From contig JAFUTJ010000007.1 in NCBI GenBank assembly GCA_017471445.1, positions 3,498 to 67,497 on the forward strand: a stretch of DNA of 64,000 bases. The letters are read 5' to 3'. Positions 1-64,000 of this stretch are shown in pieces; the stretch's first letter is position 1, and each line of letters starts with the position of its first letter. Under the pieces are notes generated by a model, which was given only the letters and a program-made list of their open reading frames with translations, ran no database searches and was not told where the DNA came from. This DNA is from Alphaproteobacteria bacterium. GTDB lineage: Bacteria; Pseudomonadota; Alphaproteobacteria; Rs-D84. The position numbers and the translations under genes were made by a program.

Positions 1-1406
1 TCGCGCAATTTTCGCGCAAATTCTGCACTTTCAAATATTGCGACATTTTCCGTGTTAAAATATTCACTGCGCGGGTCTAAATTAAAACTGCCAATCCAGG
101 AAATTTTATCGTCAAATACAATTGTTTTACTGTGCAGTACGGAAAATGCCGATTGTTTTCTTTCGCGGTCGTGCAACCGCCCACGCATATTTTGCGCAGA
201 CAACATAAATTCATACACATCGGATCCGGCCGCAACCAATGCTGCACGATATTTTTCCCATTTTGCATACACCGTTGGTGCATTCGTAGACGACAACGAA
301 TTTGTAACCAATGTAATATGTACCCCATCGCGTTCACGTTGAACCAAACGTTCCACACCACCGGCCCCAGGTACAAAATATGCCGCAGACATATATACAG
401 ATTTTTTTGTGTTGCGCCACAAACGGTTTAATTCATTTACAATTTCACCACGATAATTTTCTTTGTCATGCATTGACATTTCAACCTTGGCCGGGGAATC
501 AGCCAAGAATTTACCACGCCCCCACGAAAAATCAAAACGTTTATTACGGAAATCATCTTGGACACGCGAAATAATTTCATTATATTGCTTTAACGCGGCG
601 GCGGTTTGGGCATTTATATCTGTTACTTGGCGTTCCAGGCGACGCATTGCCTTTTTAGATTTTGCCTTTGGAAAAACAGATGCAGGTATTGCCAAGTGGT
701 GCGACCAATATTCATCAAAGCTGTGCGTTGCATGACGCGTCATGTCACCAATAAACAAAACATCCGTATCAGAAAAATTTGATGCGGTTTCAGGATAAAA
801 ATAATTACTGCCTACGTTGCGACCGCCGGTTATGTACGCAATATTATCAACAATGAACAATTTGTTATGCATACGCGAATTTAGGCGGTTAAAGTCCATT
901 AAAAATTGCGGGTAATAAAATATCTTGGCACGATTGGCAACCGTATTAAAAACCTTGACCTCTATATTCGGGTGCTGGTTCAGTAACATTACATCAACGA
1001 TATCGGATTTTGTTCCATAATCGTCCAACAATATTCGTACCTTGACCCCGCGATCAGCCGCATTTTTTAATTCAGCAATTAAAATACGCGACGAAAAATC
1101 ATTACTGTAAATATATGTCTGTAAATCAATTGTTTTTGTTGCCATGCGGGCAAATGCCGCACGTATTACAAACGCAGATAGCCCATCATCAATTAATGTT
1201 GCACCACTGATACCGGTGTTATGCCTTAATTCATCAGTGTATGGCAACGCAATCTGGGTCTGCATCGGGTCATAATTAAAATCATCGGCGGTAATTTTTG
1301 GCACATACCCATCCAGACGCCGATCAGACGTTGTTGTGGGCACCATTGTGCACCCAATCAACGGCAACGAAAATATCAGTATTGATATATTACGTAAATT
1401 TATCAT
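1..1406 (-). CDS. phospholipase D / cardiolipin-synthase-family lipoprotein (C-terminal end runs off the window)
   Basis: Missing from the ORF track because there is no stop in the window. Manual translation from the ATG at 1406 gives MINLRNISILIFSLPLIGC (lipobox) and two HKD motifs (HNKLFIVD; HSKTIVFDD..GSFNLD). The frame stays open to position 1. Confidence 0.8.
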   Translation of the reverse strand, partial: MINLRNISILIFSLPLIGCTMVPTTTSDRRLDGYVPKITADDFNYDPMQTQIALPYTDELRHNTGISGATLIDDGLSAFVIRAAFARMATKTIDLQTYIYSNDFSSRILIAELKNAADRGVKVRILLDDYGTKSDIVDVMLLNQHPNIEVKVFNTVANRAKIFYYPQFLMDFNRLNSRMHNKLFIVDNIAYITGGRNVGSNYFYPETASNFSDTDVLFIGDMTRHATHSFDEYWSHHLAIPASVFPKAKSKKAMRRLERQVTDINAQTAAALKQYNEIISRVQDDFRNKRFDFSWGRGKFLADSPAKVEMSMHDKENYRGEIVNELNRLWRNTKKSVYMSAAYFVPGAGGVERLVQRERDGVHITLVTNSLSSTNAPTVYAKWEKYRAALVAAGSDVYEFMLSAQNMRGRLHDRERKQSAFSVLHSKTIVFDDKISWIGSFNLDPRSEYFNTENVAIFESAEFARKLR

Positions 1407-1513
1407 GAATGCGATTATAGAAAATTTTGTATGGTTTGTACATTCTAAAATGCTGTGGATTTTGTATGAAAAATTTCATTATAATTTTGATATACAAAAA
1501 AAGGGGGAAATAT

Positions 1514-2542
1514 ATGTCATCAGATAAAATTATCGTAACCGGTGGGTGCGGGTATTTGGGTTCGCATACGGCGGTTGCACTGATTAACGCCGGGTTTAAT
1601 GTTGTTGTAATTGACGATTTACGTAATTCGCGTGCCGACGTGTTGGACGGCATTGCGCGAATTACCGGCACACGCCCAGAATTTGTGCATTGCGATTGTA
1701 CCGATGCGGCGACAATGGCGCATGCGTTTGACACGCACCGTGACGCGGTTGGTGTAATTCACTTTGCGGCGTTAAAGGCGGTTGGTGAATCGGTTGCGCA
1801 ACCTGTTTTGTATTATCGCAATAACCTGAACGCGTTGATTAACGTAATTGATATGATGGCGCGTTACAACATTCCAAACATTGTGTTTTCATCGTCGGCA
1901 ACGGTATATGGCGAACCAGACATATTACCCGTTACCGAAGAAACCCCGTTACAGCCCGCCACGTCCCCGTATGGCCAGACCAAGGTTATCGGTGAAAACA
2001 TCATTCGCGACTTTGTTCGTGCGAATGAAAATATGCACGCGGTGTTATTGCGGTATTTTAACCCAATTGGTGCGCACCCATCGGCGGAAATTGGTGAATT
2101 GCCAAATGGTGTACCAAATAACCTGTTGCCATATTTGACCCAGGTCGCCGCCGGCATTCGCGACCACTTGAACGTGTTTGGGGATGATTACCCAACGGCA
2201 GATGGTTTTTGCGTGCGTGACTATATCGACGTAAATGATTTGGCGGCGGCACACGTCGCGGCCGTTCAGTATATGATAAAAACTAAAAAGCCGATTGATG
2301 TATTTAACCTGGGGACGGGACGCGGTGTGTCTGTTATGGAATTGATTAATGCATTTGGTCGCGCAACCGGAATTAACATTAAATACGAAATTGCACCGCG
2401 GCGCGCAGGCGACGTACCGGAAATATGGTCAAATGCAGACCGTGCGAATAAAATACTGGGGTGGCGTGCAGAAACACCGTTGGACGAAACACTGGCCAAT
2501 GCGTGGCGGTGGCAAACGCGTGTTGGCAAAATAATTAAATGA
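1514..2542 (+). CDS. galE: UDP-glucose 4-epimerase
   Basis: MSSDKIIVTGGCGYLGSH Rossmann N-terminus, SSSATVYG, YGQTK and DYIDV motifs. The AAGGGGG SD lies before the ATG at 1514. The track start at 1427 would add an implausible extension. Confidence 0.9.
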   Translation: MSSDKIIVTGGCGYLGSHTAVALINAGFNVVVIDDLRNSRADVLDGIARITGTRPEFVHCDCTDAATMAHAFDTHRDAVGVIHFAALKAVGESVAQPVLYYRNNLNALINVIDMMARYNIPNIVFSSSATVYGEPDILPVTEETPLQPATSPYGQTKVIGENIIRDFVRANENMHAVLLRYFNPIGAHPSAEIGELPNGVPNNLLPYLTQVAAGIRDHLNVFGDDYPTADGFCVRDYIDVNDLAAAHVAAVQYMIKTKKPIDVFNLGTGRGVSVMELINAFGRATGINIKYEIAPRRAGDVPEIWSNADRANKILGWRAETPLDETLANAWRWQTRVGKIIK

Positions 2543-2626
2543 TTTATCACAATATATGTGCACTTTTTCGTTTGTAAAACATTGGCATATGTGATAAAAT
2601 CATCCTGATAGGAAGGATTTTTTGCG

Positions 2627-5053
2627 ATGAAAAGACTTGTTGCAGTAATCAGTGGACTGTTGATTTTACCCGCTTTTGCAGAGGTTGCGCCGCTTTATTA
2701 CGATGCCGCCGAAACAGAATATATTGACGACGCAGACGTGGCCGACGTTGCAGACGACATGTTAAATTCGGATGTTGCGGATGAATCTGCACCTGCGATT
2801 GTGTCATCAAACGCGGCGACGCCGCGTACAACACGCGCAATTTCGCGCGTTGTGCCGACCGGTACGGCATCTGCAACGCAAAAATCCAATACATCACGCC
2901 GAACATCGGCAACCCGTGGTGTTACGTCACGCGTAACCGCGCGTACGGCGGCAACACGCGCAAATATCGCATCGCGCCCGGCGGCAACCAATGGTACCAC
3001 GGCGCGCACATCGTCACGCACAACAAATAATGGCACCGTTTCGACACGTAACACACCGGCATCGTCTGGCACACGTGCACGTGCATCAATTGTTCAGACG
3101 GACACCGTTAACACCAGTTTATATAACGGCACAGCCGGTCGGGTGGGATTGCGTACAAATGTTGGTGTTGCGTCGCGTGTACCAACAATTCGCGCGGCAA
3201 CTGCGGTTGCGACACCTGCGACAACGACGGTGGTAAATGCGGCCGATACCGCGGCAACAATGAACGAATTGGCCGAATTAACCGATTATTGCAAGGCGCA
3301 ATATACCGAATGCATGGACAATTTCTGTAACGTATTGGACGATAACCAGGGTCGGTGCAGTTGTTCTAAAAACCTGAAAAATTATGAAAAAACAGAAACC
3401 GCGTTAAAGGATGCAACGGCGGCATTGCAAGATGTTGCCGCACAAATTCAGTACATAGGCCTGAGTTCGAGCGAGGTTGAAACCCTGTTCGCCCAGACCG
3501 AAGCGGAATTAAAAATGTCCAATTCAACCGATAATTCCAAGATTAAAAATGATTTGGACAAGATTAAAAACATGATTGTTAATGTTAAATCTGGTACAAC
3601 GGGTGTATCGGATGCAAATACATTGGGAATTGACTTGTCCGGCCTGTTGGACTTTAACATCAGCAGTACTGGATTTGACCTGTCGTCGTTGTTTGGGGGC
3701 ACATCATCAAACACGTCCAGTATTACAAATCAACGTGGCGAAACGCTGTACAAGACGGCAACGGCCCGGTGCAAGGCATCTGTATTAAACACGTGCGCGA
3801 CCCAAGGTGTTGATATTTCAATTGTATCAAATGCATACGATATGGAAATTGACAAACAATGTATTGCGTATGAACGCAGTTTGACCGATGCAAATGACCA
3901 AATGTCGGCAACCGTGCGTAATGCAAAGACGGTTCTGCAAAAGGCGCGCCTGTTGGTGGCACAGAATAAAAATCAATATGACATGCGTGGTTGCATAAAC
4001 GCATTGGATGCGTGCATGCAAGATGACTATGTATGTGGTTCCGACTATGAAAACTGTCTAGACCCAACCGGCAAATATATCGTTAATGGCGCGGTGGTCA
4101 AGGGCAGTTTACCCGGCATCCCCGGCGGCGAATACGGCACGGCCGGTACGAATGGTGGTGTTTCGTCAAATGGCGGTGTGGCAATCATAAAGAATGGTGT
4201 CGGTTTTACAAATTCTGGACTGTATGCGACATGGGATTATGACAACACGTCAAAAAATGCATGGTCAAATGGTAACCTGGCAGATTATATTACCAGTACA
4301 ATTTCCAAAACGGCCAATTCGATTACAACACCGGCCAACATGACAGAATATCTGAAATCGAAAATCGGTTATGTTGATAAAGATAACAAGGTCCAGGGTA
4401 TGTGCGCATCGGTCCTGACCAAATGTCAAGATTACACGTATACCGGCACCGGCAACAGCCGCAAATACAACGATAGCAACGACGTTATTAAAAATTATCT
4501 GGAACGCGTTATGGTTCAGATCAAGGCAAAACAAGACGATGTTATTTCCGACTATGCCGAAGGTTGCATATCAGATGTTTCGTCGTGCCTGGCCCAGAAT
4601 AATTACAATTATTATTATTCTGCAACAACGTACAGTACGCTGACCAATTCTAACCCGTCGAACATCGCGATTCAGGCATGCATGTCTATAATCAACACAT
4701 GCAAAAGCGCGACAACGCCGTCGTCTGATGCATCAACGGTGTATCAATGGCTGGATTCCGCGCTGGGCACCACGCTGGACACCATCAAAGCCGCCTGTAC
4801 CGCAGCAAGCGATTCTAACGGTATTTATTTTCAAGGAACATGGTCAGACGGTGAATGCAAGTGCAAGACTGGTGGTACATACTATGATGCGGCGTCGTTC
4901 CGTTGCGTTAACAACTGCATGTATTCACCACAATACCCGAAAAATGTTACCTTGGGAAACGGTGACCGTAAATGTGGCGAATGTCCCGCTGGGGAAACCC
5001 CAACAAAGTCAGGAAGTGGTACACCGACGCAATATGAATGTAAAGCTTCATAA
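2627..5053 (+). CDS. large secreted cysteine-rich protein, family A (paralog of 16147..18393)
   Basis: Signal peptide MKRLVAVISGLLILPAFA with an AGGAAGGA SD. An acidic stretch is followed by a long Arg/Ser/Thr-rich low-complexity region. An ordered series of Cys motifs (CKAQYTECMDNFCNVLDDNQGRCSCS, DKQCIAYE, GCINALDACMQDDYVCGSDYENCLDPTGKY, GMCASVLTKCQDYTY) is shared with the paralog. Confidence 0.85.
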   Translation: MKRLVAVISGLLILPAFAEVAPLYYDAAETEYIDDADVADVADDMLNSDVADESAPAIVSSNAATPRTTRAISRVVPTGTASATQKSNTSRRTSATRGVTSRVTARTAATRANIASRPAATNGTTARTSSRTTNNGTVSTRNTPASSGTRARASIVQTDTVNTSLYNGTAGRVGLRTNVGVASRVPTIRAATAVATPATTTVVNAADTAATMNELAELTDYCKAQYTECMDNFCNVLDDNQGRCSCSKNLKNYEKTETALKDATAALQDVAAQIQYIGLSSSEVETLFAQTEAELKMSNSTDNSKIKNDLDKIKNMIVNVKSGTTGVSDANTLGIDLSGLLDFNISSTGFDLSSLFGGTSSNTSSITNQRGETLYKTATARCKASVLNTCATQGVDISIVSNAYDMEIDKQCIAYERSLTDANDQMSATVRNAKTVLQKARLLVAQNKNQYDMRGCINALDACMQDDYVCGSDYENCLDPTGKYIVNGAVVKGSLPGIPGGEYGTAGTNGGVSSNGGVAIIKNGVGFTNSGLYATWDYDNTSKNAWSNGNLADYITSTISKTANSITTPANMTEYLKSKIGYVDKDNKVQGMCASVLTKCQDYTYTGTGNSRKYNDSNDVIKNYLERVMVQIKAKQDDVISDYAEGCISDVSSCLAQNNYNYYYSATTYSTLTNSNPSNIAIQACMSIINTCKSATTPSSDASTVYQWLDSALGTTLDTIKAACTAASDSNGIYFQGTWSDGECKCKTGGTYYDAASFRCVNNCMYSPQYPKNVTLGNGDRKCGECPAGETPTKSGSGTPTQYECKAS

Positions 5054-5057
5054 TTCA

Positions 5058-5084
5058 AAGCGCCCATCTGGGCGTTTCTTTTAT
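5058..5084 (+). terminator. intrinsic terminator after family-A gene
   Basis: Stem AAGCGCC/GGCGTTT with loop ATCT, followed by a T-rich run (cttttat). Confidence 0.6.
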
Positions 5085-5330
5085 GCATTTAACAAAAACC
5101 AATTTTTATAATTTTTGCAAAAACATCCAATGCGACAAAATATAATATATTTTTCCCGCATACCGATATCAAAACAGGATTCGAATATTAAACCAATTCA
5201 ATGTGTACAATATGCCGTACGTTTTACATAATGGTATAAACAAATGAACAATGATATGAAATAAATATTATGCACCGCAAACACCAATATAAAAAATAAT
5301 ACGATTTAACGGCGGTTTGTTTGGCACAAT

Positions 5331-5357
5331 AAAAAACGCGCCAAAGCGCGTTTTTTT
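5331..5357 (-). terminator. intrinsic terminator (A-run/T-run on both sides, potentially bidirectional)
   Basis: AAAAAA-CGCGC-CAAA-GCGCG-TTTTTTT. It abuts the stop of the minus-strand gene 5356..5712. Confidence 0.65.
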
Positions 5358-5712
5358 AATATCCGCAACGATTGCAACGCGGACGCGGGCTTTCCACCAC
5401 GCGACGTTCGGCGTATGTACCCGCCGGTGCGTAAACAACAACCGGTTGATACATTTGGTAATGGTCAATAACTTCGGTATGTGTCTTTACCGCAACCGGA
5501 TTACCGGCCGCATGCGGACATGGACGCGGGTTTGCCGCAACAACACGGCGCGGCGCATTATATGTGGCACGCGGTGCAACCGATGTTTCAACGCGAAAAT
5601 CTGTACGCGCATTGTAATGTCCAATTTCTTCATAAAACAGACCGCCGTCGGATGCATGTGCCGCAACACAAACCAAACCCGCCATCAGTCCAGATAAAAT
5701 TACTTTTTTCAT
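5356..5712 (-). CDS. small secreted protein, unknown function
   Basis: Signal peptide MKKVILSGLMAGLVCVAAHA. A terminator lies directly downstream. I recognise no family. Confidence 0.6.
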   Translation of the reverse strand: MKKVILSGLMAGLVCVAAHASDGGLFYEEIGHYNARTDFRVETSVAPRATYNAPRRVVAANPRPCPHAAGNPVAVKTHTEVIDHYQMYQPVVVYAPAGTYAERRVVESPRPRCNRCGY

Positions 5713-5823
5713 GTGTGTTCCCCTTGGTTGGTCGCCCTCATATTAACACAAATTAAATCATTGTCAACAATAATATTGACAAAAGTGTTTTTTGGAATTT
5801 ATACATGGTTTGTACGTAAATGT

Positions 5824-5852
5824 TTGACTTTTACGAAACATCGGTATAAAAT
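5824..5852 (+). promoter_or_regulatory. candidate sigma70 promoter for rpoA-rplQ
   Basis: TTGACT-N17-TAAAAT about 75 nt upstream of rpoA. A TTGTCAA-N8-TTGACAA palindrome lies at 5761-5782. Confidence 0.45.
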
Positions 5853-5926
5853 ACGCGCACACGTTCGGTAAAATACCGCGTGGCCATTTGGCGAAAATGA
5901 TAAACTAAGCTAAAAGGAAAAAATAA

Positions 5927-6955
5927 ATGATTGAAAAAAACTGGATGACTTTGACCAAGCCAAAAAAGCTGAATATCAAGGTTGATGAACATAATCCAAA
6001 CATTGCAACACTGGTTGCGGAACCGTTGGAAAAGGGATTTGGGCGTACAATTGGTACGGCGTTACGTCGCGTACTGTTGTCGTCATTACAGGGTTGCGCC
6101 CCAATTTATATTAAAATTGATGGCGTTCAACACGAATTTAGCAGTGTTCAAGGTTGTCGCGAAGATGTAACCGACATTATCTTGAACCTGAAAGGGGTTT
6201 ATTTCAAGGCCCTGACCGAAGGCCAACACAAGGCACATATCAAGGTCAAGGGTCCGGCCGTTGTCACCGCGGGTATGATTGAAACATCCGGCGGGGTAGA
6301 GGTGATGAACAAAGATGTTGAAATCTGCACATTGGACAAAGGCGCAAATTTTGACATGGAAATCACACTGGGTACCGGCCGCGGTTATGTTCCGTCGTCT
6401 GCAAATGCAGATGGTTTGCCGTTGGGGACGATTCCGGTTGATTCAATTTATTCGCCGATTCTGAACGTCGCGTTCGATGTCAGTGAGACCCGTTTCGGTC
6501 AATCCACCGACTATGACAAATTGGAATTAACGGTAAAAACAAACGGTTCGGTCAGCCCAGAAGACGCAATCGCATTTGCGGCACGTATATTGACCGACCA
6601 ATTGGTTGTATTCATTAACTTTGAAGACCCGGCGCAAATTAACGCCCCGACCGAAGAAGAAAAGGCCAAAGACGCATTGCCGTTTGACCCGAAATTGTTA
6701 AAGCATGTTGATGAATTGGAATTGTCTGTACGTGCGAACAATTGTCTGAAAAATGACAAGATTAACTGGCTGGGGGAATTGGTACAAAAGACCGAAGCAG
6801 ACATGCTGAAAACACCGAACTTTGGCCGCAAATCATTGAACGAGATTAAAGTTCAATTAGAGGCCATGGGATTAGGCCTGGGGATGGAAGTCCCGGGTTG
6901 GCCACCGGAAAATATTGCCGAATTGGCCAAAAAATACGAAGACCCGTATAAATAA
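5927..6955 (+). CDS. rpoA: DNA-directed RNA polymerase subunit alpha
   Basis: Typical N-terminus ([25 protein letters not shown]) and C-terminal domain ([13 protein letters not shown]...GRKSLNEIK). Confidence 0.97.
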
Positions 6956-7061
6956 AAATTAAAAATCCGCAATTCTGGCGCGCGTTGTGCGTACCAGGTT
7001 GCGGTGTGTCGAAACCAATCCCCGGCACCCCGGGGCAGAAATAAAATAAAGGAGTAATCAA

Positions 7062-7631
7062 ATGAGACACAATGTATCAGGTCGCACATTTAATCGCGAT
7101 ACAAATGCACGCAAGGCCCTGTTGATTGGCTTGGCGAAAAATTTAATTGAACGGGAACAGATTAAAACAACCTTGCCCAAGGCAAAAGACCTGCGCAGTG
7201 TTGTTGAAAAATTGATTACCCGTGCCAAGGTTGACAGTGTTGCAAACCGCCGCATCGTCGCCGCCGAATTGGGCAACAGTGGTGCCGCCACGGTAAAAAA
7301 ACTGTTTACCGTGTTGGGGCCACGTTATGCAAAACGCCCGGGCGGTTATACCCGCGTGTTAAAGGCCGGTTTCCGCTATGGCGATGCCGCACCAATGGCA
7401 ATAATTGAATTGGTTGACCGCGACGAAAGCGCGAAAAAGACGGTAAAAGCGGCAGAAGCCGCGGCACCGGTTGCAACAGATGCCGACACGGCGGAAAAGA
7501 CCACTGAAAAGAAACCTGCGGCAAAAAAAGCCGCCGCGCCCAAGGCAGAAAAAAAGCCGGCCACAAAAACGGCACGCGCAACAACTGCTAAAAAGGAAGT
7601 TTCGGTAAAACGTCGTTCAACCGGAAAATAA
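7062..7631 (+). CDS. rplQ: 50S ribosomal protein L17 with Ala/Lys-rich C-terminal tail
   Basis: [20 protein letters not shown]...GGYTRVLK is the L17 core, followed by an A/K/E-rich extension of about 60 aa. Confidence 0.95.
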
Positions 7632-7658
7632 AAAATTGCCCCGAACGGGGCATTTTTT
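7632..7658 (+). terminator. intrinsic terminator after rplQ
   Basis: TGCCCC-GAAC-GGGGCA followed by TTTTTT. Confidence 0.75.
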
Positions 7659-7999
7659 ATTGCGATAAAATTTTTAATCGCTGGTATGCCGATATTTGTT
7701 CTGATATTACCTTGATGTCGTGGCGATACTGCTGCGTTGGGATTGAACACCCATGGTAAGCGTCCGAATTACCGGACGATTTTGTCCCCGCCGGGAACGG
7801 TTGTGGGGGATGTGAATATATTGAATAAACATCGCAATTCTTACTATTGTGTTCAACCGCCAACCAGTACAATTTTGCGCAGGCGGGAATCTATTATTTT
7901 TGAATCATGGAATTTATTACGTATTAATTCCGGTAACTTGTATACAGTGGTTCCCCACCAGCGCGGGGGTGACGACATTCTACAACACCGGGCACAGTT

Positions 8000-8054
8000 C
8001 CAAAAATCATAAATCAGAAATCCGAAATCTACCAATCATCAAACCTGATTTATG
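8000..8054 (-). terminator. candidate terminator of ftsA-rpe ORF (10-bp perfect stem, large loop)
   Basis: CATAAATCAG (8008-8017) is the exact reverse complement of CTGATTTATG (8045-8054). On the minus-strand RNA the stem is followed by AUUUUUGG. The stem includes the stop codon. Confidence 0.45.
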
Positions 8055-9825
8055 CACTTGTTTTCCGCATCAGTCCACGTATGGCCAGGGGAAAATCATT
8101 TGCGCGTGCTAAATAAGACCCAGAAACCAGCAAATCGGCCCCAGCGTCCCAGCACATTTGTGCCGTTTTGTCATTTATTCCGCCATCAACAGATATTGTA
8201 AACCGCAACCCATACCGTTTGCGCGTCGCGGCCAGCACAGAAATTTTATGCAAACATTCGGGATTAAACGCCTGGCCGGCGGCACCGGGTGCAACGGTCA
8301 TAACCATAACTTCATCAACGTCGCGCAATACCGACTTTAATATTGAAACCGACGAATCCGGATGCAGTGCCACCCCAGCACGTACACCCGCCGCCCGAAT
8401 GTTATGCAGTGCGGTTCGCACCCCCGATGTGTTGGTTGAAACAATAATTGTATTTGCACCCGCGGCAATTGCGTCGTTTGCCCACACAACCGGCCCTTCG
8501 GTCATCAGGTGCACGTGCAGATGTGCGTCTGTGTGCGCGCGTATATATTTTAATTCATCAATCCCGCCGGCGATACGGTCGACATAGAATCCATCCATTA
8601 TATCAACGTGAACAATTGACACGCCACCAGATTGAAACAGTGAATATGTTTCATCACGCCGCATGTCAAAGCACAATGTGCTGGGCATAATGGGAATAAA
8701 TTCATTACGTTTACGGCGGCGGCGCGTAAATATGCCACGAATGCGCGACATATGTTTTTGCATGCGTTCACTGCGCGCGATATATGCGGCACGGTGTGCC
8801 CCTTCGGCCGCCCATATATATTCTGACAATGCACGTGTGGCCGCATCCGGCCCCATGTTTTCAACCGGTATTGCAAACATATTTTCAACCAGGTCCGCCA
8901 CACCGTCGCACCCACTTGCGCCGCCGGTAATGACAATACGCCGTGGTGCATATCGGCCAATTGCCGTCATTGCGGCGTTCTTTATTTGGCCAACAATATC
9001 AACAATGTTCGGTATCACAATATCGTTTATATCGCTGCGCGAAAAGTCATATGCCGTGTCCGCCGGGGTAAATCGGTCCATTTCTTTTGGAATCATGCTG
9101 GCCACGGTGCGCTTAATCCGTTCGGCATCGTCAAAACCGACATTCGTTTTTTCGGCAATTTCACGTGTGATGTTTGTTCCACCATGTGCATATTTATAGT
9201 GCCACACCGGTCCACGTTCGGACCAAATTGACACAGATGTAAATTCGGCACCAAAATCAATAATCATTTGCGTGCCATTTGCCGGGTATGATGCATTTAC
9301 TAAAAACATTGGGTCAAAGAACGCCGCCGGCTGAATATGCGCCCGTCGCAGGAATGCACCAATTTCATCCATACGTGATTGTTCATAAAAAATACCACCA
9401 AATACCGATGCCAATTTTCGTTCCACCACACCAATCGGCGTTGGCATATTTTTTGTCGTCGCCCCGTCATATCGCAATGGCACAATATGCATTGGGTAAA
9501 ATCCATCTGGCGGGGTTATTTGCGAAATCTGGGCCTTGATATCGGCGGGGGTAATTTTATGTTCGCCCGACCACAGTGTTTCGCGCCGCGTCATCGTAAA
9601 CCATGCGTTGCCAAAGTTCCCAGTAATATACGCCGTATCAAAGTGCGTGCCAATTTTATTTTCCAATTCATCAATTACCGACTTTAACGCGAAAACCGTA
9701 TCATAATTATCAACAGAATACATGGCCGATTTATCAATGCGCCCACTGCGCACGCGATGTGCAATGCCACGAACGCCGCTGGTTCCGATGTCCAGACACA
9801 AAAAAGATGAATCAAATAAATTCAT
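8050..9825 (-). CDS. ftsA: FtsA (cell-division actin homolog) fused in frame to ribulose-phosphate 3-epimerase
   Basis: The N-terminal ~375 aa are FtsA-like (LDIGTSGVRG..., ITGGASG...). They end in a basic amphipathic tail, IRGIFTRRRRKRNEF. After only IPI, an Rpe-like 212 aa follows from the ATG at 8688 (MPSTLCFD..VHVDIMDGFYV..HLHVHLM..VMTVAPGAAGQAF..ISVDGGIN..GADLLVSGSYL). The start at 9825 lies 1 nt after the ftsQ stop. Confidence 0.85.
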   Translation of the reverse strand: MNLFDSSFLCLDIGTSGVRGIAHRVRSGRIDKSAMYSVDNYDTVFALKSVIDELENKIGTHFDTAYITGNFGNAWFTMTRRETLWSGEHKITPADIKAQISQITPPDGFYPMHIVPLRYDGATTKNMPTPIGVVERKLASVFGGIFYEQSRMDEIGAFLRRAHIQPAAFFDPMFLVNASYPANGTQMIIDFGAEFTSVSIWSERGPVWHYKYAHGGTNITREIAEKTNVGFDDAERIKRTVASMIPKEMDRFTPADTAYDFSRSDINDIVIPNIVDIVGQIKNAAMTAIGRYAPRRIVITGGASGCDGVADLVENMFAIPVENMGPDAATRALSEYIWAAEGAHRAAYIARSERMQKHMSRIRGIFTRRRRKRNEFIPIMPSTLCFDMRRDETYSLFQSGGVSIVHVDIMDGFYVDRIAGGIDELKYIRAHTDAHLHVHLMTEGPVVWANDAIAAGANTIIVSTNTSGVRTALHNIRAAGVRAGVALHPDSSVSILKSVLRDVDEVMVMTVAPGAAGQAFNPECLHKISVLAATRKRYGLRFTISVDGGINDKTAQMCWDAGADLLVSGSYLARANDFPLAIRGLMRKTSA

Positions 9826-9826
9826 T

Positions 9827-10507
9827 TTAACGCACCAATATTCGCGCACTGTCGCGCATATCAATTACATTAATGTTTTTTGATAAAATCTTGTGATTTT
9901 GGTTCATTATTACCAACGCACCAATTGCCGCGGTTGGGTCATCTTCGGGTAACATAACGGTTATGCCGCCGGTTGTTGTCATGTTCCAACGCCGGTTTTC
10001 AATCCATTCCAGATAGTCAACATCGCCGGCCATACCGTGTGCCGCATTGGTTATTTCGGTTATATCGTCGGGAACATTTCCGCGGAATAATACCGCACCA
10101 TTATCACGAACATCGGTCGGGCGATTTACAATTGTGCCATCGGCCGACAATGGAAAGAAACTTTCGCCGTCGGTCCATTGTGCAACCGCACGATATAACT
10201 TTACCCGCACCGCCAGATTGCCATTTGGCATGCGTCGTACAGACGATTGCCGCACACCCGGCACCGCCGCCACACGTGCATTTACATCACGCAGTGCCAC
10301 CGAATACGTATGTGCACCCGGCGCAACGGTTGCCGCCGCCGCCAAGGCCGATAAATCTTTGTCATTAACATCCGCCGAAATTGATATATTGCGAACGCGC
10401 GCAACATCACCATGACCCAAGAATACCATAACAATGCGCACGGAAAAATACACCGCCAAAACAATGGCAAATATAAAATATAACCAAAACCGAACTGTAT
10501 GCTTCAT
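9827..10507 (-). CDS. ftsQ: cell division protein FtsQ
   Basis: One N-terminal TM helix, a POTRA-like region (VRNISI...) and an FtsQ-type C-terminal part. It sits immediately upstream of ftsA. Confidence 0.8.
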   Translation of the reverse strand: MKHTVRFWLYFIFAIVLAVYFSVRIVMVFLGHGDVARVRNISISADVNDKDLSALAAAATVAPGAHTYSVALRDVNARVAAVPGVRQSSVRRMPNGNLAVRVKLYRAVAQWTDGESFFPLSADGTIVNRPTDVRDNGAVLFRGNVPDDITEITNAAHGMAGDVDYLEWIENRRWNMTTTGGITVMLPEDDPTAAIGALVIMNQNHKILSKNINVIDMRDSARILVR

Positions 10508-10621
10508 ACCGTGTATTATATCATATACAAGCCGCGTCCGCTATATTTTGTTGAATTTTAACCATGGCAAAAACACGCGAATAAAAAAATACACCCCAAT
10601 TAAGTAAATAGATATTGTTCA

Positions 10622-10828
10622 CTAATTTGTTGGTACCAATTTTCCGCCGATGTCGCGTGTGGCGTTAATCCAACATGTTGCGCCATTACGCGGAACCGCC
10701 ATGGCGTATTTGGTGTGCTTTTCCGCATATATATTTATACCGTTCATTGCGGTTTCACCAATCCGGCACAGTGGCAAACACCGGTCGTCGGATGTGTGAC
10801 CGAACCCATCATCACATTCCCATGGGCA
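10622..10828 (-). repeat. conserved 3' cassette of family-B genes (copy 1)
   Basis: It shares long identical nucleotide runs with 29407-29613 (e.g. ccatggcgtatttggt, ccaatccggcacagtgg, cggtcgtcggatgtgtgacc, attcccatgggcaat). By manual count, 62 of 68 encoded residues are identical. Confidence 0.85.
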
Positions 10829-11446
10829 ATCGTTCGCATCAACAATTGTACCATCCACACTGTCTGGTGTGCCGGGGCCGGTATAGTGTGCATTTGCGGG
10901 TGCATTGGTGCATGGTTTAAACGCGTTATACGAGCTACTGCTCTGTCCATGATGTTGCGACAGATAATACCCAGCGTATGCCTTTGTATATAAACACGCA
11001 CTGTAATCGGCATAAGCCCCAACAGATTCCGAATAATAGAAACTTAGTGCATTTATTCTTGCTTCATCGCCATTAATACCACGAATAACAATGCCACACT
11101 TTTCGATATTTTTAGCGTTATAGGTGTGAGTAAACCATTCTGTAGAAACCATAACGGTCATTTCACTGTAATATGGGTTGGTAAGTAAAACATACGGCGA
11201 TATCATGTTTATAAGTTCTTGCCGGGTCATGTTAATTTCGGGACACGCATATTGCGCATCATCACCCGGACAATAATATGCCTCAGAACAGGCCGCGCAT
11301 TCACCGTTGTTCAACCAATACCCGGCGTTACATTGTGCGGCGCGGGCCGTGCCGACACCGCCAATCGTAATCAGTGCACAAATTGCTAACGCCAAATCAA
11401 CCGCACGGCAACGCATAATCGATTGAATATAAAAAAACAGATTCAT
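10622..11446 (-). CDS. secreted cysteine-rich protein, family B (paralog of 29407..30162)
   Basis: AGAGGGA SD before the ATG at 11446. Signal-like N-terminus ending GTARA. It has a CNAGYWLNNGECAACSEAYYCPGDD module and a C-terminal 68 aa nearly identical to the paralog. Confidence 0.8.
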   Translation of the reverse strand: MNLFFYIQSIMRCRAVDLALAICALITIGGVGTARAAQCNAGYWLNNGECAACSEAYYCPGDDAQYACPEINMTRQELINMISPYVLLTNPYYSEMTVMVSTEWFTHTYNAKNIEKCGIVIRGINGDEARINALSFYYSESVGAYADYSACLYTKAYAGYYLSQHHGQSSSSYNAFKPCTNAPANAHYTGPGTPDSVDGTIVDANDCPWECDDGFGHTSDDRCLPLCRIGETAMNGINIYAEKHTKYAMAVPRNGATCWINATRDIGGKLVPTN

Positions 11447-11462
11447 ATGTTTCCCTCTTAAT

Positions 11463-11657
11463 AAAAAAAATCCCTGCGCGAAATTGCAGTGGTTGGAGGT
11501 TAAGAACTATAAATGTAGAAAATAGTGTGCTTATTCAATATATTCGCAACCCTCCAACCCTGGGGATGGGTTGGACGCATGGCATTCATATACAATGCCG
11601 ATTAATCTACATTTATACGGGTTCTTACACCCCGACAACAATGCAACGCATTACGTC
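11463..11657 (-). promoter_or_regulatory. structured leader RNA upstream of family-B gene 10622..11446 (candidate attenuator)
   Basis: It follows TTGTCT-N17-TAAACT (11692-11664). Nested inverted repeats are 11501-11519 with 11606-11628 (12-bp perfect core tataaatgtaga/tctacatttata). GGGUUGGAGG can pair either with upstream CCAACCC or with downstream CCUCCAACC. It ends in a weak hairpin plus U8, directly before the SD. Confidence 0.4.
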
Positions 11658-11692
11658 AGGTAAAGTTTAAATCAAATAACAAACAAAGACAA

Positions 11693-11723
11693 GTTGAAAA
11701 AAATCGCCCGTTTGGGCGATTTT
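11693..11723 (-). terminator. intrinsic terminator after rpsD
   Basis: ATCGCCC-loop-GGGCGAT, followed on the minus strand by a T7 run. Confidence 0.75.
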
Positions 11724-12356
11724 TTAACGCGAATAGAATTCGACGACCAATTCCGGTGACATTTGAACCGGGTATGGCACTTCATCAAATGCCGGTACAC
11801 GGGTAAATGTTGCGGTAAAGTTCGCACTGTCCACGCTGACATAATCTGCGAATGCGCGTTCGGCGGATTCCAGTGCCAAAACGACCAACGGCATCTGTTT
11901 TGCCTTGTCGCTGACCGTGATAACATCGCCCGGCTTTACACGATATGATGCGATTTTTACGCGCTTGCCATTGACATAGATGTGACCATGGCTGACCAAT
12001 TGACGGGCCGAAAATACCGTCGGTGCCAATTTTGCACGGTATACAACTGCGTCCAAACGACGTTCCAACAAGCCAATCAAGTTATCTGGGGTGTCACCCT
12101 TCATATTGTCTGCTTCCAGATAATATGCACGGAACTTCTTTTCGCCGATGTTGCCATAATATCCCTTTAACGTCTGTTTGGCGCGCATCTGTTTTGCATA
12201 GTCAGAAGAATTGCCACCGCGTGACGTTGGACCATGCTGGCCCGGTTTGTATTTACGTTTGTTAAATGGCGATTTCGCCTGACCCCACAGGTTTACACCC
12301 AACGAACGGCCGATTTTTAATTTGCGTGTGCTGCGCTTTGCGCCTGCCCTTGCCAT
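11724..12356 (-). CDS. rpsD: 30S ribosomal protein S4
   Basis: [25 protein letters not shown]... and the S4 domain ([34 protein letters not shown]). Confidence 0.95.
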
Positions 12357-12512
12357 AATTATAATCCTTTTGTTTTTTGGTTTTTACGGTGCCAGATATT
12401 TTGACAGAATCCTTATCGCGGACGGGACCAAAAATCACCGCCGTTTAATCAGTTCTGATTACCCAGCGGTGCGTATTTTATAGTGCTTTTTTCGCGAAAT
12501 CAAGTATTTTGA

Positions 12513-13055
12513 TTAAAATTTAACCTGTGGCGCGGCGCGTTCAGAATCATCAATCGTGAACAATTGTTCCGGCGTAATACCAAACATGCGTGCGATTATG
12601 TTTGACGGAAACTGCTCTATTTGTGTATTTAGCCCCATAACCACGGTATTATAGAATTGACGGGCGGCCTGAATTTTCGTTTCGGTGTCGGTCAATTCGC
12701 GCTGTAATTCCAAGAAATTATCATTCGCGCGCAGCGTCGGGTAACTTTCCGCCAGGGCAAAAATGCTCTTTAACGCGCCGGTTAATTTATTTTCGGCCGC
12801 ACCACGTGCATCGGCACCGGTCGCCGATATGGCCGCATTACGCGCAGAAATAACCGCATTCAATGTATCTTTTTCATGTGCCGCCGCACCACGTACCGTT
12901 TCCATTAAATTCGGTATCAGGTCGTAACGCCGCTTTAACTGCGTGTCAATGGTCGCCCACGCCTCGCGCACTTGGTTTCGGCGCGCAACCAAACCATTAT
13001 AAACCGCAACAACATACAATAATAAAACCGCAATGACGGCAATCGCTGTCCACAT
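12513..13055 (-). CDS. lemA: LemA family membrane protein
   Basis: MWTAIAVIAVLLLYVVAVYNGLVARRNQVREAWATIDTQLKRRYDLIPNL is the LemA signature. AAGGAG SD before the ATG at 13055. Confidence 0.85.
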   Translation of the reverse strand: MWTAIAVIAVLLLYVVAVYNGLVARRNQVREAWATIDTQLKRRYDLIPNLMETVRGAAAHEKDTLNAVISARNAAISATGADARGAAENKLTGALKSIFALAESYPTLRANDNFLELQRELTDTETKIQAARQFYNTVVMGLNTQIEQFPSNIIARMFGITPEQLFTIDDSERAAPQVKF

Positions 13056-13184
13056 GACAAAGGCTCCTTTTTTTGTGTCGGTTGAAATTTTACAACGCAA
13101 CAAACGCAAAATCAAATATAAAAGCAACGGTTATTTACGAACCAATCGCGATATACCAAAATGATTTCATAATTACAGCAGAAA

Positions 13185-13631
13185 TTACCCCAAAACCAAA
13201 TTCGGACGGGATTTGCGCAAATTAGCCAATGATTTTTCTTGGGCCATGCGAAATGCGGTTGGATTCCATATCTGAAAACCATTACCACGCCCAACGAACA
13301 TTACCGCATCATCAATATCCGCATGCCGCAACAAATCACCCGGTATAATAATGCGACCAGTACTGTCAAAATTCAGTGGCCGCGCATCTGCAAACAGCAT
13401 TGCCGTCAAATCATCCAATGTATCATCAAACACACCAATCTTGTCCGTCGCCGCCGCCATCGCCGTCATGCGCGCCATAGACAACCCTTCGATACAGTTA
13501 TTTGTGAACGAACGATACAAAACAACGCCCGCGAAACAATCGTCGGCAACCGCCGCACGAAACGCCGCCGGCACAGAAACACGTCCCTTGGCATCCAAAT
13601 GATTTTCATAAATTGACAGGAATAATCCCAT
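13185..13631 (-). CDS. mraZ: transcriptional regulator MraZ
   Basis: HLDAKGRVSVPAAFR and DSTGRIIIPGDL are the duplicated SpoVT/AbrB-like MraZ motifs. Confidence 0.9.
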   Translation of the reverse strand: MGLFLSIYENHLDAKGRVSVPAAFRAAVADDCFAGVVLYRSFTNNCIEGLSMARMTAMAAATDKIGVFDDTLDDLTAMLFADARPLNFDSTGRIIIPGDLLRHADIDDAVMFVGRGNGFQIWNPTAFRMAQEKSLANLRKSRPNLVLG

Positions 13632-13651
13632 TCAAATAACCCTTTTGTCGC

Positions 13652-13680
13652 ACAATAGCATACGACACCACGGGTGTCAA
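13652..13680 (-). promoter_or_regulatory. candidate mraZ promoter
   Basis: The minus strand reads TTGACA-N17-TATTGT. Two TGGxx repeats with 10-nt spacing (TGGGA 13702-13706, TGGTT 13712-13716) lie just upstream and are possible MraZ boxes. Confidence 0.45.
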
Positions 13681-13958
13681 TGACAAACAAATGTATTTTT
13701 ATGGGATTTTATGGTTTTTGTAAATAAAATTAAAATAATTAATTTTTTCGCTTGACCAGCGATTCGTTTTTGTTCTATGATTTCTGTATAGACAAGGGAA
13801 AAAGACAACAAAGTTCCAGGAATCTGATAAAAAACCGGATTTCTGGTAAAATAAAAAAGGAAACAAAAAATTAAACCGGCGTTTTGTAAATACAATATGT
13901 AAATACAAACTTTCGGCGCGATTTTTTCAACAAACCCATGAAAGGAGGGGACACACAC

Positions 13959-14294
13959 ATGCCAAAGAACATCAAAGAAATAATGATTGCACTGAACCAG
14001 GTTCTGACCACGACCGTTTGGGTCAATGGTGACCGCCAAATTGTATCATTACGCGACGAATTGCAAATCGGTAAAAATAATGCACCACGTTCAATCGAAG
14101 ATTTACCGCGTAATGCATTGGTTGGCGCATATGTGTCCTTGCAAATTCGTACCGATAATTTTGACGTTGCCGCCGAGGCATTAGACACACGGGCGTTGGC
14201 CATGCGTGTCAAAGAAATGGTCTTTGCCGAGGCGAAAAAAATCATGGATTCCGCCGAACGCGACAATTCCGCACATGTTGCGATGGCCGCGTAA
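13959..14294 (+). CDS. hypothetical protein (111 aa)
   Basis: Strong AAGGAGG SD before the ATG at 13959 and a terminator downstream. I recognise no family. Confidence 0.55.
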   Translation: MPKNIKEIMIALNQVLTTTVWVNGDRQIVSLRDELQIGKNNAPRSIEDLPRNALVGAYVSLQIRTDNFDVAAEALDTRALAMRVKEMVFAEAKKIMDSAERDNSAHVAMAA

Positions 14295-14356
14295 TAAACA
14301 TGTTTGCATGTTTTTGGCAACAAAATTCCGGACAACCCGGAAGGAAGGGAGTAAAT

Positions 14357-14389
14357 CACCGGCAAGTAATTGCCGGTGGTTTCGTTTCT
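14357..14389 (+). terminator. intrinsic terminator
   Basis: CACCGGCAA-GTAA-TTGCCGGTG (9-bp stem) followed by GTTTCGTTTCT. Confidence 0.65.
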
Positions 14390-14450
14390 GGGGTGTTAGT
14401 TGTTGGTTGATGACAGTGTTCTGCCGTCTAAACCTCACTGTGCCACGTCA

Positions 14451-14460
14451 GGGGGGGGGG
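14451..14460. repeat. G10 homopolymer tract (intergenic)
   Basis: Ten consecutive G read directly from the sequence. Confidence 0.95.
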
Positions 14461-14587
14461 ACAGAGTTTAGTTATAAGATTTATGATTTTGTTGTGTCGG
14501 CGCACGCGATGGTTATGAATCCCCGGTAAAATATTAATAAAAAAACGCTGTAACAGGCAAAACACAAGGCTTTCGCCGAATCCACCC

Positions 14588-14619
14588 GTGCACCAAAAAA
14601 CCACCGTTTTTTTGTGCAC
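14588..14619. repeat. 32-bp hairpin-forming inverted repeat, left copy
   Basis: GTGCACCAAAAAACCACCGTTTTTTTGTGCAC. It is self-complementary (GTGCAC..A6 / T7..GTGCAC), and its reverse complement recurs at 14684-14713. Confidence 0.85.
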
Positions 14620-14629
14620 GATATTTAAT

Positions 14630-14658
14630 TTGGAAAATGGCGGAATTTGTGCTAAAAT
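14630..14658 (+). promoter_or_regulatory. candidate sigma70 promoter bracketed by the inverted repeats
   Basis: TTGGAA-N17-TAAAAT, about 75 nt upstream of the ATG at 14733. Confidence 0.5.
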
Positions 14659-14683
14659 ACGCATGCAAACAATGAAAAAAATA

Positions 14684-14713
14684 TGCACAAAAAAACGGTG
14701 GTTTTTTGGTGCA
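14684..14713. repeat. inverted repeat, right copy (in predicted 5' UTR)
   Basis: TGCACAAAAAAACGGTGGTTTTTTGGTGCA matches 30 of 32 positions of the reverse complement of 14588-14619. Confidence 0.85.
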
Positions 14714-14732
14714 AACAATAAAAAGGATTAAA

Positions 14733-15899
14733 ATGTTAATGGAAGAAAAAATAACGATGCTAAAAAATCTGGTAGAATCAGCAAATCGGTATTTTTTATA
14801 TGTCGGCGAAAAAAGATACGAAACCAAAAACCTTGCAGAAAAAGGTATGGCGTATTTATGTAACGTATCACGACCCCAAAACAAAAGCGAAGCAGCACTA
14901 ATAATCGTTTCTGTAGCCAGTCTTGTGACGAAAGAATTAGCGTCCAGTCCTTATTTTAACCCTTTTGTGGACTGCATATTTATATTTTACTATTCCATAG
15001 TGGAAGCACTTAGCGATGACGAGAAAAAGGTTATTTTTGACATGCTGGCGCGTACGGGTTTTGTTGAGGCAGCAAAATCATACATCAACCCCAAACTGAC
15101 TGAACAATATAAATCCGATGCTTTTAGCAAACAATTTTCTTCATATAGATATTTAATCAAACAGCCTAATTTTTGGGATTTCTTGTCGCATTTTGATAAA
15201 AGTTTCGAGCCAGGAGCAAAAAGAGTACAGCAAGAAAAACAAAAACGCATTGACGCCCAAAAAAGATTTGACGAACGCGTTAATAATATCTTAGAAAGAA
15301 TGACGCAAAACATTATTGACAATCGCGGCAAGTGTTTCAACGTGCCTGAGCGTATTCAGATTGACGGCAAAAAATATTGGTTGAAAGATTTAACTAATTC
15401 ATTTGATAAAAGAACCTGGGCTAAATTTGTTGTGGCCGTAATAAAAGCACAGAATAACATTACCCGCGACAATCTTGATAGTTATGATAAACTTATCGAC
15501 TTTATTAGAGATATTAACCGGAGTAGAAAAGAATTATACTGTCCGGGCTACACAGGTGTTTTTACGGACCAAACACGTCGCAACGTATTAAAAATCCTGG
15601 GAATTAGCGAAGAAGAATTGACCGAAGAATATTATTACGGCAAGGACAGGGGACGCTATGATGAAGTTGAATACCTACTTACAAAATATGCATCATTTCT
15701 TAATATTTATTTACATTTGGGGTATGACAATGACTTAGAATACATACGTTTGTCATTAAACAAAAAGCTGGGCGGCGACAGTTATCGTAAATCACGAAGA
15801 AAAATTGCGGAAAAAATCGCCCCAAAAGAATTGTCAGAATCTCAAAAAAAGAAAGAACAAAAATGGGCAAACATACTGTTTGGACAAAAGGACAGATAA
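14733..15899 (+). CDS. hypothetical protein (388 aa), visibly AT-rich, Lys/Glu-rich
   Basis: Long clean ORF with AAAAGGA before the ATG at 14733. No signal peptide and no recognisable motif. A terminator lies downstream. Confidence 0.7.
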   Translation: MLMEEKITMLKNLVESANRYFLYVGEKRYETKNLAEKGMAYLCNVSRPQNKSEAALIIVSVASLVTKELASSPYFNPFVDCIFIFYYSIVEALSDDEKKVIFDMLARTGFVEAAKSYINPKLTEQYKSDAFSKQFSSYRYLIKQPNFWDFLSHFDKSFEPGAKRVQQEKQKRIDAQKRFDERVNNILERMTQNIIDNRGKCFNVPERIQIDGKKYWLKDLTNSFDKRTWAKFVVAVIKAQNNITRDNLDSYDKLIDFIRDINRSRKELYCPGYTGVFTDQTRRNVLKILGISEEELTEEYYYGKDRGRYDEVEYLLTKYASFLNIYLHLGYDNDLEYIRLSLNKKLGGDSYRKSRRKIAEKIAPKELSESQKKKEQKWANILFGQKDR

Positions 15900-15920
15900 T
15901 ATTTTATTTTAATAACAACC

Positions 15921-15947
15921 GCCCGGCCACAACCGGGCATGTTTTAT
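15921..15947 (+). terminator. candidate intrinsic terminator
   Basis: GCCCGG-CCACAA-CCGGGC followed by ATGTTTTAT. Confidence 0.5.
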
Positions 15948-16146
15948 GCAATTTTTTTAATCACAGGGAACAGATTTATTTCCGAAATCGGGTTTATAGT
16001 ACGGCGCAACGCTTTTTACACACGATGTGCCCCCCGACCTGCGCCGACAGTAAACGATAACGTCGTCGGGAAAAATTATAATTTATTTTTGCGATGTTTT
16101 ATAACTTTGTATCTGGGGCGAATTATGATATAATCACATGGTAATT

Positions 16147-18393
16147 ATGAAACGATTGGCCACATGTTTCTTTGCAATTTTGGTATGTGCACCGCATGTT
16201 TTTGCGGCGGATGTGCCGTCGCGTGTTGTTGCGTCGGGCGCGACAAATAATTCCACGGCGGCATCGTCACGGGCATCAACGGGACGCAGCATTAATATTG
16301 AACGGACGGCCCCAGACCCAGAACAACCGGTTACCACAACGCAATCGCGTACAGCATCGCGGGCGATTGCGGGCGCGACATTCGGCAATGGCACATCAAT
16401 TGGGCGTGACGTACAGTTGGGCATAACGACACCGGCACGCACGGTTTCAACACGTGTCGCGAATCAATCGGGCACAAATGTCCGCAGTGCATTAGATACA
16501 AAGGTTCCGCAATCCGGCCGAAATGCCCGGGTAAACGCCGCATCAATAAACGCAAGCCCAACCGTACGGCGGGCGGGCCTAACCCTGCGTCCCAGCACAG
16601 CCGAGGTTGGCGGCCGCGCCGTAATTGGTGACACCGGTGTTCAGACCGGTTCCAACATCGCATCAGAAATTCGTAATGTTTCGGCACGCGCCGCGGCCGC
16701 AACACCGACGCGTGAATCAATTGCCGCAGCCAAGGAACGATTGGAACAAACAGCCGAATTAAACAAATCTTGCCAAGACCAATATAATGAATGCATGGAC
16801 CAATTCTGTGCGGTTATTGATGCAAATCAAAAGCGGTGTTCGTGTTCGGGAAACCTGGCCAGATATACAAAGGTTGAAAATGCGGTCAAGGAAGCAAACA
16901 CAGAATTAAACGATGTGGCCCAGCGCATTCGGTATGTGGGTCTGTCGGCGGATGAAATTCGCGCAATTATGACCGCGACCGAGGCGGAAGAAACCCTGTC
17001 GTCCACAAAAGACACATCTGAAACGCGCAGCATGTTAGACGACATTGAAAAATTAATCAAAGACCCAACATCTTCGGCCAGTTATTATGCCGACACCAGC
17101 ACCAGTTTAGATTTAGATTTGGATTTCACATCGAACGACGTGTCTGATATGTTCAATTTGGATTTTTTAAGCAACGACAGCGGCAGTTTTTCCAACCTGC
17201 GCGGACGTGAATTATATAACGCGGCAAAAAAACGGTGTAATACCGTGTTGAATCAATGTAAAGAGGTTGGCGCAACATCAACCCAGATTACGGGTAATTA
17301 CGACCTGGCGATTGACAAGGATTGTATCGCGTATGAACAGGGCTTGACCAAGATGAACGAAACGTTGGTTAGCAATGTGCGCAGTGCAAATCGCATGTTG
17401 CAAAAGGCGCGTCTGGCCGTGATGCAGAATAAAAATCAATATGATGCCAAGGGTTGTGTTGCCGCGTTGGATACTTGCATGACCGACGATATGGTATGCG
17501 GTGGCGATTATTATAAATGTCTGGATCCGACCAAACGATATATTGATGAAAATGGCGAAGTTGTTTTGGGGCAAAATATTTCCGACATAACGGTGTTCAT
17601 GCAAAATTACAACAATGCATCAATTACCGCAGGAACATTAAGTGCGAATAACAACGTGTCTATCACAACAGATTTTTGTCGCGGGACCGGCAACGATGGA
17701 ACATGTAATGTAAAATACCTGATGACAAAAATCGGCACCGGTCAAAAGGTTACCGACAACGGCATGTGTCGCGCAGTTTTGGACAAGTGCCAACAATACA
17801 CATACGATTCCAACGGAAATTACAAACCGTTTAATGATATTGTTGTAAATTATGTTCAACGCGCCATGGTTAATATCAAGGCCGCCCAGCAAAGCATTAT
17901 TGCCGAATACGCATCAAAGTGCATTTCAGATATTGCCACATGTTATAACAAGCAAGTGTCCCAGGTTAACACATGGGCATCATCGGCATCGGTTAACGGT
18001 ATATATAATGTTATGACGGGTGCGTGCAGGAATGTTGCCCTAACCTGCTCTTATGCAGTGTTTGCGGCCGATGAAGACCTGTGTCCAAAGGATACGGCCG
18101 GCACAAGCCAGTCAACATGTCTGCAAAATATATCAGAAATGTTCTATCAATCATTGCTGTGCCCGGACAATTCAACGTACAGCGTTACCAGCAAAGCACA
18201 GTGCACGGCTACTACTGGTGCCTCTTGCAACGAATATGTTAACGACCGCTGTACATGTGACAAGGGGTATGTCAAATGGGGCAGTTCGTGCTTGATTAAA
18301 TGCGGAATAGATGCCAGTTATGATGCATATGGAACGTGCAAATGTAATGACACGACAAAAACCTATAACGCCGCAACGAGTACTTGCAGTTAA
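16147..18393 (+). CDS. large secreted cysteine-rich protein, family A (paralog of 2627..5053)
   Basis: Signal peptide MKRLATCFFAILVCAPHVFA and an S/T/R-rich region. Then CQDQYNECMDQFCAVIDANQKRCSCS, DKDCIAYE, GCVAALDTCMTDDMVCGGDYYKCLDPTKRY and GMCRAVLDKCQQYTY occur in the same order as in the paralog. Confidence 0.85.
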   Translation: MKRLATCFFAILVCAPHVFAADVPSRVVASGATNNSTAASSRASTGRSINIERTAPDPEQPVTTTQSRTASRAIAGATFGNGTSIGRDVQLGITTPARTVSTRVANQSGTNVRSALDTKVPQSGRNARVNAASINASPTVRRAGLTLRPSTAEVGGRAVIGDTGVQTGSNIASEIRNVSARAAAATPTRESIAAAKERLEQTAELNKSCQDQYNECMDQFCAVIDANQKRCSCSGNLARYTKVENAVKEANTELNDVAQRIRYVGLSADEIRAIMTATEAEETLSSTKDTSETRSMLDDIEKLIKDPTSSASYYADTSTSLDLDLDFTSNDVSDMFNLDFLSNDSGSFSNLRGRELYNAAKKRCNTVLNQCKEVGATSTQITGNYDLAIDKDCIAYEQGLTKMNETLVSNVRSANRMLQKARLAVMQNKNQYDAKGCVAALDTCMTDDMVCGGDYYKCLDPTKRYIDENGEVVLGQNISDITVFMQNYNNASITAGTLSANNNVSITTDFCRGTGNDGTCNVKYLMTKIGTGQKVTDNGMCRAVLDKCQQYTYDSNGNYKPFNDIVVNYVQRAMVNIKAAQQSIIAEYASKCISDIATCYNKQVSQVNTWASSASVNGIYNVMTGACRNVALTCSYAVFAADEDLCPKDTAGTSQSTCLQNISEMFYQSLLCPDNSTYSVTSKAQCTATTGASCNEYVNDRCTCDKGYVKWGSSCLIKCGIDASYDAYGTCKCNDTTKTYNAATSTCS

Positions 18394-18401
18394 TAAATTA
18401 A

Positions 18402-19079
18402 TTATGCGGTGATTTTTTCCATAAATTCCCGATGGGCGGCCAATTCATTTTCGGGCACTGTAAAGTGCCGGCGCGGAAAATCGCCACCAATTTTTGGGTG
18501 CTTTATAAATGCATCGTGCTGCTTTGCAATGATTTCCGATACGTCGGGCGCGGGCGCGGTATTTTCCAGTTCCAAATACACCTTGGCCAAAATTTCTGCG
18601 TCAATTAATGCGCCGTGCGCATCGGCACGCGCGGTTAATGATATGCCGTACCATTTTGCCAATGCGTCCAATGAATAACTTTTTGGGCCAAATACGCGAT
18701 TACGTGCAATTACGATTGAATCCAACTGTTGACTGCGCGGGATTTGGTTTAAGCCCAATCGCGACAATTCCCAATTCATAAACGGAAAGTCAAAGTCCAA
18801 CCCATTATGTGCAACAATTTGTGAATCGCCAATAAATTCCAAAAAACGCGGTGCAACAACAGACATTTTCGGTTTATCTTCCAAAAACGCATTGGAAATT
18901 TTATGAACCATGTAACTTTCAGCCGGGATTATTTTACCTTCGGGGTTGATATATTCATGAAATGTGTCATCGGTAATTTTGCCGTCAACAACCGCGACCG
19001 CCCCAATTTCAATGCATCGGTCACCACGCATATACTCAAAACCCGTCGTTTCAATATCAAAACAAATTATGCGTGCCAT
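18402..19079 (-). CDS. dnaQ: DNA polymerase III epsilon subunit (3'-5' exonuclease)
   Basis: ICFDIETTG (ExoI), VAHNGLDFDFPFM (ExoII) and HGALIDAEILAKVY (ExoIII). Confidence 0.9.
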   Translation of the reverse strand: MARIICFDIETTGFEYMRGDRCIEIGAVAVVDGKITDDTFHEYINPEGKIIPAESYMVHKISNAFLEDKPKMSVVAPRFLEFIGDSQIVAHNGLDFDFPFMNWELSRLGLNQIPRSQQLDSIVIARNRVFGPKSYSLDALAKWYGISLTARADAHGALIDAEILAKVYLELENTAPAPDVSEIIAKQHDAFIKHPKIGGDFPRRHFTVPENELAAHREFMEKITA

Positions 19080-19127
19080 GTTTTTAACCTTTTCAATATG
19101 TAAATTTTTTTGTATTATAATGAACCG

Positions 19128-21206
19128 ATGAAATTAATGCTAGAAAATCTTAATGAAAAGCAACGCGCCGCGGTTGAAACAACAGATGGCCCGTTGTTGG
19201 TTTTGGCCGGGGCGGGCACAGGCAAGACGCGCGTGTTGACCACACGTATTGCATATATTTTGGCGAAGCATATGGCCGCCCCGTGGCAGATATTGGCCCT
19301 GACCTTTACGAACAAGGCGGCAAACGAAATGAAATCGCGTATTGCCGCATTTGCCGACGGAACCGACACATTTCATGCGGGCGATTTGTGGTGCGGAACA
19401 TTTCATTCGGTTTGCCTGCGCATACTGCGCGCGAATGCCGTGGCGGCAGGATTACGACGTGATTTTCTGGTATTTGGCGAAGACGATCAAAAGGCCGTGA
19501 TTAAATCAATTATTCAATCGTCAACAAAATCGCCTGGCGATTATGTCGAGGAATTTTCTGGGATTAAGGACAAGGGCCTGGCCGCGTTAAAGTGCGACGA
19601 TAAACTGTTTGCCGCGTATAACGCGGAACTGGGGCGATTGGGCGCGGTGGATTTTGGCGACATTATATTGCGCGTGTTAATTTTATTTCGCGATAATCCC
19701 GAAATCTTGGCCCGGTATCAGCGTCAGTTTCATTATATCTTGGTTGATGAATTTCAGGACACAAACAATGCCCAGATGGAATTCTTGGGTTTTCTAACCC
19801 GTGATGTTGAAAATCCAAACATTTGCTGTGTGGGTGATGATGACCAGTCAATTTATTCATGGCGCGGTGCGGAAATAAAACATATATTAAACTTTGATAA
19901 AACATACCCCGGCGCAACAATAATACGACTGGAAACCAATTACCGCAGTACGGGAAACATTTTGGGGGCGGCAAATTCATTGATTCGCCATAATATGGGG
20001 CGACTGGGCAAAGAATTACAGACCGCGGACGTGGCAAAATCAGGCGAACCAGTTTATATTCTGACACTGCCCACTGATTTTGACGAAGCGCGCGTAATCG
20101 CCGATGCAATAATGCGCGACGAAACCAAACAATATTGCAACTTTGCGGTACTTATACGTTCGGGCAAGGGATCATTGTCGCGCACAATGCAGGAAGAATT
20201 TACTATGCGCGGTATTCCATATCGGATTATTGGTGATACAAAATTTTATGAACGCATGGAAATTCGCGATGCAATTGCATACATGCGATTACTGATATTT
20301 CCATTTGACGACATATCGTTTATTCGTGCGATTGGCAAACCGAAACGCGGGTTTGGTGACGCGGCAATTGCAAAAATTCGCGCCGCAGGACCGTATTTGA
20401 TGGCCGGGTTGGGGAATGCGCAATTAAGTACAAAACAACGTGCAGCCGCCGATAATTTTTTAGATGCGTTTAACTTTGACTGGGGCAATATGTCACCGCG
20501 TGATGCGGCGCAAACACTGTTGGACCGGGCGGGTTATATGAAAATGTGGCAAGATGCCAAAGATGCAGATTCCGCCGACAGAATTGACAATATTCGCGAA
20601 TTAATAACCAATGTAATATCAAAATATGATAACTTGGCCGACTTTCTGGAACAGGCCGCATTAATGATGACCGAAGACGATGATGATGTCACCGGTCCAA
20701 ATAATAACGTGGTCAGCATTATGACAATTCACGCGGCCAAGGGTTTGGAATTTGACACGGTATTTCTGCCTGCATGGGAAGAAGGAATTTTCCCGAATGA
20801 AAAATCCACCCATGATGGCAGCCTGGAAGAAGAACGCCGTTTGGCATATGTTGCGATAACACGCGCACAGCGGCGCTGTATAATTACAAATGCAATGTCA
20901 CGCATGGTATTTGGGTCACGACAATATAATTCACCATCGCGATTTATAACAGAAATTGATAATCGATTCTTGGATTTTCAGGGTGGTAAACCCACCAGGC
21001 CACAGTATAATAACAATATGCATACATGGAATGCGTCACGTTCACAACATACACCACGCACCCGTAATGTTGTTGGCAAATTGGTAACGCATGCCGAAAT
21101 GGGTCCGGGCGTAATTATCGCAGATAACGGCGCGACATTGACCATTGCATTCGGTAACCGCGGAATAAAAAATGTTGCACGTGATTTTGTAAAAATGTCT
21201 GATTAA
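19128..21206 (+). CDS. UvrD/PcrA/Rep-family ATP-dependent DNA helicase
   Basis: LNEKQRAAV, AGAGTGKT (Walker A), VDEFQDTN, TNYRST and TIHAAKGLEFD helicase motifs. The ATG at 19128 is preferred over the track's upstream start. Confidence 0.9.
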   Translation: MKLMLENLNEKQRAAVETTDGPLLVLAGAGTGKTRVLTTRIAYILAKHMAAPWQILALTFTNKAANEMKSRIAAFADGTDTFHAGDLWCGTFHSVCLRILRANAVAAGLRRDFLVFGEDDQKAVIKSIIQSSTKSPGDYVEEFSGIKDKGLAALKCDDKLFAAYNAELGRLGAVDFGDIILRVLILFRDNPEILARYQRQFHYILVDEFQDTNNAQMEFLGFLTRDVENPNICCVGDDDQSIYSWRGAEIKHILNFDKTYPGATIIRLETNYRSTGNILGAANSLIRHNMGRLGKELQTADVAKSGEPVYILTLPTDFDEARVIADAIMRDETKQYCNFAVLIRSGKGSLSRTMQEEFTMRGIPYRIIGDTKFYERMEIRDAIAYMRLLIFPFDDISFIRAIGKPKRGFGDAAIAKIRAAGPYLMAGLGNAQLSTKQRAAADNFLDAFNFDWGNMSPRDAAQTLLDRAGYMKMWQDAKDADSADRIDNIRELITNVISKYDNLADFLEQAALMMTEDDDDVTGPNNNVVSIMTIHAAKGLEFDTVFLPAWEEGIFPNEKSTHDGSLEEERRLAYVAITRAQRRCIITNAMSRMVFGSRQYNSPSRFITEIDNRFLDFQGGKPTRPQYNNNMHTWNASRSQHTPRTRNVVGKLVTHAEMGPGVIIADNGATLTIAFGNRGIKNVARDFVKMSD

Positions 21207-21266
21207 AAATTGCACGACGTAAAAAACGTTGTTATAATGCGAAAAATTTTAACCCAAGGGGATTTT

Positions 21267-21869
21267 ATGTTACAAAAGGTTGATGTTGTTGTTTTTGATT
21301 TTGATGGGACACTGTCCGCACGCGATTGTAATGTTGAATTTGCAAAATATTGCATGCGCCATTCGGTGCGCCCATGGGTGTATTTGCCGTTAATTGGCAT
21401 TGCGGCGATTGTGCGCACTGTGCGCCCGGCGGGCATTTGGTGGCGGCAATGCATGCGCCGTTTTATGACACCCGATATGGTTCGGCGTTTTGCGCCCGAC
21501 TTTATTCGCGAACACCGACGTGAACGCTTTGGCTGGGCACGCGAACGTGTTAATGCCGAACGCGCCGCCGGACGACGTGTTGTTTGTATTTCAGCCGGGC
21601 CGGATTACTTGGTACCAGAATTGGTTCGTGATATGAAATTTGACGCGGTAATATGTTCCAAGATGGATGCAAAAAAACCGTGGAAGTATAAAAAATTATG
21701 CTGGGGCGCAAACAAGGTCGTGTCGTTGGACGAATGGGCAATGCGTAATAAATTTATACCACGCGTTGTGCGTTCATATTCGGACAGCCTATCAGACATG
21801 CCAATGATGGAAATTGCAGCCGAACGCGTATGGATTGATCGTAAAACCGGCCTGCGGATAACACGATAA
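21267..21869 (+). CDS. HAD-superfamily hydrolase (HAD-IB-like)
   Basis: VVFDFDGTLS is the DxDxT motif I. AAGGGGA SD before the ATG at 21267. Confidence 0.65.
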   Translation: MLQKVDVVVFDFDGTLSARDCNVEFAKYCMRHSVRPWVYLPLIGIAAIVRTVRPAGIWWRQCMRRFMTPDMVRRFAPDFIREHRRERFGWARERVNAERAAGRRVVCISAGPDYLVPELVRDMKFDAVICSKMDAKKPWKYKKLCWGANKVVSLDEWAMRNKFIPRVVRSYSDSLSDMPMMEIAAERVWIDRKTGLRITR

Positions 21870-21984
21870 AGGAATCGATATTTTTGTCGACAAAAATACA
21901 AAACACAGATGCCGTGAAATCACAATCTAATATGAAATTGTATGGCGGGTGGGTATAGGTGCACGTCCACAGGCAAGCAATTAA

Positions 21985-23022
21985 TTATTTCAATTTATCT
22001 GACAATTCGGCGATTGCAATTGCATACCAATTGGAATTATTCCATTTCTTAATTCTATAAAAGTTCGGATAGGTCAGGTATGCCGTTATTGTACGCGTTG
22101 GTTGAACATCTGTATCAGGATTATAATCGGTTTGTTCATTGTCAATCGCAGACGTATCTGCAACAATTCCCGCAATTATTTCCGATTGTGGTAACGCGGT
22201 TCCATCTGATGATAAAACGCCGCGGCGCGACCATTCCAAGACAGACTTTTTTGTTTTACCGTCCAACAGTCCAATGTCAAAATCTGCAGGTAAAATAACA
22301 CGCCGGACAATACGTTCATTTGGGTTCCACCCCAGTTTGTTCAGGTAATTGCCCGCACTGAACATCGCGTCACTGACATTATTAATTATATCAATACGGC
22401 CATCGCCATTGCCGTCTGTGCCGTATTGTTGCAGGGTTGTTGGAATAAATTGAAAATGACCCATGGCACCGGCCCAACTGCCCCGGATTTCATTTACATC
22501 TAATTTATTATCATCGGCAATTTTCATCAGTGCCAACAATTGGTCGCCAAAAAATTTTTCGCGTCGGCCGTCATACATCAATGTAAAAAATGCGTTCTTT
22601 AATTTATGTCGGCCATGTGTTGTGCCGTAATTTGTTTCCATTCCCCAAAATGCCAAAACCACATGCGACGGAATGCCATATGCATTTTCCACCCGCCCAA
22701 GCAATGTCGGGTAACGCCCCCGCATACGCCGTCCATCGGCAATGCGATTCGCATTAACCGTGCGGGCCAGGTATTGCGCCAATGTTAACTTAAATTCCGA
22801 TTGATTGCGGTCACTTTTTACAATTGATGGAATAAATTTTGGCGTTTGCATTACTGCATCAATTGTTGTGGTCGAAATATTCTGGGCCGCGGCGCGTTCG
22901 CGCACATTGTCCAGCATCGTGTTCCAACGTTCCATATCAAATGTACCCGTTGCACCAAATGCAACCGTTGGCAACAATGCCGACAAAAAGTACACTACAC
23001 GTAAATTCATGTTAAAATGCAT
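21985..23022 (-). CDS. lytic murein transglycosylase (MltB/SLT_2-like)
   Basis: Signal peptide; FWGMETNYG and GSWAGAMGHFQFIPTT..GDGRIDI motifs. An alternative start at 23010 would remove the overlap with the upstream gene. Confidence 0.85.
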   Translation of the reverse strand: MHFNMNLRVVYFLSALLPTVAFGATGTFDMERWNTMLDNVRERAAAQNISTTTIDAVMQTPKFIPSIVKSDRNQSEFKLTLAQYLARTVNANRIADGRRMRGRYPTLLGRVENAYGIPSHVVLAFWGMETNYGTTHGRHKLKNAFFTLMYDGRREKFFGDQLLALMKIADDNKLDVNEIRGSWAGAMGHFQFIPTTLQQYGTDGNGDGRIDIINNVSDAMFSAGNYLNKLGWNPNERIVRRVILPADFDIGLLDGKTKKSVLEWSRRGVLSSDGTALPQSEIIAGIVADTSAIDNEQTDYNPDTDVQPTRTITAYLTYPNFYRIKKWNNSNWYAIAIAELSDKLK

Positions 23023-24547
23023 ACTTGAATCCCAGGTGCAGGCCGAATGATTGCCATGTTGCTTCTTTCAAGGATTCTGATACATCTTCTGTGTGGGCAG
23101 CCGTTGTTTCCAAATAATATTCACCCGTATAATCACCATTTGCATCCTTGACCGCAACAAAGTCTGTATATTCGGCGATATATAATTTGCCCGGAATCTT
23201 GCCCACATGGAAACAGTTTGTATCGGCGCGCAACGATAACGCCAAGCGATCCGACAGGCGCATATTGTATTCCAATTCAAATGCATACGCGTATGAACCA
23301 CTGCTGCCTTCGTCTAGGAAACTGGGGTTCTGTTGCCAATCGTCACGGTTCGGCCAAATCCCTTCGGATGAATATTTGGGCAAACTAAATTGTGCATACA
23401 GACGCAATTTGTCCGACCATGTCATTTGCTTTTCAATTTCCAGCCCGATATAGAACCCAGACCATGTTGTGTTATATATATGCGTGGTGCCTTCTACTAT
23501 AATTGGGCCGTCGCCACCGATAACAACACATTCGTTTTCACCAACGCCCCACGGAATCGTTCCCAGATTCAGATTTGTGTAATTTTCGGTAATAATTTCG
23601 GTTTCACCGGTTACAGACGTTTGTGTCTGAATATAACCGTACCCATACGCGTCCGCCGCCCCGGTGGTTAATGCAACCTTGATATCTTCGGGGGACATAC
23701 AAACCTGGTACCAATTGTCGGGAACCGCACCATCAATTGGAACACTGTGATATATAACCTGGCCGATGGTGTCGGTTGTTTCACCATAAACATACGCACC
23801 GGTATTGGTCATTAATGGCAAATACACACCCGGATTGGGATAGTAATGGTCCGACATTTCCAGATTATGCTTAAATATTTCATAACCGATTATTGGTGAA
23901 AATTTCCACCCGGAAATATCCCATATATGATATGCACCAACACCAATCCTAAAATGATTCGTATGCCCAGATTGGTCACCGATTGAAATTGTAAATATGC
24001 CGTCAGTTGGGTTTGATGCCACGTATGGTTCCAAATCATAATCCATTGACAAACCGCCGGATTCCATATTGCCATATGTATATTCACCATATGCAAACAT
24101 GTCAAAGTTGCGTATGCTAAAATTATGGCGCGCGCCAACCGTCAATTCGTTGAAAATCATGTCGTCCCATTCCAGAACGGAATTAACACCGGTCTTGAAT
24201 TGAAAATCAGCGAATCGCCGTGAATATTCACCATATACAGATGTGTGCTTGTCCGCCTCTATCGGTAATGCGATACCATTTGCCGTCATACCGGTGTTCA
24301 TTGACGATGTATCGGGAACCGTTTGGCGCGGCGTTTGGTATGAATATGTACGACTGCCCACCACCTGCTTAGAACCGGATTTGCCAACATATTTACTGTA
24401 TCCCTGGGACTGATATTGGTCATACGATAACTGGTTCGCGGTAGGTGCGTTTTGTGTTTGATAGTATGTCGGAACCCCTTCGTTTGCAGCATTTGCGGCA
24501 AATGGCACAGAACATACAGATAATAATGCAATAAAACCTTTCTTCAT
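23012..24547 (-). CDS. outer-membrane beta-barrel protein, unknown function
   Basis: AAAGGA SD and signal peptide MKKGFIALLSVCSVPFAANA. Alternating beta-strand pattern and a C-terminal FGLHLGFKYAF beta-signal ending in Phe. Confidence 0.7.
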   Translation of the reverse strand: MKKGFIALLSVCSVPFAANAANEGVPTYYQTQNAPTANQLSYDQYQSQGYSKYVGKSGSKQVVGSRTYSYQTPRQTVPDTSSMNTGMTANGIALPIEADKHTSVYGEYSRRFADFQFKTGVNSVLEWDDMIFNELTVGARHNFSIRNFDMFAYGEYTYGNMESGGLSMDYDLEPYVASNPTDGIFTISIGDQSGHTNHFRIGVGAYHIWDISGWKFSPIIGYEIFKHNLEMSDHYYPNPGVYLPLMTNTGAYVYGETTDTIGQVIYHSVPIDGAVPDNWYQVCMSPEDIKVALTTGAADAYGYGYIQTQTSVTGETEIITENYTNLNLGTIPWGVGENECVVIGGDGPIIVEGTTHIYNTTWSGFYIGLEIEKQMTWSDKLRLYAQFSLPKYSSEGIWPNRDDWQQNPSFLDEGSSGSYAYAFELEYNMRLSDRLALSLRADTNCFHVGKIPGKLYIAEYTDFVAVKDANGDYTGEYYLETTAAHTEDVSESLKEATWQSFGLHLGFKYAF

Positions 24548-24634
24548 GATTCCTTTCGCGTCCATTATATCATAACAAAATATGCCTGACAAACAGATTT
24601 ATTACTTGCGCACATATTCGACGGTTGTAAAATA

Positions 24635-25699
24635 TTGAAAAAAATGAATATACCACACGATATTTACGTTCATGTCCCGTTTTGCGTGTCGCGATGCAAA
24701 TATTGCGCGTTTTATTCGCATGCATGCGCCACACCTGATTGGGATACATACACCAGAAATATTTGCGCCGAAATTGAACATTGGGGTCACAAATTGGGTC
24801 CGATTTCAATACCAACCGTGTTTTTTGGTGGTGGAACACCGTCACTGATGCCGGTAACGACGTTTGATAAAATAATTAATACAATTCGGCACACATTTGA
24901 TTTGGATGCGAATGCGGAAATAACACTGGAATCAAATCCCGGAACAATTGATGCGCAAAAATTGTCTGATTTTGTGTTGGCGGGTGTAAACAGATTGTCT
25001 GTCGGGGTTCAACGCATAGACAACACATCACTTGCATTTTTGGGGCGGCGGCATGATTTGGCAATGGCATACAATTTACTGAACGCGGCACAAAAATTAC
25101 CAATACGCCTATCGGCAGATTTTATTTATGGATTGCCGGGTGATACCACGGAAACAGTTACCAATATGTGCCGTGATATAAACAAGATTGGATTGTCGCA
25201 TGTATCAATGTACGAATTAACAATTGAAGAAAACACACCGTTTGGCAAAATGAATTTAGACATGCCGACAAACGAACAAATGGCTGATATGTATTGCACG
25301 ATTGCCCAAGAACTGAAATTACCACGATATGAAGTGTCAAACTATGCCGCGCCAGGTAATGAATGTCGGCATAATCAAAACGTATGGTATGGTGGTGCAT
25401 ATATTGGTATTGGTCGTGGCGCGGCCGGACGTATTAATATTAATGGCACATGGTATGAACAAATGGGCGACAATGCCGTTTTTGCGCCCATTTCGCCACG
25501 CGACCGCGCCGTTGAAATGATTATTACCGGCATGCGAACAACACGTGGGGTCGCAATATCGCATACCATTATGCAATTAATAAATACAGAATTTATCACG
25601 AAAAATCCCGAACTAGTACATATGAACGATGGATATATTTGTGCAACTGAAAAAGGCATGTTGATTTTGGATGATTTATTATTAAAATTGGTGAAATAA
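24635..25699 (+). CDS. hemW: radical SAM heme chaperone HemW (HemN-like)
   Basis: YVHVPFCVSRCKYCAF is the CxxxCxxC motif. GGGTPS and the HemN-like C-terminal region are present. Confidence 0.85.
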   Translation: MKKMNIPHDIYVHVPFCVSRCKYCAFYSHACATPDWDTYTRNICAEIEHWGHKLGPISIPTVFFGGGTPSLMPVTTFDKIINTIRHTFDLDANAEITLESNPGTIDAQKLSDFVLAGVNRLSVGVQRIDNTSLAFLGRRHDLAMAYNLLNAAQKLPIRLSADFIYGLPGDTTETVTNMCRDINKIGLSHVSMYELTIEENTPFGKMNLDMPTNEQMADMYCTIAQELKLPRYEVSNYAAPGNECRHNQNVWYGGAYIGIGRGAAGRININGTWYEQMGDNAVFAPISPRDRAVEMIITGMRTTRGVAISHTIMQLINTEFITKNPELVHMNDGYICATEKGMLILDDLLLKLVK

Positions 25700-25700
25700 G

Positions 25701-27686
25701 ATGAAAAACAAAACACTGAACATCATTGGAATTATTGCGGTCTGTGCCATGGCTGCGTTGGCAATTTTTTTACCAAGGGAGAAAATAATGCAAATCGGCA
25801 TAAATCCAGAAAATATGGACCAAACAATTCGCCCAGGCGATAACTTTTTTGATTACGCAACAATTGGGTGGCGTCGTGAAAACCCGATACCAGACGATTA
25901 CACACGTTACGGTATGTTTGAATGGTTGCATGAAACAAATCTGATGCGGGTACGTGAAATCGCAGAAAAAGATACCGGTAAAATTGGAACGCTGTATAAA
26001 ATCGCGATGGATACAAAACGTCTGAACACAGAAAAAACCACACCTGTTAAAAAATATTTGGCAGAAATTGATGCAATTTCATCGCGCACCGAATTGCCCA
26101 GTTATTTGGGACGCATGCATAAATTTTCTGGTGCATTTTGGGGCGACGGGGTTGGTCTGGACGAAATGGACAGTGAACATTATCTGTACAACATTGGCCA
26201 GGGTGGAATTGGCCTGTCGCGCGATTATTTTTTTGATACAGATGAAAAATCTGTTCAAGTTCGCGCCGCATATAAGAAATTTATTGCCGCACAAATGCAG
26301 AACTTTGGCATACATGCATCCGCAGAAAAGATATACGATTTAGAATATCGCATGGCAAAATCTTTCTATAAAAAAGAAAAATTACGCGACCCACATGCAA
26401 ATTATCATAAATTATCTATTGCGGATGTTCGCAAACAATTTCCGAACTTTGATTGGGATGCATATTTGAATGCACGTGGGGCCGTGGCAGAATATATTAA
26501 CATAAACCAACCGTCGGCAATCACCGAATCAATTGCGATTATGAATGATACAGATTTAGATTTGATAAAAGCGTATCTGAAATATCGTATAATCAGTGGT
26601 GCAGAAACATTACTGGACGATACAACATATGAAATTGCATTTGACTTTTACAATCGCACAATGGCCGGACAACGCGAACCCAAACCACGATGGAAACGCA
26701 GTATCGCAATGCTGGACGACAGTTTGGGTGAAGAAATCGGGCACATGTATGTAAAAAAGTATTTCCCGGCATCGGCAAAAAAACGTATGGAAACATTGGT
26801 TGAAAATTTGCGGCGGGCGTATGAAATTCGCATACGCAACCTGGATTGGATGGACGATGAAACACGCAAAATGGCGTTGGAAAAATTGAATGGTTTTCAT
26901 GCAAAAATTGGTTATCCAGAAAAATGGCGCGATTACAGCAAACTGGCCATAGATGCGAATTTATCACTGTATGAAAACATGGTGAATGTTGCACGTTTCG
27001 AAGATGATTTTTGGTTGGCAAAGATTGGTCAGTCCAAAGACCCAACCATTTGGTACATGAACGCGCATGAAATAAATGCGTATTACGACCCATCAACAAA
27101 CGAAATATGTTTCCCCGCGGGAATATTGCAATATCCATTCTTTGATATGAATGCAGATGATGCATTTAACTATGGTGCAATTGGCGCGATTATTGGACAT
27201 GAAATGACACACGGGTTTGATGATTCGGGACGCAAATTTGACCGATTTGGCAACCTGCGTGATTGGTGGACCCCAGATGACGCGCGTCGGTTTGATGAAC
27301 GCACCGGTGTTTTGCGCAAATTCTTTGATAATATCGTTATCAGTCCGGGCATACACGCAAATGGTGAATTTACATTGGGCGAAAATTTGGCCGATTATGG
27401 TGGCGTTACAATTGCGTACACCGCGTATCATAATTTCGGTATACCGTCCGATACCGTAAATGGATTAACCCCACAAATGCGGTTCTTTATTGCATATGCC
27501 GGTGCCTGGGCGGGGAATATTCGTGATGACGAAGCATTACGTCGCACCAAAACAGATGAACATTCATTACCACAAAATCGTGTAAATGGAATATTGCCAC
27601 ATATTGACGCGTGGTACGATGCGTTTGGTATAAACACGGCAGATAAATTATATGTTGCCCCAGAAAAACGTGTACGATTATGGTGA
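25701..27686 (+). CDS. M13-family zinc metallopeptidase (PepO/endothelin-converting-enzyme-like)
   Basis: N-terminal anchor, NAYY, IGHEMTHGFD (HExxH), GENLADYGG, and a C-terminal ..RVRLW. Confidence 0.9.
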   Translation: MKNKTLNIIGIIAVCAMAALAIFLPREKIMQIGINPENMDQTIRPGDNFFDYATIGWRRENPIPDDYTRYGMFEWLHETNLMRVREIAEKDTGKIGTLYKIAMDTKRLNTEKTTPVKKYLAEIDAISSRTELPSYLGRMHKFSGAFWGDGVGLDEMDSEHYLYNIGQGGIGLSRDYFFDTDEKSVQVRAAYKKFIAAQMQNFGIHASAEKIYDLEYRMAKSFYKKEKLRDPHANYHKLSIADVRKQFPNFDWDAYLNARGAVAEYININQPSAITESIAIMNDTDLDLIKAYLKYRIISGAETLLDDTTYEIAFDFYNRTMAGQREPKPRWKRSIAMLDDSLGEEIGHMYVKKYFPASAKKRMETLVENLRRAYEIRIRNLDWMDDETRKMALEKLNGFHAKIGYPEKWRDYSKLAIDANLSLYENMVNVARFEDDFWLAKIGQSKDPTIWYMNAHEINAYYDPSTNEICFPAGILQYPFFDMNADDAFNYGAIGAIIGHEMTHGFDDSGRKFDRFGNLRDWWTPDDARRFDERTGVLRKFFDNIVISPGIHANGEFTLGENLADYGGVTIAYTAYHNFGIPSDTVNGLTPQMRFFIAYAGAWAGNIRDDEALRRTKTDEHSLPQNRVNGILPHIDAWYDAFGINTADKLYVAPEKRVRLW

Positions 27687-27699
27687 TACAAAACACAAA

Positions 27700-27737
27700 T
27701 AAATACGCACCCGGGAATTAAACCCGGGTGTATCATT
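27700..27737. terminator. bidirectional intrinsic terminator between convergent genes
   Basis: CACCCGGG-AATTAAA-CCCGGGTG (8 bp) flanked by an A-rich run on the left and a T-rich run on the right. Confidence 0.65.
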
Positions 27738-28553
27738 TTATTTCTGTTTTTGACGCGCCAACAACTGCAAAGAATCCTGTAATTCTATATAACGTTCATA
27801 CAAAGAATCTTTTTCTGGATATGGTGCGTTTATAAAATATTCCGTTATTTTGTTTTCAACTTTATGCGCTTGGCTGATTTTATTTTCTAATCTGTCTATT
27901 TCCGCATCAATTTTTTTGATTTTTGCACGAATATTCACAATTTCACGCGGTGCATTTTGCGAATATATCGGCGTGTATGTATATGGCATAAAATGCGTAT
28001 ATATATCACGCATTGCGTCATTCGCCATATTATTACCAAAAAATTCAATCGTTGTTCTATTTACACGATGAAAAACATTGTTCTGTTTTACAGATTCACA
28101 CGGGTACGATATACTATCAACCGCAATACACAAATCAACAATTGTTGATGATGGTTGTACGCCTGGGACAATTTCACAAATTGTTTTGATTTGTGCCGGT
28201 GTGAAATAATTGCATAAATTATACCCACAACGCACAGCATATTTCCGTGCCGCCGTCATGGATAATGTTTTCTTTTGCTGATTCAATGTATGCAGCCGAT
28301 TATACACATTTGCCGGTACATTTGCAGCAGGGTTATTATAAACAGAATCATTTATGCGAAATTCCAGTGTTTCTTCACACACAGCCATAGCTGTTTGTGT
28401 ATAAACCATTTCATTATATATGCGCGCAATGTCTTCATCGGGCATTTGTTCGGTGGTCGGGCATTTTTCCGGCACAGATTCATGTTGGTTTATACCACAT
28501 GCCGCCATAATCATTGGTATTGTGTACATTAAAATCGTTTTCTTGGTATTCAT
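27738..28553 (-). CDS. lipoprotein, unknown function, coiled-coil C-terminus
   Basis: MNTKKTILMYTIPMIMAACG is a lipobox. AT-rich, with no family recognised. Confidence 0.65.
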   Translation of the reverse strand: MNTKKTILMYTIPMIMAACGINQHESVPEKCPTTEQMPDEDIARIYNEMVYTQTAMAVCEETLEFRINDSVYNNPAANVPANVYNRLHTLNQQKKTLSMTAARKYAVRCGYNLCNYFTPAQIKTICEIVPGVQPSSTIVDLCIAVDSISYPCESVKQNNVFHRVNRTTIEFFGNNMANDAMRDIYTHFMPYTYTPIYSQNAPREIVNIRAKIKKIDAEIDRLENKISQAHKVENKITEYFINAPYPEKDSLYERYIELQDSLQLLARQKQK

Positions 28554-28667
28554 TTATGCACCTTTGTTATAAATAATATATTAGTACAAAAACAATAAAA
28601 GTCAACTTTAATTGCGTTTTTTATTTGATTACGCACGCATGTTATCCTATGATTTAAACCATAAAAA

Positions 28668-29387
28668 ATGAACAATAAATACATTCGCCATTTTATTGCA
28701 CATGTAATATGCGGCATGATTCCAGGCCAGGCAACACGTCGGCGTGTACGCGCAATATTAAAATCAAATTGGCGTGAATGTATACAAATAATTGAAAACG
28801 ATATTGGTTATCGACCACGAAATATACGTCGTTTGGTTGGACATCGTGGGCGATACTTGGTCGTAACGGTTGATGATAAATACGTGTATAAATTTCCGAT
28901 TCGCAATCGCAACTATTGCGAAATGTGTATGCGCGAAAAAAAAATAACCGATGCATTGCGCGATGTTTCACCAATACACATTCCACAAATGAATGTTATA
29001 AATCATAATGGTACATATGTCCGCCGCTATGAATTTATTCGTGGTGCGCAAATGCCCGATGTTTCACCAAACGAAATCCGTGAACATATTGATGTGTTGG
29101 CACCGCAGATTGCACAATTTATATACGATATTGCCGCATCAAATCCAGGCCAAATTGCGTCTATGCGTGATATAACCGCCGAACCCGGATTCATGCGCGG
29201 ATGGTTCCATAACGATATCTGTGACAATTTTATATTTGACCGCAGAACATATAAAATAATCGCCATCATTGATTGGGAAGATGCACGATTTATGGATTTT
29301 TCTAAATACTTTGATATTCCACGCGACGCGCCCGCAAACGAATTAATGACCGCCGTACGACGCGAATATATACGCATTTTTGGATGA
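28668..29387 (+). CDS. phosphotransferase (APH/choline-kinase-like) family protein
   Basis: WFHNDICDNFIF and IIDWEDA resemble the catalytic-loop and metal-binding motifs of APH-type kinases. Confidence 0.55.
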   Translation: MNNKYIRHFIAHVICGMIPGQATRRRVRAILKSNWRECIQIIENDIGYRPRNIRRLVGHRGRYLVVTVDDKYVYKFPIRNRNYCEMCMREKKITDALRDVSPIHIPQMNVINHNGTYVRRYEFIRGAQMPDVSPNEIREHIDVLAPQIAQFIYDIAASNPGQIASMRDITAEPGFMRGWFHNDICDNFIFDRRTYKIIAIIDWEDARFMDFSKYFDIPRDAPANELMTAVRREYIRIFG

Positions 29388-29406
29388 TTGTTGCGGCGAT
29401 TAAATA

Positions 29407-29613
29407 CTAATTAACCGGCACCAATTTACCGCCATTGTCGCGTTTGGCATTAATCCAACACGTTGCGCCATTACGTGGTACGGCCATGGCGTATTTGGTA
29501 TGCTTTTCGGCATATATATTTATTCCATTCATTGCGGTGTCGCCAATCCGGCACAGTGGTAAACATCGGTCGTCGGATGTGTGACCATACCCCGCGTCGC
29601 ATTCCCATGGGCA
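29407..29613 (-). repeat. conserved 3' cassette of family-B genes (copy 2)
   Basis: See 10622-10828. Confidence 0.85.
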
Positions 29614-30162
29614 ATTATTTTCACCAATCACGCCACCGGTATAGTGCGCATTTGTCGGCGCATTCGTGCATTTATTCGCCAATTTATAAAGTTTGGCCCC
29701 TGACCAGGCCTCATCTTGTAACCATATGCCAACACCCGGTAATATATAATATTGCAAAGTAAATTTCGTATATAACCCCGTTTGCGTTTCATAGTTCAGA
29801 AATGCATATACCTTATTCCCATCTTTGTCATATGCGCCTGAACCTGTATACAACCCCATACCACAGTTGGTTATCGTGTATGGATATGTTTCTTGTTCGC
29901 GGGATGTACAAGCCGCACTATAAATACTTTGCAGACCAGATAATTCCAACACATCTTGGATTGTTTGGGTGAATAATGGACAATGTATTTTGGTGTCATC
30001 ACCGGGACAATAATTACATGCCGGACACCCAACGCATTTGCCCGCGTCATCCAAATAATATCCCGCATTACACGTTGCAGCGCGGGCCGCGCCAAAACAA
30101 AGCACAAAGAACAAACTGCAAAGTACAATTGGCAATTTGCACGTATGCCGTGCATGCAACAT
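29407..30162 (-). CDS. secreted cysteine-rich protein, family B (paralog of 10622..11446)
   Basis: Start chosen at MLHARHTCKLPIVLCSLFFVLCFGAARA (signal peptide) by analogy with the paralog. The track ORF extends to 30291. It has a CNAGYYLDDAGKCVGCPACNYCPGDD module, and the C-terminal 68 aa are nearly identical to the paralog. Confidence 0.8.
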   Translation of the reverse strand: MLHARHTCKLPIVLCSLFFVLCFGAARAATCNAGYYLDDAGKCVGCPACNYCPGDDTKIHCPLFTQTIQDVLELSGLQSIYSAACTSREQETYPYTITNCGMGLYTGSGAYDKDGNKVYAFLNYETQTGLYTKFTLQYYILPGVGIWLQDEAWSGAKLYKLANKCTNAPTNAHYTGGVIGENNCPWECDAGYGHTSDDRCLPLCRIGDTAMNGINIYAEKHTKYAMAVPRNGATCWINAKRDNGGKLVPVN

Positions 30163-30315
30163 TTTACTATGAATTGCCGCGCATTGTCCGTCCTTGTCAC
30201 ACCGGTACGTTCGCGCGTGCCCGCGGTATGACGACGGTTTGGAACGCCGTGTCTTGTTCCAAAGAATTAGAAATATGAATTCGTAAAGCATAATATGTCC
30301 CCATTTGATTTATTA

Positions 30316-30542
30316 AATTAAAAACACCGCAAATAAATCGCGGTCGGGGTGTTGAGAAATCATACGTTTTAATGACTCTTGTAATCTTTTGCAATATATG
30401 CATTATAACCACAAGCACCCCAACCAACATTGGGGAATAAAACACACGGTGCAAAATTGTGAATTTCTGTGGAATCACGATGACTTTCGCACCGAAAACG
30501 TAAAGGCTTCTCACAGCCCCGAACCCAATTCCCATTGGATTC
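30316..30542 (-). ncRNA. candidate structured RNA, copy X (leader of family-B gene or stand-alone sRNA), homologous to 62815-63036
   Basis: Collinear conserved blocks are shared with copy Y: GAAUCCAA, AUUGGGUUCGGGGCU, UUCGGUGCGAAAG, CAUCGU, GGUUAUAA, CCCCGACC. It starts about 8 nt after TATAAT and ends in ACCGC-loop-GCGGU plus GUUUUUAAUUU. Confidence 0.55.
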
Positions 30543-30549
30543 GATATCC

Positions 30550-30578
30550 ATTATACTTTATTTGTGCGACAAAGACAA
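30550..30578 (-). promoter_or_regulatory. candidate promoter of RNA copy X
   Basis: The minus strand reads TTGTCT-N17-TATAAT, immediately downstream of the rpmH terminator. Confidence 0.5.
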
Positions 30579-30591
30579 TATGTTTAATTGC

Positions 30592-30622
30592 AAAGAAAAA
30601 ACCGCCAAACGGCGGCATATTT
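30592..30622 (-). terminator. intrinsic terminator after rpmH
   Basis: CCGCC-GTTT-GGCGG on the minus strand, followed by TTTTTTCTTTG. Confidence 0.75.
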
Positions 30623-30625
30623 TTT

Positions 30626-30778
30626 TTAGTTTGCAGCGGTTGCGGCCAAACGTTTGCGCCCCGCAGCACGACGGCGATTCAGCACATCGCGTCCGCCCTT
30701 GGTCGCCATGCGTGCACGAAACCCGTGTTTGTTCACGCGACGTGTCTTGGACGGTTGATAAGTACGTTTTGTTGCCAT
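30626..30778 (-). CDS. rpmH: 50S ribosomal protein L34
   Basis: Below the ORF-track size cutoff. Manual translation gives [50 protein letters not shown]. Confidence 0.9.
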
Positions 30779-31083
30779 AATAAAATCCTTTTGTGCACCT
30801 ATTTAAGCATACGTTTTTACAAAACGCAACATTTTTATTTGCTTTTTGTAAAACTAATCTTTTCAATTGCGTTTTTTATCAAAAAATACACATACAACGA
30901 CATAAACAGCCGCCACTGTGTCATATTTCGTTTTTGCGCCATGTATAAACACCCCCACAGATAACTATTTTGATTTAACCAACCCGAGTTTCTTTAACGC
31001 CTCGGTCGCAAGATAATATACGAATAAAGCATAAAAAACGCGCCACAATGGTAAAAACATTTTATACCCCCACGTCTTTACAT

Positions 31084-31269
31084 TTACCGCATTCGCCCAC
31101 GAACCCGATTACCCAGCCGCCTGAGGGCGTTGCGAATACGTATCGCATTTCGCAGATTTGCCGTAATCGTGCGTAATTGCCATAACATAATGCGATCAGA
31201 TTCCGGATCATCGGAAAAAGATTTTTCCAACGCTTCCGCTTCTGCTAATGTCATATCAAGTACACTCAT
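31084..31269 (-). CDS. hypothetical small protein (61 aa)
   Basis: ORF with GGTGAGG just upstream of the ATG, but the spacing is very short. There is no other support. Confidence 0.3.
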   Translation of the reverse strand: MSVLDMTLAEAEALEKSFSDDPESDRIMLWQLRTITANLRNAIRIRNALRRLGNRVRGRMR

Positions 31270-31389
31270 TTCCTCACCATCGTACCTACAAAAGGCTATT
31301 TTGTCAATACAAAAATTCGCTTATAATGCTTGACCCGTTGTGCGAATTTTTGCTATTGTTTCATTGTTAAAAAACAAGGGAAATTCAGT

Positions 31390-34122
31390 ATGTCCGATAT
31401 AATTAATTCTAATGAAATAAACGAAATCAAAATTCCGACTTCGTCCATTGAACATGAAATGCGCACCAGTTTTTTGGATTATGCGATGTCGGTTATTGTT
31501 GACCGTGCATTGCCTGATGTTCGTGATGGGTGCAAACCGGTGCATCGTCGTATTTTGTATGTTATGAATGATGTTGCGCCCGCGACCAAGCCAACAGTTA
31601 AATCGGCACGTATCGTCGGTGATGTTATGGGTAAATATCATCCCCATGGCGACAGTTCTATTTACGAGGCGATGGTTCGTATGGGCCAAGATTTCTCTAT
31701 GGGGGAAATGCTGGTCCAGGGCCAAGGTAACTTTGGTTCCCGCGACGGTGACAAAGCGGCCGCCATGCGTTATACCGAGGCGCGATTGTCAAAACTTGGG
31801 GCATCGTTAATGGAAGATATGGATAAAGATACCGTTGATTGGCAACCAAACTTTGATGGCACGTTGCAAGAACCGGTTGTTTTGCCGACCAAGTTCCCGA
31901 ATTTCTTGGTAAACGGTGGTTCGGGTATCGCCGTTGGTATGGCAACAAATGTTCCAACATATAATTTGGGTGAAATTTGTAACGGCATTTTGGCAATTCT
32001 GGACAATCGCGATTTGTCAGATGACGAATTGTTTACAATCATTCCTGGACCCGATTTCCCAACAGGGGCGATGATTATGGGACGCGCCGGTGCATATAAG
32101 GCACACACCACAGGTCGCGGTTCTATTATTGTTCGCGCAAAAACACATATGGAAACATTTCACGACCACCCGGCGATTGTTGTAGATGAAATACCGTACC
32201 AGGTAAACAAGGCGCAAATGATTGTCAAAATCGCCGAATTGGCAAAAGAAAAACGCATAGAAGGAATTTCGGAAATTCGCGACGAATCATCCAAAGAAGG
32301 ATTGCGCATCGTCATTGAATTAAAGCGTGATGCAATTGCAGATGTGGTGTTAAATCACTTGTTCCAATATACAGAAATGCAAACAAATTTCCCGGTTAAT
32401 ATGATGGCATTGAACCGTGGACGCCCCATGCTGTTTAATGTGCGTGGTGTATTGGATGCGTTTATTGAATTTCGCGAAGAGGTTATTCGTCGTCGTACAA
32501 TATTTGACCTGAATAAAGCACGCAACCGTGCACATACGTTGTTGGGATTGTCGGTGGCGGTTGGCAATTTGGACGAGGTAATTGAACTGATTAAATCATC
32601 GGCCAGCCCCGAAGACGCACGTAACGCATTGGTTTCCCGCGGATGGAAGGCATCAGATATTGAAAGTTACATTCAGCTGATTGATGACCCAAATACGGAA
32701 TACAAAGACGGCATGTTCTTTATGTCCGAAGATCAGGCACGTGCGATTCTGGAATTGCAATTACATCGGTTGACAGGATTGGAACGCGATAAATTACACA
32801 ATGATTTGACAGAACTGGGTGCAACAATTCGCGACCTGCTAGATATCTTGGGCAGTCACGCGCGTATCATTCAAATTATTCGCGACGAAACAACCGCGGT
32901 ACGTGACAACTGGGCATCGCCACGCCGTACAGAAATATCAGATGCCGAAATTGACATTGATATCGAAGACCTGATTGCACGCGAAGACATGGTTGTGACT
33001 GTTACAAATACGGGATATATCAAACGTGTTGCATTGGACACATATCGCGCGCAAAAACGCGGTGGCAAGGGTCGCAATGCAATGACCACAAAAGAAGACG
33101 ACTATGTCGTACAGGTATTTGTTGCAAATACTCATACGCCGTTATTATTCTTCTCGTCCAAGGGACTGTGTTATAAATTAAAAACGTATAAATTACCCGA
33201 AGCGGCGGCGGCGGCCAAGGGACGTCCGTTGGTAAATCTGTTGCCGTTGGCGGCAGGCGAAACAATTACGGCAATTTTACCGGTCGCAGACGCAGATGTC
33301 GAACGCGTTAAGAATTCTGGCAAAGAACACTTCTTGATGTTTGCAACGGCATCCGGCACGGTACGTCGTAACCGCATGTCTGATTTTGATTCAATTCGCG
33401 CAAATGGAAAAATTGCCATGAAATTAGACGATGGCGACAGTCTGATTTCTGTGTTGCCATGTAATGAATACCAAGATGTATATTTGGCGACATATCGCGG
33501 TCGTTGCATACGATTCCCAGTGCCAGAAATTCGTGTATTTGCGGGACGTAATTCAACAGGTGTTCGCGGCATTACATTGGGACACGACGATAAAATTATC
33601 GGCATGGCGATGTTGAACCATGGCGAAAGCGATAGCAGTATCCGCAACGCATATATTAAACAATCACGTGCGGCACGTCGTGCGGCGACCGGTATTGACG
33701 AAGATGCCGGTGACGCAGATGACGAAACCACAACCGATGTTGTTTTAACAGATGAACAAATGAAACAAATGGCGGCGACAGAACAATTCATTTTAACTGT
33801 TTCGGAAAATGGGTTTGGCAAGCGCACCAGTTCATATGAATATCGCACAACACATCGTGGTGGCGGCGGATTCACCAATATTAAATTGGGCGGTAAAAAT
33901 ACTGCGGTGGCGGGTGCATTCCCGGTGGACGACAGCCATGATATTATGATGGTGACCGATGGCGGTAAAATTATTCGTACACCAGTTTCAGATGTACGCA
34001 TCGCTGGGCGCAGTACGGCGGGTGTAACATTATTCCGTACCGCGGAAAACGAACGGGTTGTATCGGCGATTTCAATCACATCGGATGATGATGCCGACGA
34101 TGCACCGGAAATAACAGAATAA
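31390..34122 (+). CDS. gyrA: DNA gyrase subunit A
   Basis: [38 protein letters not shown] (active-site Tyr region), and repeated C-terminal beta-pinwheel blades. The ATG at 31390 is preferred. Confidence 0.97.
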
Positions 34123-34125
34123 AAA

Positions 34126-34151
34126 ATGCCGGCGTTTGCCGGTGTTTTTTT
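34126..34151 (+). terminator. intrinsic terminator after gyrA
   Basis: CCGGC-GTTT-GCCGG followed by TGTTTTTTT. Confidence 0.7.
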
Positions 34152-34178
34152 ACACAAATTCTGTAATGGAATACTTTT

Positions 34179-35396
34179 TTATTCCCGGCGCATGCAATCA
34201 ATCGGTGACAGGTCCGCGGCGCGCATGGCGGGGAATATACCAGATGCAATTCCGCACGTAATTGCAATCGCACCGGATACAATAATTGCAATAAAAGAAA
34301 ACGGAACATACATCCCCAGTATTATTCGACCAACAAATTGTGTAATGCCAATTCCCAATATTAACCCAATCACTGCACCACATGACGATATAAAAACAGA
34401 TTCCATCAAGAATTGAAATGCAATATGTCGTGCGCATGCGCCGACCGCACGACGTATTCCAATTTCACGACGCCGTTCCACAACCGCAACCAACATCATA
34501 TTCATAATTCCAATTGCCCCAACCAGTAATGATACCGACGCAACCGTTATTATCAATATCTTCATATTGCCAGTTATACGATTCAGCGATTCCATTATCT
34601 GGCGCATGTCAAAAATCTGAAAATCGTCTGCGTCATTGTCGCGTAAACGGTGGCGCATTCGCAGAATAGTTTTAATTTGTTCTATCACAATATCATTATC
34701 GGCATACGGAAATAATCGAATGCCAATTACAGGTATTGAATTTATAAACGAATCGCCATTTATTCGCCGCTTTAATGTCCCCAGCGGTACAATCACCATA
34801 TCATCCATTGACCCCAGTGCCGTATCGCCACGCGGTCGCATAACCCCAATTATCGTAAACGGTATATTTTTTATACGCAATGTGTAACCAACAGAATTTT
34901 GGGGCAACCCCAACTCTTCGGCGGCACGCGGACCAATTATTGCATGCAGTGTATGATTACGAATGTCAATATCATCAATAAATCGTCCATATTGAATTTG
35001 TGTGCTTAATACATCACGATAGTCTGGGTATGCGCCGATAATTACAGAATGTATATTCTTGTTACCGTATACCAATTGTGCACTGGCCATTTGTGCTGGG
35101 GTTATTGATTGAATGCCCGGCAATGCAGAAATATATTCTGCGTCATCAATGGTTAATGTCGTAACCGTACCAACATGTACATTGCCACGCGTGGCCGCGC
35201 CGGCACGAACCATGATGGTATTTGTACCCAAATCTGAAAAATGGTTATTGATATGATGGTCAACCGTTTCACCAACCGCAATCATAATCACCACAGCCAT
35301 AACACCAATAACAACGCCCAATATAGTCAATATATACCGCAACCGATGCGATAAAATGGAAACTTTTGCTTCGGAAATAATATCGGTTAAATGCAT
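34179..35396 (-). CDS. ABC transporter permease, MacB/FtsX family
   Basis: N-terminal TM (LRYILTILGVVIGVMAVVIMIAVG), a large periplasmic domain, and a C-terminal FtsX-type 3-TM bundle (GIRRAVGA...). No ATPase gene is adjacent. Confidence 0.85.
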   Translation of the reverse strand: MHLTDIISEAKVSILSHRLRYILTILGVVIGVMAVVIMIAVGETVDHHINNHFSDLGTNTIMVRAGAATRGNVHVGTVTTLTIDDAEYISALPGIQSITPAQMASAQLVYGNKNIHSVIIGAYPDYRDVLSTQIQYGRFIDDIDIRNHTLHAIIGPRAAEELGLPQNSVGYTLRIKNIPFTIIGVMRPRGDTALGSMDDMVIVPLGTLKRRINGDSFINSIPVIGIRLFPYADNDIVIEQIKTILRMRHRLRDNDADDFQIFDMRQIMESLNRITGNMKILIITVASVSLLVGAIGIMNMMLVAVVERRREIGIRRAVGACARHIAFQFLMESVFISSCGAVIGLILGIGITQFVGRIILGMYVPFSFIAIIVSGAIAITCGIASGIFPAMRAADLSPIDCMRRE

Positions 35397-35532
35397 GGTC
35401 TATAAAAATTTATCAAAATGACACGCCGCCGGTCATTAGGGATGTGTTCACATTGGTTTTATAATTGAAAACAAATCTGCCATGATATATAATCAGCGTG
35501 TATTGTTTGCAAAACACGTAACGGGGTATCGC

Positions 35533-35931
35533 ATGGACAGTGAATATTTTTCATCAATAAACGATGTATCAAAGCGGCTGGGCGTGCCGGCATATACCCT
35601 GCGTTATTGGGAAAAACAGTTTCCATCGGCCATTCGTCCCACAACAGGAGCAGGCGGCCGTCGGTACTATCGCACGGAAACAGTAAAAAAAATAGAAACA
35701 ATAAAATCGTTGCTATATACCCGTGGAATGACAATTGCCGGGGTTAAAAAGTTAATGCGCGATGGTAACTTTCCTGATTCTGATGACGAATTTAATATCA
35801 CCAAATCACCCGTGCATAATTCACATGATGCGGGAAATGACATAACGTCAACAAAATCCCCCAGCATTGATACAGATATGATTGATTCTGCGGTTGCATT
35901 GTTGCAAACGGCACGTGATTTATTGCAATAA
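35533..35931 (+). CDS. MerR-family HTH transcriptional regulator
   Basis: INDVSKRLGVPAYTLRYWEKQF...GGRRYY is a MerR-type HTH. Confidence 0.8.
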   Translation: MDSEYFSSINDVSKRLGVPAYTLRYWEKQFPSAIRPTTGAGGRRYYRTETVKKIETIKSLLYTRGMTIAGVKKLMRDGNFPDSDDEFNITKSPVHNSHDAGNDITSTKSPSIDTDMIDSAVALLQTARDLLQ

Positions 35932-36050
35932 CATTCATAATATGATTCACCGGTGTTTGTATTACATATCGGAACGCCACAGACACTGAACATTTTTTTG
36001 CGAATAAGAACAGTCTGGTATAAAAAAAAGCCCCCAAATCGGGGTAAATG

Positions 36051-37112
36051 TTATTCTGTACGTAACATATTACGCACGGGCATCAATGCGGTCGCACGCG
36101 TGGCAATTTCATCATTCAGGTTTGCCCCCGCCAAATCAACCGCATATTTTATTGAATTTGCAAATGCCAATGCGTCACTGTTCCCGTGGGTTTTTACCGA
36201 AAAGCCTTTCAGTCCCAAAAACGTTGCACCCGCATACGAACGTGGGTCAATTTTATGCTTTAACCGTTTGAACACATGCACCAAGAAAAACGTTCCAATA
36301 ATTGCCAGCAACGATTTTTTCAGGTTTTCAACCAACACACGTTTTATCAATTTTGCCGTGCCTTCGACCGTTTTTAATACAATATTACCGGTAAAGCCGT
36401 CGGTAACAACAACCTGGACCCGACCGGCGGAAATATCGTTCCCTTCGACAAATCCGATATATTCATACGGTAATTTGTCGCGGTTTTCGCTTAACACCCG
36501 GTTCAAATGTTGCAGTGTTTCATTACCTTTGGTATCTTCGGCACCGATGTTCAGAACACCCAATTTTGGCCGTGGCATTTTACCAATTATTTCGGCATAA
36601 ACAGACCCCAGAATTGCAAAATCAAACAAATTTTCCGCGTCACACGACACATTGGCACCCAAATCCAAAACAACCACACGCGAATCCCCACCACCGGACG
36701 GCAACATTGTTGTTATCGCCGGACGCGAAATTCCATCAATGGTTTTCAATGCCAATTTTGATATCGACATCAAAACACCGGTGTTACCGGCACTGACCAC
36801 AGCCTGGGCCCCACCATCACGAACATCCCGAATTGCCATGTACATTGACGTGTCTTGGGCGTGGCGAATTACATCACGCACCTTGTCTGTGGGGCGAATG
36901 ACATTTGGTGCGTGAACAATTGTCGAATTACGTGAAACACGTGGATATTTTGCCATTAAACGACGTAATTTTTGTTCATCACCAAATACGCGGAAATGCA
37001 CAGAATCTTCACCATTCTGGTACAAGAATTGATTTATCCCACCCAATACAACATTGGGCCCCTTGTCCCCACCAAATGCATCAATGGCAATAATCTTTTT
37101 TTGTTCTGACAT
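36051..37112 (-). CDS. plsX: phosphate acyltransferase PlsX
   Basis: IAIDAFGGDKGP, VSAGNTG and GAPLLGL-like (ATFLGLKG) motifs. It sits downstream of rpmF as in the classical operon. Confidence 0.93.
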   Translation of the reverse strand: MSEQKKIIAIDAFGGDKGPNVVLGGINQFLYQNGEDSVHFRVFGDEQKLRRLMAKYPRVSRNSTIVHAPNVIRPTDKVRDVIRHAQDTSMYMAIRDVRDGGAQAVVSAGNTGVLMSISKLALKTIDGISRPAITTMLPSGGGDSRVVVLDLGANVSCDAENLFDFAILGSVYAEIIGKMPRPKLGVLNIGAEDTKGNETLQHLNRVLSENRDKLPYEYIGFVEGNDISAGRVQVVVTDGFTGNIVLKTVEGTAKLIKRVLVENLKKSLLAIIGTFFLVHVFKRLKHKIDPRSYAGATFLGLKGFSVKTHGNSDALAFANSIKYAVDLAGANLNDEIATRATALMPVRNMLRTE

Positions 37113-37179
37113 TTTTCTGTATAAAAAAAGCAGAAAGGCATATCACAAATGCCTGTCTGCAATTATTGTTTAACGAAAA

Positions 37180-37329
37180 CTATTTCGCACCACATGCAGG
37201 ACACACATGATGTGGACGTTTCTTTTCGCCACATGTCTTGCAAACACCGCATGGCATAATGCTTAATGCGTCATGACTGCGACGTTGTGCACTGCGTGCT
37301 TTACTGGTTTTACTTTTTGGCGTTGCCAT
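37180..37329 (-). CDS. rpmF: 50S ribosomal protein L32
   Basis: Below the ORF-track cutoff. Manual translation gives MATPKSKTSKARSAQRRSHDALSIMPCGVCKTCGEKKRPHHVCPACGAK, with the CxxC..CxxC zinc ribbon. Confidence 0.9.
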   Translation of the reverse strand: MATPKSKTSKARSAQRRSHDALSIMPCGVCKTCGEKKRPHHVCPACGAK

Positions 37330-37385
37330 TTTGTTATCCTTTTGTTATTTTTCAATCTTGTATTCTATTATAATATCACCCGTTT

Positions 37386-37501
37386 GCAAGCAAAAACTGG
37401 TGAAAGTGGTTAAGTGCCAGTGGCAATTGTTATTGAGATAAAATTCATAATTACACGGCTAATCCCAATTTAACGGCCACTAACACCTATACTAACCACT
37501 T
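37386..37501 (-). terminator. large imperfect hairpin plus U-run after rpoC (candidate terminator)
   Basis: On the minus-strand RNA, AAGUGGUUA pairs with UAACCACUU, and GGUGUUAGUGGC pairs with GCCACUGGCACU. The G-U wobbles work only on this strand. The loop is about 51 nt, followed by CAGUUUUUG. Confidence 0.5.
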
Positions 37502-37504
37502 ATG

Positions 37505-40500
37505 CTATATATCCAACAACTGTTGTTGACGACCACCGTCGCGCGCCAGTTTTTCTGCACGTTCTTCGTCACGGGCAATTTCACGAACACGACGTACATA
37601 TGCACCCGTACCAACCGGTATCAAACGACCAACAATCAGGTTTTCGTTTATACCGACCAATTTATCGGTTGAACCAGAAATTGCCGCATCAACCAAAACC
37701 TTGGTTGTTTGTTGGAACGACGCGTTGGAAATAAACGAACGTGATGTCAACGACGCACGTGTCAACCCAACCAGAACCTGGGACGCTTCGGCAACGCGGC
37801 CGCCGTCGTGTGCAACACGTGCATTTTCTTCTTCGAAATCAACACGGTCAACAACCTGTCCCATCAAGAATCCTGTATCGCCCGGATTTATGATTTCAAC
37901 ACGACGCGTCATTTCACGTATCAAGATTTCAATATGTTTATCGTTAATTACCACACCTTGCAGACGGTAAACGGCCTGAATCTGTTCAACCATAAAGGTT
38001 GCCAGGGCTTTCTGGCCCAGGATACGCAGAATATCTTGGGGTACCGGTTCACCGTCAACCAGTTTTTCGGCACGTTTAACAACATCACCACTGCGCACCA
38101 ACAGGTTTGTTCCCTTTGGCACCGCATATTCAACCGGTGCCGTTCCATCGGCCGGTTCAATGCGAATGATGATTTTAGATTTCGCGTCTTCTAATTCAAC
38201 GGTACCATCTGTTTCCGCCAATAATGCCGGGTTGGTTGGGCGACGAACCTCTAACAATTCTTCTACCCGTGGCAAACCGCCGGTAATATCGCTGGTACGT
38301 TTGGTCTGAACCGGAATACGCGCCAAAATATCACCTGCGCGAACCGTTGCGCCGTTTGCAACATTCAGAACAGAATATATCGGCAACAAGTATTCGGCAA
38401 TCTTTTTACCCCCCAGTGATATAACATTACCTTTGTCATCAACCAATGTCACCGCCGGTTTCAGGGCTTTCTTGGTATTTGTCTTCCAATTTATAACCTT
38501 GCGCGAAACAATACCCGTCATTGAGTCAACTTCTTCCTGGTACGAAACGTTTTCAAGCAAGTCGTTAAATTGAACAATACCGTCTTTTTCGGCAATAATC
38601 GTATTGGAATACGGATCCCATTCGGCAACCTTGGCACCACGTTCAACCGTTTCACCATCGTTTACGATTAACATTGATGCATACGGCAAAGATGTGCTGA
38701 ACAATTTTTCGCCTTTGGCATCAACAATATTCAATTCGCCATTACGCGACAGAACAACAACACGACCAACAGAATTCTTAATCGTATTTACACCTGTCAA
38801 TTTAATGGTACCGGCAACAGGCGCCTCTATAAAGTGACTTTCGGCACCACCGGCGGCAACACCACCAATATGGAACGTACGCAGTGTCAACTGGGTACCA
38901 GGTTCACCAATGGATTGCCCCGCGATAATACCAACGGCTTCGCCAACATGAACCAGCGCATTGCGCGACAAATCCATACCATAACATTTCGCGCACAGCC
39001 CATCCGAACAACACGTCAGCACAGAACGTACATCCACACTGGGCAGCCCAGATTCATTAATCTTTTTCGCCGCAGATTTTGTAATCAATTCACCTGCTGG
39101 AACAATCATTTCTTTGGTCAACGGGTGAATGATATCATGCGCCGCAGTACGTCCCAAGACCACATCACCCAACGCCACAGACAGTGTTGAACCCTGGTAC
39201 ACAGGCTTTGCCGTAATAAATTCAGACGTACCACAATCATGTTCGGTAATAACCGTGTTCTGGGCCAATTCAACCAAACGACGGGTCAGATATCCTGCCT
39301 CGGCTGTCTTTAAGGCTGTGTCTGACATACCTTTACGCGCGCCGTGCGTTGACGTAAAGTATTCCGACATGGTCAAACCTTCCTTAAAGTTGGAAATAAT
39401 CGGAACTTCAATAATAGAACCGTCTGGTTTCTGCATCATACCACGCATACCGGCCAACTGTTGAATTTGGCGTTTTGAACCACGGGCACCGGACAGTGCC
39501 ATCATCAACACAGAATTCCAATTGTCCCCGGTCGTTTTACCCAACGCGGCGTATGCCAAATCACCCAATTTATCGGTTGTTTTCTGCCACAGGTCAATCA
39601 GCTTATTGTGACGTTCACCCGCAGACAACAAACCATTTTGGTACTGCGATTCGATTTCTTCGGCTGCCTTTTCGGCATCACCAATCATCTTTTCCTTTTC
39701 TTCTGGAATAACGATATCGTTAAATCCAATGGAAATACCACTGCGGGCGGCCTGTTCGAACCCGGTGTTCTTTAACGCATCGGCCAACAGAATGGTTTCT
39801 TTATCACCACAACGTTCATATGTTGTCGCCAACAACGCCTTGATTTCTTTAACAGGCATAACCTTGTTCACCAAATCAAACGGCATATCGTCACGTTTTG
39901 GCAACAATTCACCCAAAATCATGCGCCCAGCGGTCGTTTTATAAACTTTACCATTAATACGTGCAACAATTGGCGTATGCAGTGTAATTGTATTGCTTTC
40001 CAAGGCCAACTTTACTTCGTCCATATTGGCAAAACGCGGCGATTTATCGTCATGTTCACCATTAATCAACGAAATATAGTACACACCCAACACCATGTCT
40101 TGTGATGGAACAATCATTGGTTCACCATTTGCCGGCGACAGAACGTTGTTTGACGACAACATTAATGTGCGCGCTTCCAATTGTGCCTCTAACGAAATTG
40201 GAACGTGAACAGACATCTGGTCACCGTCAAAGTCGGCATTAAAGCCCTTGCAAACCAATGGATGCAGACGGATTGCCTTGCCTTCTATCAAAACAGGTTC
40301 AAACGCCAACAGCGACAATCTGTGTAACGACGGTGCACGGTTTAACAATACCGGATGTTCGTGAATAACCTTTTCCAGCATTTCCCATACAACATCTTCG
40401 CCGTTTTCAACCATTTTGCGTGCGGTTTTCAGCGTATTCGCATAATCACCCGCCATCAAACGTGCAAACACAAATGGCTTAAATAATTCCAGTGCCATTG

Positions 40501-41614
40501 TCTTTGGCAAACCAACCTGGTGCAATTTCAAGGTTGGACCCGACACAATAACCGAACGACCCGAATAATCAACACGCTTACCCAACATGTTCATACGGAA
40601 ACGTCCCGATTTACCACGCAACGAATCAGACAATGATTTCAGCGGCCGACGATTTTGCGAAACCATTGGGCGCGCCTTGTGCCCATTATCAAACAGGGAA
40701 TCAACCGCTTCCTGTAACATGCGTTTTTCATTACGAATAATAATTTCCGGCGCATGCATTTCCATAAAACGTTTCAGGCGGTTATTACGAATAATCACAC
40801 GACGATACAAATCGTTCAGGTCAGATGCCGCAACATGCCCCGCATCCAATGTGACCAGTGGGCGCATATCTGGCGGAATAACCGGAATGATGTCCGGCAT
40901 CATCCATGCCGGGTCGGTCTTGGAATCCAAGAACGCTTCGACCAACTTTAATTGCTTAATTATTGATTTACGTTTCGCTTCGGACTTGGTTTCGGCCAAT
41001 TCTGCACGCAAACGCGTTCTTTCATCACCCATATCCAGGTTGGAAATAATACTGCGCACACCTTCGGCACCAATGCCAACATGAAATGCGTCGGCACCAA
41101 ATTCTTCGACTGCGGCCTGGTATTCATCTTCACTGATAACATCATATTGTTTCAGGTTTGTTAAACCCGGTTCAATAACAATGTATGCATCATATGAAAT
41201 AACCTGTTCTAATTTCTTTTGGGGTAAATTATTCAATAACGTCGCAATTTTACCTTCGCGCAGGAACCATGTATGCGCAACCGGCATTGCCAATTTGATA
41301 TGCCCCATACGTTCGCGACGCACGGCGGACGAACCAACCTCTACCCCGCAACGTTCACATACAACGCCACGGAATTTAATTCTTTTATACTTACCACACG
41401 CACATTCATAATCTTTGACCGGGCCAAAAATTTGCTGGCAAAACAGACCTTCGGCCTCTGGCTTTAATGAATGATAATTAATTGTTTCAGGCTTTTTAAC
41501 TTCGCCATGGGACCAAGACAGAATTTCTTCGGGTGACGCAATCGTAATGCGCAACGCGTCAAACTGTTCCTTGGTTTCAATTTGTCCAAATATCTTCTGC
41601 AACATATTTGTCAT
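37505..41614 (-). CDS. rpoC: DNA-directed RNA polymerase subunit beta'
   Basis: 1369 aa. It has the zinc-finger CxCGKY..CxxC and NADFDGDQM catalytic motifs. Confidence 0.98.
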   Translation of the reverse strand: MTNMLQKIFGQIETKEQFDALRITIASPEEILSWSHGEVKKPETINYHSLKPEAEGLFCQQIFGPVKDYECACGKYKRIKFRGVVCERCGVEVGSSAVRRERMGHIKLAMPVAHTWFLREGKIATLLNNLPQKKLEQVISYDAYIVIEPGLTNLKQYDVISEDEYQAAVEEFGADAFHVGIGAEGVRSIISNLDMGDERTRLRAELAETKSEAKRKSIIKQLKLVEAFLDSKTDPAWMMPDIIPVIPPDMRPLVTLDAGHVAASDLNDLYRRVIIRNNRLKRFMEMHAPEIIIRNEKRMLQEAVDSLFDNGHKARPMVSQNRRPLKSLSDSLRGKSGRFRMNMLGKRVDYSGRSVIVSGPTLKLHQVGLPKTMALELFKPFVFARLMAGDYANTLKTARKMVENGEDVVWEMLEKVIHEHPVLLNRAPSLHRLSLLAFEPVLIEGKAIRLHPLVCKGFNADFDGDQMSVHVPISLEAQLEARTLMLSSNNVLSPANGEPMIVPSQDMVLGVYYISLINGEHDDKSPRFANMDEVKLALESNTITLHTPIVARINGKVYKTTAGRMILGELLPKRDDMPFDLVNKVMPVKEIKALLATTYERCGDKETILLADALKNTGFEQAARSGISIGFNDIVIPEEKEKMIGDAEKAAEEIESQYQNGLLSAGERHNKLIDLWQKTTDKLGDLAYAALGKTTGDNWNSVLMMALSGARGSKRQIQQLAGMRGMMQKPDGSIIEVPIISNFKEGLTMSEYFTSTHGARKGMSDTALKTAEAGYLTRRLVELAQNTVITEHDCGTSEFITAKPVYQGSTLSVALGDVVLGRTAAHDIIHPLTKEMIVPAGELITKSAAKKINESGLPSVDVRSVLTCCSDGLCAKCYGMDLSRNALVHVGEAVGIIAGQSIGEPGTQLTLRTFHIGGVAAGGAESHFIEAPVAGTIKLTGVNTIKNSVGRVVVLSRNGELNIVDAKGEKLFSTSLPYASMLIVNDGETVERGAKVAEWDPYSNTIIAEKDGIVQFNDLLENVSYQEEVDSMTGIVSRKVINWKTNTKKALKPAVTLVDDKGNVISLGGKKIAEYLLPIYSVLNVANGATVRAGDILARIPVQTKRTSDITGGLPRVEELLEVRRPTNPALLAETDGTVELEDAKSKIIIRIEPADGTAPVEYAVPKGTNLLVRSGDVVKRAEKLVDGEPVPQDILRILGQKALATFMVEQIQAVYRLQGVVINDKHIEILIREMTRRVEIINPGDTGFLMGQVVDRVDFEEENARVAHDGGRVAEASQVLVGLTRASLTSRSFISNASFQQTTKVLVDAAISGSTDKLVGINENLIVGRLIPVGTGAYVRRVREIARDEERAEKLARDGGRQQQLLDI

Positions 41615-41659
41615 ATCTTATAGCTCCTTTCAGTCGCTTTATGTTAATTGCTGGTTGAT

Positions 41660-41707
41660 GGTTGTTGGTCGTCAGTTGTTAATAAATATAACCAACAACT
41701 AACAACC
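41660..41707 (-). other. GGTTGTT/AACAACC repeat hairpin in the rpoB-rpoC spacer
   Basis: ggttgtt (41660-66) and agttgtt (41674-80) pair with aacaact (41694-700) and aacaacc (41701-07). There is a 7-nt bulge and a 13-nt loop. Confidence 0.4.
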
Positions 41708-41720
41708 AAAAAGCCAACAA

Positions 41721-44700
41721 CTAATCAATCTTTTTCGGTGTCATTGCCAGACCCAATCCGCGCAATTCGCGCACCAAGACATTAAATGCCTCTGGCGTGC
41801 CCATTTGGATATCATTGCTGCCGGAAATGATGGATTCGTACATCTTGTTACGGCCAACAATGTCGTCTGATTTAACAGTCAACATTTCACGCAGCAGGTG
41901 TGCGGCACCATGTGCTTCTAAGGCCCAAACCTCCATTTCACCCAGTCGCTGGCCACCCATGTGGGCTTTACCAGACAATGGCTGTTGGGTAACCAATGAA
42001 TAGCTGCCGATGGAACGCGCATGAATCTTTTCATCAACAAAGTGATGCAGTTTCAACATGTACATAACACCAACCGTTACCGGGCGTGCAAACTTTTCAC
42101 CGGTCATACCATCGTATAAGGTAAATTGCCCTGTTTCGGGTAATCCTGCTAATTTCAGCATTGAACGAATGTCGTCTGGACTGGCCCCGTTAAAGGTCGG
42201 GGTCGCCATTGGAACACCTTCGCGTAACAAAGACGCTTCGGCACGAACATCGGTATCGGTCATCTTGGACAATTTTTCTGCCGTTGCCGGACCATAAATC
42301 TTGCCCATGATATTACGCAAATCGTCGGTTACGGCACGTTTTGCGCGAACTTCGTCCAAAACATCGCCGATTTGTTTACCCAACGTACGCGCGGCCATAC
42401 CAAGGTGCGTTTCCAAAATCTGGCCGATGTTCATACGCGACGGCACACCCAACGGATTCAGAACAATATCAACCGGTGTACCATCTTCCATGTATGGCAT
42501 ATCTTCAACCGGAACAACGCGGGAAACAATACCCTTGTTACCGTGACGACCGGCCATTTTATCACCCGGTTGCAATTTCATTTTGTGGGCGATGTAAACC
42601 TTGACTTCTTTCAAGACACCGGCATTCAGTGAATTGCTTTCTGTCGCCTTGGCAACTTCGGCATCGGCCACTTCATTCAATGTCTTTAATTTCAGAACAT
42701 GCTGTTCGCGTAATTCATCAATTTTAACCTGAACATCTTTGTTCTTTACGACCAATTTTTTAACATCGCTGGCACGGATTCCATCAAACACTTCGGCGGT
42801 TAATTTTTTACCGACGAATGGTTTCAGACTGCCCGAACCGGAATCAATGACTTCGTTTTCGGCCAATTGAAATACTTGGTCAGCAAAGCCCTTTTCTATA
42901 ATTGCGATTTCTTCTTCGCGGTCTTTGTTAATTTGTTCAATTTTTTGCAATTCAATCATCTGGGTGCGTTCGTCTTTCTTGACACCATGACGCGTCAAAA
43001 CGTTTACACCGATAACCGTACCTTCTTCGTTCGGTCCGACTTTCAGTGATGTATCTTTGACATTCAACGCCTTTTCACCAAAGATGTTGCGCAATAACGC
43101 CTCTTCTGGGGTTAACAAGGTTTCAGATTTTGGCGAAACACGCCCAACCAGAATATCACCCTGCTTTACGCGCGCACCGATATAGATGATACCGGATTCG
43201 TCCAGGTTTTTCAGTGCATCTTCACCAACGTTTGGAATATCGCGCGTCAGGCTTTCCGGCCCCAATTGTGTATCACGAACCTTGATTTCCTTTTCAACGA
43301 TTTTGATAGATGTAAACGCATCATCGCGGGAAATACGTTCCGATATAACGATAGCATCTTCGTAGTTATAACCACGCCATGGCACAAACGCAACCAATAC
43401 ATTACGTCCCAACGCCAATTCACCATAGTTCATTGATGCGCCGTCGGCGATAATATCGCCTGCAGAAACACGGTCACCAACCTTGACCAATGGTTTTTGA
43501 TGGATAATGGTTTCACTGTTGCTGCGTTCAAATTTTTCCAGGTTATAAATATCAACCCCTGTCACGACATTGCGACTGTTCATGCACTTTACCACAATGC
43601 GATTTGCATCAACGGATTCAACAATACCACTGTGCTTTGCGACCTTGCCCGTGCGGGAATCACGCGCAACTTCGCGCTCAATACCGGTACCAACCAACGG
43701 GGCCTGAACCCGCATCAGTGGAACCGCCTGGCGTTGCATATTGGAACCCATCAACGCACGGTTTGCGTCATCGTTTTCAACGAACGGGATTAATCCGGTT
43801 GCGATTGAAACCACCTGACGCGGTTCAACATCGATCATGTCAACGTCAGCCACCGGAACCATTGTAAATTCGCCATCAACACGTGCCGTAACGGTTTCAC
43901 CCAATAATGCACCATGTTCATCGGTCGGGGTATTACCCTGGGCAATTTTGTGTCCCAATTCTTCATCCGCCGTCAGATAAACCATCTTGTCTGTAATTTT
44001 TCCGTTTTCAACAACGTAATATGGCGTTTCAATAAACCCGTATGGATTTACACGTGCATATATAGACAAGTGATTAATCAGACCAATATTTGCCCCTTCG
44101 GGTGTGTGAATTGGACACAACCGGCCATAGTGTGTTGGATGAACGTCACGTACGTCAATACCCGCGCGTTCACGGTTCAGACCACCCGGCCCCAATGCCG
44201 ACACCAAACGTTTATGTTCCAATTCTGCCAACGGATTATACGCATCCATAAACTGGGACAATTGTGATGTACCCAAGAATTCGGAAACCAAGCTCATCAA
44301 CGGTTTAACGTTAATAACGTCTTGGGGTTGCATGTTGGAAATATTCGGGCTGCTTAACGCTTCGCGTACCAGGCGTTCAATACGCACCATACCGGTACGG
44401 AAATTTTGTTCCAACAATTCACCAACCGTACGAACACGACGATTAGACAGATTATCAATATCATCAATAGTATCGCGATGATCGATAATATTTGTTAATG
44501 TCTTTAACACCGCCAAGAAATCCGTCTTTGTCAACAGACGTTCATCTTCTGGCCGTTTACCAGATTCAATTTTCAGACGCTTGTTCATCTTGAAACGACC
44601 AACCGCCGACAAATCATAATAAGCCGCCTCGAAACCTTGACGCAAGAACAAGTTAATCGCCGCTTCTAGTGTTGGGCGTTCGCCCGGACGAATGATATTA

Positions 44701-45857
44701 TAAATTTCAATCAACGCCTCTTCCCGGTTTGCAGTTTTATCGGTAACCAGCGTATTGCGCATGTGCGATGAAACCGTTGTATTATCAATTGCGATTAACG
44801 AAATTTCCTTGACACCCATTTTGTCCAAATCTGACAAAACTTCTTCGGTTAATTCGGTACCAGCCGGGAATACAACGTCACCACCGTTCATAACTGGGTC
44901 AAATAGGTATTCACCCACCAGTGATTCTGGCAACATACCGTATTTCTTGGATGTCGTTGCAATTTTGGCCAGGCGTTTTGCATTTAATCTGTCACCTTTT
45001 GTGGCCAACGCCTTTTTATCCTTTGGATTAATAATATCGTAATTCAGACGATATTTTTCCAACCCATCAAACGCAGCCACATCGCCAATCCACATATTTC
45101 CATCAAAAGACAACGGCAAACGTTTATAAAACGCAGACAAGATTTCTGTATCACTCATCCCGCGAATTGATGCACTGCGCGGGTTTGCAATCCATTTCTT
45201 TTCATCGTCAACCGATGGCAAACACCGCAACAACACAGTTGCCGGAACCTTGCGCCGACGGTCAATACGAACATAAATTACACCCTTGGATTCTTCAAAA
45301 TCAATCCAAGAACCGTGTTCCGGAATGATACGCGCAGTATATGTTGTTGGATTGCCGGCAACCTTGGCTTCCTTGGTTGTGGCAAACACAACACCCTGGG
45401 CACGGTGCATTTGTGATACGATAACACGTTCAACACCGGCGGCAATAAAGCTGCCACGTTCGGTCATTAACGGGACATCGCCCATGAATATCTCTTGTTC
45501 TTTGATGTCGCGCAATGTTTTTTTACCATCTTCTGCAACATCCCATAAAATCAATCTCAGCTTCAGTTTCAGTTTGCTGGAATATGTCATATTCCGCAAC
45601 ATGCATTCCTTGACATTATATACCGGCTTGTCCAAAGTGTATTCAACAAATTCCAAATCGGCAACACCTGCGTAATCCTTAATCGGGAACATGGATGAAA
45701 AAACGTTCTGCAACCCCATATTTTTACGATTTTGTGGTGCAACATCGGCCTGCAAAAAGTCTTTGTAGGAATTGTATTGAATTTCAACCAAGTCGGGAAG
45801 CGGAGTTTGCAAAAAACTTTTACCAAAAGATTTTCTAATTTTCTGGATAACTGCCAT
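41721..45857 (-). CDS. rpoB: DNA-directed RNA polymerase subunit beta
   Basis: The start MAVIQKIRKSFGK is preceded by AAGGA. Conserved Rif-region and C-terminal motifs are present. The track start at 45932 adds 25 non-conserved residues. Confidence 0.98.
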   Translation of the reverse strand: MAVIQKIRKSFGKSFLQTPLPDLVEIQYNSYKDFLQADVAPQNRKNMGLQNVFSSMFPIKDYAGVADLEFVEYTLDKPVYNVKECMLRNMTYSSKLKLKLRLILWDVAEDGKKTLRDIKEQEIFMGDVPLMTERGSFIAAGVERVIVSQMHRAQGVVFATTKEAKVAGNPTTYTARIIPEHGSWIDFEESKGVIYVRIDRRRKVPATVLLRCLPSVDDEKKWIANPRSASIRGMSDTEILSAFYKRLPLSFDGNMWIGDVAAFDGLEKYRLNYDIINPKDKKALATKGDRLNAKRLAKIATTSKKYGMLPESLVGEYLFDPVMNGGDVVFPAGTELTEEVLSDLDKMGVKEISLIAIDNTTVSSHMRNTLVTDKTANREEALIEIYNIIRPGERPTLEAAINLFLRQGFEAAYYDLSAVGRFKMNKRLKIESGKRPEDERLLTKTDFLAVLKTLTNIIDHRDTIDDIDNLSNRRVRTVGELLEQNFRTGMVRIERLVREALSSPNISNMQPQDVINVKPLMSLVSEFLGTSQLSQFMDAYNPLAELEHKRLVSALGPGGLNRERAGIDVRDVHPTHYGRLCPIHTPEGANIGLINHLSIYARVNPYGFIETPYYVVENGKITDKMVYLTADEELGHKIAQGNTPTDEHGALLGETVTARVDGEFTMVPVADVDMIDVEPRQVVSIATGLIPFVENDDANRALMGSNMQRQAVPLMRVQAPLVGTGIEREVARDSRTGKVAKHSGIVESVDANRIVVKCMNSRNVVTGVDIYNLEKFERSNSETIIHQKPLVKVGDRVSAGDIIADGASMNYGELALGRNVLVAFVPWRGYNYEDAIVISERISRDDAFTSIKIVEKEIKVRDTQLGPESLTRDIPNVGEDALKNLDESGIIYIGARVKQGDILVGRVSPKSETLLTPEEALLRNIFGEKALNVKDTSLKVGPNEEGTVIGVNVLTRHGVKKDERTQMIELQKIEQINKDREEEIAIIEKGFADQVFQLAENEVIDSGSGSLKPFVGKKLTAEVFDGIRASDVKKLVVKNKDVQVKIDELREQHVLKLKTLNEVADAEVAKATESNSLNAGVLKEVKVYIAHKMKLQPGDKMAGRHGNKGIVSRVVPVEDMPYMEDGTPVDIVLNPLGVPSRMNIGQILETHLGMAARTLGKQIGDVLDEVRAKRAVTDDLRNIMGKIYGPATAEKLSKMTDTDVRAEASLLREGVPMATPTFNGASPDDIRSMLKLAGLPETGQFTLYDGMTGEKFARPVTVGVMYMLKLHHFVDEKIHARSIGSYSLVTQQPLSGKAHMGGQRLGEMEVWALEAHGAAHLLREMLTVKSDDIVGRNKMYESIISGSNDIQMGTPEAFNVLVRELRGLGLAMTPKKID

Positions 45858-45999
45858 GGGTATCAATCCTTTTTTGTTATGCGTTTTGCAAACGAATCTA
45901 TCGTCTTTTTTTTCGCCACCAAGCCCGCCCATAAAAATCTGGGCGGGTGGTGATTTGCCCCGAATATACGCCCGGGGCGTGCGTTTTTGTTTAGTTAAA

Positions 46000-46365
46000 T
46001 TATTTCAATTCAACCTTGGCACCTGCTGCTTCTAACGATGCTTTCATTTTGTCTGCTTCGTCCTTCGCAACAGCTTCTTTTACGGTCTTTGGTGCAGATT
46101 CAACCAAGGCTTTTGCTTCGCCCAGGCCCAAACCTGTGATTTCCTTAACGGCCTTGATAACCGCCAATTTGTTCGCACCAACGTCGGCCAAAACAACGTC
46201 AAATTCAGACTTTTCTTCTGCAGCAGCAGCAGCCGGACCCGCAGCAACAGCCACAGCGGCGGCGGCACTAACGCCCCATGTTTCTTCCAATGCTTTGGAC
46301 AGTTCAACTGCTTCCAAAACGGTCAATTTTGACAATTCTTCAACTAATTTCTGAATGTCTGCCAT
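46000..46365 (-). CDS. rplL: 50S ribosomal protein L7/L12
   Basis: [32 protein letters not shown], an Ala-rich hinge, and a C-terminal KVELK. Confidence 0.95.
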
Positions 46366-46396
46366 TTTTTGCTCCTATATATTCTTTTTTAGGTTT

Positions 46397-46873
46397 TTAA
46401 TTCTTTTTTCCGTATTCGCCAGAAACACGTGCCAAGCGCGATGCCGGTTCAACCAATATACGCGCAATTGTACCACGAATTTCCAACAACGACGGCAGTT
46501 TGGATAATTGCACAATGCCATTCACATCCAATACGTCCGCATCCATTTTACCACCAACGATTGTCAAATTCGGATGTTCTTCGGCGAATTTGGCCAATAC
46601 CTTGGTCACCGCCAGGCCGTCTGTTGCAATTGCAACCGCGGTCGGGCGTTTCATCATGTCGGACACAGGTGCAAAGTCGGTGTCTTTCAACGCCAACTTC
46701 ATCAAACGGTTTTTGACAACCTTGAACAAAGATACAGAACCGCGCAATTCGTTACGCAAGATTTCCATTTCTTTTACGGTCAACCCATGGTTTTCAATAA
46801 CGAAAACACCGTTTGCCGATTGAAGCGATGACTGCAACGATGAAATCAAATCTGATTTTTCTTCGCGTTTCAT
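46397..46873 (-). CDS. rplJ: 50S ribosomal protein L10
   Basis: Position between rplA and rplL, with L10-like sequence (GLTVKEMEILRNELR). Confidence 0.93.
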   Translation of the reverse strand: MKREEKSDLISSLQSSLQSANGVFVIENHGLTVKEMEILRNELRGSVSLFKVVKNRLMKLALKDTDFAPVSDMMKRPTAVAIATDGLAVTKVLAKFAEEHPNLTIVGGKMDADVLDVNGIVQLSKLPSLLEIRGTIARILVEPASRLARVSGEYGKKN

Positions 46874-47058
46874 CTGTTATACCCTTACTACTTCTTTTGT
46901 TAACTTTCCATCCGGTGTTGCCACCGATATGGGGCCTTTTGTTCCTGCCCCAAAGAAACTTTTCTTTGTCTATGATGGGAATTAAGCGTTGCCGCACCAT
47001 CAGTCTTGGACAGAAATCTGTTCTTTGTCGGCGACACATTACAGTCCGCCGACAAAAA
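46874..47058 (-). promoter_or_regulatory. rplJ 5' leader (possible L10-leader autoregulatory RNA)
   Basis: 185-nt untranslated spacer between rplA and rplJ with the hairpin UGUCGGCG...CGCCGACA. The assignment rests on position only. Confidence 0.35.
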
Positions 47059-47733
47059 TTATTTTACATCAATTTTCAAGCCCGGACCCTGGGTTGTTGC
47101 AACAGATGCACCCAAGATATATTGCCCCTTGGCGGATGCCGGTTTAACCTTTTTCAATTGTTCAATCAATGCGTTTGCATTTTCAACCAATTGTTCGGTT
47201 GTAAACGACATCTTGCCCAGCCCGGCATGAATAATACCGTTCTTTTCTGCACGATATTCAATTTGGCCCGCCTTGGCGGTTTTTACTGCATCGGCAACGT
47301 TGTTTGTAACCGTACCCAGTTTTGGATTCGGCATTAACCCCTTGGGACCCAAGATACGTGCGATTTTCGACATTTTCGGCATCATATCCGGTGTCGCAAT
47401 TACACGATCAAAGTTAATTTCACCGCCGGCAACACGTTCAATCAAATCTTCGCCACCAACGACGTCGGCACCTGCTTTCTGGGCTTCATCGGCCGAATTA
47501 ACAGTAAACACCGCAACACGTACAGTTTTGCCCGTACCATTTGGCAATGACAACATGCCGCGAATATTCTGGTCTGCCTTGGTTACATCAATACCCAAGC
47601 GAACTGCGATTTCCAGACTTTCATCAAATTTTTTGGAACAGAACGGACGCAATGCATCAACTGCATCAGCCAGCGTGTAAACCATATCGCGATTTAATTC
47701 CGCCCAAGTTTGCTGTCTTTTTGTTGCTTTCAT
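47059..47733 (-). CDS. rplA: 50S ribosomal protein L1
   Basis: FDESLEIAVRLGIDVTKADQNIRG...LPNGTGK. Confidence 0.95.
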   Translation of the reverse strand: MKATKRQQTWAELNRDMVYTLADAVDALRPFCSKKFDESLEIAVRLGIDVTKADQNIRGMLSLPNGTGKTVRVAVFTVNSADEAQKAGADVVGGEDLIERVAGGEINFDRVIATPDMMPKMSKIARILGPKGLMPNPKLGTVTNNVADAVKTAKAGQIEYRAEKNGIIHAGLGKMSFTTEQLVENANALIEQLKKVKPASAKGQYILGASVATTQGPGLKIDVK

Positions 47734-47737
47734 GTCT

Positions 47738-48169
47738 TTATTCCTCCACCTTTACGCCCATTGAACGGCATTGACCCGCAACGATATTCATCGCAGATTC
47801 AATGGTAGAGCAATTCAAATCCGGCATTTTATTTTCTGCAATTTCTTTGATTTGCGCACGTGTAATTGTACCGACAAAATCACGACCCGGCTTGTGCGAG
47901 CCAATCTTTAATTTCAACGCCTTTTTAATATAGTATGATACCGGCGGCAATTTCATAATAAACTCGAAACTGCGGTCTGTATACACCGTGATAATACACG
48001 GAATCGGCATGCCCGGTTCTTTATCAGACGTTTTATCGTTAAATTGTTTGCAGAATTCGGCGATATTAACACCCGCCGCACCCAACGCCGGCCCAATCGG
48101 TGGCGCAGGATTTGCCTGTTTGGCGGGGACAACCAACTTCACAATCCCCTTTAATTCTTTCTTTGCCAT
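47738..48169 (-). CDS. rplK: 50S ribosomal protein L11
   Basis: [34 protein letters not shown]. Confidence 0.95.
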
Positions 48170-48269
48170 TTTTTACTCCATCTTTTGTTTTTTTTGAGTC
48201 TTTGTGGTACGATGTTGGCGCATCTGCCACAAACTTTAATGCCACATGGGAATTACCCCACACAACACA

Positions 48270-48803
48270 TTAAACCCGTTCAACCTGGGTGAAATCAAGT
48301 TCCACACTGGTTTCGCGACCGAACACCAAAATCGTTACGGTCATTTTTTGTTTTAAGTTATCAACTTCGCTGGCAATACCATTAAAGCCCGCAAACGGCC
48401 CATCAATAACATGTACTTCTTGACCCACCTCGTAATCAACCTCGTCACTGGCGGTCGCCCCCTCCTCTACTTGACGCATCAGACGACGCGCCTCCTCTTC
48501 GGTGACTGCAATCGGCTTGTTACGGGCACCCAAGAACATAACCACCTGGGGCAACAACTTTACCAACGAAAAAGTTTCGTTATTCATAACCATCTGAACT
48601 ACGATATAACCCGGAAAAAACTTTCTTTCGGTCTTAACGCGCTTACCCCCCTTAATCTCAGTCACTTCGCGCGTCGGCACCAGAATTTCACCAAAATACG
48701 CATTCAGGCGACGCTTGTCAATCTGTTCACGTAACGAACGCGCAACCTTGTCTTCGCAACTCGTGTGCACATTTACAACGAACCACTGCATTTTATCTTC
48801 CAT
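48270..48803 (-). CDS. nusG: transcription termination/antitermination factor NusG
   Basis: WFVVNVHTSCEDKV (NGN domain) and a KOW motif (GQEVHVIDGPFAGFNG). AAGGGA SD. Confidence 0.93.
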   Translation of the reverse strand: MEDKMQWFVVNVHTSCEDKVARSLREQIDKRRLNAYFGEILVPTREVTEIKGGKRVKTERKFFPGYIVVQMVMNNETFSLVKLLPQVVMFLGARNKPIAVTEEEARRLMRQVEEGATASDEVDYEVGQEVHVIDGPFAGFNGIASEVDNLKQKMTVTILVFGRETSVELDFTQVERV

Positions 48804-48836
48804 CTGCGTCCCTTTTTGCTTCGTTTTTTTATTTTT

Positions 48837-49028
48837 TTAGAAAATCCACCCAACAACGGTATTCAGCACACTGTCCACGACAAAAAAGAACAATGCCGCC
48901 AACCCAGAAAACACCAAAATCATGATTGTTGCACGAATAACCGCATCACGCGATGGCCATACAATTTTGAACCATTCACTGCGCACCGATTTAATATATT
49001 CCAGCACTTTTTTCATCAATTTTTCCAC
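48837..49028 (-). CDS. secE: preprotein translocase subunit SecE
   Basis: 63 aa with a single C-terminal TM, KSVRSEWFKIVWPSRD. It lies between tRNA-Trp and nusG. Confidence 0.8.
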   Translation of the reverse strand: MEKLMKKVLEYIKSVRSEWFKIVWPSRDAVIRATIMILVFSGLAALFFFVVDSVLNTVVGWIF

Positions 49029-49048
49029 CGTTTGCGGGCGTTTTTTCC

Positions 49049-49122
49049 TGGCAGGGGCAAAAGGAATCGAACCCTTATCCGCGGTTTTGGAGACCGATAT
49101 TCTACCGTTGAACTATGCCCCT
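49049..49122 (-). tRNA. trnW: tRNA-Trp (anticodon CCA)
   Basis: Manual cloverleaf: acceptor AGGGGCA/UGCCCCU, anticodon loop CUCCAAA, T-loop UUCGAUU, encoded CCA. 74 nt. Confidence 0.9.
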
Positions 49123-49459
49123 GTATCCGTTTACGCCCTTGCACCCAACAGTCCGTGGTACAATAGCACACCCGAATAAAAAATCAAGTGGAAATATTAT
49201 AATGTTTATGTCTTTTTTGCGCAAGCAAAAAAGCATTCGTTGTATACGAAAGATTACGCCATACCCCGCGTATTGGTTTTGCGACACGGTAAACGATTAA
49301 AAAGTGTTCACAATTAAATATAACACACCCATAGATTACACCAACAATACGAATCGGTTTATAATTTTTCACCCTTACCTATTATTGTCTTATTTTTTTC
49401 CTTGCATGGGGCATGGTTGTTTTTCTAGAATCCAATAAAAGCATAGGAAGAGGGAACAC

Positions 49460-50140
49460 GTGCCAGACCGCATAGAACCGCCAATTTTGTTATCACGGAT
49501 GTTAACATTCGTATTTGCCGCCGCCGCGGTTATGTTGGTGGTTATGATTGTTACTGTCGCGAATATGTTTCCACTGACCCGTCCCCAGGTTTTTATTTTA
49601 ACCACCCAACCACGCGCCGATGTTGAAATGGTGGTTCAGGCAATGTCACCAGACGATGCAAATGTTGAAATGTATAAAATCAACTTTATCAAAGAATACA
49701 TCAAGGCACGCAATGAAATTGTAACAGATAGGCAATTTATGCGAAAAAAATGGGACAATTCTGAATACGGCATTGTGCGAAATTGGTCTGGGGATGCGGT
49801 GTTGCGCGATTTTTATCAAACATCAATGGTAAATGCGATTCTGAATGATATGCCTGAATTTGAGTTTCAATGTCCGGTGGAATTTCGCAACGGCGCAATA
49901 AAACCGTATCGTGGGGATGATACATACCAGGTCAGTTTTAGTTATTTCTGTTCAGATAGCAATAGACAAAGCCCACGGAAAGATTATACCATTATAGTAA
50001 AATTAGAATTTGATGCCAACGCGGGGCGGCCAATGCGGTGGGCGAACCGTATAAATAATCCGTTGGGTATACGGATTTCAGAATACAACGTTGGCAATGG
50101 CGGGGACCCACTGAACGGGTTTTCGGATGATGCGCAATAA
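49460..50140 (+). CDS. virB8: type IV secretion protein VirB8
   Basis: GTG start after AGGAAGAGGG. N-terminal TM helix, an NTF2-like body, and a near-C-terminal NNPLGIRISEYNV (VirB8 NPxG signature). Confidence 0.8.
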   Translation: MPDRIEPPILLSRMLTFVFAAAAVMLVVMIVTVANMFPLTRPQVFILTTQPRADVEMVVQAMSPDDANVEMYKINFIKEYIKARNEIVTDRQFMRKKWDNSEYGIVRNWSGDAVLRDFYQTSMVNAILNDMPEFEFQCPVEFRNGAIKPYRGDDTYQVSFSYFCSDSNRQSPRKDYTIIVKLEFDANAGRPMRWANRINNPLGIRISEYNVGNGGDPLNGFSDDAQ

Positions 50141-50158
50141 AAAAGAAAGGAAAGACAG

Positions 50159-51655
50159 ATGAATCTGATTCGGGCAATTTTTATCAATATTTGTGTTGTG
50201 GCGATTTCATTTCCCGCCATGGCCATCGTGCAAACGGCATGGGACAACCCGACCGCAAATATGGCCGTCGGCAGTACCAAGCCAGGCTATGCCCAATTGG
50301 CGTGGACGCCGGGTGCAGTTTTGCCAGTTAAATTGCGCAGTGGTATGGTTACAATGATAACGTTGCCAAATGGCGAACAAATTGAAGATGCGGTTATTGG
50401 TGACAATACGTCGTTTTCAATTGACACGACCCAGGGCGACCGTACATTGTTTATAACGCCAAGCGGTACCAATCAAGGCAATGACACAAACCTGATTGTG
50501 ATGGGAAAATCTGGGAATAATTATACATTCTATCTGCGGGCCGAACCACTTAATTCATCTGAAATCACATATTCCCAGGTTGATGTTACACTGGATGGCA
50601 ACGGCGTCATTGCAGGCGCAACCACGGCACGCAGCGGTGCATCATCGGCCGGAATGGGGTCTATATTTCGCAAATCAGCAAAGACATCTGGAACACTTGG
50701 GGTTGATGGCGAAGACTATGGGTGGATTAAGTCAATGAAAATTGACCCGTCAGAATTTCGATTCGACATGGATATATTTGTACCCAACCCAGACGATTAC
50801 GTTATCGCCCCCGAACGCGTGTGGCGCGACAGAATATTTACATACATTGACTTTGGCGACAAGGTTATTGCCATGACCCAGCGACCAGTTGTATCATTAT
50901 TGGTCGAAGGCGGCGAATCGCCGGTTGGATTTCGCACCGATGGGGAAGATGGGCGTTTGTTGATAGTAGAGGCGGTTGGCGACATGGTTCTGCGCAGTGG
51001 TCAACGCATTGTGTGCATTAAAAAGCGCGAGAAACCGTTCTTGATTGCAGATACGGCATCTGTCATGGCATTGGCCGAAGCGAACGTTGCACAATCAATG
51101 GCATCAACACAATCGTTGAACAACGCGGCATATGTGATGCCTGCCGCCGGTGTTAACGGTGCCGTAAACGCAGGATATATAACCATGCCCAGTGCAATTC
51201 CAAATACAACAAATGGTGCCGTGATGTATCAACAACAAATGATACCATCATATACCGGAACCGGTGCATCGGGGGTAAATATGATTCCGACCGAACGTTT
51301 AACCGCGGGTTCATACCTGCCGAATACGAATATACCACTGATACCAAGTAACCAAAGCGGTGTTGCCGTTGAATTAAAATCAGATACGTCGGTCAAGGCA
51401 CTGGACGATTATTGGACGGGCTTGTTGGCGAAATTTAGCGGCGATGACGGCAAAGGTCTGTTAACGCCATACAAAGACAGTGTGTTCTTTGCGGTTGATG
51501 AACAAGGCGTTGGCGAATTGGGATCGCGTGCGTCAACCGCCCGACTGTATCGGTTGCGCATTGGACCGATGTCTGATATTGACACCGCCCAAAAATTATG
51601 CGACCAATTGTTAAAGTTCAGTGGTAACAGTTGCCATGTGGTTAGAATACAATAA
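50159..51655 (+). CDS. virB9: type IV secretion protein VirB9 with C-terminal SPOR-like domain
   Basis: Signal peptide. VirB9/CagX/TrbG N-domain (GDNTSFSIDT..LFITP..TNLIVMGKSGNNYTFYLRAE). VirB9 C-domain (VWRDRIFTYIDF..VLRSGQRIVCI). The last ~98 aa end LYRLRIGPMSDIDTAQKLCDQLLKFSGNSCHVVRIQ, which is SPOR-like. Confidence 0.8.
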   Translation: MNLIRAIFINICVVAISFPAMAIVQTAWDNPTANMAVGSTKPGYAQLAWTPGAVLPVKLRSGMVTMITLPNGEQIEDAVIGDNTSFSIDTTQGDRTLFITPSGTNQGNDTNLIVMGKSGNNYTFYLRAEPLNSSEITYSQVDVTLDGNGVIAGATTARSGASSAGMGSIFRKSAKTSGTLGVDGEDYGWIKSMKIDPSEFRFDMDIFVPNPDDYVIAPERVWRDRIFTYIDFGDKVIAMTQRPVVSLLVEGGESPVGFRTDGEDGRLLIVEAVGDMVLRSGQRIVCIKKREKPFLIADTASVMALAEANVAQSMASTQSLNNAAYVMPAAGVNGAVNAGYITMPSAIPNTTNGAVMYQQQMIPSYTGTGASGVNMIPTERLTAGSYLPNTNIPLIPSNQSGVAVELKSDTSVKALDDYWTGLLAKFSGDDGKGLLTPYKDSVFFAVDEQGVGELGSRASTARLYRLRIGPMSDIDTAQKLCDQLLKFSGNSCHVVRIQ

Positions 51656-51661
51656 ATATTA

Positions 51662-54127
51662 ATGGACATATACATGCCTGTGTCAAAACCAAATATATTT
51701 TCTGTCAATGCAATAAAAAACGGTATCCGTGGATTACCCCGGGCGACGCGTTGGCTGTTGCTGGCCGCGGCAATATTGATTGTTGTGATACTGATGACAG
51801 TGTTATTGACCGGGCGTTTTAATCGGGCGCGTCCAATTGCAACCAATGATTTGCCAATTGAATTGACATTAAAGTCAGAAACCATTTCTGATATAAACAA
51901 TACAAATGAAATTGATTGGGGCAATGTAACGGTTGGCGATTCAGAAACAGGTGAAATTGAAATATCAACCACAGCACGCGCAAACGTTCGTATTACGTTT
52001 TCGCGTGATATTGATGGGTTTGTACAAAAACAAACATGTAATGCGGTAAATGTTGTGGACAACAGTATTTCATGTCGCGTGTTTTTGACGTATACCCCAA
52101 CGCGTGAAAGTGTCGAAAACACAATGCTCTTGAACATACATTGGTGGGGCGAACGCGAAAAAGAAGAAATCGCCCAGGTTCGCACCATAAAAATAAAACT
52201 GGGGGCGGTATCACCGATACCGGCTTCCGCGCCCGCGCCAATACCGGTACAGACGCCATCGCCTGTGGCCGAACCTGTACCCGTGGCCGAGCCTGTGCCC
52301 GTTGCGCCCCAGCCGACGTTGCCCGATATTGATGACGGGGTACGCGAAACCGTTGATGCCCTGGCGGGGGATGATAGTTTCTTTGATTTAGAACCAGAAC
52401 CAATACCAACGGTTGCAAAACGTACGCCACCGGTTGAGGCATGTTCGGATTTTGCATTTCCCGGCTATAATGAATACGGCACACAAATTGGGTGGATAAA
52501 ACCGGAACATGGTGCATACTATTTTCATCCATTTTCAGATCGAGAATGCAAAAACGCAACCGGGGTATATAATCCAGACAACGGAATTATTACCGACATA
52601 AAAAATGCCGGCAGACGCATCGGCACCGACGCAGAACACATTGGGTATATCGGTACAGGCGCAAGTATTCCGCAATTGACAAACCCGATACGCGAACGTC
52701 AAAAAATTGACGCAACATCACCAGATGCCGAATGGTTAGAACAATCGTCCGACACAGTCAGGGCCAAAAGACTGTTACAAACAGATGATGACAATGACAC
52801 TTTTGGTGGTATCAGAAAACGCGAAACATCAGACGTTATAGACGGCACATCGGGCGACGCCGTACTGTCAACCGACCCATATGACAGAACATTTGTCTTG
52901 CGCCAGTATAAGCCGATTCCGGCAACTATTGTTTCTGATGTACGTGCAGACCCAAAAATATACGAATCCGACAAAGCGAATCAATTACCTGTACGTGCAA
53001 CGGTTGACCGTAATGTCTATTCTGATAATGGTCGCACGGTTGTTATACCGGCCGGTACACTGTTGTTGGGGTATTTAACCGGTGATATGCCCGGGCCATA
53101 TAAATCGATTGGGCGTATGGAAATAAATTGGTATCAGTTTATATTGCCAAATGGTGCCGAGTTTAATTTTGAAGGTGATAACACCGACCCGTTTTCTGGT
53201 GATGCCCAGGGACGCGTTGGTGTACCCGGCCACGGCAGTACCGATTACATTGAACAAATGGTTATGCCAATGTTAACCGCCATTGTACCGGCGGCGGTAA
53301 ATATGATTGCACCAATTGCCGATGCATTCGTTAATAAAATTGACCTGGACAGCAATACTGTCACACAATCTGGAACAATACGTTCATCTGAATTGGCCAA
53401 GAATCAATTGGTCGAAGCATGGAACCAGGTTGCACAAAAATTATTGGTTGATGCAATGGATAATACCGTTCCGCCATTTACCATTGCCGCCGGTACACGT
53501 ATCACAGTATATTCACCCAGTGATTTGATTATTACGTGTGGCGATTCTGATAAAAACAAAAAATGTGCGGTCAGCAAATTTAAAGGGAAAGACCAGAACA
53601 CAAAACGTGCAAAATGGAAACACAAAGCGACCCCGAACTATGAAGATGGTTCGTGGACAGGGCAAGTGCGTCAGTTTATCTTAGATTCGGAAGATTTCTG
53701 TGACGGCAATAGCGGCAAACCCAAGATGAGTAAACAAAAGATACAAGAAATGGGCTATGATTACAGAACCATTCTGGCATATTGTCAATCATTACAATAC
53801 CAGGCAAAAAATAATGCAAAATATGATGCATATAAAGCGGGTGGGCAACAAGGTTATGTAAATTCCCAAACCGGGGAAACGTTGACCAAAGGCAGTCAAG
53901 AGTATAACGAACAAGTTTTGGGGTTACAATATGATGATAAAAATAATGTAAAAAATCCATTCCAGACAGAAAAGTTGCCAGAACCAGAACCAACAATAAA
54001 CTGTCTGGATGGTACCGCACCGGATTCATATGGTTGCTGTACCGGGGAAATATATACCGATATGGGCGAACAAGGATTCAATTGTTGTCCAGTGGAAGGT
54101 GGCGATTGTTTCCCGCCAATTGAATAA
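51662..54127 (+). CDS. virB10: type IV secretion protein VirB10 (821 aa) with N- and C-terminal extensions
   Basis: TM helix (res ~30-50), Pro-rich linker (PIPASAPAPIPVQTPSPVAEPVPVAEPVPVAPQP), and a TrbI/VirB10 core (res ~405-625: VIPAGTLLLGYL..INWYQFILPNG..GTRITVY). A ~195-aa Cys-containing tail follows. Confidence 0.85.
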   Translation: MDIYMPVSKPNIFSVNAIKNGIRGLPRATRWLLLAAAILIVVILMTVLLTGRFNRARPIATNDLPIELTLKSETISDINNTNEIDWGNVTVGDSETGEIEISTTARANVRITFSRDIDGFVQKQTCNAVNVVDNSISCRVFLTYTPTRESVENTMLLNIHWWGEREKEEIAQVRTIKIKLGAVSPIPASAPAPIPVQTPSPVAEPVPVAEPVPVAPQPTLPDIDDGVRETVDALAGDDSFFDLEPEPIPTVAKRTPPVEACSDFAFPGYNEYGTQIGWIKPEHGAYYFHPFSDRECKNATGVYNPDNGIITDIKNAGRRIGTDAEHIGYIGTGASIPQLTNPIRERQKIDATSPDAEWLEQSSDTVRAKRLLQTDDDNDTFGGIRKRETSDVIDGTSGDAVLSTDPYDRTFVLRQYKPIPATIVSDVRADPKIYESDKANQLPVRATVDRNVYSDNGRTVVIPAGTLLLGYLTGDMPGPYKSIGRMEINWYQFILPNGAEFNFEGDNTDPFSGDAQGRVGVPGHGSTDYIEQMVMPMLTAIVPAAVNMIAPIADAFVNKIDLDSNTVTQSGTIRSSELAKNQLVEAWNQVAQKLLVDAMDNTVPPFTIAAGTRITVYSPSDLIITCGDSDKNKKCAVSKFKGKDQNTKRAKWKHKATPNYEDGSWTGQVRQFILDSEDFCDGNSGKPKMSKQKIQEMGYDYRTILAYCQSLQYQAKNNAKYDAYKAGGQQGYVNSQTGETLTKGSQEYNEQVLGLQYDDKNNVKNPFQTEKLPEPEPTINCLDGTAPDSYGCCTGEIYTDMGEQGFNCCPVEGGDCFPPIE

Positions 54128-54152
54128 CATGGTTGATATGCGCAAAGTACAA

Positions 54153-54185
54153 TACACGCGATTTTATTAAATCGCGTGTATTTTT
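54153..54185 (+). terminator. intrinsic terminator after virB10
   Basis: TACACGCGATTT-TATT-AAATCGCGTGTA (12-bp stem) followed by TTTTT. Confidence 0.8.
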
Positions 54186-54352
54186 ATAAAAATGCGTATG
54201 TTTTGCGATTCGCATAAAAAAAGAAAAACGCATTTAACCCCGCACAAAACAAATATCAAATTCAATCATAAATTGAATTATTTAACAGGATTATATTCTT
54301 TGTTTATAACAAGATACATATGCAACTTTAACACAAACCAAAGGAGTAAACA

Positions 54353-54694
54353 ATGTTGCAAACAAAAAACGATACAAAATCTGAAAAATTTCCAAATGCT
54401 GAACAATTATGGTTTTGGTTCTTGTATTCTAAATCAATCCGTTCAATGTTAACGCATACACACAATAATTCCGTGCGACGGGTATGCGAACTGATTGATG
54501 TAGAAACGTTGATAACAAAACTGTATTTATCGGGTCAATTAACTGATGAACAAATTGGAATAATGAAGCAATTTGGCGATTTGCGGCGCGCACCGCATCA
54601 ATATATATGGCGTGAAAATCGTGCGGCGTATATTTGGAACGACGCAATGAATATAATTGCTAATGCCGCCCGCGCCCGTGGTTGGATTGAATAA
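54353..54694 (+). CDS. hypothetical protein (113 aa)
   Basis: Strong AAAGGAG SD. A hairpin lies downstream (ttctgatttctg / cagaaatcagaa). No family confidently recognised. Confidence 0.6.
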   Translation: MLQTKNDTKSEKFPNAEQLWFWFLYSKSIRSMLTHTHNNSVRRVCELIDVETLITKLYLSGQLTDEQIGIMKQFGDLRRAPHQYIWRENRAAYIWNDAMNIIANAARARGWIE

Positions 54695-54766
54695 AATAAT
54701 TCTGATTTCTGGTTTAATGGGATTTGATTCCTGCAAATCAGAAATCAGAAACCAGGAATATATAAA

Positions 54767-55150
54767 ATGATAATAATCGCATTTTCACGCAAGACATCAA
54801 AAATACTGCCGCGGATTATATGTCGCAAATTTCGTCATGTTGCACCAATGCAATGCCGCGGCGACAAGATTGTAATGTATCAATTTATACGACCGGGGCA
54901 TATTGAAAAAATAAATATGCATATGCGCGATATAAAAATATTGCATGCACACGGTTGGGAATTTATTAAATTAAACAATATAAACATGCCACACGGTAAT
55001 TGGTGGCACGGCGCATATTCATGTGTCAACATGACCAAGCGCGCATGTAATATACACACCGTATTTATACAAACACCGGATGGTTTGTATCACGCATTGA
55101 ACAGATACCAAGATATTGGTACCAATCACACCGCCACCAAACATAAATAA
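54767..55150 (+). CDS. hypothetical protein (127 aa)
   Basis: ORF with AGGAA upstream. AT-rich, no family confidently recognised. Confidence 0.5.
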   Translation: MIIIAFSRKTSKILPRIICRKFRHVAPMQCRGDKIVMYQFIRPGHIEKINMHMRDIKILHAHGWEFIKLNNINMPHGNWWHGAYSCVNMTKRACNIHTVFIQTPDGLYHALNRYQDIGTNHTATKHK

Positions 55151-55214
55151 TACCCAATTATGCACGATTACGCGTTTTCGTTGCAAATTATACATGTAAA
55201 GGAATACGCCACCA

Positions 55215-55970
55215 TTAATTACGTACGGCCAACAAAATATTTTGTGTTAATGAATGTGCGGTCGCACTGCGCGAATTTAGAACCACTATATTTTGCGCCC
55301 CCATTAAAAAGCACGCACATTCCCACACATCGGTTAATACCGTCAATGACTTTAATATTGCATTACCCGTATTTATATTATCAACAACAACAATATCCGC
55401 CGCATTGCCCGTCATATGCTTTTCATGACGAACATCCATATTCAGCGCAACATCCAATTGTTCAATATGTAATGTATCGGGGGCAAATTCTGTGATGTGC
55501 GCATCACGCCATTGATGCAACACCGGGGCCAGTTTTGTATTCGTGTCCCCACCCGCCGATATCAGCGATATATATGGTGCACGCCCTTTATTAAATATGT
55601 GCGAATACAGTGAAACCGCATTATTCACAATATATGTTAATTGTGTTTCGTCTGGCATTGGAACGCATGCCGCATCGGTCAGTATAAATGGCGCACGCCG
55701 TCCAACACAATCATGAAACACCGCACAATGCGTTAATGTAAATTTCTGACCGTTTGTAATAATCTTGTTGATTGCAATTATGCGCCGCAAAAAATCGTCA
55801 GAATGTATATCACACTTCATTAATATCGTATCGCCATCAATTTGTTGTGCGGCAATATTATTATCATCGGATGCAATCGCAAATTCAGTAATATTTTCAT
55901 TTTCACGCATCGCGTTATGAATCGCAGTTTTATACTTTTCAGGCATTTCGCCAAAGCACAATATTTTCAT
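55215..55970 (-). CDS. phosphate acetyl/butyryl-transferase (PTA_PTB)-like protein
   Basis: ILTDAA, VVDNINTGNAILKSL and LNSRSAT resemble PTA_PTB family motifs. It is shorter than typical Pta. Confidence 0.5.
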   Translation of the reverse strand: MKILCFGEMPEKYKTAIHNAMRENENITEFAIASDDNNIAAQQIDGDTILMKCDIHSDDFLRRIIAINKIITNGQKFTLTHCAVFHDCVGRRAPFILTDAACVPMPDETQLTYIVNNAVSLYSHIFNKGRAPYISLISAGGDTNTKLAPVLHQWRDAHITEFAPDTLHIEQLDVALNMDVRHEKHMTGNAADIVVVDNINTGNAILKSLTVLTDVWECACFLMGAQNIVVLNSRSATAHSLTQNILLAVRN

Positions 55971-56105
55971 TTCCTTGTTCCCTGATTTATGGTGGGGATT
56001 CTAACAAAATGCTTTGTGTTTTATCAAATGATTTTTTCCCGCATTTAATTATGCATTAATTTATGATATAATATGCTGTGTAATATTTTAATTCAGGGGA
56101 CGCTT

Positions 56106-57044
56106 ATGAAAATTGCAATTATCGGTATCGGTTCTGTTGGGGCGGCGGTTGCAACCGCAGTAAAAAATACAGGTTTGGCACATGAAATTGTTTTATATGA
56201 TCGTGACAATGTACGCAGTCGCGCCGCGGCCGAAGACCTGGGGCATGCGGCGGCGTTTTCGTTTGATGTAAAAATAACATCTGTTAATAACTATCGCGGT
56301 ATCCGTGGATGTGAAATTGTCATTATCGCCGCCGGCGCAAATCAAAAGCCGGGACAAACGCGAACAGACCTGTTGGATGCGAACGCGTCGGTAATTTCCG
56401 ATATTGTGCCACGTGTGATGGCAAACGTTGACCCAAAGAATGTAAAATTAATTATTGTAACAAACCCATTGGATGTAATGGTTATGTTGGCACATCGCAT
56501 ATCACACTTGCCTGCCGCACGTGTAATTGGCACAGGAACTATGCTGGATTCGGCACGGCTGCGAACAATTTTATCGCGGCAATTGTCTGTATCGCCCCAG
56601 TCGATAAATGCCTATGTTTTGGGCGAACACGGCGACAGCAGCATGATTAACTGGTCATCTGCGGCAATTGGTGCAATATCGTTGGATGATTTTTGTCGGC
56701 AAACAAAAACACATCTGCCAAAGTCAACACGTGCAACAATTGAACATCGTGTACAAAACGCCGCATACGAGATAATTCGTGGTCGTGGCGCAACATGGGA
56801 CGGTATTGCCGGTGCCGTTGCAGATTTATTACGATGCATTGTAAATGACGAACGGCGAATCGTTACCGTCAGTTCTATGGCCAATGTCACACGTGATGGC
56901 GTTGCAATGTCAATGCCGCGCATTGTCGGATGCGATGGTGTAATAACGACAATTATTCCAAAAATGGATCGTACAGAATCTGCGAAACTGCGTCGTTCGG
57001 CGCGCATAATTCGTCATAATTTTGATTGCGTGTCAAAACGCTGA
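56106..57044 (+). CDS. ldh: L-lactate/malate dehydrogenase family (LDH-like)
   Basis: MKIAIIGIGSVGAAVA Rossmann fold, ITAGANQKPGQTRTDLL-like segment, and VLGEHGDSS (LDH GEHGDS signature). CAGGGGA SD. Confidence 0.85.
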   Translation: MKIAIIGIGSVGAAVATAVKNTGLAHEIVLYDRDNVRSRAAAEDLGHAAAFSFDVKITSVNNYRGIRGCEIVIIAAGANQKPGQTRTDLLDANASVISDIVPRVMANVDPKNVKLIIVTNPLDVMVMLAHRISHLPAARVIGTGTMLDSARLRTILSRQLSVSPQSINAYVLGEHGDSSMINWSSAAIGAISLDDFCRQTKTHLPKSTRATIEHRVQNAAYEIIRGRGATWDGIAGAVADLLRCIVNDERRIVTVSSMANVTRDGVAMSMPRIVGCDGVITTIIPKMDRTESAKLRRSARIIRHNFDCVSKR

Positions 57045-57117
57045 ACCCCGCGCAAATGACGGATTAGAATCATATTTATACCACGAATATTTATTGTTAT
57101 AGTGCGCATGTAAAAAC

Positions 57118-57432
57118 ATGGAACAAACATACATGCGCCCAGAAATAAATTACATTGCTGCGCCAGATGGATTGGGATTTTTCGCCCTGTGCTGCGGGCG
57201 ACGTGTTGGCGAAATTACATTTGTTCGTGTCGGTGTCGACAAGATGATTATTGACCATACCGGTGTAAACAGCGAATATCGTGGTTTGGGCATCGGCATT
57301 GAATTATTACGATGCGCCGTACGTATGGCACGTGAACAAAATCGCAAAATAATTGCAATGTGCCCATTTGCACACGCAATGTTTTGCCGAAACCCAGAAT
57401 TTGATGACGTGCGATTAATATTAGCACACTGA
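57118..57432 (+). CDS. GNAT-family N-acetyltransferase (small YjdJ-type)
   Basis: YRGLGIGIELLRCAVRMAREQNRKIIAMCPF is the acetyl-CoA-binding motif pattern. Confidence 0.75.
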   Translation: MEQTYMRPEINYIAAPDGLGFFALCCGRRVGEITFVRVGVDKMIIDHTGVNSEYRGLGIGIELLRCAVRMAREQNRKIIAMCPFAHAMFCRNPEFDDVRLILAH

Positions 57433-57531
57433 AAATAAATCGGTAAAAAATCATTTTTTTGCATAAAAAGGTCTTGCGCGTTGTCGCCGGGCTTTACTAT
57501 AATCTGTGCATATGAAAAAAAAGGAGAAAAT

Positions 57532-58113
57532 ATGAAAAAATTATCATTTTTGGCGGCCTTGACTGGCCTGGTATTTTGTGGCGCGGCAAGTGCAGCGGAT
57601 ATAACCGTATATTATTCACCAACATGCCCGCATTGCCACAATGCACGTGGATTTATATCAAACACGTTAATTTACGAATACCCAGAATTAAAGGTGACCG
57701 AGGTTAATGCAACCGATATCGCAAACGCCGACATGTTTCAGAACGCATTAAAAAAATGTGAATACGAATCAGGTGGCGTACCAGTTTTGGTTATTGGTGA
57801 AAAATGTTTCCAGGGTTATGCAGAATTTATGAATGACGACCTGCGTAATGCGATAGAGGCAGATATGTCCGACGATGCCAAGGCCGTCGCCGCCGAAAAT
57901 AAAAAGGCAATGGAATCCGATGCGGATGCATTCAAGGCCGCACACAGTGACCGCACATCTGCGATTTCAGAATATTCGGCCAGCGCAGACGATTCCGACG
58001 CAACGGCGCAAAAAAAAAATAGCGAACCATCGGTCGCATGGTTTTATGGCCTGTTGGCGGCATTGGTTGTCGCACTGGGCATCGTGTTAATGCGTGGTAA
58101 CAAAAAGAAATAA
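57532..58113 (+). CDS. thioredoxin-fold protein (CPHC) with signal peptide and C-terminal TM anchor
   Basis: AAGGAG SD. MKKLSFLAALTGLVFCGAASA, then YYSPTCPHCHNA. C-terminal WFYGLLAALVVALGIVLM. Confidence 0.7.
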   Translation: MKKLSFLAALTGLVFCGAASAADITVYYSPTCPHCHNARGFISNTLIYEYPELKVTEVNATDIANADMFQNALKKCEYESGGVPVLVIGEKCFQGYAEFMNDDLRNAIEADMSDDAKAVAAENKKAMESDADAFKAAHSDRTSAISEYSASADDSDATAQKKNSEPSVAWFYGLLAALVVALGIVLMRGNKKK

Positions 58114-58128
58114 TTTGTTTGGTGACGT

Positions 58129-58935
58129 GTGATGTTTGATTTAACAACGCTGGATTATATATACATCGGAATTATTCTGGCATCAACCGTTTGGGCGACG
58201 ATTCGTGGCGGCGTATATGAAACAATTGCAACATTGTCGTGGGTATTGGCCGCGGTATGTGCACGTTTTACGTCGCCCTGGCTGGACGATTTGCTTCAGC
58301 GTTGGTTCCACCTGACCGAATCAACGGTTGGGACGTTGGTTGCATCATATTTTGTCGTGTTCTTTGCAATTTTACTGATAGCAGGGTTCTTTAACCAAAA
58401 ATTGCGCGACAAAATCCAAGACAGCATGATGAATGTAACCGACCACACACTGGGCGTGATATTCGGAATAATTCGCGGCATTGTTGTAATGGGCGTGTTT
58501 TATTGGATTACAATATGGTATTATTCAGATGCACCCCATTTACCGTCATGGGTTGCAAACGCACGTACGCGCCCGGTTATGCAATTAACCGCAATCAAGA
58601 TGGACAGATGGTTCATTCCCGGCCCAGACAATAAATTATTAGCCCGTGACCAGGCCGGCAGTTTCGAGGCAATGGAAATCTACAACAACCTGATTAATCC
58701 GGCGGTGTCTGAAACAAAACCGACCGCCAATTCGGTCGACGCAAACGTCCCAGATACAAAAAAAGCAGAAACGAAAAAAAACGATACAGAACAAAAGAAA
58801 TCTGTACCACCGCGGCCTGCACCAAAGCCCGTCGGTGCAGATGCCGAAACCGGATATCGTTCATCTGAACGTACCGCGTTGGAAAATCAGTTGTTGCAAA
58901 TTGAAACCGCGGCACGTGCCGAAAAAGATGAATAA
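58129..58935 (+). CDS. cvpA: CvpA-family membrane protein with extended hydrophilic C-terminus
   Basis: LDYIYIGIILASTVWATIRGGVYE and four TM segments typical of CvpA. The first codon is GTG, with an ATG at 58132. Confidence 0.8.
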   Translation: MMFDLTTLDYIYIGIILASTVWATIRGGVYETIATLSWVLAAVCARFTSPWLDDLLQRWFHLTESTVGTLVASYFVVFFAILLIAGFFNQKLRDKIQDSMMNVTDHTLGVIFGIIRGIVVMGVFYWITIWYYSDAPHLPSWVANARTRPVMQLTAIKMDRWFIPGPDNKLLARDQAGSFEAMEIYNNLINPAVSETKPTANSVDANVPDTKKAETKKNDTEQKKSVPPRPAPKPVGADAETGYRSSERTALENQLLQIETAARAEKDE

Positions 58936-58937
58936 GT

Positions 58938-58962
58938 GCCCCCGATTTTGGGGGCTTTTTTT
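58938..58962 (+). terminator. intrinsic terminator after cvpA
   Basis: GCCCCC-GATTTT-GGGGGC followed by TTTTTTT. Confidence 0.8.
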
Positions 58963-59191
58963 ATATTATATTCTGTTGATATTTTATTTACTGTTTCTGT
59001 GGTACATAATACAATGAACACATATCAGCATAAAGCATAATTTATATTATATTTGCATCATACGTTTAATTTTAACCGTAATTTTTATGCACGTTAATGC
59101 CTGTCCACGCCATGGGGGTACGGCACGCCCGGTGTTACATGTAAAAAAGAATCCACAACGGATGACAAATGTGGATTTATTTTACGTGAAA

Positions 59192-59220
59192 CAAATAAAA
59201 AAACGCGGCGATGCCGCGTC
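59192..59220 (-). terminator. intrinsic terminator after rpmA
   Basis: ACGCGGC-loop-GCCGCGT, followed on the minus strand by TTTTTTT. Confidence 0.75.
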
Positions 59221-59228
59221 TTAATGCC

Positions 59229-59489
59229 CTATTCTGCATCAGGAACAACCGAAACTGTTTTACGGTCGCCCAATCCTTTCTTGAATTGAACCTTGCCCGA
59301 TACCTTGGCAAAAATTGTATGGTCTTTGCCCATGCCGACATTCAGTCCCGGGTGCACCGCGGTACCACGTTGCCGGATGATGATATTTCCCGGAATTACG
59401 TGTGAACCACCAGATTTCTTTACCCCTAGTCTGCGTCCCGCGGAATCGCGTCCGTTGGTTGATGCCGAACCTGCTTTCTTGTGTGCCAT
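59229..59489 (-). CDS. rpmA: 50S ribosomal protein L27
   Basis: [32 protein letters not shown]. Confidence 0.95.
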
Positions 59490-59513
59490 AATTTAACTCC
59501 TTCGGCTTGATAT

Positions 59514-59813
59514 TTAGCCCTTGATTTCCGTGATTTTCAGAACGGTAATGTACTGGCGATGCCCCGCCGTACGACGATAGTTCTGACGACGTTTTTTCTT
59601 GAATACCAAGATTTTATCGCCGCGTTTTTGTTCAACAACCTGGGCCGTGACACGTGCACCATCAACAAACGGTGTGCCAACACGTTCACCAACCATCAGT
59701 ACCTGGTCAAATTCGACTGTATCTGTGGCATCCAGTTTTTCAACCTTGATAATATCGCCGGTCTTTACGCGATATTGTTTGCCCCCAGTCTGAAAGATTG
59801 CATATTCGCTCAT
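59514..59813 (-). CDS. rplU: 50S ribosomal protein L21
   Basis: [27 protein letters not shown]...GHRQ. Confidence 0.95.
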
Positions 59814-60023
59814 TATTCTTTCTCTTTTCTTGCGTTTTTATGTTCGTTGTCATTCGTCATAATTTTCGTTTTGACGAAAAGTTTATGCAAATAATACGTT
59901 TTTGCATACAAAAGTCAAGCATTTTGTCGAAAAAACACAACAAATCGCATTCTTGGAATAAATTCATTATGATTTTTAACGTTTTTGTTTGCGGTCGTGC
60001 GTAAAATGATATATAATGGGCGC

Positions 60024-60584
60024 ATGAAAAAATTAATATGCACATGCCTTGCGATTATGCTAGCGACCAGTAATGCGATGGCCGATTTTAATCCATTCAT
60101 GGGCAAAAATGAAAACCAGGTCGCATTTAACTTTGGTTATGGCGTGGACAGTGGTATTATTGTCCCACCGCCGGCGCGATTTGTTCCGTTCTTTATATTT
60201 CATGGCCAGTATTCCCAACCAACCACCTTTTTTAAGGTTCCGGCCCGTCAATCGTTAAACGTTGCCCAAACGGTTGGCATGGGCAAAAAGTATGGTTGGA
60301 AATGGGACAAATTTTCAATTCCAATCGCATTTTTATCCGAAGACGTATCATTGCTGTACGGGAATCGTTGGTATACCGGGGTTGGGGCCGGTGTCGGACT
60401 GCAGGCGCAACAGAATGAACGCCTGGGGGCAAAGTTGTTATTTCAGTTCAAGTTATCCGCGGGCTATCGCATAACGGAACGTTTTGGAACAGAATTTTTT
60501 GTTCAGCATTTTTCCAATGCCAACACTGCGCACGCAAATCATTCGTATGCATTCTATGGCCTTGGCATGAATTACAGTTTTTAA
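60024..60584 (+). CDS. outer-membrane acyloxyacyl hydrolase / lipid A 3-O-deacylase (PagL)-like protein
   Basis: Signal peptide MKKLICTCLAIMLATSNAMA. A small beta-barrel with HFSNA (His/Ser pair) near the C-terminus, ending GLGMNYSF. Confidence 0.6.
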   Translation: MKKLICTCLAIMLATSNAMADFNPFMGKNENQVAFNFGYGVDSGIIVPPPARFVPFFIFHGQYSQPTTFFKVPARQSLNVAQTVGMGKKYGWKWDKFSIPIAFLSEDVSLLYGNRWYTGVGAGVGLQAQQNERLGAKLLFQFKLSAGYRITERFGTEFFVQHFSNANTAHANHSYAFYGLGMNYSF

Positions 60585-60728
60585 TAATTAATCGCCATTC
60601 CAAACAATACATCGTGCGGTACCATACGTCCCATGTACAGAATATCGTCAATCTGTTGTATTCATACGTGCTGGCACATGCGTTGATATCACGGTAATAA
60701 TAATGTATATGTTACATCACGAAATTTA

Positions 60729-60803
60729 TGGCAGTCCCAACGGGAATCGAACCCGTGTTACCGGAATGAGAATCCGATGTCCTGACCGCTAGACGATGGG
60801 ACC
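60729..60803 (-). tRNA. trnE: tRNA-Glu (anticodon CUC)
   Basis: Manual cloverleaf: GGUCCCA acceptor, D-arm GUCU/GGAC, anticodon loop UUCUCAU, T-loop UUCGAUU, encoded CCA. 75 nt. Confidence 0.85.
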
Positions 60804-60867
60804 AATACATGGTGGGCAGTTTAATCTGTAACAACCATAAAATCAAGCGGTTTAATACGATTCTGAA

Positions 60868-61905
60868 TCAAAAATCCATTGCCTTTAATTGTTTTAATAC
60901 CAATGATTGCACAGTATATGAACTTAATTCTGTGGCAGATTTTTTGTATTCGTCAATATTTTCTTCCGACGTGATATATGTTTTTTCGTCTGCCACCATA
61001 ACCTGTGGGCCAACTGCGCCCATGCGTGGCCCCAGCCTATCCAGTGCGTGGTGCATTTCATGTGCAAACACACTTATCATATGATAAAATAAAACATCAC
61101 CTGCTTTCACAGCACTTTTTACCATCGCAATATTTACAACAACTTTCACGGCAGGTTTTGCATTCGGATATTTTGATGGTGCCCGTTGAAACTTCTTAAA
61201 TTCTGCATCTTGTTCTGCACGTGACATATTGCTTGGCAAAACCATTGTAAATGCCTGCATACAAATACCATATGTTTTATCCAGACCGCGCGGACGTGAA
61301 ACAGCCGTATTCCAATCTGTTACAACACTAACAAAAACAGTATGTGGGTCTATATTGTATTCATTGCAAAAATCTGATGTCAATTCAGAAAACAATGCCG
61401 AATATGCCGCAATTTCATCTTGCGTCGTGGCATTTTTTGCAGCCATGACAAGTTCTGGATATTTATTCAAACGACGAATCCAATCATGTGCAAACTGATA
61501 TGACACGTAATATCGATTTACCGTCAACTTGTCAAAATCATCACGAATGTCGGCCGCATTTTCGTCACGTTTCATTTTGCGCGCCAAATCATTATTAAAT
61601 GTATCAAATTCGCCTTTTATAAAATCTAAGTCATCACGATACGCAAACTGAAACACCGATAAATTGCGTGGTCGATACCTGTCCATGCGTATGGCGCGTT
61701 TAATTCGCGCAATGAATTCATCAACTGAAAACTTGTTTTTTTGTAACAGGTTTACAACCATTGGATTCATTTGACCCAATATTTTATCACGTGTGGCGGC
61801 GGATTTTGCCACACGGTATTTCTGTAACAAAACAATATTTTTCTTGGCAATTTCTGTTTCTATGTTACGTTGCGCATTATAAAATTTAGTATCGTTTATA
61901 TCCAT
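60868..61905 (-). CDS. hypothetical protein with HExxH zinc-metalloprotease-like motif
   Basis: 345 aa, no signal peptide, with FAHEMHHALD near the C-terminus. AT-rich and flanked by two tRNA genes. Confidence 0.7.
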   Translation of the reverse strand: MDINDTKFYNAQRNIETEIAKKNIVLLQKYRVAKSAATRDKILGQMNPMVVNLLQKNKFSVDEFIARIKRAIRMDRYRPRNLSVFQFAYRDDLDFIKGEFDTFNNDLARKMKRDENAADIRDDFDKLTVNRYYVSYQFAHDWIRRLNKYPELVMAAKNATTQDEIAAYSALFSELTSDFCNEYNIDPHTVFVSVVTDWNTAVSRPRGLDKTYGICMQAFTMVLPSNMSRAEQDAEFKKFQRAPSKYPNAKPAVKVVVNIAMVKSAVKAGDVLFYHMISVFAHEMHHALDRLGPRMGAVGPQVMVADEKTYITSEENIDEYKKSATELSSYTVQSLVLKQLKAMDF

Positions 61906-62082
61906 TGCTTTCCCAAATTCAATGAAAATGCTAACATATTTTGCAAAAAAAATAAATTGTTATTGCATAATTAATAAAATAAATTATAATCACGGTCAAT
62001 GATTTGGGCGTATCGTTCCTGGGGATACAGAAACGATACAGGCATGGTTATGTTCGTATAGGCATGCTTGATTCCATTTCAA

Positions 62083-62156
62083 TGGGGTGTCGTCTAATGG
62101 TAGGACAAGAGATTTTGGTTCTCTTTATCATGGTTCGAATCCGTGCGCCCCAACCA
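62083..62156 (+). tRNA. trnQ: tRNA-Gln (anticodon UUG)
   Basis: Manual cloverleaf: UGGGGUG/CGCCCCA acceptor, anticodon stem AGAGA/UCUCU with loop UUUUGGU, T-arm CAUGG-UUCGAAU-CCGUG, encoded CCA. 74 nt. Confidence 0.9.
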
Positions 62157-62172
62157 AGTTAAAAGCACCAGG

Positions 62173-62260
62173 ATAATCTTCAAGCATATATTTCATATTA
62201 TTCACTCCATTTTTTTAGTAATATAATCTTTAATGACTTCTTTCATGTGTATTACTCCAT
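62173..62260. repeat. diverged tandem repeat (two 38-nt units, 50-nt period) abutting tRNA-Gln
   Basis: ataatcttcaagcatatatttcatattattcactccat versus ataatctttaatgacttctttcatgtgtattactccat. 27 of 38 positions are identical by manual count. Confidence 0.7.
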
Positions 62261-62779
62261 CTTAAGTTGATTATATATCTTTCTGGTTTGGACGCATATC
62301 AGTATTTTTAGTTTTTTCTTGGTTTTCTGCGGCTTTGACCATTTTTACAAACAATCGCACCAACCGATTTTCCAATTCCAAAATCTGCCATTTGTTCATT
62401 GTCAAATTTTTGATGCAACCATTCCGATATGTTCATATGTTTTTCTGTTGTTACTGCCGCACCATCGCGTCAGTTGCAAATGCAGAAGTGTGCCCAAAGT
62501 TAATAGAAATGCACAAAATGCAATTTTTACGACTTAAAACGATTAACAGAGTGTTTTTAGGAATTTTATTTTTATTAAAAATTTTAAAGCAGGATAAATT
62601 TTTGCAATTTTGATAATAAAATCCCCATAAAATGTGTTCCAGGGTATCCTGTGTCAAATTTTAATGGTTTCCGTATGGTTCTAAGGGAAGTCTGAAACGA
62701 AGAAATAATAATTTCCCCAATGAACCAACGCAGAATATAATTTTATTTTGATTGTTCAGAATTTTTTCTTAAATCGGTA

Positions 62780-62808
62780 TTTACAATTTATGTTTGATAT
62801 TTTATAAT
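62780..62808 (+). promoter_or_regulatory. candidate promoter of RNA copy Y
   Basis: TTTACA-N17-TATAAT. Confidence 0.55.
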
Positions 62809-62814
62809 CACTTT

Positions 62815-63036
62815 GAATCCAAGAGATTGGGTTCGGGGCTATCTCAAGCCCAGAACATTCGGTGCGAAAGCATCGTAATCTGATGTTATCGGTGTCTTTT
62901 GCGCCGTTATCATCCCTGACTTATGGTCGGGGAGCTGTTGGTTATAAAATACGAACTAACCGAAAGACCAATGGAATCGTTAATGTTCTGATTTGAGAAC
63001 TCCCCGACCACCAATTTTTTGGTGGTCTAATTTTGT
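62815..63036 (+). ncRNA. candidate structured RNA, copy Y (leader of 63052.. operon or sRNA), homologous to 30316-30542
   Basis: Hairpins GAAUCCAA-GAGA-UUGGGUUC, GGGCU-AUCUCA-AGCCC, CGGUG-CGAAAG-CAUCG and GAUGUUAUCGGUG-UCUUUUG-CGCCGUUAUCAUC. A long-range helix joins 62925-62934 with 63000-63009. A terminator at 63006-63027 is followed by a U-rich tail. Confidence 0.55.
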
Positions 63037-63051
63037 ATCACGAGGATGGTA

Positions 63052-63888
63052 ATGACAGAAGAAAAAGATTACACAAGAATAATTGAGGTGAGGACAGGGA
63101 CTGCACCTGCTGAAAATCCGAACACTGAAAAGAAACAACCAGAAATTCAATATCAGGAAATGTCATTGTTGCAACGTGCAATACATTTTCGTGATTTTGA
63201 AATAGAAATGTCATGGAAACGAGCGCAATATTTCACAATATTCTTATCGGCCATTTTTATTGCCTATTACCATATTAAGACTGGATTACCCAGCGGAATA
63301 GATAATTTTTTTGATTTTTGTGAAACAAAAAACAGTTTTATATATAAATATTTACCGATGTTACTAATGGGACTTGGCACACTGTTATCGTACATATGGT
63401 ATTTAGTAAATCGTGGTTCAAAACAAACATACGAAAATTGGGAACATCATATTGATTGCATAGAAGCAACATATCATAAAGGTGTGCTGTATAGCAATTT
63501 ATGCCATAAAGAAAAGCCCAAGTTTTATAGACTATTAAAGTCATACCCAATATCAGCATCCAAAGCAAGTAATTTAGTTAGTTTAATAATCACAATTAGT
63601 TTTGGTGTCTGTTTTATATTTGAGATTATTGAATTATTAAAAACAAGTTGGATGCGATGTGTTGGTTGCACTCTTACTTTTGGTTCAGTGGTAATGATTA
63701 TATGTGTGTTCAGATTTTGCAACGATTGGATAAAATCAAGTAGTTATGGCAAAAAAACTGATGAAGAGTCACACCAAAAGACAATATTTTATTTTCATAA
63801 CCGTTTGACAGATGATGACTATAAGTATGTTTATGAAAACTCAAATTCTAAATTACCGAATACAAAAAAACAAAAGGCACAAAAATGA
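63052..63888 (+). CDS. integral membrane protein, unknown function
   Basis: GAGGA SD 5 nt before the ATG at 63052 (the track start is 63046). Hydrophobic segments include YFTIFLSAIFIAYY, YLPMLLMGLGTLLSYIWYL, LVSLIITISFGVCFIFEII and CTLTFGSVVMIICVF. The tail is Lys-rich. Confidence 0.7.
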   Translation: MTEEKDYTRIIEVRTGTAPAENPNTEKKQPEIQYQEMSLLQRAIHFRDFEIEMSWKRAQYFTIFLSAIFIAYYHIKTGLPSGIDNFFDFCETKNSFIYKYLPMLLMGLGTLLSYIWYLVNRGSKQTYENWEHHIDCIEATYHKGVLYSNLCHKEKPKFYRLLKSYPISASKASNLVSLIITISFGVCFIFEIIELLKTSWMRCVGCTLTFGSVVMIICVFRFCNDWIKSSSYGKKTDEESHQKTIFYFHNRLTDDDYKYVYENSNSKLPNTKKQKAQK

Positions 63889-64000
63889 AAAAATATATAC
63901 TATCTATATTGCTGATTTGTAATATGACATTTGCATATTCTGCCACAAGCACCACGAACGATATTTATGTCCTGGCCCAGGCAAACAGCACATCAGAATT
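63885..64000 (+). CDS. secreted protein (N-terminal fragment, continues beyond window)
   Basis: Its ATG overlaps the upstream TGA (ATGA). MKKYILSILLICNMTFAYSA is a signal peptide. Confidence 0.5.
   Translation, partial: MKKYILSILLICNMTFAYSATSTTNDIYVLAQANSTSE

Follow-up and report, generated by a model that had tools for sequence, protein, structure and literature searches.

Within the 64,000-nucleotide stretch of DNA analysed here (the window), an RNA of ~215 bases is preceded by a promoter, followed by a transcription terminator and positioned ahead of genes. Does this RNA belong to a known class, and does it control the gene that follows it? The original prediction held that the RNA obeys the logic of attenuators and riboswitches without belonging to a known class. 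The comparison with Rfam, the covariation among homologs, the lack of translation and the presence of alternative helices all support that view. We propose, with a probability of about 70%, that the RNA represents a new family of cis-acting 5′-leader RNAs that control the downstream gene through transcription attenuation.

The RNA had been reported twice in the window, and exactly two copies, Y and X, were counted (Table 1). Upstream of copy Y, the proposed near-consensus promoter was recovered as TTTACA-N17-TATAAT, with 11 of the 12 consensus positions matched, and transcription would start near 62811-62815. In most homologs promoter-like hexamers are found at an equal distance upstream of the RNA. 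Copy X (30542-30327, minus strand) is the collinear homolog that had been placed near 30316-30542 on the other strand; it shares 77% column identity with Y and has a terminator and a promoter of its own (TTGTCT-N17-TATAAT). Copy X is the most divergent member of the family and lacks the 5′ strand of hairpin H4, and its fold may differ from that of the other members. The description of the region as densely structured held for both copies: copy Y had a minimum free energy of -94.1 kcal/mol (z-score -8.48) and copy X one of -81.8 kcal/mol (z-score -5.78), and none of 200 shuffled sequences folded equally well. A G+C-rich hairpin with a U-run is located directly 3′ of the RNA in both copies, as in an intrinsic (Rho-independent) terminator; for copy Y, this agrees with the stem and U-tract anticipated there. 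In each copy, a Shine-Dalgarno (SD) site and a start codon come next. Hairpin and U-run are general in the family, and the stem covaries among homologs. A hairpin anchored at the first G of GACC was located in 121 of 139 sequences; among these, the median hairpin energy was -12.4 kcal/mol, and the median U count was 6 within the 9 nt 3′ of the hairpin.

Table 1. Coordinates of the leader RNA, its predicted helices and the adjoining genes (positions in the window).
Feature	Position	Strand	Description
Copy Y promoter	62780-62808	+	-35 TTTACA (62780-62785), 17-nt spacer, -10 TATAAT (62803-62808)
Copy Y RNA	62815-63036	+	Promoter, fold, intrinsic terminator, then SD and start codon
P1 hairpin	62815-62834	+	GAAUCCAA-GAGA-UUGGGUUC, GNRA loop cap
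P2l hairpin	62836-62851	+	GGGCU-AUCUCA-AGCCC; loop forms pseudoknot P2
Pseudoknot helix P2	62842-62998	+	P2l loop (62842-62846) with 62994-62998
Pseudoknot helix P3	62853-62988	+	62853-62859 with P8 loop (62982-62988)
H3 hairpin	62860-62875	+	CGGUGC-GAAA-GCAUCG; 6-bp stem, GAAA tetraloop
H4 hairpin	62882-62914	+	Inner stem CGGUG/CGCCG (62890-62894:62902-62906), U-rich loop, outer stem GAUG/CAUC
A:B hairpin (anti-antiterminator)	62913-62933	+	UCCCUGA (62913-62919) with UCGGGGA (62927-62933)
B:C long-range helix (antiterminator)	62925-63009	+	GGUCGGGGAG (62925-62934) with CUCCCCGACC (63000-63009)
P6/P7 arm	62935-62974	+	Helix P6, internal loop UAUAAAAUA/GAAAG, small hairpin P7
P8 hairpin	62975-62993	+	AAUCG/UGAUU; loop forms P3
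Copy Y intrinsic terminator	63006-63036	+	Stem GACCACCAA/UUGGUGGUC (63006-63027), then UAAUUUUGU
SD and first putatively controlled gene, copy Y	63042-63888	+	SD GAGGA (63042-63046); ATG at 63052, stop at 63888
Second operon gene	63885-64000	+	N-terminal signal peptide; cut by window end
Copy X	30327-30578	-	Promoter 30578-30550, RNA 30542-30345, terminator 30344-30326 with U-run
Gene putatively controlled by copy X	29407-30291	-	294 aa, Cys-rich, without confident Pfam domain

The window was compared with the 4227 models of Rfam 15, using the curated gathering score of each family as the criterion. At gathering scores the whole window gave three tRNAs only, with no match to the leader, in agreement with the claim that it fits no known riboswitch class. 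In E-value mode, both copies and 14 homologs gave nothing near a gathering score. A permuted tmRNA candidate near copy X (12.5 bits, opposite strand) was taken as noise. Sensing of tRNA by a T-box was discarded on the basis of the same negative search, and of the absence of aminoacyl-tRNA synthetase and amino-acid genes among the 135 downstream proteins scanned.

About 160 homologs were collected, all from gut or rumen metagenomes and uncultured Alphaproteobacteria metagenome-assembled genomes (MAGs): 45 are in MAGs of uncultured gut/rumen Alphaproteobacteria, several of them labelled Ca. Enterousia, and >110 more come from metagenomes. Ca. Enterousia belongs to the order Rs-D84 and has genomes of <1 Mb (PMC12306168). 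Several leader copies are found per genome, at many unrelated chromosomal sites. No homolog was found among viral contigs, phage records and plasmids, and an origin from a mobile element, phage or plasmid was rejected on this basis. Pattern matches undetected by the family profile (L010, L041, L050, L051, L093, L112, L123 and L154) were dropped as chance matches; the four inspected (L010, L041, L050 and L051) are high-GC and unrelated. A search of the literature on RNA motifs in Enterousia or Rs-D84, and on 8xMP (see below), returned nothing useful.

Covariation was analyzed in an alignment (A4) of 139 sequences, <93% identical to one another, on which a pseudoknotted model of 62 pairs was scored. 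In this model 96.6% of cells are paired, and both-side changes were observed in 38 of the 62 pairs. The covariation score was 0.342 versus 0.154 in shuffled alignments, none of 500 shuffles reached the observed value, and sliding the 3′ partner by 1-3 columns reduced the score to ~0.05. The leader thus comprises a conserved structured domain supported by covariation, as riboswitches in general do. The original prediction had been made to depend on further homologs and covariation, and both were found in abundance.

The four local hairpins of the original prediction were all found in place and are confirmed by the 139-sequence alignment. P1 is paired in 96.6% of cells, with some compensatory pairs (CG/UG/UA/AU), and P2l in 97.2%, with compensatory changes in four of its five pairs. 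H3 is invariant across the alignment; this invariance was partly forced by the search patterns, and hence is not proof of pairing. The inner stem of H4 is 99.1% paired and has compensatory changes in three pairs, whereas the outer stem is just 75% paired. In the P6/P7 arm, seven of eight P6 pairs and all three P7 pairs are compensatory; P7 is GNRA-capped in most homologs, and in one clade a shorter hairpin takes the place of the arm. P8 is paired in 94.6% of cells and nearly invariant, with few compensatory changes, so that its pairing is plausible, not proven. A deletion in L020 and L042 had been considered as 'double deletion' support for P8, and was dropped: in both variants P8 overlaps P3. 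Three hairpins are GNRA-capped and many unpaired bases are conserved, which is riboswitch-like and typical for large ligand-binding RNAs. The sequence-invariant helical segments include GAAUC, present in both P1 and P8, and the whole of H3.

The hairpins and alternative helices of the original fold stood, but that fold was incomplete in that two long-range pseudoknot helices, P2 and P3, had been missed. These are the best-supported pairings in the entire RNA. The central three pairs of P2 show 4-6 pair types each, with 66-84 of the 139 sequences changed on both sides, and all seven P3 pairs are compensatory, in 24-75 sequences each. By linking the P2l and P8 loops to distant strands, P2 and P3 form a predicted interlocked double pseudoknot. 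A nested model, derived from minimum free energy folding and RNAalifold, was closed by a GGGG:CCCC helix (PG, 62835-62838:63002-63005) and contained a long rod, P4/P5. We rejected PG as the principal fold, since seven sequences that keep P2l have the inner PG pair broken, three of the seven via a G-C to A-U change. The long-range helices P2 and P3 of the nested model were retained and recast as pseudoknots. P4/P5, in which H3 pairs with H4, fits nearly all sequences, but no compensatory changes were found for it, unlike for H4, which has them in L029, L032 and L013; it is an alternative to separate H3 and H4 hairpins.

The 3′ part of the leader contains three segments, A (UCCCUGAC), B and C (the two strands of the long-range helix in Table 1), which take part in the competing pairings. 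Three mutually exclusive pairings had been proposed here, CCCUGAC/GUCGGGG, B with C, and the terminator, and the alignment upheld them, with A:B and B:C independently compensatory. In A:B, an A in column 156 always goes with a U in column 175 (13 of 13 sequences). In B:C, which encloses P6, P7 and P8, the pair 180:258 is AU in 68 sequences, GU in 48, UA in 13 and GC in 8, a U in column 180 always having an A as its partner (13 of 13). A:B and B:C draw on the same B nucleotides, and the terminator stem shares GACC, at its base, with B:C. The comparative data show all three predicted pairings to be conserved and mutually exclusive. The helices of the putative expression platform thus exclude part of the structured domain, a second property of riboswitches in general. 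The state with A:B and the terminator and the state with B:C are nearly isoenergetic in the family (median difference -1.6 kcal/mol).

The leader had been taken to be untranslated, and this was borne out. Stop codons are present in every frame in >90% of sequences, and the longest ATG-initiated ORF within the RNA has a median of 27 codons and no conserved position. A translated leader or upstream ORF was rejected on these grounds, and so was a leader-peptide attenuator of the trp type, which would need a conserved short ORF bearing regulatory codons. A same-strand ORF is located downstream in 146 of the 147 loci with room for one, starting at a median of 29 nt past the RNA and preceded by an SD-like motif in 98.6%. 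In copy Y, the SD and ATG had been placed ~25 nt past the terminator; we correct this, since the likely start codon, ATG 63052, lies 15 nt after the U-tract and 5 nt after GAGGA. The first gene encodes a 278-aa membrane protein of the 8xMP family (PF24838, E = 6.8e-24) and, as had been noted, is coupled through an ATGA overlap (63885-63888) to a gene for a secreted protein.

Across the family, the downstream genes encode mostly secreted proteins or lipoproteins, and also Flg_new repeat proteins, GT2 glycosyltransferases, DNA methylases, restriction enzymes, Mrr and GmrSD nucleases and an 8xMP membrane protein. Most downstream units consist of one or two short genes. This is a mixed group, with no metabolic or transport set and no pathway emerging from it; it is compatible with a global signal and fits a protein-controlled system and a second-messenger riboswitch equally. 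A Pfam scan of the ORFs of this one 64-kb window listed no second-messenger enzymes among the 25 top families, all of them housekeeping.

The comparative data support the predicted fold, its two pseudoknots, the exclusive pairings and the tight coupling to a same-strand gene, and from these we propose the following mechanism. A transcript would start near 62815 from a σ70-type promoter, and its first ~190 nt would fold into P1, P2l, H3, H4, the P6/P7 arm and P8. P2 would join the P2l loop to the strand that immediately precedes segment C, and P3 would join the P8 loop to the strand that immediately follows P2l. Segment B would choose between A, in a local hairpin, and C, in the long-range helix. 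If A:B forms, C would be free, the terminator could form and transcription would stop ahead of the gene. If B:C forms, GACC would be sequestered, the terminator would lose its base and RNA polymerase would read through. Where the transcript begins, where termination ends it and that read-through is regulated are predictions made from the DNA sequence.

An effector would shift the balance between the two states. Most likely, the pseudoknotted domain would sense a small molecule or second messenger in this role, which makes the leader a riboswitch candidate. We have a slight preference for the compact state, with B:C stacked beside P2, as the ON state. Tentatively, this reading can be carried further: the leader may be a new riboswitch class with an interlocked double-pseudoknot aptamer that responds to a global signal and switches a 'contingency' regulon in ultra-small gut Alphaproteobacteria of Rs-D84. 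The signal would be a second messenger or a metabolite of a partner organism, and the regulon would consist of variable surface proteins, envelope glycosyltransferases and restriction-modification/defence genes. In other host-adapted bacteria, the same gene classes are under DNA-level phase variation. If this reading is true, contingency genes would here be RNA-controlled instead.

An unlikely explanation is that the choice between the terminator and B:C is made by a protein or another trans-acting factor, i.e., a dedicated RNA-binding regulator or a specialised NusG-type factor, that recognises the conserved leader. Protein-dependent antitermination of this kind is exerted on their leaders by PyrR, the Bgl/Sac and ANTAR regulators, and LoaP. 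The downstream genes (surface proteins, envelope-modifying enzymes and restriction-modification) cohere as a lifestyle set rather than a metabolic pathway, the invariant helices (GAAUC in P1 and P8, and H3) would suit sequence-specific protein contacts, and the A:B, B:C and terminator logic is indifferent to the type of effector. However, known protein-binding antiterminator sites are far smaller than this fold of ~190 nt, ~10 helices and two pseudoknots; the leaders are scattered over many unrelated sites, with no linked candidate for a regulator gene; and genomes of <1 Mb (PMC12306168) would be expected to encode few regulators.

We consider it improbable that the 3′ half of the leader belongs, as a diverged member, to the sRNA-Xcc1 family (RF02221). 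This was the sole sub-threshold match in Rfam, obtained with copy Y alone: positions 62925-63017 align to the full length of the model with 32.9 bits (401-nt search, E = 4.8e-4). In outline, the 3′ domain of copy Y resembles sRNA-Xcc1 (closing helix rich in G/C, a pair of hairpins, 3′ ACC...U-run), and both RNAs are found directly 5′ of accessory genes, in the case of sRNA-Xcc1 symE toxin genes of Xanthomonas integron cassettes and an ORF6N gene of APSE phage (bioRxiv 10.1101/2025.06.18.660453; 10.1101/2020.03.17.996009). Nevertheless, the score is below the cut-off of 53, and neither copy X nor 13 other homologs gave a match, nor did L007 at an equal 401-nt search size, so that membership is unsupported. 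Moreover, the leader has an extra 5′ domain of ~110 nt, and both pseudoknots extend into the supposed sRNA-Xcc1 part. sRNA-Xcc1 itself is ~87 nt long and described as trans-acting; it is carried by integrons, phages and islands, and its hosts are Gammaproteobacteria (and some Betaproteobacteria) rather than Rs-D84.

It is very improbable that the ~215-nt RNA is a stand-alone trans-acting sRNA gene, with expression of the downstream gene resulting from incidental, leaky read-through. Terminated riboswitch leaders can act in trans in other bacteria, which provides a precedent; there are several copies per genome, and since in each the promoter is strong and the terminator good, a discrete terminated RNA should accumulate. 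Yet the SD-bearing gene found on the same strand at 146 of 147 loci, with a median gap of 29 nt, leaves no space for a separate promoter, and the conserved, covarying competition among A:B, B:C and the terminator would be purposeless in a constitutively terminated sRNA. The least probable explanation is a constitutive structured leader without sensing, either a processive antitermination RNA (HK022 put, Bacillus EAR) or a 5′ stabiliser/insulator, which would account for the complex pseudoknotted fold and for the surface/envelope genes (EAR is associated with eps operons), but not for downstream units that are mostly one or two short genes rather than long operons with internal terminators, for the lack of a matching Rfam antitermination family, or for a terminator that overlaps B:C by exactly GACC while A competes for B, an arrangement that points to a decision at this one terminator.

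If attenuation by a new leader family is confirmed, structured regulatory RNAs would gain a new, large class, for which the comparative support is already very strong, from an uncultured gut lineage with reduced genomes (Rs-D84, Ca. Enterousia, <1 Mb), about whose biology very little is known. Since the same leader precedes secreted/surface, envelope-modifying and restriction-modification genes, it offers a handle on how the interface with host, partner and phage is regulated, and the identity of the effector would reveal a signal important to this lifestyle. Structurally, too, the combination of an interlocked double pseudoknot and a three-layer expression platform is of interest. With a covariance model derived from the alignments, leaders could be annotated, and the regulon defined, in hundreds of MAGs.

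Among known systems, processive antitermination leaders (HK022 put, EAR and the LoaP leader) share with this family a cis-acting structured leader RNA of surface or accessory units followed by a terminator; here, in contrast, the terminator and the conserved fold physically overlap, downstream units are short, and none of those families gives a match. The trp leader and the PyrR-controlled pyr leader show the same succession of three exclusive helices (anti-antiterminator, antiterminator and terminator), but the present RNA has no leader peptide and carries a large conserved structured domain upstream. Terminating riboswitches (SAM-I/S-box, c-di-GMP-I/GEMM-I) resemble it in the order of promoter, structured domain, intrinsic terminator, SD and gene; in nucleotides of the closing region that are common to the structured domain and the terminator; in the occurrence of several copies per genome before different genes; and in GNRA loops and pseudoknots. 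c-di-GMP-I/GEMM-I, in particular, is found in many copies per genome ahead of surface and motility genes. The leader differs from these riboswitches in that it matches none of those in Rfam, its putative interlocked double pseudoknot joins the 5′ and 3′ domains, it has an extra anti-antiterminator layer (A:B), and its regulon takes in DNA methylases and restriction enzymes.

The leader RNA upstream of the membrane-protein operon (copy Y) was searched for the elements of the original prediction. The promoter TTTACA-N17-TATAAT, which matches 11 of 12 consensus positions, was present, as were the four 5′ hairpins (GAAUCCAA-GAGA-UUGGGUUC; GGGCU-AUCUCA-AGCCC; CGGUG-CGAAAG-CAUCG; GAUGUUAUCGGUG-UCUUUUG-CGCCGUUAUCAUC), the local hairpin CCCUGAC/GUCGGGG, the long-range complement GGUCGGGGAG/CUCCCCGACC, and a terminator followed by UAAUUUUGU. 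A collinear second copy (copy X), with 77% column identity to copy Y, was confirmed on the other strand, and a profile search placed exactly two copies in the window. Copy Y folds with an MFE of -94.1 kcal/mol (z = -8.48) and copy X with -81.8 kcal/mol (z = -5.78); in both cases 0 of 200 shuffles were as stable. A Shine-Dalgarno (SD) sequence and an ATG do follow copy Y, but the proposed spacing of ∼25 nt does not hold, since the SD GAGGA designates as best start an ATG 15 nt past the U-run. The gene, of the 8xMP family, overlaps the next gene through ATGA, as proposed. The secreted protein encoded by the latter starts MKKYILSILLICNMTFAYSATSTTNDIYVLAQ, resembling the N-terminus of a >1000-amino acid protein found after the homologous leader L031 (ORF cut by the locus end).

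Coordinates of the features in the window
Feature	Position	Strand
Copy Y promoter	62780-62808	+
Copy Y leader RNA	62815-63036	+
GAAUC in P1; in P8	62815-62819; 62974-62978	+
P2l	62836-62851	+
P2	62842-62846 with 62994-62998	+
P3	62853-62859 with 62982-62988	+
H3/H4 complementarity	62860-62906	+
Segment A	62913-62919	+
Segment B	62925-62934	+
Sub-threshold RF02221 match	62925-63017	+
P6 internal loop (UAUAnAAyA)	62942-62966	+
Segment C	63000-63009	+
GACC, terminator base	63006-63009	+
Copy Y terminator	63006-63027	+
SD GAGGA	63042-63046	+
Best start ATG	63052	+
ATGA overlap	63885-63888	+
Secreted-protein gene	63885-64000	+
Copy X promoter	30578-30550	-
Copy X leader RNA	30542-30327	-
H3/H4 region of copy X	30497-30440	-
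Copy X terminator	30344-30326	-
rpmH	30626-30778	-
rpmH terminator	30601-30616	
rpoB, rpoC, rplL, rplA, rplK, gyrA	37508-45932; 46003-48803; 31330-34119	-; -; +
345-aa ORF	60868-61905	-
tRNA genes flanking the ORF	60732-60803; 62083-62153	-; +

The window is core chromosome, and its leader-controlled genes are scattered among housekeeping genes rather than gathered in an island. The gene rpmH (ribosomal protein L34), followed by rnpA in many bacteria, here has its own terminator, after which comes copy X instead, upstream of a gene for a 294-amino acid Cys-rich protein. Between two tRNA genes lies an ORF of 345 codons with a HEMHH zinc-metalloprotease-like motif (FAHEMHHALD).

Homologs were gathered with exact-match patterns, so that conservation is inflated at the anchor segments. 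The first pattern, two stretches common to copies X and Y, gave 49 places in species-representative genomes, of which 45 were true homologs. All of these lie in MAGs assigned to uncultured Alphaproteobacteria or "proteobacteria" from gut or rumen, and several of the MAGs bear the label Candidatus Enterousia. The latter belongs to order Rs-D84, with genomes mostly below 1 Mb (PMC12306168). A second pattern, anchored on other segments, gave at least 120 places in metagenomes, and all but four of the listed matches were profile-confirmed. Several long contigs and MAGs carried two or more copies; none was found in viral contigs, phage records or plasmids. In related MAGs, a near-identical promoter and leader precede unrelated genes (L047 versus L048; L004 versus L005, L008 and L039; L013, L030 and L040), with identity ending at or just past CCCCGACC or the terminator, which suggests that duplication or recombination has placed leaders ahead of different cargo genes.

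Clustering of the homologs at 93% identity yielded a 139-sequence MAFFT alignment (A4), imperfect in variable loops, in which pairs were counted for rival structures; sequence counts in it do not equal independent evolutionary events. The best-supported pairings were two long-range helices missing from the original description. In P2, each of the three central pairs shows 4-6 pair types, with 66-84 sequences changed on both sides, and P3 shows compensatory changes in 7 of 7 pairs. P2 takes the loop of hairpin P2l, and P3 that of P8, each with a short 5′ linker inside the loop and no 3′ linker. Since this is H-type pseudoknot geometry, the leader is predicted to be an interlocked double pseudoknot that links its 5′ and 3′ domains. 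The predicted local hairpins also hold: P2l (4 of 5 pairs) and the inner stem of H4 (three pairs) show compensatory changes. H3, whose 6-bp stem is capped by a GAAA tetraloop, is almost invariant, partly through the search patterns, and thus only plausible. P8, likewise almost invariant, is also only plausible, and the outer H4 stem is counted with both among the unproven helices. Strong covariation was seen in P6 and P7. The GGGG:CCCC closing helix of the nested MFE model was rejected as the main fold, being broken in 7 sequences that keep P2l. The full model has 62 pairs, 38 of them with changes on both sides, and 96.6% of cells paired. Its covariation score (0.342, versus 0.154 in shuffles) was reached by 0 of 500 shuffles and fell to ∼0.05 when the 3′ partner was slid by 1-3 columns. 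Both further homologs and covariation, on which the prediction depended, were found.

In H3, the 5′ strand together with the GAAA loop (CGGUGCGAAAG) is complementary over 11 nt to CUUUUGCGCCG, which spans the U-rich loop and the 3′ strand in H4; the loop U-run is ∼95% conserved. Copy X is without the H4 5′ strand, and only this alternative pairing, P4/P5, is possible there. The pairing might act as a second toggle or as a tertiary contact. The pentamer GAAUC, which makes up the 5′ strand in P1 and again in P8, is nearly invariant at both sites although helical, which hints at sequence-specific recognition or alternative pairing with the P1 3′ strand. The motif UAUAnAAyA of the P6 internal loop, -10 hexamer-like as DNA, is kept in a short-arm clade lacking P7 (e.g., L006, L017, L021, L024, L029 and L036), where it forms a hairpin loop (GUAUAUAUAAAU), and so appears itself to be the functional element.

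Segment B can pair with either A or C, and the GACC with which C ends forms the base of the terminator stem. For A:B, A at column 156 occurs only with U at column 175 (13 of 13; in 101 sequences, never with C). For B:C, U at column 180 accompanies A at column 258 (13 of 13) and G-C replaces G-U in 8 sequences, changes not tracked by the partner that column 180 has on the A side. The terminator stem also covaries. In constrained folds of all 139 sequences, A:B plus terminator differed from B:C by a median of -1.6 kcal/mol, and such a near balance of two modelled states would be what a switch needs. Because each pairing covaries separately and the states are nearly balanced, the proposed 1:2 / 2:3 / 3:4 layout is supported by comparative data. 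The compact state is weakly preferred as ON, since B:C could stack on P2, a single nucleotide away.

Of the 147 loci whose flanks were long enough, 146 have an ORF on the same strand after the RNA, with its start codon a median of 29 nt past the end of the RNA model; among 138 distinct cases, 98.6% show an SD-like motif. A separate promoter would not fit into this gap and, judged from this arrangement, the downstream gene must therefore be expressed by read-through. No conserved reading frame was found in the RNA body, which argues against the region being translated. We consider it probable (∼0.7), from sequence comparison, that the leader represents a new family of cis-acting transcription-attenuation leaders. 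Within it, the size, pseudoknots, GNRA loops and many conserved unpaired bases make a small-molecule or second-messenger riboswitch the leading, still tentative, candidate; a protein-dependent antiterminator, the main rival, is rather unlikely, and a stand-alone sRNA or a constitutive leader is less likely.

The downstream genes do not form a metabolic pathway. By a crude rule, ∼62% of the distinct proteins carry a signal peptide or lipobox, and ∼100 of the 135 scanned had no Pfam match. The matches included Listeria-Bacteroides repeat domains (15 proteins), GT2 glycosyltransferases, one acyltransferase-3, one outer-membrane beta-barrel, three DNA methyltransferases, and GmrSD and Mrr nucleases. 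In a PADLOC scan, the models matched included those for DNA methyltransferases. Surface, envelope and restriction-modification genes are phase-variable in other host-adapted bacteria, and the leader regulon resembles these classes.

As anticipated, no known family matched: at gathering thresholds, Rfam 15 returned only three tRNAs in the whole window. A permissive search aligned the 3′ half of copy Y with sRNA-Xcc1 (RF02221) at 32.9 bits (cut-off 53), a match found in neither copy X, nor 13 other homologs, nor locus L007 (a stretch of the same size). Being sub-threshold and unreproduced, it does not place the leader in RF02221, and distant homology to sRNA-Xcc1 is among the less likely explanations. 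Catalogues of unnamed microbiome RNA candidates aside, we found no paper on an RNA motif in the Rs-D84/Enterousia lineage. In Xanthomonas integron cassettes, sRNA-Xcc1 lies directly upstream of symE (10.1101/2025.06.18.660453), and in APSE phage it precedes an ORF6N gene (10.1101/2020.03.17.996009). The leader RNA shares with it this position next to accessory genes, a resemblance in context alone.
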